Shown here one piece after another: positions 1 to 64,000 of a stretch of 64,000 bases of DNA. Positions within the stretch are counted from its first letter, which is position 1. The number at the start of each line of letters is the position of its first letter. The translations under genes were made by a program, and so were the position numbers. The stretch spans positions 744,001 through 808,000 of the forward strand of contig NW_027590138.1 of NCBI RefSeq assembly GCF_964213995.1. Direction: 5' to 3'. Below the pieces are notes generated by a model. It worked only from the letters and a program-made list of their open reading frames with translations. It was not told the origin of the DNA and did not search any database. This DNA is from Mustelus asterias. Lineage: Eukaryota.

Positions 1-110
1 ATATAACTGCAATGGGACCACACCAGTTGCTGTTTTTGAGTGTTGTCATTTGTTGCAATGTTAAGAGTTTTCGACACTCTGTGGAAACTGTATTACCTGC
101 GATAATGTGT

Positions 111-139
111 GAGCGCACCCTGCTGGGCACTAACTGGAA
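111..139 (-). promoter_or_regulatory. CTCF-like site 3' of the V1 RSS
   Basis: Minus strand TTCCAGTTAGTGCCCAGCAGGGTGCGCTC resembles the CTCF core CCAGCAGGGGGCGC plus upstream motif. Conserved at the paralogous V2. Confidence 0.6.
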
Positions 140-145
140 GTCTGG

Positions 146-185
146 GGTTTTTGCACGGCATTCACTATATCTCTGCAGCAGTGTG
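146..185 (-). other. RSS of V1 (CACACTG, 24-nt spacer, GCAAAAACC)
   Basis: Heptamer 179-185 and nonamer 146-154, read on the minus strand. Confidence 0.8.
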
Positions 186-490
186 GGCTTCGTGGCACAG
201 AAGTACACGGCGCTGTCGTAGATCAGTGTGTTACTGATCGTTAGTTCGGTAATCGTGTTCTTTTTATTAAATTTGGAAGAAAACCGATCATTGAGGTCGG
301 TGTTCCTTTGCACGTTCTCACCTATAAGCTGAAACATGTACACTGGAGCTTTCCCGGGCTGCTGACTGTACCAGTACACATGAGGGCTGGAATCGCTTGT
401 TTTCAAGGTACAGGTTAGTGTGACATTACTTTCCTCTTTAACCGATATTTCAGGATCCATTTGTTCCACTTTGTCTTGGAGGGTCCATTC
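186..490 (-). CDS. TCR alpha/delta-type V segment V1 (V exon; leader exon not located)
   Basis: Not in the ORF track (no ATG). Acceptor ttctgttag, then an open frame EWTLQDKVEQMDPEISVKEESNVTLTCTLKTSDSSPHVYWYSQQPGKAP...ELTISNTLIYDSAVYFCATKP. Has Cys23, the WY.Q motif and D..VYFC, and abuts an RSS. Confidence 0.9.
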
Positions 491-604
491 TAACAGAAAC
501 AACAGCAATAATGACAATCAGAGTCAGCCTCATATTACCGATTGCAAGCGTTTATGTCGCTGATGTAAATCACCATTTAAAGTCAACAAGGCTGGATGTA
601 ATTG

Positions 605-740
605 TTGAGCTCTGATGAAGGGTCATCCAGACTCGAAATGTCGGCTCTATTGTCTCCACAGATGCTGTCAGACCGGCTGAGATCCCAGCATTTTCTGTTT
701 TGTTTCAGATTCCAGCAGCCGCAGTCATTTGCTTTATCTT
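605..740 (+). mobile_element. Penelope-like short repeat with a minimal hammerhead-type motif
   Basis: CTGATGA-stem-GAAA motif. The same repeat family recurs near 10665-10800, 21545-21675, 31510-31675, 37995-38175 and 47345-47530. Confidence 0.6.
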
Positions 741-959
741 AAGAGATTGTTCCTCAACTTGAAATTGACAAAATAAATTGATACGATTGGCTGATTCAAA
801 CATCCAAATGGAATGTTTAAGGGAATAATCACATGGTCAGAACAAAAAGAAACTAACAACTAACAGTCAGGTGGTTCCTCAGCGTCAAAAACTATTTATT
901 TTGCACAACAATACTTCTACTTGAATTTGGGTTAATTTAGGAAAAAAAGTCAGGGAAAA

Positions 960-1335
960 TTTAGTGAGTTATTTTTAGGTTATGAAAGACTATCCAAAAC
1001 TAAGATGGTCTTGATAATGCCTGAAATCAAACATGATTATAATATATGAAATATGATATGGGGTAGACCATTTAGGAGTGAGATGAGGAGAAATATCTTC
1101 ATGCAGAGAGTGGTGAACTTGTGGAATTCACCAGCACAGAAGGCTGTGGAAGCCAAAACATTAGAAATATATCTATTTCCTTCTGAGATATATTCAGACT
1201 CTGAAAGCATCAAGGAGTTTGGGGAGATCAGTGGAGAATGGTGTTGAGATAAGGGATCAGGCATGATCATATTGAACAGCAGAGCAGGCTCAAAGGGCCA
1301 AATGACCTACTCCTGCTTCTATTTTCTATGTTTCT
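960..1335 (+). mobile_element. CR1/HER1 LINE 3' fragment
   Basis: ORF2 C-terminal motif (FMQRVVNLWNSP) followed by a CR1-type 3' UTR. Confidence 0.8.
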
Positions 1336-1761
1336 GGAAGTCAACAAAACAAGATTCTCATCAGGACTGTTGTTAAAGAGGGAAACATCTCACTGCAGTG
1401 AATTGGAATGCAATCAAACTGAATGATGACCGTATAACATTTCCAATCTCTCGGGCGTGGATAGAGAGGTGAAATAGCTTTTGGTTTTCCAGTACCTCTT
1501 CTGGGTGCTCTAATTTAAATCGCTACTCTATAATGGTGAGAATTCCCTGCAGTCGATAGCGGCGGACATTGGGTCCTCAGCGATTGGAAAAGACCAGAAC
1601 GGGAAATAGATAAACAACACATTGTAAATGAACTAAATGGTGAGGGAAAGCGGATTGTCTATTTGATGGATTTGAGCAGAATGGGGATGTGTGTTCAGCC
1701 CACGGACTCGGTGATCATGAGTTGATTTGATAATTAGAAATTAGATTATTTATTTTTAAAA

Positions 1762-2043
1762 GTTGAAGTTTATCTATTAGTGAAAAGTAAGGCTTACATT
1801 AACGCTGCAATGAAGTTACTGTGAAATTCCCCTAGTCGCCACACTCTGGTGCCTGTTCTGTTCAATGCACCAAACCAACACATCTTTCAGTCTGTGGGAG
1901 GAAACCGGGGCACCAGGAAGAAATCCACGTCGACAAGGGGAGAACGTGCAAACTTCACACAGACAGTGACCCAAAACGGGAATCGAACACAGGTCCGTGG
2001 CGCTGTGAGGCAGCAATGCTAACCACTGTGCCACTACCGCCCA
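1762..2043 (-). mobile_element. HE1-type tRNA-derived SINE
   Basis: A box (TGGCACAGTGG), B box (GTTCGATTCC) and the shared core gtcactgtctgtgtg...ttctcccc seen in many copies here. Confidence 0.85.
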
Positions 2044-2639
2044 CGGTAATAACAATGTTCCCCTCCTATCATCACTACCATAAGGATTGGGGAGGTGAAG
2101 ATTCTGGATGCAGTCAAAGGGAAGAGAAATAAAGATATAATGGAGAAAGAAATGGATGAAAATTCTGAGTGAGTGATATGAAGTGAGGACGTCCTCTGGG
2201 ATGTAAAACCAACAGAGATCAATTTTGTGAAAAGGTTTATTTTAAGAATGTCGATATCCGCGTTAAATGTACTCAATGACCTACCATTTACAGCACTCTG
2301 GGATACAGAATTCCACAGATTATCAACCTTTTAAGAAAATAATTTTATCTTCATCTGTTCTAAATCTGCTGTCCCTTTAGCCATGACTTCTCGTTCTAGA
2401 TTGCCCCACACGTGGAAATATCCTCTCGATGTCCACTCTGTCAATCCCCGTTAGCATCTTACATTCCGCAATGAGATCACCCACCATTCTTCTAAACGCA
2501 TTCTTCTTGTCATGGCATCATGCTCGAATTGCTGGAAATAGTGGAGGATTATTCAGTGAATGCAGACGCTGGTGATGTGAAAAGTGGGGACAAGAGTAAC
2601 CTTATAATCATTCTGGAAGGAAGAGAATGAGATTGAATG

Positions 2640-3505
2640 CAAGAATAGGGATGTTATGATGAAGCAAAATAAAACACTTCTGAGGCCACAGATGGATTAC
2701 TGTGTGCAGTTCTGGACGTAACACAATAGGATGGACGTGATTGCACTACAGAAGGTGCAGAGGAACTTCACCAGGATGCTGCCTGGCCTGGATCGTTTCG
2801 GCCATGAAGAGAGGTTGCATAGGCTGGAGTTATTTTCATTACAGCAGAAAAGCCTGGGGGGGGGGGGGGGGGGGGACCTGATTGGAGGTACAATGGCACA
2901 GTGGTTAGTACTGATGCCTCACAGCGCCAGAGACGCAGGTTGGATTGCTAGCTTGGGTCACTGTTTGTGTGGAGTCTGCACGTTTTCCCCATGTCTGTTT
3001 GAGTTTCCTCCGGGTGCTCTGGTTTCTGAACACAGTCCGAAAGACAAGCTGGTTAGGTGCTTTGACCATGCTAAATTATCCCTCAGTTTAGCGACAGGCG
3101 TCGGAGTATGGCGACTAGGGGATTTTCACAACAACTTAATTGCAGCATTAATACATGCTATGTTCTTTGTGACAACATTAAACAAATAAATGTCTTCGAT
3201 TGGAGTGTATAAAATTATGAATGGCACAAATAGGGCGGAGAGGAAGAACTTTCCCCCTTAGCAGGTGGATCAATAACCAAGGGGCATGAATTGATTTTAA
3301 GGGGCATGAGTTTTAGAGCAGATGTTAGGAAAACATTTTCATCCTGAAGGTGGTGGAAATTTGGAACTCACTGCCTGATAGGGAGATAGAGATGGGAACC
3401 ATCACATCATTTAAGAAGTATTTAGATGAGCACTTGAAATGCCATAATATACAAGACTACGGGTCAAGTGCTAGAAAATGGAATTAGAATACATAGATGC
3501 TTGAA
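2640..3505 (+). mobile_element. CR1 3' fragment interrupted by an HE1-type SINE (~2886-3190)
   Basis: RT C-terminal motif (KVQRNFTRMLPGL) interrupted by a SINE head and body. CR1 resumes at about 3195. Confidence 0.75.
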
Positions 3506-4006
3506 TCGAACCCAGAAAAGTGTCCTCATCCACTCTGATTCATTCCTAATCCAATCCATAGCGTTCACTATTGGGGATGGGTGTGGCGCTGAAGGCTGTT
3601 GGTGGTGGTGGTGGGGGGGGCGGTGCGGGGTGGTGCTGTGGGTGGGAGTGGGGGTGGGATGGTGCAGGTGATAATGCCGATGGGCTGAGGGTAGGGCTGT
3701 GCTTGAAGGATGGAATGACAGCTCTTTTCATGGGGGCGGGGGGAGGAGGTATGTTGCAGCTGAAGGAAAATGCTGCAGTCAATAACATCCCTCCCAGGTA
3801 AAAAGGAGGACACTCTACACTGGAGTTCAATGTGCCCAGCTCATGATACATCAGAACATTTAAATGGTTCAAATCCGGAGTAATTCATCAGGTGCCAAAT
3901 AATTTCATTTTTACTATTTCTCTAATTCCTGTTCATCACTTAATCTGTGCAGACCCCAGACAAACATGCTGTGATGGTGGAATATCTGCTCACTCTTTAA
4001 TTAACT

Positions 4007-5453
4007 TCACAATCCGAGTAAATAAAATTTCACCAGCTTCTTCAGATCCTTTCTGAATTGTGTCTGGGTCACTGCATAAATGCATGTGTTGGTGCAGCAA
4101 CTCAGGAGTTGAAGCATAAATCCCAGTTCGATTACACACCCAGGTATGTAGAAAATGATTACACGTAAATCATACAATCGTAGACAAAAAGAACTGAACA
4201 GGTACACTGACCATAACAGGATAAAATTTGCAGATAGAGAAAACAGTAAGATGATAGATTTCCTTCGCTTCTCTATCTCTGGGTCAGTTGCAATCTCGCC
4301 ACTCGTGGGGCTCCGAAATCTCTTGCGGATTTTGCTCGACATTAGAATATGTTTAACGGTTAAAACATTGAGCAGCAGAATCAACAAGAAAGGAACAAAC
4401 GGTGTTAAAATATAATGTAGATTTTCAACTGCTCGCCATATTGGTGAATTCCTGACATCTGAAAGTACAGAACAAAAATAGGGAGAATTTGCAAACAAAT
4501 ATGTATCCTCATACATGAAGTACCAGAAAGTGTTCTTTACACTGAACAGCACACTCACTGTTCCGAGAACCACAGCTGCCGTTTTCTCGGTGCAGTATTT
4601 TATTTTCAGCTTCTGCCAGGTAATGGCCACGAATCGATCAAAGGTGAACGTGACAGTAAACCAAACAGAACAATCAGTGACAGCATAAAGCAGGACGGCA
4701 TGGATATCACACACTTTAATATTATAGACGAATAGAAATTGATCACTAAAAATGATAGGAATTTGCCTCAACATGAGATCAATGATGATGACCAGCAGAT
4801 CTGCCGCTGACATGGAGATTAGGTAACGTGTGACACATTTGGAAAGTCCACATCTTCCTCGAGACAGTATAAGAATCGTTATTAAGTTCACTGTAAGGAA
4901 GAGAGACACAATTAACTCACATTTCAGACTGAAAACAGGAGCAGTGGTCTGTCAGGATTCTATGGAACAGCTGCAGCATTTTTACAGAATCAGCCGAAGA
5001 ATAAAATTGATTCATCTGTTCTGCTGAGACAGGGTGTACAGTCATAAAGCACCGCACTGATGTAGCAAGAAACCAGATTCACCAACAGATCTGATCTCCA
5101 AGGCAGCAAAGAAGCCGGCGGAGATGGGGAACGAATGGGGTGATCAAGGAGATGGGGTGGGGGGGATGTTGGCAGAGAGGGGGAAGGGAAGGAAATAGAG
5201 TGCAACCACCAGGCACGAGTAGGGAGAATGGCTGCCGGGAGGAGAGAGAAATCTTCCAACTGCATTAGCACATAAGGAACATAACGTTTGCAAATAATAA
5301 TATTATTAAGTGCTTTTCATGGACACGGGCAATAACCGGAGTGAAATTAGATTCACCAGTCACACCAACTGCAGCGAGGAGTGGGTAGTAAGTCCTTTGG
5401 ATATCGTGAAGTACCCAAATTATACGAAACTCAAGTGGAACAACCCAGAACAT
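4007..5453 (-). CDS. Two-exon class A orphan GPCR, GPR139/GPR142-like (326 aa)
   Basis: Exon 1 is 5357-5453 (MFWVVPLEF...YYPLLAAVGVT, donor GTGAAT). Exon 2 is 4007-4890 (acceptor ccttacag). The phase-1 join gives an open 981-nt CDS with 7 hydrophobic segments, YLISMSAADLL, FTFDRFVAI and TM7 LLSCCTNTCIY. Confidence 0.9.
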
Positions 5454-5542
5454 AGTTTACCGACTCTGAGCTTCAATGATCTCTGGTTGTGCTGGAGGCC
5501 ACTCTCATTTTTAACAGTGGTGTGCACGATAAAAACATTGCC

Positions 5543-5550
5543 TATTTATA
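5543..5550 (-). promoter_or_regulatory. TATA box of the GPCR gene
   Basis: TATAAATA on the minus strand about 90 bp upstream of the ATG. Confidence 0.55.
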
Positions 5551-7479
5551 GACCGAGGAAAGTCCCCGGTGAAACAATTAAACTCTGTACCTACTGACAT
5601 TAATCACAATAGCTGAACAAACAACATGAATTCAGCTTTTATTGCAAATTACATGTTTCTTGAAAGCCTTTTGCAATCACAGTAAATTATCTGATTGAAG
5701 ACAAACACATTGGTCCAAGGAGTGGTGAAAGCTGGGATTATTGGTTAACACTATGTTACTGAACTGAAGTGAATTAAAACAGTTAGGAATATTTCTATCA
5801 CATAATGTCATCTAGAATTTCAGAATTTCAATGAAGTTGTCATCGTGAAATAGCTGCAGATTCGGGGAATAATGTTGATCTTTCCGCTGATACAAGTGAG
5901 ATGCCAGAAGTAGGATGATTGGAAATATTGCACTGCTGGTATTCAGCAAGAAACAGGTCTTAATCCGATAAAAATAATCATTTACCCTGGTATTGTTCAC
6001 AAATATTATTTTATGGAGATTAATCGGAGGGAGAGGCAAATGACGTGTCCAACCTGCTTTCCGAAACACACGTAACATTTCCTGTATTACTGGTGATAAG
6101 TGAGGATGTGTCCTGTGTCCCTCACTCAAACTTACATCTTCTTCCTCACGACTTGCTCCTTTCAGCCTGTGTGGAAGCAATTCCTTCGATTTGTACGTGC
6201 TGCCTTCTCAAAATATATTGCACTTTCAATTCACTCTACCTGGTAATATTTAATTCCTTCTGTTATTTTTGGTCGGAGTTAAAACAATCATCAGTCCAGC
6301 CTATTTGTAAACCTGACAAAAAATGACATATTTAACCTGAATTATACCCAATATTATTTAGACATACCCATTCAGTTGCACAAAACTCTGGTGATATACA
6401 GAAGAATAGAAAGGTAATGGTACAGAAACGGGCCATTCAGCCCATCATGCATCTCCGGATACAACAGAGACAAATGGAATTAGTGGCTCCGTCTAATCCC
6501 ACATTCTATCAACTGCTCCGTGGCCTTGCATGTTCAAAACCTTCAGATGGTGAGCCCATATTAGAAATAATGTGTATACCTTTGGCTATCGATATAAAAA
6601 GGGAAATGTAAATGTCTTTGAGACAGTCCAGAGAAGGTTTACGAAACGATTTCCAGTAATGCGCGAGTTGTCTCATGGAGATGGTTGGACAGAGTAGACA
6701 TGTACACACTGGAAGTGTGAATAGTAAGAGGCGACTTAATGGAAGAGTTTAAAATCTTGAGGGATGTTGACATTGTGGATGTGCACAGAATGTTTCCACT
6801 TCGGTGAGAATCTAAAGTAAGGGGCCGCTCATTAAAGACAATGATGAGCAAAGTTTTGCCTCTCAGATCGTCGTATGAACAGTCAAAAGAGGAAGATACG
6901 TAGGCGATTAAGCCCATGGAGCCCGCTCCTCCGTTTCAAAACTTAATTCTAACATCAAATTTGCACTCCACCTACACCTGATCACCAATCACGTATGACA
7001 CAGCAAAAACATCCACATCTACCGTTAAAATAATGAACTCTCTGCTGCCACTGCTTATTGAGAAAGAGGGTTCCAAAACATGAGGCCGTAAGGAATAAGG
7101 ACAAGGGTAGGCCATTCAGCCTTTCAAGCCTCTTCATCCATTCCTGCAATTGTATCGGATGTTGGTGAGACCACATCGGGAGTATTGTGTGCAGTTTTGG
7201 TATCATTATCTTTGGAAGGATTTCATTGTCCTGAAGGGAGTACAGCGAAAGTTTACCAGGCTTATATCTGGGATGGCAGGTCTGTCGTATGAGGAGGTCA
7301 GTTAGCATGCCATTCACTCTAATTTAGAAGACTCAGGGAGGACTCATAGCAACTGACAAAATTCTAACAGGCTGAGACAGGGTAGTTTCAGAAAGAATGT
7401 TCCGAATGATGAGGGAGACCAGAAGTGGGCTCGCATATCTCAGCACGTCTGAGGGCATTTTTGCAGAGAGACCATCAGA

Positions 7480-10400
7480 AGGACATGGATGTTCCGGAAA
7501 TTAGGGAAATAAATAATGTTTTGAGGAGTTTACATATTACAGAGAACAGGTGCTGGAAGTCTTAAAGCGTATCCCGTTGGATAAATCCCCGGGACCTGCT
7601 GCAGTGTATCCTAGGACGTTGTAGGAGGCTGGAGAGAAAATTGCAGGTCCCCTAGCAGAGATAGCTGAATCATCGATAGTCACAGGTGAGGTGCCCGAAG
7701 ACTGGAGAGTGGCAAATGTTGTGTCTTTGTTTGAAAAGGGCTGCAGGGAAAAGCCTGGGAATTACGGGCCAGTGAGCTCACACCTGTAGTTTTTACATGC
7801 GTTTGTGGGACATGGGTGTCACTGGCTGGCCAGCATTTATTGCCGATCCCCAGTTGCCCAAAGGTAGTTGAGAGGAAAACACATTGCTGTGGTTCTGATG
7901 TCACATATAGGCCAGGCTGTGCGATGGAGCAGATTTCCTTCCCTAAAGAACATTAGTGAACCAGATAGGTTTTCCTAACAGTCAACAGTGGTTTCATGGT
8001 CATCGGTAGGTTATTAATTCAAAATATTTTTTTATTGAATTCAAATTCCACCATCTGCCATGGTGGAATTCGAACCCCGGTCCCCAAAAAGTAGCTGAAT
8101 TTCTAGATTAATAGTTAAAGGATGAGACCACGAGGCCATCGCCTCTGCTAACTAAGTTGCTCAAATGTATTCTGAGAGACAGGGTCTAAGGGCTTTTGGA
8201 GTGGCAAGGACTGATTAGGGACAGTCAGCATCGCTTTGTGAGTGGAAATTCATGTCTCACAAATTTGATTGAGTTTTTTGAAGGGGTAACCAAGAAGGTA
8301 GATGAGGGCAGTGCAGTCGATGTTGTCTACATGAACTTTAGCAAGGCCTTTGACAACGTACCGCATGGTAAGTTGTTGCATGAGATTAAAACTCACGGGA
8401 TCCAGGGTGAAGTAGCCAAATGGATACAAAATTGCCTTGATGCAGAACACGGAGGGTGCTGGTAGAGGGTTGGTTTTCAAGCCTGTGAGCAGCAGTGTGC
8501 TTCAGGGATCGCAGTTGAGTTCATTTTCATTTGTCATTTGTGTTAATGATTTGGATGAAAATTTCGGAGGCATGGTTAGTAACTTTACAGATGACACCAA
8601 GATTGGTGGCACAGTGGAAAGTGTAGAAGGTTATCTCGGATTGCAGCGGGATCCTGATCAATTCAGACAGTGGGCTGGCGAATGGCAGATGGAGTTTAAT
8701 TTAACGAAATGCGAAATGATGCATTCTGGTAGATCGATCAAGTGCAGGACTTACTCAGTTAATGGTAGAGCATTGGCGAGAGTTAAAGAACAAAGGGATC
8801 TCGGGGTACATGTTCATAGCTCATTGAAAGTGGAGTCACAGGTGGACAGGGAGATGAAAAGGCATTCGGAATGCTTGGTTTCATTGGTCATAACGTTGAA
8901 TACAAGAATTGGGACGTCTTGGTGAAGTTGTAAAAGACATTGGTAAGGACACACTTGGAATACTGTGTACAGTTCTGGCCACCCTATTATAGAGTCATAG
9001 CGTCATAGACGTTTACAGCATGGAAACAGGCCCTTCGGCCCAACTTGTCCATGCCGCCGTTTTTTTTAAAACCCTTAAGCTAATCCCAATTTCTCACATT
9101 TGGCCCATATCCTTCTATACCGATCGTACCCCATGTAACTTTCTAAATGCTTTTCAAAAGACGAAGTTGTACCCGCCTCTACTATTACCTCTGGCAGCTT
9201 GTTCCAGACTCTCACCACCCTCTGTGTGAAAAAATTGTCCCTCTGGGCACTTTTGTATCTCTTCCCTCTCACCTTAAACCTATGCCCTCTAGTTTTAGAC
9301 TCCCCTAACTTTGGGAAAAGATATTGACTATCTACCTTGTATGTGCCCCTCACTAGTTTGGAGTCTATAAGGTCACCACTCAGCCTCCTACACTCCAGAG
9401 AGAAAAATCCCAGACTATTCAGCCTCTCCTTATAACTCAATCCATCAAGTTCTGGTAACTTCCTAGTAAATCTTGTCTGCACGCTTTCTAGTTTAATAAT
9501 ATCCTTTCTATAATATGGTGACCAGAATTGCACACAGTATTCTAAGTGTGGCCTTACCAATGTCTTATATAACTTCAACAAGACGTCCCGATGCCTGTAA
9601 TCAATGTTCTGACCGATGAAACCAAGCATGCCGAATGCCTTCTTCACCACTTTGTCCACCTGTGACTGCACTTTCAAGGAGCTATGAACATCTACCCCTA
9701 AATCTCTTTGTTCTGTAACTCTCACCAACGCCCTACCATTAACTGAGTAAGTCCTGCTCTGGTTCAATCTACCAAAGTGCATCACTTCACATTTGTCGAA
9801 ATTAAAGTCCGTCTGCCATTCGTCAGTCCATTGGCCCAATTGATCAAGATCCCGTTGCAATTGGAGATAACTTTCTTCACTGTCCACTATGCCACCAATC
9901 TTGGTGCCATCTGCAAACTTACTTACCATGCCCCCTATATTCTCATCCAAATCATTAATATAAATGACAAATAACAGTGGGCCCAGCTCTGATCCCTGAG
10001 GCACACGGCTGGTCACAGGCCTCCAGTTTGAAAAACAAATCTCCACAACCACCCTCTGACTTCTGTCAAGAAGCCAATTTTGAATCCATTCAGATACCTC
10101 ACCCTGGATCCCGTGAGATTATAGAAAGGATATTATTAAACTAGAAAGAGTGTAGAAAAGATTCACTCGGATGCTACCAGGACTTGATAGTTTGAGTTAC
10201 AAGGAGAGCTTGGATAGACTGGGACTTTTGCTCTGGCGAGTAGGAGGCTTAGGGACGATCTTATAGAGATCTATGAAATAACGATGGACATAGATCAGCG
10301 AGATAGTCAATATATTTTCACAGTGGTAGGGGAGTCTAAAACTGGAAGGCATAGGTTTAAAGTGAGAGGGGAGAGACATAAAAGGATCCAGAGGAGCAGT

Positions 10401-10612
10401 TTTTTTCACACAGAGGGTGGTGAGTGTCTGGAACAAGCTGCCAGATGTAGTCGTAGTGGCAGGTACAATTTTGTCTTTTAAAATGCATTGAGAGAGTTCC
10501 ATGAGTAAGATGGCTATCGAGGAATATGGGCTAAACGCGGGCAATTGGAACTAGCTTGGTCGTTAAAAAGGGCCTGATTCAATGCTGTAAATCTGTGTGA
10601 CTCTATGACTCT
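7480..10612 (+). mobile_element. Degenerate CR1 (ORF2 and 3' end) interrupted by a SINE-like insert (~7790-8145) and a nested antisense CR1
   Basis: Frameshifted RT motifs (CLTNLIEFFE, NFSKAFDNVPH, FTDDTK). The element resumes at 10118 after the nested copy and ends in a (ctctatga) tail. Confidence 0.85.
8994..10117 (-). mobile_element. 5'-truncated CR1 nested in the above element
   Basis: 325-aa RT C-terminal ORF at 9075-10052. ATTATAGA is duplicated at 8986-8993 and 10118-10125. Confidence 0.9.
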
Positions 10613-12114
10613 TTAACTCTATGGGATTGGAGCCAACGTTTCGAAATCACCTTGTCGGAGGTTCAGAGCTCTGACGGTGGGCCATCAGGACTCGAAACCT
10701 TGTCCCTATTCTCTTTCATCTGATGCTATAAGAACTGTTGAGACTATCCAGAGTTTTCTGTTTTTGTTTCAGATTCTAGCATCAGCAATAATTTGTGTTA
10801 ATAAGCAAAGGAGAGCGATAGGCTGCTAAGCACGGAGATGGTGTTCCAAAGCATATTTGGGTGGTAATGGTAATGGTAAATATCGCCCAGATCTCGGTCC
10901 AAATCTCAGGATAAGTGATAATCTTCGCACTGAATTTACTCAGTCCCATGAGGTCATAAGAGCTGAACACAAGTGAAGAAGGTGGATATAGCGGCAATTG
11001 TTTGTAGGATGATAGAATTGCCGTGAAGGCAGCAGCAGTGGGGATGAAAAGGAAACAATTATATAAAGTTACAGCACAGGAAGAGGTTATTCATCCTGGT
11101 GCACTGCTTTGAAACAGCAATTGTGATTAGTTGATCAGGAATAAGAAAGAGACAATTTTTTTCATCCGAAATTGTATTTTCACAATTTGTCACCTGTCAA
11201 TGAGCCTGGGCTCTGGCGATGAAAGCGGTGACTCTGAACCATGAGACCATCCGGCCTCCAGCATCGCCTGCTCAATGTTGCCTTGTCTATCATTCCTTGT
11301 GTCAGTTAACCCATCTTGCCGTGCTCTCTACCACAGACCTTCACTTACCGAGTGACTGCTGACTTTGCAATCAAAAAATTCTGGAAATACTCAGCATATC
11401 TGTTGACATTTCGCAAAAACACAAATTATGAAACGTTTCCCTGACTCTGTATTGAAAAGCATTTGGAAATATTGCTGTCCGGTTTCGAACTGTCGGAAAG
11501 AATGTAATAATTGAATGGCGTGTTTGTTGTATGTTACCAATGGCTGAACATACTGGTGTTGAAGCAGATGATGTCATTTTTCAGGAGAAACCTTGTGGGG
11601 TGAATGTGCTTTTAGTGAGGTTAAAAATAACAAAAGGAGCGTGGATGAAGCCAATTGTAAAACATGCTGTAACCTGCTGGCCTGGTGGATAGTGTTTGAC
11701 ACTTTCACTGCTGTTTTGATTACAGTTCAGGATATGAAGATTTTTTGCTCGTGTCCAAACCGTGAAACAAATTTCAGTTATTTCCCTGCAGAGTACAGAA
11801 ATCCTGGTCTCGCCTCATGTCCTGCCCTTATTGAAGTGAAGACCCTGACCAAATTCAACAGGAAGTTTTATTGTCATTTCTGGCGGGAGATTAGGAACCA
11901 GACGAGGTTAAGGACAGTTTAAATCTTACCGGTCCTTCACTGAAGCTCATTGAGTTTCTGATTGGAGAACATTTCTCTTTATTGCATAGTTAACTTCTCT
12001 GATTAATTGACGGAACGGACCGGAAGTACCCAATGGCCACACCAAATTCTTTGCCTCTGAGCTATTTAAGTAGCAATACCGATAAAATACCTGATTATAA
12101 TTTGCACTTCTGGT

Positions 12115-12196
12115 GGTTGCGGGGCCGAGTGGTCTAAGCCGTGGGATTTAGGTTCCAGTCTCTGGGGAGGCGTGAGCTCCAATCCAAACGCTGCTA
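12115..12196 (+). tRNA. tRNA-Leu(TAG)-like, degenerate (likely pseudogene)
   Basis: 82 nt colinear with vertebrate tRNA-Leu: GGCCGAGTGGTCTAAG, anticodon loop TTTAGGT, long variable arm. B box damaged (GAGCTCCAATCC). T4 terminator follows. Confidence 0.8.
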
Positions 12197-12964
12197 CTGG
12201 TGGTTTTAATTCTGGACACGGCGCTGGAGATTTTCAGCTGTGAAAAGGGACGGAATACCTCGGGGCTGATTTCGCCTGAGCAGAGAATGCTGAGAGCCGA
12301 CATGATTGAGTGTTCAAGATTTTGAGGGACATGGATTGGCAGATAGGAGTAGTCGTTTCCCCATAGTAGAAGGATGAACAACCAGGCGGCAGAGATTTAA
12401 GGTATGAAGAAAGATATTAAGAGAGGGTCAGAGGGTGATGGCAATCTGGAAACCACTGCCTGAAAAGTTGTTAGAGGCGGGAACACCAACATTAAGAACA
12501 CGGAAGAACGATTTAGAAAAGCACTTAAAGTGCCTTGATATCACAGGCAGTCACATTCGCCACACCTCTGGAGCACATCTCTTTTGTCCATGTGTGAACA
12601 AAGGCTGACGGGAGAAGATTTCTATTTGTTGCATCGTTCAGACATCTCTGATTAACTGTTAGCTGGTTACTGTGAAGTCGATGTTTATTGAAACCATGTC
12701 TGTTGACCCCTTCTGTCACATTCGTGATGACCGAGAGCAAACTGGTGGTAATTGGTTTGGCTTTATTTGCCGGTTGCCAGGTGGAAGCCAGTGATGCAGT
12801 TGTACTGAAACTGCTTGGCTCGGAGCGCGGCAAGTTCTAAAGCGCAACGTTTCAGTAAAAGTGCTGAAAGATTGCCAGTACCGGGAGCCTTCGTTGTTTC
12901 CAATGTCTCCACGGACATCTTTGTCTTGTAATCAATGCTGTCAGTGTAAGTGATTGTGGAATAG

Positions 12965-13145
12965 TGGGCGGCGCGGTTGCTTCACAGCGCCAGGGACCTG
13001 GCTTCAATTCCAGCCTTCAGTCATTGTGCGGCATTTGCACATTCTCCCCGTGTGCGTGTGAGTTTCCGCCGGGTGTCCAGTTTCCTCCCACAGTGTCCAG
13101 GTGTGCATGTTCGGTGGATTGCCACGTATTTGCTGTAATTGCTTA
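12965..13145 (+). mobile_element. Degenerate HE1-type SINE
   Basis: Core cacagcgccagggacc...cacattctccccgtgt shared with other copies. Confidence 0.7.
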
Positions 13146-13257
13146 TAAGATGATAGAATAACCGTGTGACTATCTGGCAAAGTTTAGACAATGACCTGAA
13201 ATGCGGCAATGGGAAAAGCGATGATTATGGTCTCATTGCAAATCTCTCTTATGAACT

Positions 13258-13319
13258 CTTCTGGAGGTCTAGTGGTCAGGATTCGGCCCCGTGCCCGGGA
13301 TTGATTCCCACTCACGGGG
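13258..13319 (+). pseudogene. tRNA-Glu pseudogene (anticodon arm deleted)
   Basis: CTGGAGGTCTAGTGGTCAGGATTCGGC...GCCCGGGATTGATTCCC matches the 5' and 3' halves of tRNA-Glu, with about 10 nt missing at the anticodon. Confidence 0.7.
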
Positions 13320-13656
13320 TGAACATTTTGTTTGTTTAATTCTTCATTAAATGAAATTAGGCCTCACATCATCTGTGAAGGGAGAAACAAGGTTAATCTT
13401 CAAGCTGGATGAATTGTATCAGAGGTGGAAAAGTCAGAGATGTAACAACAAATATAAACTCAGAAAAAGAATATTTAACGGCAGGCACACGGCAAACATT
13501 GATCGTTTGAAGTAACTGGCACATGTCAAATTCGGTCCCTTACAAGCCACATATTTTAACTCCCTGCTCTCCCGCTCAGACATATCTATTTCCATCTGAA
13601 AATGTAGTCTGTTCCAGGATTGTTATACATTTATTGCAACGCAATTGCTAAAGATT

Positions 13657-13679
13657 GGCTCCATAGCTCAGTGGTTAGA
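13657..13679 (+). pseudogene. 5' fragment of a tRNA-Thr-like gene
   Basis: GGCTCCATAGCTCAGTGGTTAGA matches the 5' end of vertebrate tRNA-Thr(TGT) as I recall it. The rest is absent. Confidence 0.5.
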
Positions 13680-13699
13680 CTCAGTTAGACTTACACTCA

Positions 13700-14300
13700 G
13701 TCTGTCTACAAGGATGGTCTCTTTCCGAATGTTCATAATTAAAAGGCAGCTTTCCCCAGGAGATGGCTGACATTTAAGGGGACAGTAAATGAATATAGGA
13801 CAGAGATATGTCTCGTGTTATTATATGGTACACAGATTAGTTACATTATTTATGTTTCTGTAATAAAATATATTTATTATTATTTCTTGCATTGTAATAT
13901 AATGCAGCAGCGATGTTATACATTTCCAGTCATAAAGTTGTTACAGCACAGAAGGAATCCATTCGGTAACTCGAGTCCATGCCCACTCTCTGTATAACAT
14001 TCCAGTCCCATTCCCACTCTATATCCCATTCTCCTGAAAGTTTATTTCCATCAAGTGCCCATCCACTTTCATTTTTAAATAGAATCCATAGATATGGATG
14101 GAGATTTACAACTTTTTGGGAATGAAATAGGAAAGAATGTTCCAGAGAAACTAGAATTGTCTGCTCTGAATTTCTATCCTATTCTGACTGTGATGACTTT
14201 TGCAAACTCATTTCACAGGATTTTGAACGAGGAATCACAGGCAAAAATCTCAACCGTCACGTCTAGACAGAGTCATATTCCTTGGGATCTGAATATCTTG
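13700..14300 (+). pseudogene. Remnant of a ZNF gene (intron and start of coding exon, no fingers)
   Basis: 13700-14030 is similar to 57305-57610. 14100-14300 is similar to the ZNF exon start at 47545-47735 (acceptor ttcacag/GATTTTGAA). Confidence 0.65.
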
Positions 14301-14917
14301 TAATATGGAACTGTAGCTACGTTATATATTTCCAGACATCTCTTTCCTCAGAGGGTTGTGAGTCTTTTGGATTTCTCTTCCAAAGGGACCAGTGGAGGCT
14401 GAGGATCATTGAATATATTCCAGTTAGACAGATCTTTGACTGACAAGGGTGTCAAGGATTATGGGGAACAGACAAGGATGTGGTAAAGCTTTGGAATTCT
14501 CAACCCCTGAGGACAGTGAAACCTCAGTCATCAACTATTTTCAAGAGGGCGATTGATTGGTTTCTAGATATTGAGGATATCAAGGGATATGGGTTCAGTG
14601 TGGGGAGAATAATGCTGAGGTAGATGAACGAATTATCTCCCTGAATAGTTTAAAAGGCTCGATGGGCCAAATGGCCGACTGCAGCTCCTATTTGTTATGG
14701 TCTCTGTGTCCAGGACAGGAAGCAGTGAGCAATAGATAACGCAAAACTGTTTCAATCAGTAGAATATTCGCTAATCCAAATACGCCAGTGTAAGAGAAGG
14801 AAAGGCATTGAATGATCGTGTTCACTTGTTGCACTGCCAGTTGTTCAAAGCTGGAAACACACTGCCTAAAATGGTGGCAGAATATTAAACATAAATATTT
14901 AGAAGGAAATTGTATGT

Positions 14918-17466
14918 AACAGACCACCCAACAGCTCACGGGAAGTGGAGGAAAGGATATGTCAGGAGATTCTGGATAGGTGCAGAAAACATAGGGCTGT
15001 TGTAGTGGGGGACTTTAATTTCCCTGGCACAGACTGGAAAGTGCTTAGAGCTGGGGGACCGGACGGGGAGGAATTTGTAAAATGCGTACTGGAAGGTTCT
15101 TTGGAACAGTATGTAGATAGCCCGACTAGAGAGGGGGCTATACTGGACCTAGTTCTGGGAAATGAGCCCGGTCAGGTCGTCAAAGTTTCGGTAGGGGAAC
15201 ATGTGGCAAATAGTGACCACAACTCTATTAACTTTAGGATAGTAATGGACAAGGATGAGTGCTGTCCTACGGGCAGGGTGCTAAATTGGGGGAAGGCTGA
15301 CTATAGCCGGATTAGGCAGGAATTGGTGGATGTTGATTGGGAGAGGATGTTCGAGGGTAAGTCCGCGTCTGGCATGTGGGAGTCTTTTAAGGAACTATTG
15401 ATAAGGCTGCAGGATAGGCATGTGCCTGTAAAAAGGAAAGATAGGAAAGGTAGGATTCGAGAGCCGTGGATAACCAGGGAAATTGAGGATCTGATTAAAA
15501 TGAAAAGGGCGGCGGACGTCAAGTCCAGGCAACTGAAAACAGATGGAGCTCTGGAGGAATACAGAGAGAGTAGGAAAGATCTCAAACGGGGAGTTAGAAG
15601 GGCAAAAAGAGGTCACGAGATGTTCTTGGCAGGCAGGATTAAGGAGAATCCTAAGGCATTCTATTCATACGTTAGGAACAAAAGAGTTGTCAGGGAGAAA
15701 ATCGGACCTCTCAGGGACAAAGGAGGGGAATTATGTTTAGAACCCAAGGGAATAGGGGAGATCCTAAATGAATACTTTGCATCGGTATTCACGAAGGAGA
15801 GGGGCGTGTTAACCGGGAGTGTCTCGGAGGGAGGTGTTGACCCGTTAGAGAAAATCTCCATTACAAGAGAGGAAGTGTTAGGTTTTTTAGGGAACATTAA
15901 AACTGACAAAGCCCCAGGGCCTGATGGCACCTATCCTCGACTGCTCAGGGAGACGAGAGGTGAAATTGCTGGGCCTCTGACGGAAATCTTTGTCGCTTCT
16001 TTGGACACGGGTGAGGTCCCTGAGGATTGGAGGATAGTGAATGTGGTCCCGTTGTTTAAGAAGGGTAGCAGGGATAACCCAGGAAATTATAGGCCGGTGA
16101 GCTTGACATCCGTGGTAGGAAAGTTGTTGGAGAGGATTCTTAGAGACAGGATGTATGTGCATTTAGAACGGAACAATCTCATTAGTGACAGACAGCATGG
16201 TTTTGTAAGAGGGAGGTCGTGCCTTACAAATTTGGTGGAGTTTTTTGAGGAAGTGACAAAAACGGTTGATGAAGGAAGGGCCGTGGATGTCGTCTATATG
16301 GATTTCAGTAAGGCATTTGACAAAGTCCCACATGGCAGGTTGGTTAAGAAGGTTAAGGCTCATGGGGTACAAGGAGAAGTGGCTAGATGGGTGGAGAACT
16401 GGCTTGGCCATAGGAGACAGAGGGTAGTGGTTGAAGGGTCTTTTTCCGGCTGGAGGTCTGTGACCAGTGGTGTTCCGCAGGGCTCTGTACTGGGACCTCT
16501 GCTATTTGTGATATATATAAATGATTTGGAAGAAGGTGTAACTGGTGTAATCAGCAAGTTTGCGGATGACACGAAGATGGCTGGAATTGCGGATAGCGAA
16601 GAGCATTGTCGGGCAATACAGCAGGATATAGATAGGCTGGAAAATTGGGCGGAGAGGTGGCAGATGGAATTTAATCCGGATAAATGCGAAGTGATGCATT
16701 TTGGAAGAAATAATGTAGGGAGGAGTTATACAATAAATGGCAGAGTCATCAGGAGTATAGAAACACAGAGGGACCTAAGTGTGCAAGTCCACAAATCCTT
16801 GAACGTGGCAACACAGGTGGAGAAGGTGGTGAAGAAGGCATATGGTATGCTTGCCTCTATAGGACGGGGTATAGAGTATAAAAGCTGGAGTCTGATGATG
16901 CAGCTGTATAGAACGCTGGTTAGGCCACATTTGGAGTACTGCGTCCAGTTCTGGTCGCCGCACTACCAGAAGGACGTGGAGGCATTGGAGAGAGTGCAGA
17001 GAAGGTTTACCAGGATGTTGCCTGGTATGGAGGGTCTTAGCTATGAGGAGAGATTGGGTAGACTGGGGTTGTTCTCCTTGGAAAGACGGAGAATGAGGGG
17101 AGATTTAATAGAGGTATACAAGATTATGAAGGGTATAGATAGGGTGAACAGTGGGAAGCTTTTTCCCAGGTCGGAGGTGACGATCACGAGGGGTCACGGG
17201 CTCAAGCTGAGAGGGGCGAAGTATAACTCAGACATCAGACGGACGTTTTTTACACAGAGGGTGGTGGGGGCCTGGAATGCGCTGCCAAGTAGGGTGGTGG
17301 AGGCAGGCACGCTGACATCGTTTAAGACTTACCTGGATAGTCACATGAGCAGCCTGGGAATGGAGGGATACAAACGATTGGTCTAGTTGGACCAAGGAGC
17401 GGCACAGGTTTGGAGGGCCGAAGGGCCTGTTTCCTGTGCTGTACTGTTCTTTGTTCTTTGTTCTTT
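14918..17466 (+). mobile_element. Young 5'-truncated CR1/HER1 LINE with uninterrupted ORF2 (partial endonuclease plus RT)
   Basis: 813-aa ORF at 14945-17386 with GDFN, SDH, PGPDG, QHGF and FADD, ending in a (TGTTCTT)n tail. Confidence 0.95.
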
Positions 17467-17894
17467 GAACAAAGAATCCTGTCACTTGCAGGGATGAATG
17501 ATGATTTGGAGAACTCTTCCAAAGAGACATAGATAGGACGAATGGCCTCATTCGCTGCTCAAAAATTCTATGATTCTCGTTGCTTCATGTCCCAGTCGCT
17601 CTATTTATTGTTCGAGACTTGAACAGTGAGCAGGTGCAGAATGGTCAGAGACTTCTGTAGATTTAACCATCGCTATTTCCGCTCCATTCGCTCCGAGTGC
17701 AGCTGAGAGTCATCGCACACTTCACTCCGTATCCGCGCCCGTTTGCTGCTCTCACTCTGACCCGATTGTGTGATTGGGCAGATTGCTGCACTCCTCTCAT
17801 TGGTTGGATGAGCAATGTAGTGGGACGGGCAACTGTATTTCTGTCTCTGACAGAGGATTTCTTTCACTGCAGAGTTACAGACTCAGGAAGGATC

Positions 17895-18640
17895 ATGGTG
17901 AACTATCTCATTCCGATCCTCATCATTATCCCACTGCTCAGTAAGTAGCTCTTGACGCAAAGGGGATCAAAGGATATGGGGCAAATGGGATCCGGTTATT
18001 GAATTGTATGATCAAACATTGATCAAAATGAATGGCTGGGCAGGATCCAAGGGCTGAATGGACTACTCCTGCTCCTATCTTCGACGTGTTTATGTATTTC
18101 CTTTCCGCAAAACCAAATGTTATTGCTGACAAATAATAATGATCGTTCTGATGACGATTTTGTTGAGGAATATTCGGCTCGTACTGATTAGAACCATAGA
18201 AAATTACAGCTCAGAAACAGGCCTTTTGGTCCTTCTTGTCTGTGCCGAACCATTTTATGCCTAGTCCCACTGGGACTAGGCATAAAATTACTTTTATTTA
18301 AACATTACTTTTATGTTTGCCCTTATTTTATGTTAGAATGGTGTCACCAAGACACGGTGCAGCAGTCGGATGCCAAAATAACAACTGAAGAGGAAAGTAA
18401 TGTCACAGTTACCTGCAACATGAAGACGAGCACTTCTAACCCTTATGTGTACTGGTTATAGTCAGAGCCCCGGGCAGCCTCCACACGACATGCTTCGTAT
18501 TATGGGAGGGAAACTGTACAAACACACCGACATCAGCGACCGCTTCCAGCTTCATTAAATAAAACTGTCAAGATTACCGAGTTAATGATCGGCAACACGC
18601 TGATGACTGACCGTGAGGTATATTTATGTGACTTAAACCC
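17895..18640 (+). pseudogene. TCR V pseudogene V2 (paralog of V1)
   Basis: Leader 17895-17940 (MVNYLIPILIIIPLL, gtaagt) and V exon from 18337 (WCHQDTVQQSDAKITTEEESNVTVTC...VYW). A +1 nt after W gives TAG, and there is a later -1. The 3' end reads DREVYLCDLNP. Confidence 0.88.
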
Positions 18641-18672
18641 CACACTGCGATAGCGGATCTGATACAAAAGCC
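18641..18672 (+). other. Defective RSS of V2 (CACACTG, 16-nt spacer, ACAAAAGCC)
   Basis: Spacer 18648-18663 is neither 12 nor 23 nt. Confidence 0.75.
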
Positions 18673-18681
18673 CCAGAGTAA

Positions 18682-18713
18682 GTGTTCCAGTTAGTGCTCA
18701 GCAGAGGGCGCTC
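18682..18713 (+). promoter_or_regulatory. CTCF-like site 3' of the V2 RSS
   Basis: GTGTTCCAGTTAGTGCTCAGCAGAGGGCGCTC has a near-consensus core CAGCAGAGGGCGC plus upstream motif. Confidence 0.7.
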
Positions 18714-19331
18714 TCACGCCGTGAGACGGTGACAATAAAGGCAAAGTCGCCATAGCCGCAGAGGCTGGAGGCGATTTAACCTGAGGATCGCACATCGCCT
18801 CAGGAGAGCGGTCGAGGTTGAGATGGCGGCAGCTTCATGAATGACCTCACCGGGTACAGATATTGATGCTTTGCATCACTAACCAGATATCCAGCAACTG
18901 AGCTGAACGACAATATTCTCATTGCTTGTTGTACCTGTCAGAGAACATTTGTGATTCACGCACGAGGACAGGCAAATCCCTTTGAATCTCAGACTTCTGC
19001 AATCTCGCACCTTTTATTTAATACGCTTCTTTCCTGCCAAAATGCATCACATCACAGTCGCTATTTTTGACTTTCTTCTTTGCATTGCTTCCGGATTTTT
19101 TGAGCTCTACGTATTCTTACTGCACTTTTTCGCTTTGTCTTTCTTTCATTCTGATTTGCATGTAACCTCTTCCATTTTCTTTGAATACATTCCCAACTCT
19201 CTTCATTTTAAGCTTTTTAAAATTTTCTGATTCAAGAAATGTTTTGCTCTCACCCCCCTTACCATTGGAATTTAATACCGCGCTTGTTGAAACACTGATA
19301 TTTCTGCGGAGCGGTTTTTGAAAACGGTGCA

Positions 19332-19370
19332 GGTTTCTGTACGGGACCTGCCTGTGTTTATTACAGTGTG
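19332..19370 (-). other. 23-RSS of V3 (CACACTG, 23 nt, ACAGAAACC)
   Basis: Heptamer 19364-19370, spacer 19341-19363, nonamer 19332-19340. Confidence 0.9.
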
Positions 19371-19703
19371 CCTCATGGTGCAGAAATAGGTGGCAGTGTC
19401 TGAAACCTGTACGTCTCTCACAGTCAGGATGCTGAGTTTGTTGCCTTCTCCGATCGAAGCAGTGATCCTCCCGTGTTGATCGGTTCCGCTTGTGGCCATC
19501 ACCAGATGCTGGGGCGACTGATTCGGGAGCTGTTTATACCAACGCACGGTGTCAAACGTAATGGAAATAGTGCAGTTCATGGATATATTTCTCGCTTCAC
19601 TGATAACCATCCGTGGAGGGAGCTGCAGCAACTCAGCTTCTCCGGTCATCCCCGTGCAGATCAGAGTGAAAAACAACAAAACGTCGATGCAAATCCTGAC
19701 CAT
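19371..19703 (-). CDS. TCR alpha/delta-type V segment V3, leader and V in one exon
   Basis: Continuous ORF MVRICIDVLLFFTLICTGMTGEAELLQLPP...MNC...WYKQLPNQSPQHL...DTATYFCTMR with no intron between signal peptide and V domain. Confidence 0.9.
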
Positions 19704-20324
19704 TCTCAGTTCACACACAACACCGAGGTCAGCTTTGAACCAGGAGATGAAAATTAACCCGGAACCAAGTATTTTCTTCGGGTTCAGTTCAGTGCCGTGT
19801 TTATGTTGAACTGACAACATTAGGCGGGTTCTACTTTAGCCACCCATACTGAGCGTTTCACACTGACACAGGCCCACACAGCCTCTGAGTACACACCTGA
19901 CACGCCCAGATTAAATATTTCTCACGGGACACACTGCTCTCTACTGGTGAATACTGGTAATTCCAGGGTGCAATTCTTCACTTGGATCTTCGACAAGTTG
20001 CAGTTCACAAGATAGTTATAAATGAGAACAGCTGTTTCCTCCTTCGTGTTATAGCTCTTTTATTGCGGGAGAGCTTACAACTTTCCTTCTGTTCTACGAT
20101 CCAACGATTGCAGTGCATTTTGCTCTCTCGTTCTTTCTGAAGTCTCATTCCACATTGTGACCAGTCCCGGTGTGTTAGTCCTAAAATATCGTTCGATAAT
20201 TTGGGAACTTGTGCAATGGGAACTGGTCTAGCCATCGAATGTATGTTACATAACTACAGGAGTGGCAACATTGACAATTCATAAGAATATTTCAAAAAAT
20301 AATAAGTTTGTTATCAGTGTTAAC

Positions 20325-21218
20325 ACTATGTTTCTGGATTTGTTCCTTCAATCAAAATTTCTTCAATAAAAACACGCGCTCCGATAATGAACTTAATGCA
20401 GTGTCCTTCTGCCCTCCCCTGGTGGAAAAAAGCACTACAATATACAACTTGAAAACAACCTGTTTCATTTTTGGAATCAAGATTGATTCCAACAACTGCT
20501 GATCATACATTCTCCTCAGTATGAAGTATATTTTCAATTTCTCTTCTTTTTGATTGCGCCTGGTGGTATTAAATCCGATTTTCATTGTTGCAACTCATTG
20601 ATCATCCGATGTTCCAACAATCCTTTTAGAGCGGATCACTGTGTCACTCCACCTCTATCTTCAGGAGTTCAGGTAGAAGTAGAATGGATGACATAAAATC
20701 TATTTCTAATACAAGATGCGGGTTGGGGGGAATAGTGGAAACTGGAACTAACATCATGAAACATAGCCAGTGTTAATTCTGACAAAATACCCAATTGATG
20801 GTGATGATCAAGCAGTTTGCCAAAACCGATTTCTGCGCAACCCGACATTTTTAAAAAATCATTATGTTAACCAACTTTAGGCTGCAACTAAGCAAAGCTG
20901 CCGTTTAGTCCTGCGTCCAAATTTCACAGTGTTGGAAACCAGTTGAACACTGGTGCAGGTACTTTCTCAGATGTGAATACCACCAGGCGCAATCAAAAAG
21001 AAGAGAAATTAAAAATATACTTCATACTGAGGAGAATGATCAGCAGTTGTTGGAATCAATCTTGCTTCCAGAAATGAAACAGGTTGTTTTAAAGTTGCAT
21101 GTTGTAGTCCTTTTTTGCCACCAGGAGAGGACAGAAGGACATTGCATTAAGTTCATTATCGGAGCGAGTGTCTTTACTGAAGAAAATTTGATTGAAGGAA
21201 CAAATGCAGAAACATAGT
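20325..21218. repeat. ~245-bp imperfect inverted repeat with ~405-bp spacer
   Basis: Arm 20325-20570 is the reverse complement of 20976-21218, with scattered mismatches. Confidence 0.9.
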
Positions 21219-22347
21219 TTGGACGAACCACCCCTTTACCGTGAACACGATTTTTTTTGTATAAGTATGCTGCGAATATTGCAAGTGATCGAGATCCTAA
21301 GGTCAGGGTCTACATGCGGAGTCCACCCACTCTCATTCTGCGTAAATCTATTAAATAGCCAATTCTAGCCCTCCATTCATCCCATTTAAAAGATGCTGTT
21401 TGGCTATTTACCACATTGTTGTATTCAATTCTCTCAGGACTCAGTGGCCTCTTGCATCAGCTATGGTGAGCTTTCACAGTTCGAGATCAGCTCTTTTAAT
21501 TTGGGCTCCAGCTATGATTCAGGAACAACATTAACTAATTTAAAATAAAAGCAAATTACTGCGGATGCTGAAACCAAAAGAAAAATGCTGGAATATCTCT
21601 GCTGCTTTGGCAGCACCTATAAGGAGAGAAAAGAGCTGACGTTTCGAGTCCGGATGACCCTTTGTCAAAGCTAAAATGCATAGAAAGTGGGAGATATTTA
21701 TACTGTAGGGTGAGGGAATGAAATATGAGTCATAGCCACAAAAACAAAGGGAAAGGCTGCTAATTGCAGTCCATAGAGGAAATAGTAGGTGTGAATGGCC
21801 AAACGGCAGAGAAGCTGAAATCAGAGGGTAAGCTGTGACAGATGAAGATAAGGGGGGAGGAGGGATATTGGTGGGAGAGAGGTAAAATTGGTGGGAGAGA
21901 GGTGAAAACGGGGAGAAAGGGAAGCAAAGGAGGAGAAAAGATAAGGAAAGGGGAAAGAGTAGGAGGCGGATAAGAAAGACAATACAGGAATAAAAGGAAG
22001 AGAACAGTTAAAAAATTAATAAAATTAACCGACTTCCTGTTCTCACTCCGCTTTACAGGTTGAAGCGATTAAATGGACAAGTTTGGGTCTCATCCCTTTC
22101 CAGGTCCCCGAGGGGGGAACAAACTCCTTAGTTTATTTCTCCCGACGCTGAGAGCCAAGGGAGCCGTGCGCTGATTGGGTCATTTGAAGACAATGGAATT
22201 CTAAGGTTGGATGTCAATGAATGACGTTGTCAGGAATGAACCAATCAACAACGGCCCGGATGTAACTCAACATCTCACCAGCTCTTGACAATTAAAATGT
22301 TAACTTCAACCCTCTCTGCTCACATCCGCCTCGACCTCTCTGCAAAC

Positions 22348-23239
22348 ATGTCTCCTGTGACTCTGAGCTTATTCCTCACAGCTGCAGCTCTACTAACCGG
22401 TAGGTTCACAAGTTACAAACTCTGCGTTTCACATATTTACCATTCACTGCATTCAATTGAGCAGTTCGATTAACGCACTGGTAAAAGTATATATTGATTC
22501 TAATATCAATTAGAATCATCTTTGTCTCACCAAGAGAGGAGGCAAAATACCTCAGCTGAATGAGAGTGAAGAGTTAAGGTGGGATTGCAGGCCCCGCCGG
22601 AGCCGCTGAGGGACTTTGACAAACTTGATAAAATCTGGATGAAAGCGTTGACAAACCCGAGATCTAAAACCCACGGACAGTTTAGTTTCCCCATCAAATA
22701 ACGTGAAACGAAGGCGAGGATCTGATCTCCTTAGAAGGTGTTCATTTAACGGAGTGTCATTTAACCGCGACAAACACGTTCCCGTTACAACCTGCGTGTT
22801 GCGGGATTTATATTCCTGTTTAGATGCTGTGATTCGTTTTTCAGATTATTGGCCAGGGTGACGGGCCGAATCCGGCCATTAAACAAAGTGAACTGACATC
22901 GTTTAATTTAGCATGACTCTTGGCTCTTACAGGACAATGTGGAGGAGATCCAGTTTCACAGATACCGGCTGCAGTCACAGTGAGTGAAGGAGATGATGTT
23001 CAGTTATTCTGTAATTATACAACTCCAAGCACTGACAATTATTACCTATTCTGGTACCGTCAGTATCCCAGCGGATCCATGGAGTACCTGCTGAGGAGAA
23101 GCAAATATACCGGGAACAAAGAGAGATTCCCAGGGGACCGTTTATCAGCAGAGCTCAATGATACAACCCGTACCGTCCCGCTGAAAATGTCTAAAACAGA
23201 GCTGGCAGACTTCGGGGTGTATTACTGCGCACTGAGACC
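22348..23239 (+). CDS. TCR alpha-type V segment V4 (intact leader plus V)
   Basis: Leader 22348-22399 (MSPVTLSLFLTAAALLT, G/gtaggt). V exon from 22933: GQCGGDPVSQ...LFCNY...LFWYRQYP...DFGVYYCALRP. CALRP is a typical TRAV/TRDV ending. Confidence 0.93.
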
Positions 23240-23278
23240 CACAGAGACACAGAGCTGGGCTGAACCTGTACAAAAACT
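23240..23278 (+). other. 23-RSS of V4 (CACAGAG, 23 nt, ACAAAAACT)
   Basis: Heptamer 23240-23246 and nonamer 23270-23278. Confidence 0.9.
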
Positions 23279-23325
23279 CTCAAAACCTCACTCAACATGA
23301 ACAGGATAAACAGGAGTCCCAAGAT

Positions 23326-23640
23326 GCACTGCTGCTTCACAGCTCCAGGGACCTGGGTTCGATTCCCAGCTTGGGTCACTGTCTGTGTGGAGTTTGCACA
23401 TTCTCCCTGTGTCTGCGTGGGTTTCCTGCGGGTGCTCCGGTTTCCTCCCACAGTCCAAAGATGTGCGGGTTAGGTTGATTGGTCATACTAAAAATTGCCC
23501 CTTAGTGTCCTGAGATGTCTAGGTTAGAGGGATTAGTGGGTAAATATGTGGGGGTAGGGCCTGGGTGGGATTGTGGTCGGTGCAGACTCGATGGGCCGAA
23601 TGGTCTCCTTCTGCACTGTAGGGTTTCTATGATTTCTATG
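23326..23640 (+). mobile_element. HE1-type SINE, 5' truncated
   Basis: B box GGTTCGATTCCC, HE1 core and a CR1-like (tttctatga) tail. Confidence 0.85.
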
Positions 23641-23672
23641 AAGATAAACAGGAGTTGGGACGATGAGAATCA

Positions 23673-23744
23673 TGGTTCCACCGAGATTCGGACTCAGACT
23701 GCTGGATTGAAAGTCCAACGTGCTCACTGTTACATCATGAAACC
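23673..23744 (-). tRNA. tRNA-Gln-derived pseudogene with TTC anticodon
   Basis: GGTTTCATGATGTAACAGTGAGCACGTTGGACTTTCAATCCAGCAGTCTGAGTCCGAATCTCGGTGGAACC has a tRNA-Gln body with damaged A and B boxes. Confidence 0.75.
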
Positions 23745-24047
23745 AACAGGCGCCGGTATAAGGCAGGAGGTCTTTCACTCAGATCTCACACATACACATT
23801 CTTGGTCAATAAGGGTTGTTGCTCTTTGACACCAACTGCTCCTTTCTATCGACAGAGCGTTAAAGAGGAGCGAAAATGAAAAAGAGAAACACTGATGTTG
23901 CAGGCATCTGTCGACAGAGGCCCAGCAATGTGCATTGTAATAGCAGTGGAATAGGCTGGCAAATTGTCCTCTCGATTCGCACTTGGTGAAAACTTTAAGC
24001 GGAATGTCCTTCAGCAAAGCAATCATCGGCATTGACAAAGAAAGGCA

Positions 24048-24119
24048 AGGTCCTGCGGAGATTTGAACTCAGATCGCTGGATTCAAAGTCAAGAGTAATA
24101 CCCATTACACCACAGAACC
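24048..24119 (-). tRNA. tRNA-Gln(TTG)-like gene or pseudogene
   Basis: 72 nt: GGTTCTGTGGTGTAATGG...GACTTTGAATCCAG...GAGTTCAAATCTC...GGACCT. A and B boxes retained, with some stem mismatches. Confidence 0.8.
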
Positions 24120-24320
24120 CAGAAAATCGCAAACAGATGCAAATGACATATGAAACACGACTACTTCTGCTGATATCTCCCGGTACGGCTTGCGAAGGAA
24201 ATGATTTGCTATAGATTTGGAGGGCTGTGTTGTTCACTGGATTTACTACAATAAAGTTTATAAAATGTCTATCTCTTTGATGAAGCACAGGCGACAAACT
24301 GTCAGGACTGCTCCTCTATA

Positions 24321-24359
24321 GGTTTTTGTACGACTCGTATTGATCTTTACAACACTGTG
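24321..24359 (-). other. Perfect-consensus 23-RSS of V5 (CACAGTG, 23 nt, ACAAAAACC)
   Basis: Heptamer 24353-24359 and nonamer 24321-24329. Confidence 0.95.
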
Positions 24360-24878
24360 CCTCGACTGCACAGAAATAGGTAGCAGTGTGTGTCACCCGA
24401 GTGCCACCAACATTCAGAGCCCTTCGTTTCTCTGCAACAATGTTCCGAGCACTGATCCTGCCCTGATCGCTGGTACCGCTCACCAGGTGCTGCACGGTTC
24501 GGTCCGGGTATTGTCTGTACCATTGTAGGACCAGTCCAGCTGCAGTAGTGGAACAGTTCAACGATGCCAGGTCTATCTCAGTAACCACCACAGACTCTGG
24601 AGACTGTGATACCTCTTCACTACCAGCGGCATCTGGGAAGGATATGTAGATACGCAATAATATCATAAAATTAAAATCTCATAGTGCAATACAATGTTGC
24701 ACAATGAAGTACAATTGAATGCATAATACAAGATAACACAACAAAACAGAATACTATTTAACAGAACGTAGCATTGCTAATGTGTGAAATATCGCTGTCA
24801 GAAATAGCGACCACACTTACACTGAGGGAAGAGTAAGAAATCCAGGGAGATGATCACTGAAGCGAAGCTGAGCTTCAT
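24360..24878 (-). CDS. TCR alpha/delta-type V segment V5 (leader plus V)
   Basis: Leader 24821-24878 (MKLSFASVIISLDFLLFPQ, T/gtaagt). V exon 24360-24632: AAGSEEVSQSPESVVVTEIDLASLNC...WYRQYP...THTATYFCAVE. Confidence 0.88.
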
Positions 24879-25103
24879 GTCGGAACCTATCGACACTTGT
24901 AAAACAGTTGTAGGAAGATTCAGGACAAGAAAAGCTCATGGGAAAGCAAAGCTATTGGACATGAATCTGAGCCCAGCACCAGTTATACTCTCGCGACCAG
25001 AGCTGGATCTCTGGGACTTTTGATCAGGGAGTGAAATAGTGAGGGAGCTCCAGCATCGATAGGGTGTGGGGGAGGAGCGTGCGCAAGAGTCAGAACATCC
25101 CGC

Positions 25104-25206
25104 ATTGTGACGTCAGAGCAACAGACATTGTGACATCAGAGTATCCGGCACTGTGACGTCAGAATGCGGGCATGTGCGGCGTCACCATGCAGCCCTTTGA
25201 CGTCAG
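25104..25206. promoter_or_regulatory. Cluster of five CRE/CRE-like motifs upstream of V5
   Basis: TGACGTCA x3, TGACATCA and CGGCGTCA at 20-25 bp spacing, 230-330 bp 5' of the leader ATG. Confidence 0.6.
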
Positions 25207-26229
25207 TGGGTCTGGTCTGAGGGACAGAAACATCTCTCCCGGAGCTGATCTGAATATCCAGCCCTGAGTTTGTGGGAATTTACAACTGATCAGAAACTGG
25301 TTTAACTTGTAAACTGATTTGATGACGGATCTGCCGGTCTGATCGGAATCTGCAGTTAATTTTCTCGGTCATGACTGGAAAAAAAATGGGTGAATGTTTA
25401 GTCCGAGGTTAATGTGGTTTCCGCTGGGTGTGTGTTTTTTGATGCGGCTGAGAACAGCACTGCTCACAGTGGCTGTATCTATCCAGATTCTATCCTTTGT
25501 CTAACATCAAGTGTAATTTACTAACCCTGCACTTGATAGAAATCAATAAGGTTACATCGAGGTTTCTTTTGAATCAATTTTTGAAAAATGCCATCTGGGC
25601 CTTTTGCTAAGATGAAGCTCAGGTCAAGCGCTGGAAGGAATATAATACCTGCTCCAATCAGCTAGGATGTTGTTAATCAAGCCCAAGACTGGAGGAATGG
25701 GCCCTGTGTTGTCGGCTTCGATCTGCAACGTCTCTCTTGCAGCGACTTTTGAGTGGACCAATTCGGTTTTTGATTGGATATAACTAAAACAAAAAGCCGG
25801 CATCTCGGTCTTTGGACTCGGATCAAGCATCAAATGGAGCCCAAGATCAGGTGCGATGCTCTTTCATGTCAGCCTGGATCTTTTGCGAGGACCATGAATT
25901 AGATTCAATTTGAATTGGTTTTGGGGGCGATTAGGAGATGGATTCTGGCTTGGCCAGTCCGCTCTGCGCATTGGCTTTGCAACGTTAAGCAATTACTATT
26001 TTACAATGCGACAGACAGGAGCTCCCGAAGACAATGCAAAGTGCGGGGTTGGATTGGTTTCCATCATAAATTCCGTCAGTGAGTCCTTATTCTGATCAAC
26101 TGTTCAGAGTCCAATTTCTCCAGCTGGAGATGGAGAGAGGTTTGGCTGCCTGACCGGTGCTGTTGCTGTTGTTTGTTTCACGATTGGCTGCAAACATGAG
26201 TAAGACTTCCTGCGAGCGCAGTTCAATAT

Positions 26230-27940
26230 CATCCACATTGGATTTGGTACTGGGAAATGAACCGGACCAAGTGTTAGATTTGGTTGTGGGAGAGCACTTT
26301 GGAGATAGTGACCACAATTTGGTGTCTTTCTTTATTGCAATGGAGAGGGATAGGGCTGTACGGCAGGGCAAGGTTTATAATTGGGGGAGGGGTAATTATG
26401 ATGGGATTAGGCAAGAATTAGGGAGCATAAGACGGGAACAGAAACTGTCAGGGAAAGGCACAAATGAAAAATGGAGCTTGTTCAAGGAACAAATACTGCA
26501 TGTCCTTGATAGGTATGTCCCTGTCAGGCAGGGAGGAAATGGCCGAGTGAGGGAACCATGGTTCACAAAAGAGGTTGAATGTCTTGTCAAGAGGAAGAAG
26601 GAAGCGTATGTAAGGATGAGAAAGCAAGGTTCAGTTGGGTCCATTGAGGGTTACAAGTTAGCAAGGAATGAGCTGAAAAAAGGGCTCAGGAGAGCTAGGA
26701 GGGAGCATGAGAAGTCCTTGTGGGTCGGATCAAGGAAAACCCCAAGGCTTTTTACTCTTATGTGAGGAATAAAAGAATGACCAGGGTGAGGTTAGGGCCG
26801 GTCAAGGACAGTAGTGGGAACTTGTGCATGGAGTCAGAAGAGATAGGAGAGGCGATGAATGAATACTTTTCTTCAGTGTTCACCAAGGAGAAGGGCCATG
26901 TTTTTGAGGATGAGAGTGTGATACAGGCTGATAGGCTGGAGGAGGCAGATGTTCTGAGGGAAGATGTATTAGCAATTTTGAAAAACCTGAAGGTCGATAA
27001 ATCCCCTGGGCCAGATGAGATATTTCCTAGGATTCTTTGGGAGGCAAGGGATGAGATTGCAGAGCCTTTGGCTTTGATCTTTGGGTCCTCACTGTCCACG
27101 GGGATAGTGCCAGAGGACTGGAGAGTGGCGAATGTTCAAGAAAGGAAATAGGAATGACCCTGGTAATTATAGACCGGTTTGTCTTACTTCGGTGGTTGGT
27201 AAGTTAATGGAAAAGGTCCTGAGGGATAGGATTTACGACCATTTAGAAAGATGCAGCTTAATCCGGGATAGTCAACACGGATTCGTGAAGGGTAAGTCTT
27301 GCCTCACAAATTTGATTGAATTTTTTGAGGAGGTAACTAAGTGTGTCAATGAAGGTGGAGCAGTTGATGTCATATACATGGATTTTAGTAAGGCGTTTGA
27401 TAAGGTCCCCCATGGTCAGCTCATGAAGAAAGTAAGGAGGTGTGGGATAGAGGGAAATTTGGCACTGGAAAGAGTGCAAAGGAAATTTACCAGGATGCTG
27501 CCTGGTTTGGAGGGTAGGTCTTATGAGGAAAGGTTGAGGGAGCTAGGGCTTTTCTCTTTAGAGTGGAGGAGATTGAGAGGCGACTTCATGGAGCTTTATA
27601 AGATGATGAGGGGGAGAGATAGAGTGGATGTTCAGAGACTATTTCCTCGGGTGGATGTAGCTGTTACTAAGAGGCATAACTATAAGGTTCATGGTGGGAG
27701 ATATAGGAGGGATGTATGAGGTAGGTTCTTTACTCAGAGAGTGGTTGGGGTGTGGAATGGACTGCCTGCTGTGATAGTGGAGTCAGACACTTTAGGAACA
27801 TTTAAGTGGTTATTGGATAGGCACATGGAGCACACCAGGATGATAGGGAGTGGGATAGCTTGATTTTGGTTTCGGAAAAGGTTTGGCACAACATCGTGGG
27901 CTGAAGGGCCTGTTCTGTGCTGTACTGTTCTATGTTCTAT
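26230..27940 (+). mobile_element. CR1 ORF2 copy with frameshifts and an internal deletion
   Basis: LDLVLGNEP...SDH, PGPD and QHGF, then a jump at ~27460 from GIEGNL to ALERVQR. CR1 tail present. Confidence 0.9.
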
Positions 27941-28071
27941 CTCATGTACAGATAGTTGCCCCCATCATGATGCTTTCCAAAACTCCTTACCTACCATCCT
28001 TGGGCTTTCTTTGTACTGAGATTCCCTTCGTTTGAAAAGGGGTGGATTAAAAGTTCTCAAAATTAGTTTTT

Positions 28072-28352
28072 TTTAAAGTTTATTTATTTGTCACAAGTAA
28101 GGCTTGCATTAACACTGCAATGAAGCTACTGTGAAATTCCCCCAGTTGCCACACTCCGGTGCCTGTTCAGGTCAATGCACCCTAACCAGCACGTCTTTCA
28201 GACTGAGAGAGGAAACCAGAGCAGCCGAAGGAAACCCAAGCAGACACGGGGAGAATATGCAAACTCCACACAGACAGAGACCCAAGCCGGGAATCGAACC
28301 CGGGTCCCTGGCGCTGTGATGCAGCAGTGCTAAAAACTGTGCCACCATGCCG
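28072..28352 (-). mobile_element. HE1-type SINE
   Basis: A and B boxes and core on the minus strand. Confidence 0.85.
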
Positions 28353-29387
28353 TCACTGTCACTGTGCCACCATGGATGTCAGTGCCCTTTCTTTGTTTTA
28401 ATCTAATGACCACATGGTCTAGGAATCATTTCTATTTCATAATTTCTCCTTTTCAACACTTTCCTTCAGTATCCAATTCCAGAATTTTCCTTTTCATTGT
28501 GTTAATTGCGTCAGGAATAAATCTTTGGATCCGACAGGAAGTTTAACTCAAGATCAATCCAACACAGGATTGGTCAGAATCATTTCACATGTCCCAAATT
28601 TTAAATAACCATTACAAATTAAAATTCTCATTCTCACGTGTGAATTGTATCTGGATTGAAATTCCTGCATGTTTAGTAAACTATCCTGGAATCCTGTCTC
28701 TGGCCAGTAAATATGGTTCCAGGTTCATAACTTATGAAAAAAAGCTTTATTAATCACACTTACTTTTTTAAAATCTGTTTGATTTAAATCACAGACAGAA
28801 AGCCTCAAAGCTTGAAGCATTGAATCCATAAATATCATCCATACACAAGCAGAGAAACTTAGCATGTGCTTTACAACAACAATAACCAGAATGAATTTCT
28901 TAAGCGTTCTTGTGGTTCTGCTTTTAAACTTCCAGAAATGCCTTTAATTAAAGACTCAAGATAAGGTTAATTTCCCAGAAAGATAAACCTTAACAAATGT
29001 AGCCCAAAACAATGATAAAACGCATCTACAAACATCCATAAAACAAATGAAACATGCAGGTTCTCACAGCTTGTAAATTTCAAGCAATGAATCGTCAGCA
29101 TTCTCTCTCTCTCAGCTATAGCTTCTTAAAGCGACAGAGCACTACAAGCTCACAACTCCTTGAATAAGATACAAGATCCTTCATTCTAACCGTTTTTAGC
29201 CAACTTCCAAGACCTGATTCATAGGCAAAATCGCAAACAAGTTGCCACCGGAAAAATCTTTGTTCTTTACCTGGGGTTGAGGTGACAACACGATAAAATT
29301 CTCAGTTATTCCAAATTCCTCCAGGCTATGCGTAAATTTCCACATTTAACTGGATCCCATAAATCCTCAATTATAAACTAAAATGTG

Positions 29388-31084
29388 GGTGTGGAATGGA
29401 CTGCCTGCAGTGATAGTGGAGTCAGACACTTTAGAAACATTTAAGCGGTTATTGGATAGGCACATGGAGCACACCAGGATGATAGGGAGTGGGATAGCTT
29501 GATCTTGGTTTCAGATAAAGCTCGGCACAACATCGTGGGCCGAAGGGCCTGTTCTGTGCTGTACTGTTCTATGTTCTATGTTCTATGTGTTCATTCATCA
29601 CCTCGCCTATCTCTACTGACTCCATACAGGGATGGTGCCAGAGGACTGGAGAATGGCGAATGTTGTTCCTCTGTTTAAGAAAGGGAATAGAAATGACCCT
29701 GGTAATTATAGACCGGTTAGTCTTACTTCGGTGGTTGGTAAATTGATGGAAAAGGTCCTTAGGGATGGGATTTACGACCATTTAGAAAGATGCGGATTAA
29801 TCCGGGATAGTCAGCACGGATTCGTTAAGGGCAAGTCGTGCCTCACAAATTTGATAGAATTTTTTGAGGAGGTAACAAAGTGTGTTGATGAAGGTGGGGC
29901 AGTTGATGTCATATACATGGATTTTAGTAAGGCGTTTGATAAGGTCCCCCATGGTCGGCTTATGATGAAAGTGAGGAGGTGTGGGATAGAGGGAAAGTTG
30001 GCCGATTGGATAGGTAACTGGCTGTCTGATCGAAGACAGAGGGTGGTGGTCGATGGAAAATTTTCGGATTGGAGGCAGGTTGCTAGCGGAGTGCCACAGG
30101 GATCAGTGCTTGGTCCTCTGCTCTTTGTGATTTTTATTAATGACTTAGAGGAGGGGGCTGAAGGGTGGATCAGTAAATTTGCTGATGACACCAAGATTGG
30201 TGGAGTAGTGGATGAGGTGGAGAGCTGTTGTAGGCTGCAAAGAGACATAGATAGGATGCAAAGCTGGGCTGAAAAATGGCAAATGGCGTTTAACCCTGAT
30301 AAATGTGAGGTGATTCATTTTGGTAGGACTAATTTAAATGTGGATTACAGGGTCAAAGGTAGGGTTCTGAAGACTGTGGAGGAACAGAGAGATCTTGGGG
30401 TCCATATCCACAGATCTCTAAAGGTTGCCACTCAAGTGGATAGAGCTGTGAAGAAGGCCTATAGTGTGTTAGCTTTTATTAACAGGGGGTTGGAGTTTAA
30501 GAGCCGTGGGGTTATGCTGCAACTGTACAGGACCTTGGTGAGACCACATTTGGAATATTGTGTGCAGTTCTGGTCACCTCACTATAAGTAGGACGTGGAA
30601 GCGCTGGAAAGAGTGCAGAGGAGATTTACCAGGATGCTGCCTGGTTTGGAGGGTAGGTCTTATGAGGAAAGGTTGAGGGAGCTAGGGCTGTTCTCTCTGG
30701 AGCAGAGGAGGCTGAGGGGAGACTTAATAGAGGTTTATAAAATGATGAAGGGGATAGATAGAGTGAACGTTCAAAGCCTATTTCCTCGGGTGGATGGAGC
30801 TATTACAAGGGGGCATAACTATAGGGTTCATGGTGGGAGATATAGGAAGGATATCAGAGGTAGGTTCTTTACGCAGAGAGTGGCTGGGGTGTGGAATGGA
30901 CTGCCTGCAGTGATAGTGGAGTCAGACACTTTAGGAACATTTAAGCGGTTATTGGATAGGCACATGGAGCACACCAGGATGATAGGGAGTGGGATAGCTT
31001 GATCTTGGTTTCAGATAAAGCTCAGCACAACATCGTGGGCTGAAGGGCCTGTTCTGTGCTGTACTGTTCTATGTTCTATGTTCT
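29388..31084 (+). mobile_element. CR1: isolated 3' end (29388-29587), short inverted piece, then a 5'-truncated RT copy with one premature stop
   Basis: ORFs 29632-30591 and 30595-31002 are in frame and separated by TAG. Both ends carry (TTCTATG)n tails. Confidence 0.9.
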
Positions 31085-32137
31085 AAAATAGACAGATGAG
31101 TTTCTGAGTGATTTAAAAACAAATCAAATGTCTGCTGAAAGGGTTAACTTTTCTACAGAACCTAAAGGGGTGGGGAGTGAGCGGGAAAAACTTGGCACAC
31201 AATTACGTCACTTTGTACAAGTTTAAAAAACTTCTCTATCAACCAAACAAACTTGATTTTAAGCTTCATCTATTAATTTTTTGTTATTTTCCTCAACATA
31301 ATTATTTTCATTTGATCAGTTTTTCTTAGGGATGGGTAACTTCTGTTCTTTATAAACTGGTTCACTCATTTTGTTTATTCTACATGGGCTCGGAGAATCA
31401 GAACCCAGACTTTATCATCCTGACCATTTTAGTCCTTTTGCCACCACTCCCACTGTTTTGCAGGAGGGTTGTGGGAATTCCAATCAGAACTAATCATTTT
31501 ATCATAAAATTTAAATACTGCAGACGCTGAAACAAAAACACAAAATGCTGGGAAATCTCAGCAGATCTGACAGCACCTGTGGAGAGAGAATAGAGCCAAT
31601 GTTTCAAGACTGGATGACCCTTCATATGAGCTGTGATGAAGTATTATCCAGACTTGAAACGTTGGCTCTATTCCCTAATCACTTTATCAATAAATTTCAT
31701 GTTCTTAGTTTCCAAATGGCAGGTAAGAGACCGGTCCGCACTCGAGTTCTGATTTTTCACTGGCCATGCTTGGGTAAGATTATAACCATTAGTATCTACT
31801 CTGATGTCTGCTTTTCAGTCCAGTGCTACTTGGAGTATTCCATCACTTCGCTGACTATTGGATCACAAGTTCCTCACAGTTCTCATCACAAATTTATGAT
31901 AAAATAATTTAAACAATGCCTGCGAACACTTCTTAGCTTCTTAACCAACTGCTTATCACTGTTTGTAGATTTGTCAGGCCCCATTTTTACAGATTCAAGT
32001 ATCTTAGCCACAGAACACCAGCTGTTGCTGGAAGAAGTTTAATTCTAACTCATTCTGAGTAAATATTCTTACCAGGTCCTCTGTCAGGGCCCTGCTAAGC
32101 AGCTTTAATGGTCCGTGATTGCAGAAACTGAGCAGTC

Positions 32138-34945
32138 AAGAACAAAGAACAGTACAGCACAGGAAACAGGCCCTTCGGCCCTCCAAGCCTGTGCCGCTCC
32201 TTGGTCCAACTAGACCAATCGTTTGTATCCCTCCATTCCCAGGCTGCTCATGTGACTATCCAGGTAAGTCTTAAACGATGTCAGCGTGCCTGCCTCCACC
32301 ACCTTACTTGGCAGCGCATTCCAGGCCCCCACCACCCTCTGTGTAAAAAACGTCCCTCTGATGTCTGAGTTATACTTCGCCCCTCTCAGCTTGAGCCCGT
32401 GACCCCTCGTGATCGTCACCTCCGACCTGGGAAAAAGCTTCCCACTGTTCACCCTATCTATACCCTTCATAATCTTGTATACCTCTATTAGATCTCCCCT
32501 CATTCTCCGTCTTTCCAAGGAGAACAACCCCAGTCTACCCAATCTCTCCTCATAGCTAAGACCCTCCATACCAGGCAACATCCTGGTAAACCTTCTCTGC
32601 ACTCTCTCCAATGCCTCCACGTCCTTCTGGTAGTGCGGCGACCAGAACTGGACGCAGTACTCCAAATGTGGTCGAACCAGCGTTCTATACAGCTGCATCA
32701 TCAGACTCCAGCTTTTATACTCTATACCCCGTCCTATAAAGACAAGCATACCATATGCCTTCTTCACCACCTTCTCCACCTGTGTTGCCACCTTCAAGGA
32801 TTTGTGGACTTGCACACCTAGGTCCCTCTGTGTTTCTATACTCCCGATGACTCTGCCATTTATTGTATAACTCCTCCCGACATTATTTCTTCCAAAATGC
32901 ATCACTTCGCATTTATCCGGATTAAATTCCATCTGCCACCTCTCCGCCCAATTTTCCAGCCAGCTATATCCTGCTGTATTGCCCGACAATGCTCTTCGCT
33001 ATCCGCAATTCCAGCCATCTTCGTGTCATCCGCAAACTTGCTGATTACACCAGTTACACCTTCTTCCAAATCATTTATATATATCACAAATAGCAGAGGT
33101 CCCAGTACAGAGCCCTGCGGAATACCACTGGTCACAGACCTCCAGCCGGAAAAAGACCCTTCGACCACTACCCTCTGTCTCCTACTCAGTACATGACCCC
33201 TCTAAGTTGTCTACCCTCTGCACCGCGGTAATATGCTCCTTAACTAATATCGCTACTCCCCCACCTTTTTTAGCCCCTCCTCTGTCTCGCCTAAAACACT
33301 TATACCCCGGAATATTCAGTTGCCAGTCCTGTCCTTCTTTTAACCAAGTTTCCGTCACCGCAACCACATCCAAATTCCGCACAAGCATTAAGGCCCTAAG
33401 TTCGTCTGTTTTACCCGTTACACTCCTCGCATTGAAGCAGATGCACTCCAGACCTCCAGGCCCAGTCAGGTCCTCCTCCTCCAGAGTGCTCCTCTTCTTA
33501 GCTAGCCTTGCCCTGGCCCCCAGCTCGACCCCAGCCTCAGTATTTACTGACCTCCTGTTTTGTTCCCCACCCCCCTGCCACACTAGTTTAAATCCTGCCG
33601 AAACACTCTAGCAAAACTCCCAGCCAGGATATTTGCTCCCTTCCAGTTAAGGTGTAACCCATCCTTTCTGTACAGTTGCCATCCTGACTTGAAGATTTCG
33701 CAGTTATCTATGAATTTAAAACCCTCCCTCTTGCACCAGTCCTTTAGCCACGCGTTCAACTGTAGAATCTCCCTGTTCCGAGCCTCACTTGCACTCGGCA
33801 CCGGGAGCAGTCCAGAGATTGCTACCCTGGAGGCCTTACTTTTTAGCCTAGCACCCAACTCCCTGAATTTCTCTCGTATGACCCCCCTGCTCTTCCTACC
33901 TACATCATTTCCCCCAATGTGTACAATCACATCCGTTTGACTCCCTTCCTTTTTAAATATGCTTCCTACCCTCTCGGAGACATCCAGTACCCCAGCACCA
34001 GGGAGGCAGACTACCATCCTGGATTCTCGTTCAGTCCCACAGAAGCGCCTGTCCGTGCCTCTAACCATTGCGTCCCCCACAACTATCGCTCTCCTAAACC
34101 CCTTCTTTCCCTTCTGGACCCCTGAGCCTGTCTCCGTGGAGGCGATCTGGTCCTCATGGCTTACCCCTGGAGGGTCATCCCCCTCCACAGAATCCAAAAC
34201 AAGATACCTATTTTGGAGGGGGACAACCACAGGGGATCCCTCCACAGACTGCTTACTCCCTTCCCTTCTCCCATCTGTTGCCCATTCCTTTCTTTTATGG
34301 GAGACTGCCACTGGGGTACTTTCTGGCACATCACCCTTCTGACTATTACCCCTCCTAACTGTGACCCACGTGTCTTCCTTCCGAGACCCTGGTGTCACTA
34401 CCTGACTGTAACTTTTATCTATTACTCGCTCATTTTCCCTAACTAAACTGAGTTCATCGAGCCTCAGCTCCAGCTCCCTTACACGATCCTTCAGGAGATG
34501 CAGTTCCACGCATCTGGCATAGATATGGACTTCCGGGAGGCAACTTGTCTCCAGGAACTCCCACATCCCACACCGAATGCAGTATACTGGCCTCCCACTC
34601 ATATCAGCCATGTCCTTTTTAGTTTTGGGGATGAAACAAAAAGGGGGTGTAACCGAAGAAAAACAAACAAACAACCTTCCTCGCCTTCGCCGAAGCCCTG
34701 TGAGCCAAAGCCCTTTTAGCTCTCACTCTGTCCCCTGCTCACTCCACTGCCCGCTAACGACGCTGCCCGCTCAAAGGTGCGGCCTACTTTTAAACCCTCC
34801 AAAACCTTCCCAGGCTGCTGCTGGGCCTATTTCCTGTTTAGAAAAAAAAACCTCCGATTTTTTTCACTAATTTAACTGAAAAAATAATTAAATAAATTAG
34901 TGCACACACAAGCTCCCTTACCCTCAGCCTGCTCCTGTGGAACAA
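32138..34945 (-). mobile_element. CR1/HER1 LINE with 5' UTR, ORF1, ORF2 N-terminus, large internal deletion and 3' end
   Basis: The 3' part is nearly identical to 16410-17460. ORF2 start (CFNARS, VAVTETWL, GGGVA) is at 33186-33583, with the deletion junction near 33185. Confidence 0.93.
33583..34611 (-). CDS. CR1 ORF1p (zinc finger/leucine zipper plus SGNH esterase-like domain)
   Basis: CIRCGMW zinc finger, coiled coil LKDRVRELELRL, and SGNH blocks GDA(S)MVR, HIGGND and DGLHLN. Confidence 0.85.
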   Translation of the reverse strand: MADMSGRPVYCIRCGMWEFLETSCLPEVHIYARCVELHLLKDRVRELELRLDELSLVRENERVIDKSYSQVVTPGSRKEDTWVTVRRGNSQKGDVPESTPVAVSHKRKEWATDGRREGSKQSVEGSPVVVPLQNRYLVLDSVEGDDPPGVSHEDQIASTETGSGVQKGKKGFRRAIVVGDAMVRGTDRRFCGTERESRMVVCLPGAGVLDVSERVGSIFKKEGSQTDVIVHIGGNDVGRKSRGVIREKFRELGARLKSKASRVAISGLLPVPSASEARNREILQLNAWLKDWCKREGFKFIDNCEIFKSGWQLYRKDGLHLNWKGANILAGSFARVFRQDLN

Positions 34946-35554
34946 TGAGTCACAGGAATGTGGTCAAGATAGTCCAGTCCCATAATGCCTCACATTCAAT
35001 CTGCAGTCCTTCAATTATAACAGAATATGTGGCTGTCTGTAGCTGCCTCGGCCATGGTCAACCCCAACACTGCCTTCCTGAACTGCTACAATGCCTGAGG
35101 TGTAAGTACACCCACAGTGCTGTTAGGGAGGGATTTCCAGCTACACGTTCCAGTCTTTCACGAGACTGTAGGTGGATATCAGATTGATATATTCCATTCA
35201 ACCACACCCAAGGTGAGTTATTCCAATTTCTTTATTGTCCAGGACAATATATTCACAATATCTTTAAAACAGAAATTAAACATTCCCATTTGATTTCAGA
35301 CAGTAACATATTCTGTTAGCTTGTTCTTTATTGTTGATGTCAGGCTGGGGTTGTTCCCCTTGGAGCAAAGGAGGTTGAGGGGAGATTTGATAGAGGTGGA
35401 CAAGATTCTGACAGGTTTAGATAAGGTGGACAAAGAAAAGCTGTTCCCATTAGCTGATGGGACAAGGATGAGGGGGGGTGCAGATTTAAGGTTTTGGGTC
35501 AGAGATGCAGGGGGGTCGTGAGGAAGAATATTTTGGTGCAGCGAATGGTAATGA

Positions 35555-35903
35555 TCATAGAAATCATAGAAACCATACAGTACAGAAAGAGGCCATTCGG
35601 CCCATCGAGTCTGCACTGACCACAATCCCACCCAGGCCCTACCCCCATATCCCTACATATTTTACCCGCTAATCCCTCTAATCTACCCATCCCAGGACAC
35701 TAAGGGGCAATTTTAGCATGGCCAATCAACCTAACCTGCACATCTTTGGACTGTGGGAGGAAACCGGAGCACCCAGAGGAAACCCACGCAGACACGAGGA
35801 GAATGTGCAAACTCCGCACAGACAGTGACCCAAGCCAGGAATCGAATCCAGGTCCCTGGGGCTGTGAAGCAGCAGTGCAAACCACTGTGCTAACGTGCCG
35901 CCC
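35555..35903 (-). mobile_element. HE1-type SINE inside a CR1 fragment
   Basis: Full SINE with (tttctatga) tail, absent from the paralogous position at ~52360. Confidence 0.85.
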
Positions 35904-36262
35904 ATTCTGGATCTGGATCTCATCTGGAACTCGCTGTCTACGAGGGTGGAGGAAGTGGAGACAATAAACAATTACAAAGGAAATTGGATGGGCACTGGGA
36001 GGTTTCAAACAGAAATGCTGACTAAATATCTCTGAACTTCCAAACACCCTGTCACTCTGTGATCCTTGTGAAATATGAAACCAGGTATTCGGAACAAGAC
36101 TCAAAGAACATCAGCCCACTGGAGACAAAGTCGTGAGACCAGCCAGTCCAGCAGAAAGAAACCCTCCGACCCTCCCCATTGACCAACTGTGAGAATGAAC
36201 AAAATGCAGTCCTGGATGTAATTGAGAGCGAAAACAATAACAGCAGAATCCAACCCCTGGAA

Positions 36263-36937
36263 TCACTCGTGAACTTGTTGGTGTCTCAGCAGCTGGGATG
36301 AAACTGTGAATCCCGTCCCACACTGAGAGCAGGTGAATGGCCTCTCCCCAGTGTGAACTCGCTGGTGTCTCAGCAGGACGGATGACCAAGTGAACCTCTT
36401 CCCACACTGAGAGCAGGTGAACGGTCTCTCTCCAGTGTGAACGCGCTTATGTGCCCGCAGGTTGGATGACCGAGTGAATCCCTTCCCACACTGAGAGCAG
36501 GTGAATGGCCTCATCCCAGTGTGAACTCGCTGGTGTGTGCGCAGATTGGATGAATGACTGAATCCCTTCTCACACTGAGAGCAGGTGAATGGCCTCTCAC
36601 CAGAGTGAAGTCGCTGGTGTGTCTGAAGGTTGGATAACCGACTGAACCCCTTCCCACACTGAGAGCAGGTGAATGGTCTCTCCCCTGTGTGAACTCGCTG
36701 GTGTGTCTGCAGGGTGCATGACTGAGTGAATCCCTTCCCACACTGAGAGCAGGTGAAGGGCCTCTCCCCTGTGTGAACTCGCTGGTGTATCTGCAGCTGG
36801 AATAACCGAGTGAATCCCTTCCCACACTGAGAGCAGGTGAATGGTCTCTCCCCAGTGTGACTGCGCCGATGAGCTTCCAGCTCTGATGGGGATCTGTATC
36901 TCTTCCCACAGTCCCCACATTTCCATGGTTTCTCCAT
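36263..36937 (-). CDS. C2H2 zinc-finger protein ZNF-A (8 fingers, no KRAB seen)
   Basis: ATG MEKPWKC at 36937, then 8 CxxC...HxxxH fingers with TGERPF linkers. The upstream exon part (to ~37290) is degenerate. Confidence 0.9.
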
Positions 36938-39619
36938 GGTGCAGGTGTCCTTGCCTCTTTCTTGAGTGGACAATCAGTTGAAGCCTTGCCCACACACAGA
37001 ACACGGGTACCGTCTCTCCCCGCTGTGAATGTTGTGATATTTATTCAGGCTGTGTAACTGGTTAAAGCTCTTCAGTCAGTGCACTGAAACACCCTCACTC
37101 GAGTGTGGCCGTGTGTTGGTGCTTTTCCAGTCACACTGACACTTGAAATCTTTTCAAATTGACAAACTGGACAACAATTTCTCCTTCTAGATTCAAAGGC
37201 CGATGATATTCAGCTCCCATGGAATATGACTCTGTCAGATCGAGATGTGACGTTTGAGATTTCGGCCTGTGATTCCTCTTTCAGTATCCTGTAAAACAAG
37301 TTTACAAAAGTCATCAGTGTCAGTACAGGATAGAAATTCAGAACAGACAATTCTAGTTTCTATGGAACATTCTTTCCTCTCTCCAGACTCGAAACATTGG
37401 CTCTATTCTCTCTCTATCTTGGGGATAGCGTGGGAAATGATGCTGCAGTCGATCAGCCAATTCTCAATGAATGGTTGAGGCAGTTCGATGGGCTGAATGG
37501 CCAACTGCAGCTCCTGTTTCTTATGATTTGTGTGTGGTGGACAGGAAGCAGTGAGCATGGATCTGTCAATCAGCCTCAATCAGCACCTTCAGGAGAATTG
37601 GGAGGGCGAATATTAGATACAGCAGAGTGAGAATGGAGGGAGAGTGTGTGGAATGAAGATTCACAGCTTTTGGGGAACGAGAGAGGAAAGAATGTTCATT
37701 CGAATCATAGAATTCTTACATCTTATCAACCGTCCCTGAGCCTTCACAATGAATCTCTCTTCTCAGGACACTCTTATCTCTGACTTGTCTGTGCTGCTCG
37801 CAGTCTCACAAAGCAGCTGCCTGTGTGTTGGTACAAGGGGCCCTGCTCGGCAAGTTTAATGCTCCATGACTGTGTCTTTAATGACTGAATAACTATAGGA
37901 ATATGGTCAAGTCAGCTAAATCCAGGATGCTTTATATTTCGGTTAGTAACTGTCCATTTTGTTAACACAGCACATTTGGATACATAAATACATATAAAAG
38001 CAAAATATTGCGGATGCTGGAATCTGAAACAAAAACAGAAAGTGCTGGAAAATGTCAGCAGGTCTGACAGCATCTGTGGAGAGAGAATGGAGCCAACATT
38101 TAAAGTCTGGATGACCCTTCATCAGAGTTCTGACAAAGGGTCATCCAGACTCGAAATGTTAGTCTATTCTCTCTCTATAAATATATATACGACAGCTGCC
38201 TCAGCCTTGGCCCACTCTAATACATGCACGAAGCAGGGCTGACTATGTGGAAATGCTCAGATTAAAGTTTCCTGCCTTCTCTTTAACAGCGAGTGAAAAT
38301 GTTTATCGGCTTGCAGACCTTCAAAGGAGTCAGTGTCTGCTATTTCAGCATGAACAGGCTAATCTTCACCTACGTAGGCCCCAGAACATTCTGCTTTTCG
38401 GCCTTCACCAGAGGGTGAGCAAGACCAGATTTCTCCATAACAAATACCAAAGGTGAGATATGGGGATATGCTATGCAAATAAAAGATTTGCAGAAATTAA
38501 TTTTGAATGCGAAAGGGTGAAAAGCGAGGATTTAATTGGCGAATATGTCCGTCAATGAAGGATTAGAAACATTCCTGGTTTCTGATTTGCTGTAATTGAC
38601 TATTATTGCCAAGTTATTTTTCTGTAACATCAGAACCACTTGCGGGACAGCTGCACAGGGTTTCCCCTTGTGCACAAGTCATTAAAGGCCCCACATTGGA
38701 TTGTGCGTGGTGTCCAGTGCTGTTTGTACTCAAGTCGACTAAGAATGCCTAAAGGTACTGGTACCCAGGATCTCTGACAACTCTCCCTAACCGGACCTTG
38801 ACTATCCAAAGGTTGGCCAGAATCCTCTCCAGTAACTTACCTGCCACTGGTGTCAGGCTCACCGGCCTGTAATTACCAGGCTTCTCTTTGCAGCCCTTCT
38901 TAAACAATGGAACAACATTAGCCACACTCTAGTCTTCCAGAACTTCACCAGTGGAAAGGGATGAAGCAAATATCTCTGCAAGGCCCTCTGCAATTTCATC
39001 CCCAAGTTCCCCAAACTCCCACAAGATCCAAGGATGCACTTGATTTGATTTATTATTGTCATATGTACTAGTATACAGTGAAAAGAATTGTTTCTTGCAC
39101 ACTATCAAGACAAAGCATACAGTTCATAGAGAAGGAAAGGAGAGAACATAAGAACATAAGAAATAGGAGCAGGAGTAGGCCATCTAGCCCCTCGAGCCTG
39201 CCCCGCCATTCAATAAGATCATGGCTGATCTGACGTGGATCAGTACCACTTACCCGCCTGATCCCCATAACCCTTAATTCCCTTACCGATCAGGAATCCA
39301 TCCATCCGCGCTTTAAACATAAAGGGTGCAGGATGTAGTGTTACAGTCATAGCTCAGGTGGACAGAAAGATCAACTTAGTGCGAGGTAGGTCCATTCAAA
39401 AGTCTGACGGCAACAGGGAAGAAGCTGTTCTTGAGTTGGTTGGTATGTGAGCTCAGACTTTTGTTTCATTTCCCCAATGGCAAAAGGTGGAAGTGTGAAT
39501 GTCCGGGGTGTGCGGGTTGATTATGCTGGCTGCTTTTCCGAAGCAGCCGGATGTGTAAAGAGTCAATGGATGGGAGGCAGGTTTGCGCAATGGACTGGGC
39601 TTCATTCACAATCCTTTGA

Positions 39620-40085
39620 GAAATCCGTTGTTGAGAAAAGCATGGATGTTAGAGAACTTGGGGAAATGAATAGTGATGTCTTGAGGAGTGCACATGTAAC
39701 CAGAGAAGGAGGTGCTGGAAATCGTCAAGTGCATCAAGGGAGATAAATCCCTGGGACCTGATGAAGTGTATCCCAGGACATTGTGGGAGGCTAGGGTGGA
39801 AATTGTGGGTCCCCTAGCAGAGATATTTGAATCATCGATAGTCACAGGTGAGGTGCCTGAAGATTGGAGGGTGGCAAATGTTGTGCCTTTGTTTAAGAAG
39901 GGCTGCAGGAAAAAGCCTGGGAACTACAGGCCGGTGGGTGAGCCTCACATCTGCAGTGGCTAAGTTGCTCGAAGGTATTTTGAGAGACAGGATCTACAGG
40001 CATTTAGAGACGCAAGGATTGATTAGGGACAGCATGGCTTTGTGAGTGGAAAATCATGTCTCACAAATTTGATTGAGTTTTTTAG
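39620..40085 (+). mobile_element. CR1 ORF2 fragment
   Basis: GPDEVYPRTLWEA...VPEDWRVANVVPLFKKG. Confidence 0.8.
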
Positions 40086-41019
40086 AACATAGAGTTTCAG
40101 GTCATTACCATTCGCTGCATCAGAATATTAGTATTGTTTCTGAAAATTTCATGCATTCCCTCCTGACTTGACCGGACAGCCTCATCTATTCATTACCAAC
40201 TTGAGTTTCGCTAAATCCCTGTCTCAGCTGATGTTTCTAGAACTTTCATTCATTCCTTTATTTTCTTTAGACTTGACTGTCAGCGTCCCTCATTTAACCC
40301 ATGAAAAACTTTGGTGCATATAAACCCCTGTCCTCTGCATCAAGTCCCACACACTCACCCATCACCATGGGGCTGCAGTGGTTAGCACTGCTGCCTCACA
40401 GTGGGTTCAATTCATGGCTTGGGTGACTGTGTGTGTGGAGTCTGCACGTTCTCCCCATGTCTGCATGGGTTTCCTCCCACAGTCAGAAAGGCTTGCTGGT
40501 TAGGTGCGTTGACCCGAACAAGTGCTGGAGTGTGACAACTAGGGGAATTTTACAGCAACTTGCAGTGTTAATGTAGGCTAAGCCTACTTGTGATACTAAT
40601 AAATAAACTTTAAAACACTGACCCACACAGGCTCCCGGTTAAACAACTCAATTTAAAACATTGCATCTTTTTTTGCAAATCCTTCCATGACATTATTGTT
40701 TCCTATTTCCAGCCACACAGATGTTTGAATCTTTTTCTACAGACACACTTACAATCAGGTTCTGATGAATGGAGTGACTCTGGCAGGTTTTGGTCTGATG
40801 TCTGGTTTAAGTTTCCCTTCAAATTTTGTCGTCAAATTTCCTGTTAAAAAAAGATCATCATTGTCAGTCAAGAATAGAAATTAAGTGAGAAACATTTCTC
40901 TTGGGTTGAGTTTTCTGTGTGTAAATCCTCCCCTTCTAACTCCCTGTAAAAGGAGTTTCCAAAGTCCATCACTGTCAGTCCAGGATAGAAATTCACAACA
41001 TTCTCTCCTCCTGCTGACA

Positions 41020-41310
41020 GGGAGCACCGCGCATGCGCACTATTGCCCATCGCCCCGACAAAGATGGCCTCCGTCAACTCGGGGCCTCCAAATCAGGCAT
41101 CTGCGGTCGCGGCCCCGAATGGTACGAACGCGACACCGAGCAGTTATTATTCGGGTTTTCCTGTCTCCACTGGGTGCTTATGAAGCCTCTCCACCCACCC
41201 CGCCGCCTCCATTACCCTCCAGAATAATCCGTTTCCCTGGAAACCCGGAGCTGATATAACCACCCTGCTGCTACTGCGGCAGCAACATCCACTGCGCATG
41301 CGCAAAGTCT
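41020..41310. promoter_or_regulatory. CpG-rich promoter-like segment with NRF1 palindromes and a YY1-like site
   Basis: GCGCATGCGC near 41029 and 41294, and AAGATGGC near 41061. Adjacent to a ZNF exon-start remnant (~40870-41000, minus strand). Confidence 0.55.
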
Positions 41311-41445
41311 ATTGAGCGGCTGGATCATATTCTGATTCACTGTGAATGCTGGGTAAGATAGCCACCATTGATGTATGTTATTGCATTAAAAAAAATCATG
41401 TTTTGTGATTCAATTACGAGTGAAGCCAAAGCACCAAGGTATAAA

Positions 41446-41776
41446 ATGGTGCAGTAGTTAGCACTGCTGCTTCACAGCTCCAGGGTCCCGGGTTCGATTC
41501 CCGGCTCGGGTCACTGTCTGTGTGGAGTTTGCACATTCTCCTCGTGTCTGCGTGAGTTTCCTCCGGGCGCTCCGGTTTCCTCCCACAGTCCAAAGATGTG
41601 CAGGTTAGCTTGATTGGCCAGGTTAAAAATTGCCCCTTAGAATCCTGGGATGCGTAGGTTGGAGGGATTAGTGGGTAAATATGTGGGGGTAGGGCCTGGG
41701 TGGGATTGTGGTCAGTGCAGACTCGATGGGCCGAATGGCCTCCTTCTGCACTGTGGGGTTTCTATGATTTCTATGA
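41446..41776 (+). mobile_element. HE1-type SINE
   Basis: A and B boxes, core and tail. Further copies lie near 40365-40610, 42290-42600, 44330-44630 and 61640-61790. Confidence 0.85.
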
Positions 41777-41829
41777 TGAAAATGAAAATAACTAATATAG
41801 CAGCCAGCTCCGTCCTGAATTTAATTAAT

Positions 41830-41961
41830 GTAAGAAGTCTCACAACACCAGGTTAAAGTCCAACAGGTTTATTTGGTAGCAAATAAACCTGTTGGACTTT
41901 AACCTGGTGTTGTGAGACTTCTTACGGTGCTTATCCCAGTCCAACGCCGGCATCTCCACAT
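41830..41961. mobile_element. Penelope-like terminal repeat folded as a perfect palindrome
   Basis: 46-bp arms (41830-41875 and 41880-41925) with a 4-nt loop. Same sequence family as 43140-43187, 45054-45140 and 55777-55857. Confidence 0.75.
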
Positions 41962-42909
41962 CTGAGTTTAATTGATAGCAGAACAAACATCTACACCTGA
42001 AGATGAACTCCTTGGAGTGTCAGCTGGTGTAACAAGCTGATGATTTACCATCCACCCCCTCTCCACACACACACACATACATGGACTTGACAATCAGAAT
42101 GAACTCATGATTGATCAAATCCTTTGAACTTTTAAATATGTTAACAGAACGGGAAATTGAATAAATCCATTTGCACACATAACATATCTGAATGGTCTCT
42201 TTCTGGTGTGGCTGTGCTGCTGTCAATAGGATAACTGACCACTTACATTCCAGAACTGACATTCTGCCCTGTTTCCAAGACCAACATTGAGGGGCAGCAC
42301 AGTGGTTAGCACTGCTGTCTCACAGTGCCTGGGACCCGGGTTCTATTCCCAGCTTGGGTCACGATCTGTGTGGAGTTTGCATGTTCTCCCTGTGTCTTCG
42401 TGGGTGTCCTCTGGGTGCTCTGGTTTCCTCCCACAGTCCAAAGATATGCGGGTTAAGTGGATTGGCCATGCTAAAAATTGTCAAGGGGACTAGCTAGGAT
42501 TAATGCATGGGGATATGGGGATAGGGCGTGGGTGGGATTGTGGTCGGTCCAGACTCGATGGGCTGAATGGCCTTCTTCTGCACTGTAGGATTTTATGTTC
42601 CTTGAAAAGGTACAAAATCGACTGCATGACTGCAAATAGTTTTATTTCCAAAACTGTATGAGAATTCCCACCTGACTCTTCATGTTATTGAGTCAAAGAA
42701 ACTTTGTTAATTTAAAAAATGACCATGAATACTGCAGAGGCTTCTGCAACTCTTCCGATGTTGTTTTTTGTTAACTCAGATTTTTCATAAAGAGAATTGA
42801 GCAATCATTTGAAAGGAGAAATAATGCATGTTTTTATGAAGGGGAATGATATTAGGACTAATTGTACAACTGTTTGAAAATAAGCTAGCACAGACATGAT
42901 GTGTCTGTG

Positions 42910-43187
42910 GGTAGAGATGTGTATTGTCTCCAGACAGGACAGCCACATCTCTTTAACCTGTGCTTAATGCTCCTTCCACCCACATTGTCTGTATCTTTAA
43001 GACCTGGTTGGCTGTAGGGATTCGCATTCTAATCAGTATTCTGTAACTTGATTTTGTGTCTCTGTGCCCTGTTTGAGAGCACATTTCCACTCCATCTGAT
43101 GAAGGAGCAGCGCTCCGAAAGCTAATGGTATTTGCTACCAAATAAACCTGTTGGACTTTAACCTGGTGTTGTTAAAACTCTTACTGG
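42910..43187 (+). mobile_element. Penelope-like element 3' portion with hammerhead motif
   Basis: CCAT-CTGATGA-A-GGAGC/GCTCC-GAAA-GCTA-ATGG followed by AATAAACCTGTTGGACTTTAACC. Confidence 0.7.
43092..43128 (+). ncRNA. Minimal type-I hammerhead ribozyme motif
   Basis: Stem I CCAU/AUGG, core CUGAUGA, stem II GGAGC/GCUCC, GAAA, palindromic AGCU mini stem III, predicted CUA cleavage triplet. Confidence 0.6.
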
Positions 43188-43559
43188 GTTCAGTTCTCCA
43201 GCTCCTGTCTGCAGACTGACAATAAAACCAATGGACCTGATTGGTGGTGTTGGAGCCTCCAGCGGGTGTTTGTGAATCCTCCCCGCCCACCTCCCAGGGT
43301 TTCCTTCCTTCCCAGAGATCAGAATCCTCATTGATTTGAGGCCAAAGTGTAACCTCTTATTTATTGTCCCCCTCCCCCATCCTCTGATGTGAACCATCCT
43401 CCAGTGGCAGAGCCAGGATGGGGCCGTTAACCTGGGCCTGTTCCCGGGAGGGAGGGAGGGAGAAGCCCCGCAGCTGCAAACCAGGGAGCTGACAATGATT
43501 CTGAAGGGTTTGCGGATCCACAAAGTGTTTCCAAATCCTCCCAGCCACCGCCTAACGCT

Positions 43560-43830
43560 GACTCCGCTTCTCCGGGACAAACAAGCGCCAAGGACAGCAA
43601 TGACACTGCGCATGCTCCACATCACAATGCCCGGGAGCTGATTGACGCTAGCTCCGGACCAATAGGAAGAGGGGGCGGGGCTGGAGGACCGAGCGGGAGC
43701 GGCTGGTCCTCCAACCAATCGGAGTGAATGAGGGGCGGGACCTGAAGCATGCGCAGTGCGAGTAATGGCGGCGGACGGACGGTTTCAACTTGGAAGCGAG
43801 ATCAATACGAGGTAGAGTGCGGGGAATGAT
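43560..43830 (+). promoter_or_regulatory. CpG-rich promoter (CCAAT x2, GC boxes x2, NRF1-like, YY1-like) with a candidate first-exon donor at ~43811
   Basis: CCAAT...GGGGCGGG twice, GCATGCGCA, AATGGCGGCG and GAG/gtaga. Confidence 0.65.
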
Positions 43831-44143
43831 AAATGTGGCGGATGGGTGGAGAGACTTTGTAAACATGGATAGTCACATGAGCAGCCTGGGAATGGAGGGA
43901 TACAAACGATTGGTCGAGTTGGACCAAGGAGCGGCACAGGCTTGGAGGGCCGAAGGGCCTGTTTCCTGTGCTGTACTGTTCTTTGTTCTTTGTTGTTCAA
44001 ACCCAAACCTCGGAAATGAACTTCCCGGTCCCCCCCTTTGTACCAAATGGAGCTGCAGCTTGGAGTGTTAGACCCGGGCTGACTGCCGCCATTGAGGCTG
44101 CATGTGGGAGGCCGGCAGGGATTGTGATCGGAGAGTGAAGCCC

Positions 44144-44280
44144 TGACGTCACAATGGAATGGGTGAGAGTGTGACGTCACAATGGAATGGGTGAGTGTGA
44201 CGTCACAATGGAATGGGTGAGGGTGTGACGTCACAATGGAATGGGTGAGAGTGTGACGTCACAATGGAATGGGTGAGGGT
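44144..44280 (+). repeat. Minisatellite, 5 x 26-28 bp, each unit containing TGACGTCA
   Basis: Unit TGACGTCACAATGGAATGGGTGAG(AG/GG)TG. Confidence 0.95.
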
Positions 44281-45053
44281 TCCAGATGAGCTGAGACTGG
44301 GCTGGAGTCGGGCGATGGCACTGACATGTGGCCCGGTGGCACAGTGGTTAGTGCAGCTGCCTAACAGCGCCAGGGACCCGGGTTCAATTCCAGCCTCGGG
44401 TCGCTGTCTGTGCAGAGTTTCTACATTCCCCCCCGTGTCTGTGTGGGTTTTCTCCGGGTGTTCCGGTTTCCTTCCACAGTCTAAAGATGTGCCGGTTAGA
44501 CGGATTGGCCACGATAAATTGCCACTTGGTATCAGGGGGATTAACAGGTAAATATGTGGATAGGGCCTGGATCGGATTGTTGTCGGTGCAGGCTCGCTGG
44601 AGGCTCCCGCTGGAGGCTCCTTCTCCACTGTATTTTATTATTCATTATTATTACTTAATTACTATCAATGCTTCTATGAATGAAGGTGGTCTTGATGATG
44701 ATGTGGACATGTGGCTGGAAGCTCATCTTGGGATGAACTATTTCACCCTGGTTGTGAACAGCCTCAGGCAGTTGCCAGGAGGAGAGATAAAGATGTTGGT
44801 GAGGGAGTGGAGTTTGTAGTGGGGACTGAACACAATGGGTTCAGTCTTCCCAGTATTTATATGAAATAAATTTCTGTTCTTTCAGTACTGGATGTCAGAC
44901 AAGTCAGGATGGTGTATGGGTTGGAGAGGAACTTGGAGCTGATGCTGTTCACGGGATTTGGAAATTCTGTCAAAGTTCCTGTTGAGTTGTAGATGTATAA
45001 AATCTCTCTCCTCACATCCGGCCTCTCCTACTTCTCTCTGTTTCCACTCAGAG

Positions 45054-45442
45054 TGTGGAGATGCCGGCGTTGAACTGGGGTAAGCACAGTAAGTAGTCTC
45101 ACAACACCAGGTTAAAATCCAACAGGTTTATTTGGTAGCATAAGCCACAAGCCTTTCGGAGCGCTGCTCCTTCATCAGGTGAGTGGGAGTTCTGTTCACA
45201 AACATGGCATAAAAAGACACAAACTCAATTTACAAGATAATGGTTGGAATGCGAGTCTTTACAGGTCATCAAGTCTTAAAGGTACAGGCAATGTGAGTGG
45301 AGAGAGGGTTAAGCACAGGTTAAAGAGATGTGTATTGTCTCCAGCCAGGACAGTTAGAGATTTTGCAAGCCCAGGCAAGTTGTGGGGGTTACAGATAGTG
45401 TGACATGAACCCAAGATCCCCGTTGAGGCTGTCCTCATGTGT
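45054..45442 (-). mobile_element. Penelope-like fragment with a hammerhead-like motif (~45146-45183)
   Basis: Minus strand CAC-CTGATGA-A-GGAGC/GCTCC-GAAA-GGCTT-GTG. Confidence 0.65.
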
Positions 45443-45567
45443 GATTGACAGATCCATGCTCACTGCTTCTTGCCCTGGACGCAGAGAGCTGAAAATTTCC
45501 ATGCAGGCGGCCAGACAGATAAATGTCTACATTAGTGGAGTAAAAATGTGTGGAATATACAGACCAA

Positions 45568-46088
45568 ATTCACTTCATTCCCTTCAGTTGCTGCAAGTCC
45601 CCAATTCCCCCCAGAATGAGAAAAGAAATGGAAAGGGGGAAACATTGATTTACTCACAGATGTTGCCCAGAGGAGGAAGTTTCACTCTGAAGTTCATTGG
45701 ACAACTTCCGCATTGTGACGTTACAATGGAACCCTGCCTGAATCAGCCAATAGGAATCACTCTGCTCCGTGTTGATGTCTCCACCTTCCAGGCCCGGGCG
45801 CGCGGACCCGGGAGCCCCGCCCCGTGTGCAGGGGAGAACCCACCCTCTGATCATCTTGCTGAGGTGTTGACCAATGGGAAGAGTTGGAGGACTGGAAGGA
45901 CTCTGGTCTTCCAGCCAATCAGAGCGCGGGCTTTGTGTGAATGAAGATTGATCTTCAGACAGACTCAAACTTCCTCCTGTCGCTAATATCTGTGAGTAAA
46001 TCACTTTCTCTTCAACCCCCTTTCCATTTCTTTTCTCATTCTGGGGGAAATTGGGGACTTGCAGCAACTGAAGGGAAAGGAAGTGAAT
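45568..46088. promoter_or_regulatory. Mirror-image bidirectional promoter with two divergent non-coding first exons
   Basis: Inverted arms ~45568-45692 and ~45953-46088, each with ATCT/GTGAGTAAATCA donors (45657 minus, 45992 plus). CCAAT boxes and a CRE-like palindrome lie between. Confidence 0.7.
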
Positions 46089-46619
46089 CCAGGGAATGTG
46101 CCGACTCTGCAAAGGTTGCCCCAGGTCTCTCTCTCTCTTCAACCAGAAAATGATCCATTTCTGCCCACTGTTTGCTGTTAGCCAATCTTCTATCCACGCC
46201 AATATGTTATCCCCGCAGCATGAATTTTTATTTGCTGCAATAACATTTCATGTGGCACCTCATCAAATGTCTTCTGGAAATCTAAGTACAGCGCATCCAC
46301 CGGTTTCCCTTTATCCAATTCCCGATGGGGAATTTTAGAAAATTGAACAACACATCAACGATCTCACTCTGTTAAGACCCGAGAATGAAGCCCAGCAGGA
46401 CCCGAGGACTCATCAGCCCACAGCTCCAACAGTTTGCTGAGGACCACTTCCCTGGGAATTGTGCTTTTTCAGAGTTCATCCCACACTTCTGTTTTCTGAT
46501 TTCCAGCTGTTTCTGAGTTTTAACTGTATCCTCTATTGTGAACACCGAGGCAAAATACTTGTTCAATTCATCTCCCAGCTCCTTATTTTTCATCATCAAT
46601 TCCTGGACTCACTTTCTGT

Positions 46620-47345
46620 TAGACAGTTAAGAAATGAGGTGGAGCAAGTGACTGAAGTGTCAGTCAGGGAGCACTATTGGGAGCACCAATAGTTTCAAAA
46701 TAGTTCAGGAAAAAGATAGGACAGGTCCACAGGTCAAGGCCCTAAACTGGAGCAGGGCCACTTTTGTGGGCATTAGGCAGGATCGAGCAGATGTTGATGA
46801 GGTGAGTTTGTTTGAAGGGAAAGGAATGACTGGCAAATGGAAGGTTTTAAAAGTGTGATATCAAGAGTCCAGGGGCAGTATATTCCTGTTAAGATGAAGG
46901 GAAAGAATGGTAAATTTAGGGATCTCTGGCAGACAAGGGACATTGAGGCTCTGGTCAGGTAAAAGAAGGAAGCATACATTGGGTTTAGGCAATCGGGGAC
47001 AAGTGAATCACTCTGACTATAAAAAGTGTAAGAAAATACTGAAGAGGGAAATCAGGAGGACAAAAAGTGGGTCTGATATGGATCTGGCAGGTAAGATTAA
47101 AGAAAATTCCAAGAGGTTCGAGAGCAATATTAAGAGTAAAAGGGTGGCTAGAGAGAGAATAGATCCCCTTAAAAATCAGGATGGCCATCTGTGTGTGGAG
47201 CCACAGGAGATGGGTGAGATTTTTAATGAATACTTCTCCTCTGTGTTTACTGTGGAGAGCACCATGGGTGCTAAAGAAATAAGGGAAACAAGTGGTGATG
47301 TCTTGGGCACACGCATGTTACTTGGGAGGAGGTATCTGCAGCCTT
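46620..47345 (+). mobile_element. Degenerate CR1 ORF2 fragment
   Basis: IKENSKRF...EMGEIFNEYFSSVFT. A minus-strand CR1 piece precedes it at ~46130-46590. Confidence 0.75.
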
Positions 47346-47997
47346 ATAAAAGCAAATTACTGCGGATGCTGGAATCTGAAACCAAGAGAGAAAATGCTGG
47401 AAAATCTCAGCAGGTCTGGCAGCATCTGTAAGGAGAGAAAAGAGCTGATGTTTCTTGTCTCGATGACCCTTTGTCAAAGCTCTGAAACATCAGTTCTTTT
47501 CTCTCCATACAGATGCTGCAAGACCTGCTGAGAATGGGGAGAGAGCTTTTGGGGAATGAGAGAGGAAAGAATGTTCCATAGAAATTGTCTGTTCTGAATT
47601 TCTATCCTGTACTGACACTGATGACTTTTGTAAACTCATTTTCCAGGATATTGAAAGAGGAATCACAGGCCGAAATCTCAAACATCACGTCTAGAACTGA
47701 CAGAGTCGTATTCCTTGGGACCTCAATATCACCGGACTTTGAATCCAGAAGGAGAAATGATTGTCCAGTCTGTCGATTTGAAGAGATTTGAAATGTCAGT
47801 GTGAGTGAAAAAGCATCAACACACTGCCACACTCGAGAGAGAGTGTTCCAGTGCACTGACTAAAGAGCTTTAACCAGTTACACAGTCTGAATAAATATCA
47901 CACCATTCACAGCGGGTAGAGACTGTAATCTTGTTCTGTGTGTGGACGAAGTTTCAACTAGTTGTCCACCCAAGAGAGAGGCAAGGACACCTGCACC

Positions 47998-48672
47998 ATG
48001 GAGAAACCATGGAAATGTGTGAACTGTGGGAAGGGATGCAGAACCCCATCTCAGCTGGAAGCTCATCGGCGCAACCACACTGGGGAGAGGCCGTTCATCT
48101 GCTCTCAGTGTGGGAAGGGATTCACTCAGTCATCCCACCTGCAATCACACCAGCTACGTCACACAGGGGAGAAGCCGTTCACCTGCTCTCAGTGTGGGGA
48201 GGGATTCACTCGGTCAACCAACCTGCAGTCACACCAGCGAGTTCACACTGGGGAGAGACCATTCACCTGCTCTCAGTGTGGGCAGGGATTCATTCAGTTC
48301 TGCAGCCTGCAGACACACCAGCGAGTTCACACTGGAGAGAGGCCATTCACCTGCTCTCAGTGTGGGAAGGGATTCACTCGGTCGTCCCACCTGCAGAGAC
48401 ACCAGCGAGTTCACACTGGGGAGAGGCCATTCACCTGCTCTCAGTGTGGGAAGGGATTCACTCGGTCAACCAACCTGCAGTCACACCAGCGAATTCACAC
48501 TGGGGAGAGACCGTTCACCTGCTCTCAGTGTGGGCAAGAATTCACTCAGTTATGCATCCTGCGGACGCACCAGCAAGTTCACACTGGGGAGAGGCCATTC
48601 ACCTGCTCTCAGTGTGGGAAGGGTTTCAGCGTTTCATCCCAGCTGCTGAGACATCAACAGGTTCACGAGTGA
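47998..48672 (+). CDS. C2H2 zinc-finger protein ZNF-B (8 fingers), inverted paralog of ZNF-A
   Basis: ATG MEKPWKC at 47998 and 8 fingers. N- and C-termini and 3' UTR are near-identical to ZNF-A. Acceptor ttccag/GATATTG near 47647. Confidence 0.9.
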
Positions 48673-48910
48673 TGACAGTGGTTGGATTCTGCTGTTATTG
48701 TTTCTGCTCTCAATTACATCCAGGATTGCATTTTGTTCATTCTCACAGTTGGTCAATGGGGAGGGTCGGAGGGTTTCTTTCTGCTGGACTGGCTGGTCTC
48801 AGCCTCCAGTGGGCTGATGCTCTTTGAGTCTTTTTGTGAATACCTGATTTCAAATGTCACAAGGATCACAGAGTGACAGAGTGTTAGGAAGTTTAGAGAT
48901 ATTCAGTCAG

Positions 48911-51900
48911 AAGAAAACAGAGGTTGGCAGTGCAAAGGTACATTTCTGAATGGAGGGCTGTGACAAGTGACATTCCTCAGGGATCAGTGCTGGGACTTTT
49001 GCTGTTTGTAATATATATAAATGATTTGGAGGAAAATGTAACTGCTTTGATTGGTAAGTTTGTGGACGACACAAAGGTTGGTGGATTTGCGGATAGCGAT
49101 GGGGACCGGCAGAGGATACAGCAGGATATAGATCAGTTGGAGACTTGGGCGGAGAGATGGCAGATGAAGTTCAATCCGGAAAAATGTGAGGTAATGCATT
49201 TTGGAAGGTCTAATACAGATGGGAAATATACAGTAAATGGCAGAACCCTGAAGAGTATTCATAGGCAGAGGGATCTGGGTGTACAGGTACACAGGTCATT
49301 GAAAGTGGCAAGGCAGGTGGAGAAGATAATCAAGAAGGCATACGGCATGCTTGCCTTCATCGGCCCGGGTATTGAGTTTAAAAATTGGCAAGTCTTGTTG
49401 CAGCTTTATAGAACCTTAGTTAGACCGCACTTGGAATCTAGTGTTCAATTCTGGTCACCACACTACCAGAAGGATGTGGAGGCTTTGGAGAGGGTACGGA
49501 CAATATTTATCAGGATGTTGCCTGGTGTGGAGGGCATTAGCTATCAGGAGAGGTTGGAGAAACTTGGTTTGTTCTCACTGGAACGACGGAGGTTGAGGAG
49601 GGCGACCTGATGGAAGTCTACAAAATTATGAGGGGCATGGACAGAGTGGATAGTCAGAAGCTTTTTCCCAGGGTGGAAGAGTCAATTACTCGGGGCATGG
49701 GTTTAAGGTGCGAGGGGAACTCCACCAGGCTCGTAAGGCACGATCTGCCCTTGACAAAGCCATGCTGAGTATTCTTGAGCATACTAAACCTCTCTAAATG
49801 CTCATATATCCTGTCCCTCAGGATCTTCGCCATCAGTTTACCAACCACTGAGGTTAGACTCACTGGTCGGTAATTACCTGGGCTATCCCTATTCCCCTTC
49901 TTGAAAATAGGACTAAAACCTCTCAAAAGTTTGAATATCTCTATTAAATCTTTCCTTAACCTTTCCTGCTCTATAGAGTGCAATTCCAGCCTCTCTAATC
50001 TCTCCATATGGATTATCCATCCTGAGGTCCCTACTATCACAGATGCCCATCTTCAGCCAATTCGATTCACTTCAAGGGATATCAATAAACAGCTGAAGGC
50101 AATGGATAAGGAAAAATCCAAACTGGCCAACTGCCCTCCAATGTCTCGAGTCTCGCTCATCAGCAAAATGATGGAAGATGTTGTTGCCAACGGTGCGATC
50201 AAGCAGCATTTATACAGCAATAACCTGCTCACTGATGCTCATTTTGGGTTCCACCGAGGACCACTCACCTCCTGCCTCATTTACAGCCTTTGTCCAAACA
50301 TGGACAAAAGAGTTGAACTGGGTGATGTTGGAGTGATTGCCATTGACGTCAAGGCAGCATTTGACTGTGCGTGGCATCAAGCAACCCAATTAACATTGAA
50401 GTCAATGGGAATCAGGGGGAAACTCTCCACCGGCGAGAGCCACATCCCGCACAGAGGAGGATGATCGCGGTTGTTGGAGGCCAATCATCTCAGCCCCAGG
50501 GTAGTGTCCGAGGCCCATCCATCCTCAGTTGCTCCACCAATGACCCTCCCCCATCATAAAGTCGAAAGCGGAGCTGTTCATTGATAATTGCAGTACTCAT
50601 GACTGAGAATGATACCAGGGATGAGGATTTTTTTTTTATTCTTTCAGGGGATGTGAATGTGACTGGCAAGGCCAACATTCATTGTGCATCACTGATTGCC
50701 CTTGTGAAGAAAGTGAGCCACTTTCTTGAATCGCTGCAATCCATCTGGTGTAGGTATACCCACAACGGTGTTAGGGAGTTCCAGGAATTTGATGCAGTGA
50801 CAGAGAAGGAATGGTGATTGATTTTCAAGTCAGAATGGTGTGTGATGTGGAGTACAATTTGCAGATGGTGGCATTCCCATACGCTGGCTGCACTTGTTTT
50901 TCAAGTGGTAGAAGTTAGGGTTTGGAACATGCTGTGAAAACAGCCTTGGTGATTTCTTGCAGTGCATCTAATCAGTGGGATACACTGCCACCATTGTGGG
51001 CTAATGGTGGAGAGTGAATGTTTAAGGTGGTATTTGAGATGCTGATCAGGCGGGCTACTTTGTCCTGGATAGGATCTACAAAATTGTTGCAGATACACTC
51101 ATCCAGGTAAAGAATATTCCCCCTTACTCCTGATTTATACCTTGTGAATCATGGCAAGCCTTTGGGGAGTCATTAAGTGAGTAACCTGCCACAAAACTCC
51201 CAACCTCTGATCTGCTCTTGTAACCTCAGTATTTAAATGACTGGTCAATGGTAACCCCAAAGTTATTGCTGGTGGGGCATTCACTGATGGTAATGCCATT
51301 GAATATCATGGGAAGATGGTTCGATTTTCTTGCTGGAAATAGATATTTCCTGATAATTATGTGGTGTCAGTATGAATTGACAATCAGCTCCAACCTGAAT
51401 GTTGTCCTGGTCCTGCGCTGCATGCGGGCAGCTTCAGTATTCAGAGTTGTGAATGGTCATATACACTGCAATCATCAGTGAACATCCCCGTTTCCGACCC
51501 TACGGTGGGGAGACGGTAATTAATGAAGCCGCTGAAAATGATTAGGCCCAGGAGACACGAGGAACAACAAAATATATTTATATAGCGCCTGAAAGTAATA
51601 AAACATCCAAGGAGCATTGTAAAATAAAGTATGACATTGAGCCACAAAGAAGATATTTGGTTAGATGACCAAAAGTTTGGTCAAAGTGGTAGATTTTAAG
51701 GGGTGTGTTAAAGGAGTAAAGCGAGGTGGAGAGTTGGAGACGTGTAGGGATGGTATTCCAGAGGTTGGAGCCTAAGCAACTGAAGGTAGAGCTTGCAATG
51801 GTGAAGCAAGGTCAGGGACAAACTAAAGACCAGAATTAGAGTCGTGTAATATATTGAGGGTTGTGGGGCTGATAGGAGATTATAGATATTGGGACAGGCA

Positions 51901-52267
51901 AGGTCATGGAGTGATTTGAAACCAAGGATGAGAATTTTAATGTTAAGTTGTTGCTTTACTGGGTGGATCATCGTGCACAAGGGTGATAGTGGAATAACAC
52001 TTAATGTGAGTTTAAACATGGCCAGCAGAGTTTTAGATGAACCCTGCAGTGACCCTTGCAGTGATGACTGACCTCCAACAACCACAGCCATCATCGTCTG
52101 TACCTGGTATATCCCCAACCGGTGGAGAGATCCCCCCGCCAAACCCCACCGACTCCAACCCTGTGTAGGTCCCTTTCTGCCAAACTCAGTCAAATGATGT
52201 CTTGATGGATTTTCTTTGTTCTTTTTTTTGTTTTCTTTAAAGAAAACAAAATTTTCTTTGTTCTTCG
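48911..52267. mobile_element. Block of nested LINE fragments (CR1 RT 48924-49720 plus, CR1 49720-49910 minus, older RT fragments 50020-51560)
   Basis: PQGSVLG, FVDD, QHGF and DVKAAFD motifs. The block is absent from the paralogous arm at ~36020. Confidence 0.75.
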
Positions 52268-54016
52268 TTCTGTTTGGAACATCCCAAATGCCCATCCAAT
52301 TTCCTTTTTAATTGTTTATTGTCTCCACTTGCTCCACCCTCGTAGGCAGCGAGTTTCAGGTCATTACCATTCGCTGCATCAGAATATTCTTCCTCACATC
52401 TCCCTCCCCCCCCCCCCCCCCTTGCATCTCTGACCCAAAACAAGAAATCTGTGCCCCCCTCGTCCTTGTCCCTTCAGCTAATGGGAACAGCTTTTCTTTG
52501 TCCACCTTATCTAAACCTGTCAGAATCTTGTCCACCTCTATCAAATCTCCCCTCAATCTCCTTTGCTCCAAGGGGAACAACCCGAGACTGACATTGACAA
52601 TAAAGAACAAACTAACGGGATATGTTACTGTCTGAAATCAAATGGGAATGTTTAATTTCTGTTTTAAAGATATTGTGAATATATTGTCCTGGACAATAAA
52701 GGAATCAGCTATAACTGAGCAAGAAGAAGACAGTTTCAATGTGGAATTGAGTGGAATATTCTCTCTGGATTTAAACAATGGAGGAACTACAAACATGGAA
52801 GAAAATAAATTTCAAAATGTGAACTCTGTACAGACTGTTTTCAAAATAGAACTTGAAAATTCACAAATGAACAGCAATGAAGACTCTCCTTTTGCAGGAG
52901 GAACTTTGGACTATAATTATTGTAAGAAGAAAACCGTCAGAAAAGACTGCAAGCAGTAATTTCCATCTTCAGTGGACTGAATTCCTGGACATGGAACCCA
53001 GCAGTGTGCTGTTATCAAGCTGGACTTGTGAATGTCAAGTGGACAATGGAGGGATTATTATGTCTATTGCAGGTTATAAGATAGATCAACATAGGAAAAC
53101 AGTGGATTTAGGAACAGGAGGAGGCCATTTGGCCCTTTGAGCCTGCTCCACCATTCAATAAGATCATGGCTGTTGTTAAGATATACAGCATGTTGTATAT
53201 TGTAATATTCTAAATGGGATATTTTGAAGGTGATACATTTCCATTTCTTCCTGTTTTTGTTACAAAAATCTAATTTTATAATTCCTATGTTTTAGAAATA
53301 TGAATTAGTTGCAAGAATTGCTTTTAAAAAATGGAAAACCTGGATTGAGAATCTGATGAAAACACCCTCAGGGAATTCGCAGTCACAAAGCATGGCCCAT
53401 GTTGGTTTAAGAAGTCAAAACTCGAGAGGTAAGAACTGTAAAAGGTCAGCTGGATCTTTTAGCTGGAGACATTGGGTCTGACGATTATTGTACTGTTTTT
53501 GTTAGGTTAATTCTTCATGCAGACCTCAGGAAAAAGGGTTTAGTTTTGAAGCTAAATATCTGTCAGATATTCCACCTGGTCTCTGTTACCATGGGGATAT
53601 GTGATTCAGGGTGGAGTCTTGGTTAGAATTAGACCATAAGATATAGGAGCAGAATTAGGCTATTCGGCCCATCGAATCTGCTGTGCCATTCGATCATGGC
53701 TGATAAATCTCAATCCCATTCTCCTGCCTTTTCCCCGGAACCTTTGAGTCCTTTCCAATCAATGACCTGGTTTCAGCGGACAGTCTGCAGTCAGCTTGGA
53801 AGCCACCAGTTGTGGGACCAGGAGCTGTGAACCAGCTGTGGGACTAGAAGCCTAGAGGACCGTTGGAAACCAGGGGTGTTTCCAACATTTAAATGCCTCA
53901 GCAAGAATGCAGTGAAGCCCATGTTTAGACTGAGGAGTCCACAGTTTGAGAGCTTAAAGGAAAATTGGAGGCTTGTTTAGTGAAAAGATAATGGATGGAC
54001 TCCCATAAACTCTTGG

Positions 54017-54333
54017 CCTCTTTTTAGGTCAAACCGAATAAACAAACTCAAATTAAGTCAGGACAAAGTAAAAGGGGCAGCTCCCCAAAAGGAGGGGGAA
54101 CAGCCCGAACAAAAATCAAAGTACAAAGGAAACTTAAAAACATCAAATTAAAATGTGATTATCAGGGTCGATAACGCACCCCAACCCCTGCGGTGCCCAG
54201 CGGGCACGGAAGGCATCAACCGTGCCCGTGGACACCGCATGCTCCCTCTCCAGGGACACCTGGCTGTGAATGTAGCCGCAGTAGAGGGGCAGACAGTCAG
54301 GATGGACGGCCCCCTCGATCGCCCGCTGCCTGG
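54017..54333 (-). mobile_element. Tx1-clade (L1-like) LINE 3' end
   Basis: Minus frame RQRAIEGAVHPDCLPLYCGYIHSQVSLEREHAVSTGTVDAFRARWAPQG...NHILI* resembles a Tx1 ORF2 C-terminus. T-rich 3' UTR ends in AAAAAGAG. Confidence 0.7.
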
Positions 54334-55506
54334 GGAGAATATCTGGTGTACTGGGGAGAATTAAAGTGAATTGTGGAGAGCTTTGACATACCTTTGGGAT
54401 GGTCCTAGGACCAGAAGTGAATGAAACTTCAAGATATTGTTATGTATAAAGAAACTCTTGAGGTAAAAAAATAGAACTCGGTTTATATCATAAATCTTTA
54501 TTGAGTGTAGTATTCAATTTGTAGTGTTGTCTTTTTAAATTTTATTTAAACATACAGTAAAGTTTGTTTTTGTTTAAAAATGTGGAATCTTGTGATGTAA
54601 TTCTTTCAGTTAATCACCGGGTGTTCGAATTTCTCTGCAAACGTTAACAGTCCTGACCGGGATCGCAAAAATTCACACAGTGTTTCAAAACAAATCGAAG
54701 AAAAAGATGGTTTTTCTCCTTCAGTCCAAATGTTACACATGAAGAGACCCTCTTCTGGTTTCTCCAATAATTTGTTGCTTTGAGCAATTCTTTTCATGGA
54801 ACAATCAGATAATTGATGACTGAAAATGGAACTAATTGTATCCCTTTAAAGCAGGAGGGCGATCGCCCGGCACAGAGGGGAATTAGGGATTTCTCCCATA
54901 GACCAATTGACAGGGATTCTACCCTCCAACCACCTGAAGTGAATTCTTTACATGAATCATCCGTGCCAGTGCAGTTATCAACTTGCAGTTTGGCTGATCA
55001 GAAAATGCTTTGTTGCTGATTTTCCTTGTGTTAGGAAGTGACAGTGCCAAGGCCAGATCTTGTTTCCTCCTTGATCGGGATGTAACCCGTGTCCACATCG
55101 CCACTTCATTCTTCCACTGGTTGTATGGTTCAGACTCCGAGAGCATCAGCAGGTAATCAGACCCTGACAATTCCCACTGCCTTTCAGTCATTTCTCACAA
55201 AAGCTGCTGGGATTGTAAGCTTCTGTCTGAAATATACTTTCTTTTAGTTTCCAACCTTCACCATTAGACAAGCATTTTCTGTTACCATGTTATAATCCTG
55301 ACAGCCTTGGGGTGGAGTCAATCTTTATTTGGTATAGATTTGTTCACAGAATCAAACATTACAGGTTCAACTCTGACTCCAAGCTATATTAGTGAGTCCC
55401 ACTTTTTACCTGCTCATTATAACTATCTCATCAGTGCCCTCCATCTGAATAAACTTAACCTCTATTGGTATAATTAACAGCCACAGTCAGAGCATCCAAA
55501 AGATCA

Positions 55507-55592
55507 CTAATGGGTGTGACTGCCATGGTGTGTCAGCAGCTTGGGTGAACAAGTGAATCCTTTCCCACACACTGAGCAGGTGAATGGTCTCA
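55507..55592 (-). pseudogene. Single terminal C2H2 finger remnant
   Basis: [25 protein letters not shown]. Confidence 0.65.
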
Positions 55593-56220
55593 GTTTGGAA
55601 ACGAAGGGAAAATAACATTTCAGGCAGAAGCTTCCAATCTGGTAGTTTTTATGAGAAATCGCTGAAAGTGAGTGGGAATTATCAGGGTCTCTTCCCAGTG
55701 TGAATTCCCTAATGTTCCAGTAGGTTGTTTGGTCATCAGGTGAGAAGGAGCAGCGCGCTGAAAGCTCGTGATTCGAAATAAACCTGTTGGACTTTAACCA
55801 GGTGTTGTGAGACGTCTTACTGGGCCCACCCCAGTCCAACACCGGCATCTCCACATCATATGCACCAACACCAGACATATCAATGTTGTTACGATCCTCA
55901 TGGTCACCTTATAATAAACAAATTCCCACAAATCCCAATGGAATAAACAAAGACAATGTTTCATTTTAAAAAATTTTTACTTCAAAAATTAATCTAAAAT
56001 TAACATCACTGAATCATGCATTAAGAAACAGTATTTGAATAGACAGGATAAATTAAACTTTAAAACGCTCAGACAATAAAAACAGGTTCCACAAAATCAC
56101 AAACATTCCCCCCTCAGTATATTTGGCTCTAATTCCAGTTCCAGAGTCCACAACTCTCTGTATTTCCCAGGGGGGGGGAAAGAAAGTGTTTTCCTCACAG
56201 ATGTTGTCCAGAGGAGGAGG

Positions 56221-56423
56221 TTTGAGTCTGTGTGTGAAGTTTGAGTCTGTGGTGAAGTTTGAGTCTGTGTGTGAAGTTTGAGTCTGTGGTGAAGTTTGAG
56301 TCTGTGTGTGAAGTTTGAGTCTGTGTGTGAAGTTGGAGTCTGTGGTGAAGTTTGAGTCTGTGGTGAAGTTTGAGTCTGTGTGTGAAGTTTGAGTCTGTGG
56401 TGAAGTTTGAGTCTGTGGTGAAG
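56221..56423 (+). repeat. Minisatellite, 11 x 18/19 bp
   Basis: TTTGAGTCTGTG(T)GTGAAG units. Confidence 0.95.
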
Positions 56424-56533
56424 CTACAAACAGAAGCTGTTCTGTTTCAAATCAAACTGCGGGACTTGGAAGAAAATGATGGGAAGATTTTGCAAAGTCC
56501 CCTCCCCCACTCCCTCAGCTGGCAGACCAGCGC

Positions 56534-56657
56534 GCAGGCGCAGAGAGCGCTGCTGAGTTGAGCTGTCCGGAGCAGGCGCAGAGAGCGCTGCTGAGCCGAG
56601 CTGTCCGGAGCAGGCGCAGAGAGCGCTGCTGAGCCGAGCTGTCCGGAGCAGGCGCAG
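56534..56657 (+). repeat. GC-rich tandem repeat, ~3.3 x 38 bp
   Basis: GCAGGCGCAGAGAGCGCTGCTGAGCCGAGCTGTCCGGA. Confidence 0.95.
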
Positions 56658-56978
56658 TGCGGCTGCCGCCAGCGGTCGCTCTCGATCTCTTTTTGGAGCC
56701 GCAGCCGCCGTAGAGAGAGGGGGGCGGGGGAGATCACCGAGCGGCTTCTCGCTCTGGCCGGAGCCGCCAGCATGTTGCCTGGAAACCTTGGCTGGAGGAG
56801 GTGCAGGAGGAGGGGAATGGGTGGGGGCGGGGCTCCCGTGTCCGCGCGCCCGGGCCTGCGCACTGAAACCACAGGACGTCACCGCGGAGCAGACTTATTC
56901 TTATTGGCTAATTCACGCGAGGTTCCATTGTGACGTCACAATGCGGAAGTTGGCCAATGAGGTTCAGAGTGAAACTTA

Positions 56979-57064
56979 CTGTTCCCCCTCCTTTTGGGGA
57001 GCTGCCCCCTTTACTTTGGCCTGACTTAATCTGAGTTTGTTTATTTGGTTTGACCTAAAAAGAG
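56979..57064 (+). mobile_element. ~85-bp Tx1 3'-end fragment inserted in a ZNF first exon
   Basis: Reverse complement of 54018-54103. The paralogous exon at 45660-45690 lacks it. Confidence 0.75.
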
Positions 57065-58447
57065 GGCAACATCTGGGAGGAAATCAATGTCTCCCCCTTT
57101 CCATTTCCTTTCTCATTCTGGGGGAAATTGGGGACTTGCAGCAACTGATGGGAAAGGAAGTGAATCCAGGGAGACTGCAGACTCTGAAAACGTTATAGAC
57201 GAACATCGGAATTAGGAGCAAGACTAGGCCCAGGTATCTTTTTCTTTCTCTCACAAGACATTGACATCCTTTAGCTCCCTCACTTTGACATGTTTATATA
57301 TCTGGCTAATAGGATGGCCTCTTACCCAATGTTCATAATTCAAGGGGGAGTTTTCTCAGGAGAGGGCTAACATTTTAATGAACAGTAAATTTGTATGGGA
57401 GAGAGATATGTTTAATGTAGTTACATGGTATATACTATGTTATTTACGATTCCCTATTTCTTGTCTTAAAATATATAGCAGTGTATCAACATTATCTATT
57501 TTCAGTGATGGAAACATTACAACATAGAATAGGCAACTCAGATCCATGCCAACTCTCTGTGGAGCAATTCAGTCAGTCCCATTCCCTCTCTGTATCCCCA
57601 TTCCCCTGTGTTTCACGTCACAATGGAATGGATGAGAGTTCCAAAGGAGCTGAGACTGGAGTAGAGTTGATCAATGGCACTGAGGTGGAAATAGGCGGTC
57701 TTGATGATGATGTGGCAATGTGGCTGGAAGCTCAACTTGGGGTGAAATATTTTACCATGGTTGTGAACAGTTTGCTTCAGCCTCAGACAGTTGCCAGGAA
57801 GAGGGAGAGAGTTGCTGGCGAGGGAGTGGAGTTTGCAGTGGGGACTGAAGACAATGGGTTCAGTCTTCCCAATGTTTATATGAAAGAAATTTCTGTTCTT
57901 TTAGTACTGGACGTCAGACAAGTCAGGGTGGTGTGTGAGTTGGAGGGGAACTTGAAGGTGATGGTGTTCCCATCTAGTTGCTACCCTGGTCCTTCTAGGT
58001 GGGTGGAGGTTGAGGGTTTGGGAAACTTTCTGTCAAAGTTCTAATTGAGTTGTCAATGTACAAAATCCCTCTCCTTCACCCTGACCTCTCCTACTTCTCT
58101 CTATCTTCTCTCTCAGTGTCCAGAGTCTTGTGTCCAGACCGTGTGGCAGATTTCCTGCCCTGAAGGATATCAGTGAACCCGCTGGGTTTTTATGACAATC
58201 CAGCAGTTTTCATGATCACTTTTTCCGAGTGCCAGCCCCACAAATGACCAGATTCATTCAGCTCAATTTCACAAACTGCCTTTGTGTTTTTGTGGGTTCT
58301 CTCTCACTTCCTTTTTTCTGTTTTAAATCAATTTCACAGGGTTTAGAAGAGGAGGATTTGCAGTTGGGAAACTGAAACCAAATATTATATCAAAACCTGA
58401 TGGAGTTAGCCAATTTATTGTAACCTGAATATCATTGTGTTTTGAAC

Positions 58448-59315
58448 ATGGAAGGAAATAGCACCGTTCACAGTGAAGAGAAACTGTACACGTGTTCTGT
58501 GTGTGGACAAGACTTTAACCAATCATCCAGCCTTTCGGAACATAATTGCAGTCGCAACAGGGAGAAGCTGTGGAAATGTGGGGACTGTGGGAAGGGATTC
58601 GATTACCCTTCCCAGCTGGAGATTCATTGGCGCAGTCACAGTGGGGAGAGACCATTCACCTGCTCCCAGTGTGGGAGGGGATTCACTCAGTCAAACAGCT
58701 TACATATACACCAGAGAACTCACACTGAAGAGAGACCATTCAACTGCTCCCAGTGTGGGAAAGGATTCAGTGCCTCATCCCATCTGCTGAAACATCAGCG
58801 AATCCACACTGGGGAAAGGCCGTTCACCTGCTCTGTGTGTGGGAAGGGATTCACTCAGTCTTCCAACCTCGCATTACACCAGCGAATTCACACTGGGGAG
58901 AGGCCATTCACTTGCTCCCAGTGTGGGAAGAGATTTGCTCAGTCAGCCACCCTCTTCACACACCAGCGGATTCACACTGATGAGACCTTTTAAATGTCCA
59001 GACTGTGGGAAATGCTTTAAAAATTCTGTAAATCTGCATTACCATCAACGTGTTCACACTGATGAGAAACCATTCAGGTGCTCTCACTGTGGGACTGGGT
59101 TCAAGCAATCATCTCAACTCACTGTACACCAGCGCACTCACACTGGGGAGAGACCGTTCACCTGCTCCCAATGTGGGAATGGATTTGCTCACTCATCCAC
59201 TCTGCTGACACACCAGCGAATTCACACCAGGGAGAAGCCATTCACTTGTTCCAAGTGTGGAAAGGGATTCAGTCAGTCATCCAATCTGCTGAGACACCAG
59301 CGAGTTCACAAGTAA
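58448..59315 (+). pseudogene. C2H2 ZNF-C, 9 fingers plus 1 degenerate, frameshifted at ~58983
   Basis: ORFs 58442-58993 and 58839-59315 join at HTDE(R)PF, where GAGAGACC has become GAGACC (-2 nt). Confidence 0.8.
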
Positions 59316-59557
59316 CTGTTGTGATTGGATTTTGTTGTTTTCGTGTTCAGACTGAACCATGTACCTTTGGGTCTGTTTCTGCTGAATTGTAAAGTGACTC
59401 CAGCTCTGTTATAGGTGTTGATATAATTGGTCTTAGAAGAGGTGGATTTGGGGTCAGGAAACTTGCACAAAACATCAGATCAGGATTGGATGGAATTGCA
59501 CAATGTATTGTAACCTGAACAGCAGAGAATTTTGAACATGGAAGGAAATAGCACCGT

Positions 59558-61505
59558 TTTAATTATCTAAAAGTCGCGAGATTTGAGGAAGATTCCAGTA
59601 GATTGCAAAGTAGCAAATGTAACTCCTTTATTCAAAAAAGGAGGGAGGCAAAAAGGAAACTAAAGGCCACTTAATCTAAAATCTGATGTAGGGAAAATAT
59701 TAAAGCTTTATTAAAGATATCATGAGAATGAGAAAAATTCAGACATAAGGAGTCAGCACGGTTTGAGAAAGGGAAATCATATTCAACCTATTTATTGGAG
59801 TTCTTTGAAGGAGTCACATATACTTTAGATAAAGGGGGTCAGTTCGCTCAGTTGGCCGGGTGGCTGGTTTGTGATGCACAGCGACACCAATGGCACGGGT
59901 TCAATTCTCGTGCCAACCAAGGGGCATTCTAGGATGAGAGGTCATAGCCTTAGGATAAGGGGCAGCAAAGTTAAAACAGAGTTGAGGAGAAACTGCTTCT
60001 CCCAAAGGGTTGTGAATCTGTGGAATTCGCTGTCCCAAAGGGTGGTGGATGCTGGGACAGTGAGTAAATTTAAGGAGGAGTTAGACAGATTTTTAATTGG
60101 TAATGGGGTTGAAGGGTTATGGGGAGAAGGCAGGAAAATGGGGATGAGGAGCTTATCAGCCATGATCGAATGGCGGAACAGACTCGATTGGCCAAATGGT
60201 CTAATTCTGCTCCTATATCTAATGAATTTATGATCCTCAGGTTAAGTGACCACCAGTCAGCTCTCCCTCTCAAGGGGACATCTGGGAGATGGTGACTTTA
60301 TATATTGGATAATGGGGCAGCAAAGGTGAATGTACTGTACTTTGATTTGCAAAATGCATTTCATAATCTGCCACATCAAAGCTTAATGTGGAAAATAGAA
60401 TCTCACAGTGTGGGGGTAATATGGCATGGAAAGAAGATTGGCGAGCTAACGGGAAACAGAGTTGGCAACACATGGATCTTTATCTGGTTGGCAGGATGTG
60501 ACGAGTGGTGTGCCAAAGCGATCAGAACTGGAACCTCTACTTTTAACAATTTATATAAACGACTTGGATGCAAGCATGGTCGCTAAATTTGCTGAGGACA
60601 CAAAGGTAGAAAAGTAAGTTGTGAAGAGGATGTAAGGAGGCTACAAAGGGATGTAGATAAGTTCAGCTAGTGGGCAAAGATTTGGCAAATGGAGTATAAC
60701 GTGGGCAAATGTGGAATTATCAATTTTGGCAGGAATTCCTGCCAAATTTTAAAAAAAACGTTAAATGGTGAGAGATTGCAGAGCTCTGAGATTCAGAGGT
60801 GTCCTAATACATGAATCACAAAAGGCTGGAAAGCAGGTACAGCAAGTAATCAGGAAAGTTAATAGAATGTCATTGTTTATTGTGAGGAAAGTGGTTACAA
60901 AAGGAGTGAGTTTATGTTTCAGTCAGACAGGACACTGGTGAGACCACATCTGGAGTGTTGTTAAAGTATTGAACTCCTTATTTAAGGAAAATGTAAATGC
61001 ATTGGAAGCAGTTCAGAGAATGTCTACCAGACTAATACCAGAAATTGGCAGGTTGTCTTATGAGGAAAGATTGGAGAATCTGGGCTTGTAGCCACTGGAG
61101 TTTAGAAGAGTAAGAGGGGCCTTGATTGAAACCTTTTACGTTTCTGAGGGCTATTGACTGGGTTGATGTGGAAAGGACTTTTTTTTCTTGTGGGAGAATC
61201 TTGAACAAGGAGACACTGTTTAAAAATGTGTTTCAGACAGAGATAGGGAGAAGTGTTTTCTCTCAGAGGATCATGGATCTTTGGAACTCTCTTCCTCAAA
61301 AGGCAGAGGAAGAAGAATCTTGGAATATTTTGAAGAAGAGCAAGGTGGTCTCCTGATTAAAAAGGAGATGGAAGATTATTGGTGAGGGTAGTGGGCAGGA
61401 ATGTTGGGTTGAGGTTACAATCAGATCAGCCACGATCCTATTGAATGGCGGAACAGGCTTGAGGGGCCGAGTGGCCTCCTTCTGTTCTTAATTATTATGT
61501 TCGAA
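59558..61505 (+). mobile_element. Old CR1 with a nested tRNA-derived SINE (~59834-60298), itself split by a CR1 3' end (~59920-60232)
   Basis: Decayed RT motifs continue across the inserts. SINE A and B boxes near 59845 and 59897. Confidence 0.7.
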
Positions 61506-62559
61506 TGGGTCTGTTTCCATTGCTGTTAATAAACAACAGTCCATTTATAGGTGTTAATATTGTGGATAATAGTCAAATAAATTGACTTTGTGTTAAACAC
61601 ATGGCCTTTTTAATATCTTCAACACAGGTTCATCCAATGATTGGCCGTGGTAAAATTGACCTTAGTGTCAGTGGTAATAGCAGGGCCAGTAAATGGGGTT
61701 ACAGGAATAGGGCCTGGGTGGGATTGTGGTTGGTGCAGACTGGATGGGCTGAATGGCCTCCTTCTGCACTGTAGGGATTCTATGATTCTAGTCTTGTAAT
61801 AGAATATTGTAACTATGTTAATATACTTCCAGGCATTGTTATTCCGATAGAGAAGGAGACAATATCAACTTCTTATAGAGCAATCCAGTCAGACCCATTG
61901 CCCCTCCATCTACCCATTCTCCTGCAAGAATATTTCCTTCAAGTGCGCATCCAATTTCAGTTTGAAATCTTTAATTGTTTTCACTGCCACAAGATCCGTG
62001 GGCACCCAGTTCCAGATCATGATCACTCGCTGCACCCACCATATCTCCAACCAAGTAATGAGTGCTGCATATTACACACATTTGAACAGGAAGTGATGAG
62101 CATGGATTCATTAACCAACATGAATTGGCACCTTTAGGAGAATTGGGAGGGTGTATAGTGCGATACAGCAGGGTAAGAATAGTGGGGAAAAGTAAAGAAT
62201 TTTCTATAAAAACTGGAATTGTCTTTTCTGAATTTCTAAGTTGCACTGACAGTGATGAATTTTGGAAATTCGTGTTACAGGATATCAGAAGAGGATTTCC
62301 AGACAGAAATCTCAAAACAAACACTCATGGTGATCTGACAGATTAACTCCATTCATCGGGACCTGGACAACATCAGCCTTTGGAATCTACAAAGAGAAAT
62401 ATTTGTCTGTTCTTCTGCTTCAAGAGATTTCAACCATAAATGTGATTGGAAAAGCAAGAACACATCTTGAAAAGACAGCACCAGTCACATTGGGGTGAGA
62501 CCATTCGGGTGTTTTGTTGTGGATGAGGCTTCAGCTGACTGTCAAACTGGGAGAGACAC

Positions 62560-63477
62560 ATGGACACCAGCACCATGGAGAAGCCGTGGAAATGTGGAGA
62601 CTGTGGTAAAGGATTCAATTTCTCACACCAACTGGAAACTCATCGATGTAATCACACTGGGGAGAGGCCGTTCATTTGTTTGGAGTGTGGGAAGGGATTT
62701 GCTCATTCATCCTCCCTGCAGACACACAAACGAGTTCACACAGGGGAGTGGCCATTCACCTGCCCCGAGTGCGGGAAAGGATTCACAAGTTCATCCCACC
62801 TGGAGACACACAAGCGAGTTCACAGCGGGGAGAAGCCATTCACCTGCTCCGATTGTGGGAAGAGATTCAGTGAATCATCCAACTTGCTGATGCACCAGCG
62901 AGGTCACACCGGGGAGAAATGGTTCACGTGTTCAGAGTGTGGGAAGGGATTCACTCAGTTATCCCACCTGCAGACACACGAGCGAGTTCACACTGGGGAG
63001 AGGCCATTCATCTGCCCTGAGTGTGGGAAAGGATTCAGTAATTCATCCAACCTGCAGAGACACCAGCGAATTCACACCAGGGAGAGACTGTTCAGCTGCT
63101 CCGAGTGTGGGAAGGGATTCACTGATTCATCCTATCTGCTGATACATCAGCGAGTTCACACTGGGGAGAGGCCGTTCATCTGCTCTGAGTGTGGGAAGCA
63201 TTTTCCTTATGCATCAAATCTGCAGAGACACCGACGATTGCACACTGGGGAGAGACCATTCACCTGCTCCTATTGTGGGAAAACATTCACTCAGTCATCC
63301 CACCTGCAGATACATCAGCGGGTTCACACTGGAGAGAGACCATTCACCTGCTCTCAGTGTGGGAAAGGATTCAGTAATTCATCCAACCTGCGGACACACC
63401 AGCGAGTTCACACTGGGGAGAGACCAGACTCCTGTTCCACATGTGAGAAGGATACAATCGATCATCTAATTGGCTGA
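62560..63477 (+). CDS. C2H2 zinc-finger protein ZNF-D (10 fingers plus a degenerate last finger)
   Basis: 305-aa [15 protein letters not shown]... with TGERPF linkers. Acceptor gttacag/GATATC at 62280. Confidence 0.9.
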
Positions 63478-63711
63478 CACACCGGCGAGTTCAGCAGTGA
63501 TTATTGGGATTGGATTCTGCTGCTGTTGCTGCTGTTAATGACATCCAAGCCTGAACTCTGTTCATTCTGATAGTTTGGGTTTGTTTCTGTTGATGTTTAC
63601 AATCTCTGTAACTGGACTGGATGTTTAATATTCTGGAACTTGGCTTGTTTTACCTTGTGACCCTTACTCTTCTAATAAAGTATCTTTCTTTGGTCTATAG
63701 CAAATAGTGAT

Positions 63712-64000
63712 TTACTTGTAATTTTTTTCAACTGAGTCAGAGCAGAGGAATAACCTCTCCCCAGTGTGAATCTGCTGGTGCACTGTGAGGTGAGATAATC
63801 GCCTGAACTCAGTCCTAAAGTGAGAGCACCTGAACGGTCTCTCGTCAGTGTGGACAAGTTGATAGGATATCACTTCCCTGGAACTTTTACAGCTCTTCTC
63901 GTAATCTGGGCAATTAACAAAATCACTCAAGTGTGAACACGTTTGTGTGTCATATGGTGGGATGACTGAATGAATCCCTTTCCATCTCTGCAGCGTTTGA
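63712..64000 (-). pseudogene. Degenerate C2H2 ZNF 3' portion running off the window
   Basis: [13 protein letters not shown]...HQQIHTGER with lost Cys/His residues and frameshifts. Confidence 0.7.

Follow-up and report, generated by a model that had tools for sequence, protein, structure and literature searches.

A clade of shark TCR alpha/delta-type V genes with leader and V domain in a single exon and a germline 23-RSS

Introduction

In the IMGT prototype, a V-GENE consists of L-PART1, V-INTRON, and V-EXON (PMC13113880), and a 2025 elasmobranch paper describes, in the passages used here, the leader of all antigen-receptor genes as split (PMC12227049). The closest departure from this arrangement is found in chicken, where TRAV1 (V-alpha 1) and TRGV1 are germline families with the leader and the V region in one exon, followed by an RSS (Frueh et al. 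2024, PMC10972964). TRAV1 is the largest V-alpha family of chicken and has been detected in rearranged repertoires, and Frueh et al. call the feature unique to chicken V-alpha 1 (PMC10972964). Another V gene without a leader intron is opossum TRMVj, for which retrotransposition or intron deletion has been proposed (Parra et al. 2008, PMC2275272).

Regarding sharks, TCR alpha/delta V exons are scattered through the elasmobranch antigen-receptor complex, where they lie in either orientation between the IgH clusters of a single chromosome, and the passages describing it list no single-exon V family (PMC12227049). The nurse-shark aV9 group comes from cloned cDNAs of rearranged TCR-alpha chains (Ott et al. 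2018, PMC5931798); its published rows begin at the mature N-terminus, with the leader and the genomic structure outside them, and the word 'intron' is absent from the main text of that paper. Passages on newt, salmonid, and TOGA2 hold no further single-exon precedent, and a full-text literature search, with most subscription papers outside its reach, returned no report of a single-exon leader-V from sharks. Opossum VH3.1, which is partly joined and intronless and keeps its RSS, was not returned by that search either.

In this work, we describe V3, a V gene in a stretch of 64,000 nt of the Mustelus asterias genome, here called the window (contig C106, positions 744001-808000). V3 is very probably an intact germline shark TCR alpha/delta V segment and a member of a large single-exon leader-V clade, which likely arose by one ancient intron loss followed by many DNA-level copies. 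A single-exon leader-V with an RSS is already known from chicken, and the V3 clade is the shark addition to it. As in TRAV1, where 45 of 48 genes have the single-exon leader-V with its 23-RSS, the feature is family-wide; contrary to TRAV1, many members of which have a weak RSS and low use (PMC10972964), most of the shark copies examined have a near-consensus RSS. Opossum TRMVj is pre-joined to D and J (PMC2275272), whereas V3 is unrearranged, keeps its RSS, and belongs to a multigene clade.

Anatomy of V3

The features of V3 in the window are the following:

19332..19703, minus strand: V3, with leader, V domain, and 23-RSS contiguous
19641..19703, minus strand: V3 leader of 21 codons, a predicted signal peptide that shares its exon with the V domain
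19651..19652, minus strand: canonical phase-1 leader-intron position, reading CGG/GG (slash at the position), without intron and without acceptor AG
19371..19640, minus strand: mature TCR alpha/delta-type V region of V3, open, with the Cys23 codon at 19574
19332..19370, minus strand: germline 23-RSS of V3, made of heptamer CACACTG (19370-19364), a spacer of 23 nt, and nonamer ACAGAAACC (19340-19332)
19894..19899, minus strand: CAGGTG element, about 196 nt 5' of the V3 ATG

The frame of V3 starts with an ATG at 19703 on the minus strand and stays open for 111 codons, to 19371, where the RSS follows directly. An earlier note on this DNA had described the leader and the V domain as one exon, followed by an intact germline 23-RSS, and both the arrangement and its coordinates were right. 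The domain matches Pfam V-set (E 2e-9) and its best single-domain PDB matches are TCR alpha chains; with Cys23, Trp41, and Cys104 present, an open frame, and a 23-spacer RSS on its 3' side, V3 has what defines a shark TCR alpha/delta V segment. It departs from the canonical IMGT V-GENE prototype in having no acceptor, and no upstream L1 was found for it; the ATG, a signal-peptide-like leader, and the V region in one open exon place it in the single-exon leader-V kind. Inspected by hand, the leader has a basic residue at position 3, a hydrophobic core, and a small residue at -1, and its 21 residues would be cleaved before Glu22. In other V genes the intron interrupts the sequence at the place equivalent to 19652/19651, 11 nt ahead of the first codon of the mature region. 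A V3 transcript would need no leader splicing.

Heptamer and nonamer carry one mismatch each to the consensus, and the RSS of V3 is less perfect than those of the tandem copies on contig C71. The V region ends in Cys-Thr, as against Cys-Ala in its family. Judged from its sequence, V3 looks functional, in agreement with the earlier proposal of a potentially functional V. It likely behaves as V segments generally do, in which case RAG would cleave beside the 23-RSS and V3 would be joined to a D or J with a 12-RSS. The CAGGTG element at about -196 is retained in three subfamilies (15/16, 11/12, and 4/4 copies) and missing from the others; it may be either an E-box or the donor of a non-coding exon.

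Split-leader V genes in the window

Three other V genes of the window serve for comparison:

24321..24878, minus strand: V5, split-leader, nearest related family, with L1 at 24878-24821, an intron of 188 nt, and the V exon from 24632
22348..23278, plus strand: V4, split-leader, with L1 at 22348-22399, an intron of 533 nt, the V exon from 22933, and a 23-RSS at 23240
17895..18680 (right end approximate), plus strand: V2, split-leader pseudogene, with L1 at 17895-17940 and the V exon from 18337

With the L1 and V exons located, the leader introns of all three are phase-1, just as the earlier note had claimed. V5 has a perfect 23-RSS at 24359, and its family is 45-52% identical to the V3-family query used in the genome search. 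V2 contains an in-frame stop and a frameshift. Another gene, V1 (150-489, minus strand), has an acceptor and an open V exon; the spacer of its RSS, however, is 24 nt long, and no leader exon was found upstream of it within the window. At 25471, a weak RSS match with a 22-nt spacer was dismissed, as no V lies behind it.

Besides V genes, the window contains a single-frame rhodopsin-family GPCR ORF amid them (4007-4951, minus strand; Pfam 7tm_1) and C2H2 zinc-finger arrays beside the V cluster (36263-36973, 47962-48672, 58424-59315, and 62539-63477). Reverse-transcriptase fragments are also many, one of them an open frame of 827 codons at 14903-17386, which we take to be CR1-like.

A clade-wide single exon

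The genome searched was the species' own (3.68 Gb). Many matches of the first search span the leader and the V region in one frame, and at least 74 near-full-length V3-family matches at 59% identity or more stood among the 150 matches listed, a lower bound obtained with the mature domain of a divergent paralogue as the query. Copies were fetched from 75 hits at 57% identity or more, three of which had no anchor and were dropped. The 72 copies examined comprise 65 that are in frame from the start codon into the V region and 7 that are frameshifted; the ORF is intact in 55 of the 72, and 50 of these 55 have a 23-RSS within two mismatches.

None of the 65 in-frame copies has an acceptor AG at the canonical intron site. 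The fetched DNA contains 104 V segments that have an RSS, a sample biased towards the V3 family; among them, a strong phase-1 acceptor occurs in 0/53 members of the single-exon clade, compared with 49/51 across nine other V families. The single-exon clade is also the largest V clade of this same biased sample (53/104), and annotation tools that require a splice acceptor would miss or mislabel it. Looking for an intron in the nearest paralogues had been proposed in the earlier note as a check on its account: the V3 clade shares the lack of the acceptor, the V5 family keeps its intron, and the origin of the single exon is not specific to one copy.

The start of the leader is equally constant, with the ATG at the same place in 64/65 in-frame copies (two codons earlier in one subfamily) and a purine at -3 in 65/65, which argues that the leader of the clade is not chance read-through. 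Short-read contigs of family members, from runs that may be the source sample, span the leader-V junction without gap or joint. The four runs used cover the flanks too and show the behaviour of DNA, from one study. Adenine at third codon positions of the leader has a frequency of 0.05, close to that in true L1 exons (0.08) and unlike that in intron ends (0.33). Comparison between subfamilies gives pN/pS values of 0.67 for the leader, 0.57-0.76 for the frameworks, and 1.2-1.4 for CDR1/2, i.e., above 1 in the CDRs and below 1 in frameworks and leader, as would be expected of working V genes; within subfamilies, the leader value is about 1.2, from few changes. Taken over the clade, the gene form is a single exon that would be old and probably functional. 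As a separate observation, the codons of the hydrophobic core (19650-19685 in the window, and paralogues) are unusually conserved in DNA across distant subfamilies (28/29 nt in one pair).

It could still be argued that the in-frame leader is intron sequence read through, and that the real leader sits in an upstream exon which escaped detection and is spliced to a cryptic acceptor. Such a structure would suit the conserved donor-like element at -196 and a weak GAG acceptor in phase 1, which most copies have 21 nt past a CTGAY motif. However, no phase-1 L1 exon was found within up to 1.3 kb upstream in 63/65 clade copies, and the candidates in the other two, which belong to another subfamily than that of V3, both lie about 1 kb away. 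For the V3 subfamily the search gave 0/16, and the same search recovers 41/46 true leader exons elsewhere. Since ATG, frame, and length of the leader are moreover conserved across subfamilies and species, we regard an upstream leader as very improbable. Two circumstances had been weighed by the earlier note against its own account: a family that is single-exon as a whole and already described, the first half of which is what was found, and a spliced upstream leader, for which the V3 subfamily gave no candidate exon.

Descent and age of the clade

A branch with support 98/98 separates the single-exon rows from all others in a tree of 56 proteins, and the split-leader V5 family joins the single-exon rows at 98/91; this tree is midpoint-rooted and holds at most five distinct rows per subfamily and at most three per split type. 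After the addition of six outside proteins, support for the single-exon group was 75/77 and the node was no longer resolved on the roughly 90 columns. Two bird V proteins of unassigned family were placed outside the shark clade in this enlarged tree.

All nine other V families sampled, including the nearest relatives, have split leaders, which makes it likely that an intron once existed and was lost, and the intron loss claimed in the earlier note gains support. A single origin, by a single ancient loss, is likely from the same sequences. The introns of the clade's nearest relatives here also suggest that the shark loss was independent of that in chicken TRAV1. A single loss, its age, and the use of the V3 copy itself are points that we infer.

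Homologous, gap-free leaders are found outside Mustelus. Three models from Chiloscyllium punctatum (P0006, P0007, and P0021), known from protein alone, have 42-50% identity, and a JGI ORF (P0005) has 61%. Viewed by eye, all four continue beyond the V end into RSS-like sequence. Leader similarity exceeded that of shuffled sequences for the three outside proteins tested (0-34 of 2000 shuffles as high). The gene caller behind P0005 presumably does not splice. Two metagenome scans for the DNA of relatives came up empty, a homologue search from a single sequence found nothing, and a search of long proteins returned distant mammal and bird models only.

Use of the family in another shark is indicated by the nurse-shark TCR-alpha cDNA table, in which, by eye, 7/19 aV9 rows are of the V3 family, with the same short CDR2, and one row matches V3 at 51/85 residues by hand count; the aV9 label also takes in unrelated V types (PMC5931798). 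From the bamboo-shark leaders and the nurse-shark cDNA rows together, the family would therefore be old and is, on this sequence match, used in rearranged alpha chains of another shark. Sharks would thus be the second vertebrate lineage, after birds, with a large rearranging TCR V family that has no leader intron, and the rule that every antigen-receptor gene has a split leader gains a shark exception.

How the intron was lost

The part of the V3-clade leader equivalent to L1 is 52 nt long, which is ordinary at this locus (37-58 nt), and its codon composition is L1-like; both fit a clean intron loss. The loss step would then be an in-place replacement by spliced cDNA, a mode that we favour slightly over its rivals, tentatively and at somewhat less than an even chance. 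With respect to the earlier claim of a precise loss through reverse transcription, the intron loss stands, but nothing positive was found for reverse transcription, poly-A is lacking, and the data are matched at least equally well by an imprecise deletion.

Such an imprecise genomic deletion would have fused L1 with roughly 9 nt of the intron's 3' end, and the acceptor AG would have changed later. It involves no reverse transcriptase and would replace the loss step only. A V5-family L1 followed by the last 9 intron bases matches the leader at 22/45 nt, compared with 18/45 for a precise join, and 22/45 was reached by 2/150 codon shuffles. At the peptide level, V5-family L1 peptides are the best-scoring match for the leaders of three subfamilies, in a register shifted by about four codons, and the three of 114 tests in which at most 3/300 shuffles scored as high all concern the V5 family. 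However, the model was picked after the data had been seen, and an unrelated control family reaches 22.9/45 with a 15-nt tail, so that base composition can explain the score; an L1-equivalent of ordinary length speaks against the deletion as well. We consider it possible, if rather unlikely.

The third mode is the exonisation of the intron end, in which the acceptor AG mutated, an intronic in-frame ATG took over, the pyrimidine tract turned into the hydrophobic core, and the old L1 decayed; again, only the loss step would be replaced. The bases before the junction do resemble an acceptor minus one letter (9/14 pyrimidines, and CNG in the majority of copies), and in 49 unique intact copies ACA, the codon that would restore the acceptor, never occurs as codon 17. 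Donor-like sites are also found, 248 nt upstream of the junction in three subfamilies and, in 4/6 copies of another subfamily, 154 nt upstream, after a hydrophobic ORF of 12 codons in phase 0. These sites nevertheless differ in place among subfamilies and have no phase-1 leader ORF, and comparable chance hits occur about 1 kb upstream. A leave-family-out score of acceptor versus L1 end, at -0.2 to +4.1, overlaps both classes, non-coding comparisons revealed no consistent similarity to the V5-family intron, and the codon composition of the leader is that of an L1. Exonisation is therefore doubtful, and in-place replacement by spliced cDNA remains our tentative preference for the loss step.

Spread of the copies

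Sequence similarity between copies extends far outside the genes. The flank of V3 is 82.5% identical over 1869 nt to that of a member of the 12-copy tandem array on C71 and 73.7% identical over 1039 nt to that of another subfamily. All aligned subfamilies are homologous for at least 250 nt past the RSS, and three also for about 400 nt on the upstream side. The poly-A check proposed earlier turned up none on the 3' side of the RSS, where, within up to 1 kb, no run of A exceeds 9 in any of the 72 copies. The hallmarks of a processed retrocopy, namely a poly-A tail and lost flank homology, are thus lacking, even though an ancient tail could have decayed. Long common flanks without poly-A point to DNA-level duplication, which explains the copies as far as their sequence goes, rather than repeated retroposition, and the V3 clade does not demonstrate germline retroposition.

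The same evidence bears on the account given in the earlier note, read as the retroposition of a spliced germline transcript that was recent, confined to this copy, and powered by nearby LINEs. V3 does lack the intron and keep its RSS intact, and the reverse-transcriptase ORF at 14903-17386 lies about 2 kb from it. On the other hand, the intron is missing in all subfamilies, flank homology continues past the RSS and upstream among them, no poly-A is present, and other sharks have the same leader. With a feature that is clade-wide, alike in other sharks, and accompanied by common flanks of up to 1.9 kb, the idea of a singular local event falls, and we give recent retroposition hardly any credence compared with one ancient loss followed by DNA-level copying.

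Positions 3776-33775 of the window, inverted, are 100.000% identical to C90:1,000,000-1,029,999 over all 30 kb compared, which would reflect either a very recent duplication or an assembly duplicate. V3 lies inside this block, so that the copy numbers given here may include assembly duplicates.

Locus layout

On the same contig as V3, and outside the window, C106:650-689 kb carries on the plus strand an Ig-like V, a D with 12 and 23 RSS, several 12-RSS J, and a TCR-type C exon, for which only the first exon was seen; from the D segment we infer that the C isotype is delta-like. V3 stands about 75 kb beyond this C exon in the opposite orientation and thus has both 12-RSS D/J segments and a C exon of TCR type in cis. 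Its nearest partners would be provided by the D, J, and C part (C106:666-689 kb), 75-97 kb away, and reached by inversion under the 12/23 rule. With the clade and intron-bearing relatives in one locus, the effect of a leader intron on V usage and expression could be tested directly.

The C106-type C exon has 19 copies with 84-100% identity, the others being on C71 (7.14, 11.04, and 12.27 Mb) and 15 further contigs, and paired J motifs recur on many contigs that bear it. Close relatives of V3 lie 68-83 kb from such a C exon on C90, C111, and C119, and twice on C71. The 19 copies would amount to a multi-cluster TCR layout, some of them possibly being haplotype or assembly duplicates; in the rows used here, a published shark table gives one TCRD for catshark (PMC12227049). 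A broader reading would join these points: an independent major shark clade older than the divergence of this species from bamboo and nurse sharks, an origin in a genomic event, not in retroposition, through which part of the intron stayed in the signal peptide, and the V3 subfamily as the standing inverted V of a delta-like D-J-C unit duplicated up to 19 times, in an Ig-like multi-cluster TCR locus. As a whole, this combination seems unlikely.

No C-alpha was found on C106, the contig of the window. A J-alpha cluster with a C-alpha exon lies at C71:18.37-18.42 Mb and a second one at C546:137-240 kb; their J sequences differ and their C-alpha exons are only 83% identical. About 0.95 Mb beyond the C-alpha of C71, and inverted, lies the tandem array (C71:19.364-19.397 Mb), with 12 single-exon V genes at a spacing of about 2.46 kb, whose differences cluster in CDR1 (pN 0.174, pS 0).

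Follow-up and report, generated by a model that had tools for sequence, protein, structure and literature searches.

Features of the locus

We describe a LINE copy on the minus strand of a 64,000-nucleotide stretch of the genome of Mustelus asterias (contig NW_027590138.1, positions 744,001 to 808,000; hereafter the window), in which two open reading frames meet at a putative site of programmed -1 ribosomal frameshifting (Table 1). The ORF1 of this copy scored above the cut-off of the SGNH esterase profile (PF13472), and its -1 frame matched the Exo_endo_phos profile (PF03372); the RVT_1 profile scan covered another LINE ORF2 of the window, not this copy. The nearest named ORF1 homologs, among the NCBI matches listed, were from sharks and rays, and ORF1 homologs at NCBI came from sharks, rays, reptiles and birds. 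Judged from these homologs, and from junctions that resemble those of consensus rows labelled CR1, the element is probably a CR1 LINE with an esterase ORF1. The same combination of a Cys-rich and heptad region with an SGNH esterase in ORF1, an APE endonuclease and reverse transcriptase (RT) in ORF2, and a microsatellite tail is described for canonical CR1 of vertebrates in the accessible text of two papers (type IVB, CR1_7 of PMC4120745; Canonical-CR1 of PMC13343379).

Table 1. Position of the LINE copy, its parts and its ORF1/ORF2 junction in the window.
Feature	Position	Strand	Evidence or remark
CR1 LINE copy (probable), 5' end complete, ORF2 internally deleted	32135..34949	-	BLASTN to intact sibling L229, 98.7%, two blocks
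ORF1, 342 aa: N-terminal Cys-rich and heptad-like region, then SGNH esterase	33583..34611	-	ATG at 34611
SGNH/GDSL esterase domain, aa 203-326	33634..34005	-	PF13472, E 7.7e-11
Stop TAG in -1 frame, 8 codons before the putative slip; shuts ORF2 frame upstream	33608..33610	-	kept in 12/13 families
Candidate slippery heptamer T_TTA_AAC, final 7 bases of ORF1	33586..33592	-	
ORF1 stop abutting the heptamer	33583..33585	-	TAG 7, TAA 5, TGA 1 among 13 families
G-rich motif from +11; candidate stimulator without conserved fold	33565..33575	-	
Linker of 50 codons in -1 frame, without stop or AUG	33437..33586	-	
APE endonuclease, N-terminal part, truncated by the deletion, with a stop at its end	33182..33436	-	PF03372, E 5.7e-9; FNARS at 33436, first ATG at 33388
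Junction of the ~1550-nt ORF2 deletion	33183..33184	-	
ORF2 3' part, C-terminal part of the RT region	32210..33183	-	
3' UTR (short) and microsatellite tail	32135..32209	-	

The window copy is dead, having lost 1.55 kb of ORF2, and siblings are intact; the three intact siblings that were extended have 972-975 codons open from the slip. Its flanks and its deletion recur in two further copies (L002 and L006, on contigs C90 and C119), so that L001, L002 and L006 represent one insertion that was duplicated with its region (segmental duplication). The family is young, the best 40 of 1695 candidates matching at 99-100%.

On the minus strand, ORF1 ends CAG GAT TTA AAC TAG. The heptamer TTTAAAC, which the original prediction had seen closing ORF1 in exact X_XXY_YYZ phase, was recovered at the same coordinates (33592-33586), followed by the stop (33585-33583). 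Past the TAG at 33610-33608, the -1 frame reads L-V-W-Q-G... and reaches FNARS 50 codons past the slip; the claim that a -1 slip leads into the ORF2 frame thus agrees with the open linker and with the Exo_endo_phos match behind it. The first ATG of this frame lies 66 codons past the slip and 16 codons past the start of FNARS. The window contains the motif TTTAAACTAG once, where 0.14 occurrences are expected, and the 1314 codons of an intact sibling include 5 canonical heptamers in phase; given this chance background, a single occurrence is weak evidence, and it is conservation that raises the junction above chance.

Conservation of the heptamer

Because near-identical copies are not independent, divergent subfamilies were sampled. 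The genome was searched with seven queries (30 loci each), three spanning the junction and four ending at least 8 residues before it, and a pattern of the esterase catalytic loop served as anchor (195 sites in 210 loci). The copies were clustered by their upstream sequence alone and singletons were merged manually, which yielded 13 families that are ~55-84% identical upstream, two of them single copies.

The heptamer TTTAAAC and a stop follow the anchor at exactly 26 codons in the majority sequences of all 13 families, with Leu always encoded by TTA and Asn by AAC, without a single synonymous change. Leu is preceded by GAT, GGT, AGT, CGT, GCT or ACT (D, G, S, R, A, T), a codon with a final T in 13/13, and the stop itself varies among TAG, TAA and TGA. 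As controls, the commonest codon of four other invariant Leu columns is found in 4, 5, 9 and 9 of the 13 families, and AAC in 7/13 at the other invariant Asn column. When changes were counted on a tree from which the heptamer had been left out, the 56 third positions used as controls had a mean of 2.9 changes (3/56 without change) and the three third positions of the heptamer had none, for a crude p of about 1.5e-4 that is rough because the 13 families share ancestry. Among the loci from the junction-blind queries (120, of which 15 without anchor were dropped), the heptamer was exact and in phase in 82 of 103 distinct copies and nearby in 94 of 103; with all queries combined, it was retained in 176 of 188 distinct copies. 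Because CpG decay and family heterogeneity confound the comparison with control 7-mers in single copies (92/102 vs 785/1122), it was left unused.

Fixation at synonymous sites means that the constraint acts on the RNA letters, beyond the protein. The heptamer is thus conserved in phase across CR1 subfamilies, which was the check that the original prediction had proposed. The -1 stop 8 codons upstream would end ribosomes that slip early, and it leaves no space for an upstream start of ORF2. An additional -1 stop lies 4 codons before the slip in F11 and F12, and 13/13 families have T as the third base of codon -9.

Reading frame and start codons of ORF2

The endonuclease motif was found in 136 copies, at 44-121 codons from the slip; 100 of them have it in the -1 frame, and frames 0 and +1 account for 18 each. 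In eight majority linkers, the -1 frame has 0 stops over 415 codons, compared with 21 and 36 stops in the remaining frames; the codon positions of the linker showed little or no clear synonymous bias. The -1 frame is modal in 9/13 families, and F05, F09, F10 and F11 (older or single-copy families) have no clear mode. In four majority sequences (F05, F10, F11 and F12) the endonuclease is in frame 0; a further one lacks a match to the endonuclease motif yet has 177 codons open. The length of the G-run downstream of the heptamer is highly variable in the copies of F05, F10, F11 and F12, up to 17-19 G, and this variation accounts for the broken frame of dead copies and of these four majority sequences.

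The first AUG lies past the first endonuclease motif in five families (F01, F04, F06, F07 and F08), in F04 and F08 by 95-120 codons, and an AUG precedes the endonuclease in six families, in two of which (F02 and F09) it overlaps the stop as TAATG. The original claim that ORF2 has no ATG before its first endonuclease motif consequently holds for the window copy and for five families, and fails in the six with an earlier ATG. No start or near-cognate codon is shared at a fixed position across the 13 families: the codon after CTA is GTG, ATG, ATT, GAA/GTA, GTT, GAT, AAT, GAG or GCA. A conserved start overlapping the stop is likewise absent (ATG in 2/13, GTG in 1/13), which rules out the overlapping GTG as a general start. 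An upstream UGGGA is absent in 3/13 families and variable in position in the others.

Search for a stimulator

The G-run starts most often at +11 (modal start in 9/13 families) and covers +11 in the other families, and a second short G-run lies at +18 to +20. At +12 to +14, Gly is encoded by GGG in every family except for one deleted copy that serves as representative, and the Gly columns of ORF1 vary. The G-tract that had been placed 7 nt downstream stands in modified form: GG at +7 is present in the window family only, and the G-run common to the families starts at +11.

Downstream of the heptamer, no conserved fold was detected in three windows (mean folding z +0.3 to +0.4, no better than shuffles, in a model of folding without explicit pseudoknots); Rfam gave no match, and the G-run had no conserved long-range partner in 20 extended copies from 10 families. 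A G-quadruplex appears in the minimum free energy structure of 8/13 families only. Long-range pairing of the G-run was rejected, its best duplexes lying at positions that bear no relation to each other or in ORF1 codons rich in C, and so were local hairpins, which occur in single families, with z near 0 and without a shared fold. Efficient frameshifting nearly always depends on a stimulator at a distance of 5-9 nt (PMC7618472), and the tested optimum for a G-quadruplex stimulator is a spacer of 6-8 nt (PMC3919603, accessible part). The usual stem-loop or pseudoknot at 5-9 nt finds no support at this junction, which is where the case for frameshifting is weakest.

Relatives in other animals

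From 181 homologous proteins, those with the motif of the catalytic loop at 20-45 residues before the C-terminus were retained (116). The C-termini of these ORF1-like proteins carry LN in 71, GN in 9 (all QGN) and x-K-N at the same place in 6, and none of these in 24. LN is preceded by a residue whose codons are unable to end in U in 1/71 proteins, versus 99/639 residues upstream, a modest difference, with positions -6 and -7 also low. The named proteins ending in LN include those of a snake, turtles and a swallow. Three stork gene models contain S-F-K-L-D-x-K-G-E-G leading to YTNARS, which is what the same junction gives when read in the -1 frame; in the stork elements, an AUG precedes the endonuclease. 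Published CR1 consensus sequences share the junction motif with the window element, and the rows with this motif read as what we take to be alligator, crocodile, bearded dragon, bullfrog, coelacanth, bowfin, chimaera, rays and sharks. Of 23 motif matches in the supplementary consensus table of PMC13343379 (about 1000 rows, 400 letters of each), 18 lie at the ORF1/ORF2 junction as judged by eye, a count that is biased because the table was searched with the motif itself. The same 10-mer is also found in the 5' UTR of two consensus sequences of that supplement, SquAca_CR1-3 and SquAca_CR1-18.

A metagenome scan gave one QGN locus from 9 candidates. In this contig (L165), CAG GGA AAC TAC TAG holds G_GGA_AAC in phase, the zero-frame stop comes one codon later, and the -1 frame is open to the contig end, 11 nt past the heptamer; the swap to G_GGA_AAC rests on this one contig. 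The x-K-N group (P0113, P0125, P0150, P0155, P0171 and P0174) consists of distant ORF1s with a variable tail of 10-11 residues, and these proteins may use A_AAA_AAC with a longer overlap, to judge from their residues.

Protein scans of IMG/VR found no relative. Several candidates were rejected: 14 pattern matches in IMG/VR, which are not CR1; a single 17-aa match in GTDB, which is spurious; and longer fused proteins in 12 gene models, which are not evidence of a real fusion. One protein listed under a bacterial name at NCBI (P0016) is a shark-type CR1 ORF1 on a 4-kb contig and probably represents host contamination.

Interpretation of the junction

The CR1 junction, with its characteristic layout, its conservation at synonymous positions, its linker open in the -1 frame and no start codon common to the families, is at the level of sequence best read as a case of probable programmed -1 frameshifting. 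With the heptamer kept in 13 lineages and ORF2 one base back, the copying enzyme is likely made by a slip that joins both genes. A gag-pol-like ORF1-ORF2 fusion by -1 slippage, as originally proposed, gains support from the conservation of the heptamer and from the GTG, which is not conserved. The heptamers U_UUA_AAC, G_GGA_AAC and A_AAA_AAC are among the most shift-prone (PMC5009743, accessible part). Most ribosomes would stop after the heptamer and release ORF1p, and a minority would slip by -1 on it and produce an ORF1-linker-endonuclease-RT fusion, predicted to have 1314 aa in the intact sibling, with a presumably low ORF2p:ORF1p ratio. More speculatively, the stimulator could be the unstructured G-run at +11, protein-bound or forming a weak G-quadruplex in some families, and a pause before termination might help the slip.

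Termination followed by reinitiation beside the ORF1 stop in the -1 frame, at an AUG (TAATG) or independently of AUG in the way put forward for mammalian L1, would give a separate ORF2p and accounts equally well for the open linker. The TAATG of F02 and F09 and the TAGTG of the window family are suited to it, and there are precedents in the UAAUG of SART1, in caliciviral reinitiation, which tolerates changes of the start codon (PMC5972666, accessible part), and in L1, whose ORF2 is thought to start AUG-independently (PMC5009743, accessible part). Yet reinitiation leaves unexplained why seven bases are frozen beside a stop and a following codon that both vary, and why L165 has G_GGA_AAC with its stop one codon later; with no near-cognate start at a common position, and UGGGA missing in 3/13 families and misplaced in others, we regard it as unlikely. 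If the heptamer were instead kept for the C-terminal Leu-Asn of ORF1p together with an RNA signal other than slippage (termination context, packaging or RT binding), ORF2 would be read from downstream AUGs. Leu-Asn closes the last esterase helix, and a linker AUG is present in many families, but a constraint on the protein could not single out TTA from the six codons for Leu or hold a final T in the codons of six different residues, the QGN and x-K-N groups alter the residue and yet fit the slippery pattern, and starts at downstream AUGs would cost 95-120 endonuclease residues in F04 and F08, all of which makes this explanation very unlikely.

Splicing of ORF2 to an upstream start through the AG of the ORF1 stop, or a separate ORF2 transcript, seems to us extremely improbable. 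The stork gene models do attach other sequence just upstream of S-F-K-L, and TAG is usable as an acceptor, but the TAA or TGA of 6/13 families offers no AG, the sequence upstream is purine-rich without a pyrimidine tract, and contigs of four sequencing runs, which span the junction but are uninformative on expression, strand and frame, contain no joint there, a weak argument since contigs drop rare forms.

A broader form of the frameshift reading would have the esterase CR1 LINEs of jawed vertebrates and distant animals make their endonuclease and RT only as a frameshift fusion, with the heptamers U_UUA_AAC, G_GGA_AAC and A_AAA_AAC swapped among lineages and the vertebrate G-run, 10 nt downstream, acting as a protein-bound stimulator, which would be the first protein-stimulated frameshift in a cellular retrotransposon. 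Taken as a whole, this is a tentative proposal that we consider doubtful.

Comparison with known systems

How LINEs start ORF2 has been called an open question (PMC3894237), and CR1-group elements dominate the retrotransposons of most vertebrates (PMC13343379, accessible part). For the APE-type non-LTR elements TRE5-A and TRE3-A of Dictyostelium, a review states that a -1 frameshift is required for ORF2 (PMC5911963, figure legend); these are other elements, with another ORF1. Since -1 frameshifting has already been stated for TRE5-A and TRE3-A, CR1 is a candidate new case of a known type of mechanism. In a search of openly accessible papers, PMC11835228 among them, we found no earlier description of frameshifting in CR1. 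The available text of PMC4120745, PMC13343379, PMC2734521 and PMC3905857 does not use 'frameshift' for a translation mechanism, 'CR1' does not occur in the first 300,000 characters of PMC5009743, and the one paper that combines CR1 and ribosomal frameshift uses the latter term, in its accessible part, for retroviruses.

Known frameshift systems in which a structural ORF precedes a polymerase ORF use the same heptamers as CR1 (PMC5009743, accessible part), but the CR1 junction differs in having no pseudoknot or stem-loop at 5-9 nt and in the stop that abuts the heptamer. The nsp2 signal of PRRSV consists of a conserved motif that is short, lacks structure and follows a 10-nt spacer (PMC4937337), and it matches the G-run of CR1 in spacing only: the PRRSV motif is C-rich, is bound by nsp1beta/PCBP and follows a non-canonical shift site, whereas that of CR1 is G-rich. 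By this analogy, the G-run may be a protein-bound stimulator. Bicistronic LINE RNA is common to CR1, SART1 (UAAUG coupling) and mammalian L1 (reinitiation), and TAATG occurs in 2/13 CR1 families; unlike in SART1, it is the heptamer and not a stop-start overlap that is conserved across the families.

If CR1 does use frameshifting, the slip would set the ORF1p:ORF2p ratio and tether the enzyme to the esterase, itself proposed to target membranes, and annotations of CR1 ORF2 from the first AUG would be truncated. The junction may also reveal a new kind of stimulator.

Other features of the window

Other CR1 ORF2 pieces (14903-17386, plus strand; 9075-10118, minus strand; 26154-30591, plus strand) are 5'-truncated, and none includes an ORF1/ORF2 junction. 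Translations inspected by eye at 2-517, 19272-19835, 4007-4951 and 36263-36973 (minus strand) and at 47962-48672, 58424-59315 and 62539-63477 (plus strand) comprise antigen-receptor V-like segments, a GPCR-like ORF and several C2H2 zinc-finger ORFs. Outside the window, the full-length copies L015, L019 and L027 of the element have the first ~160 nt of the 5' end repeated in tandem.
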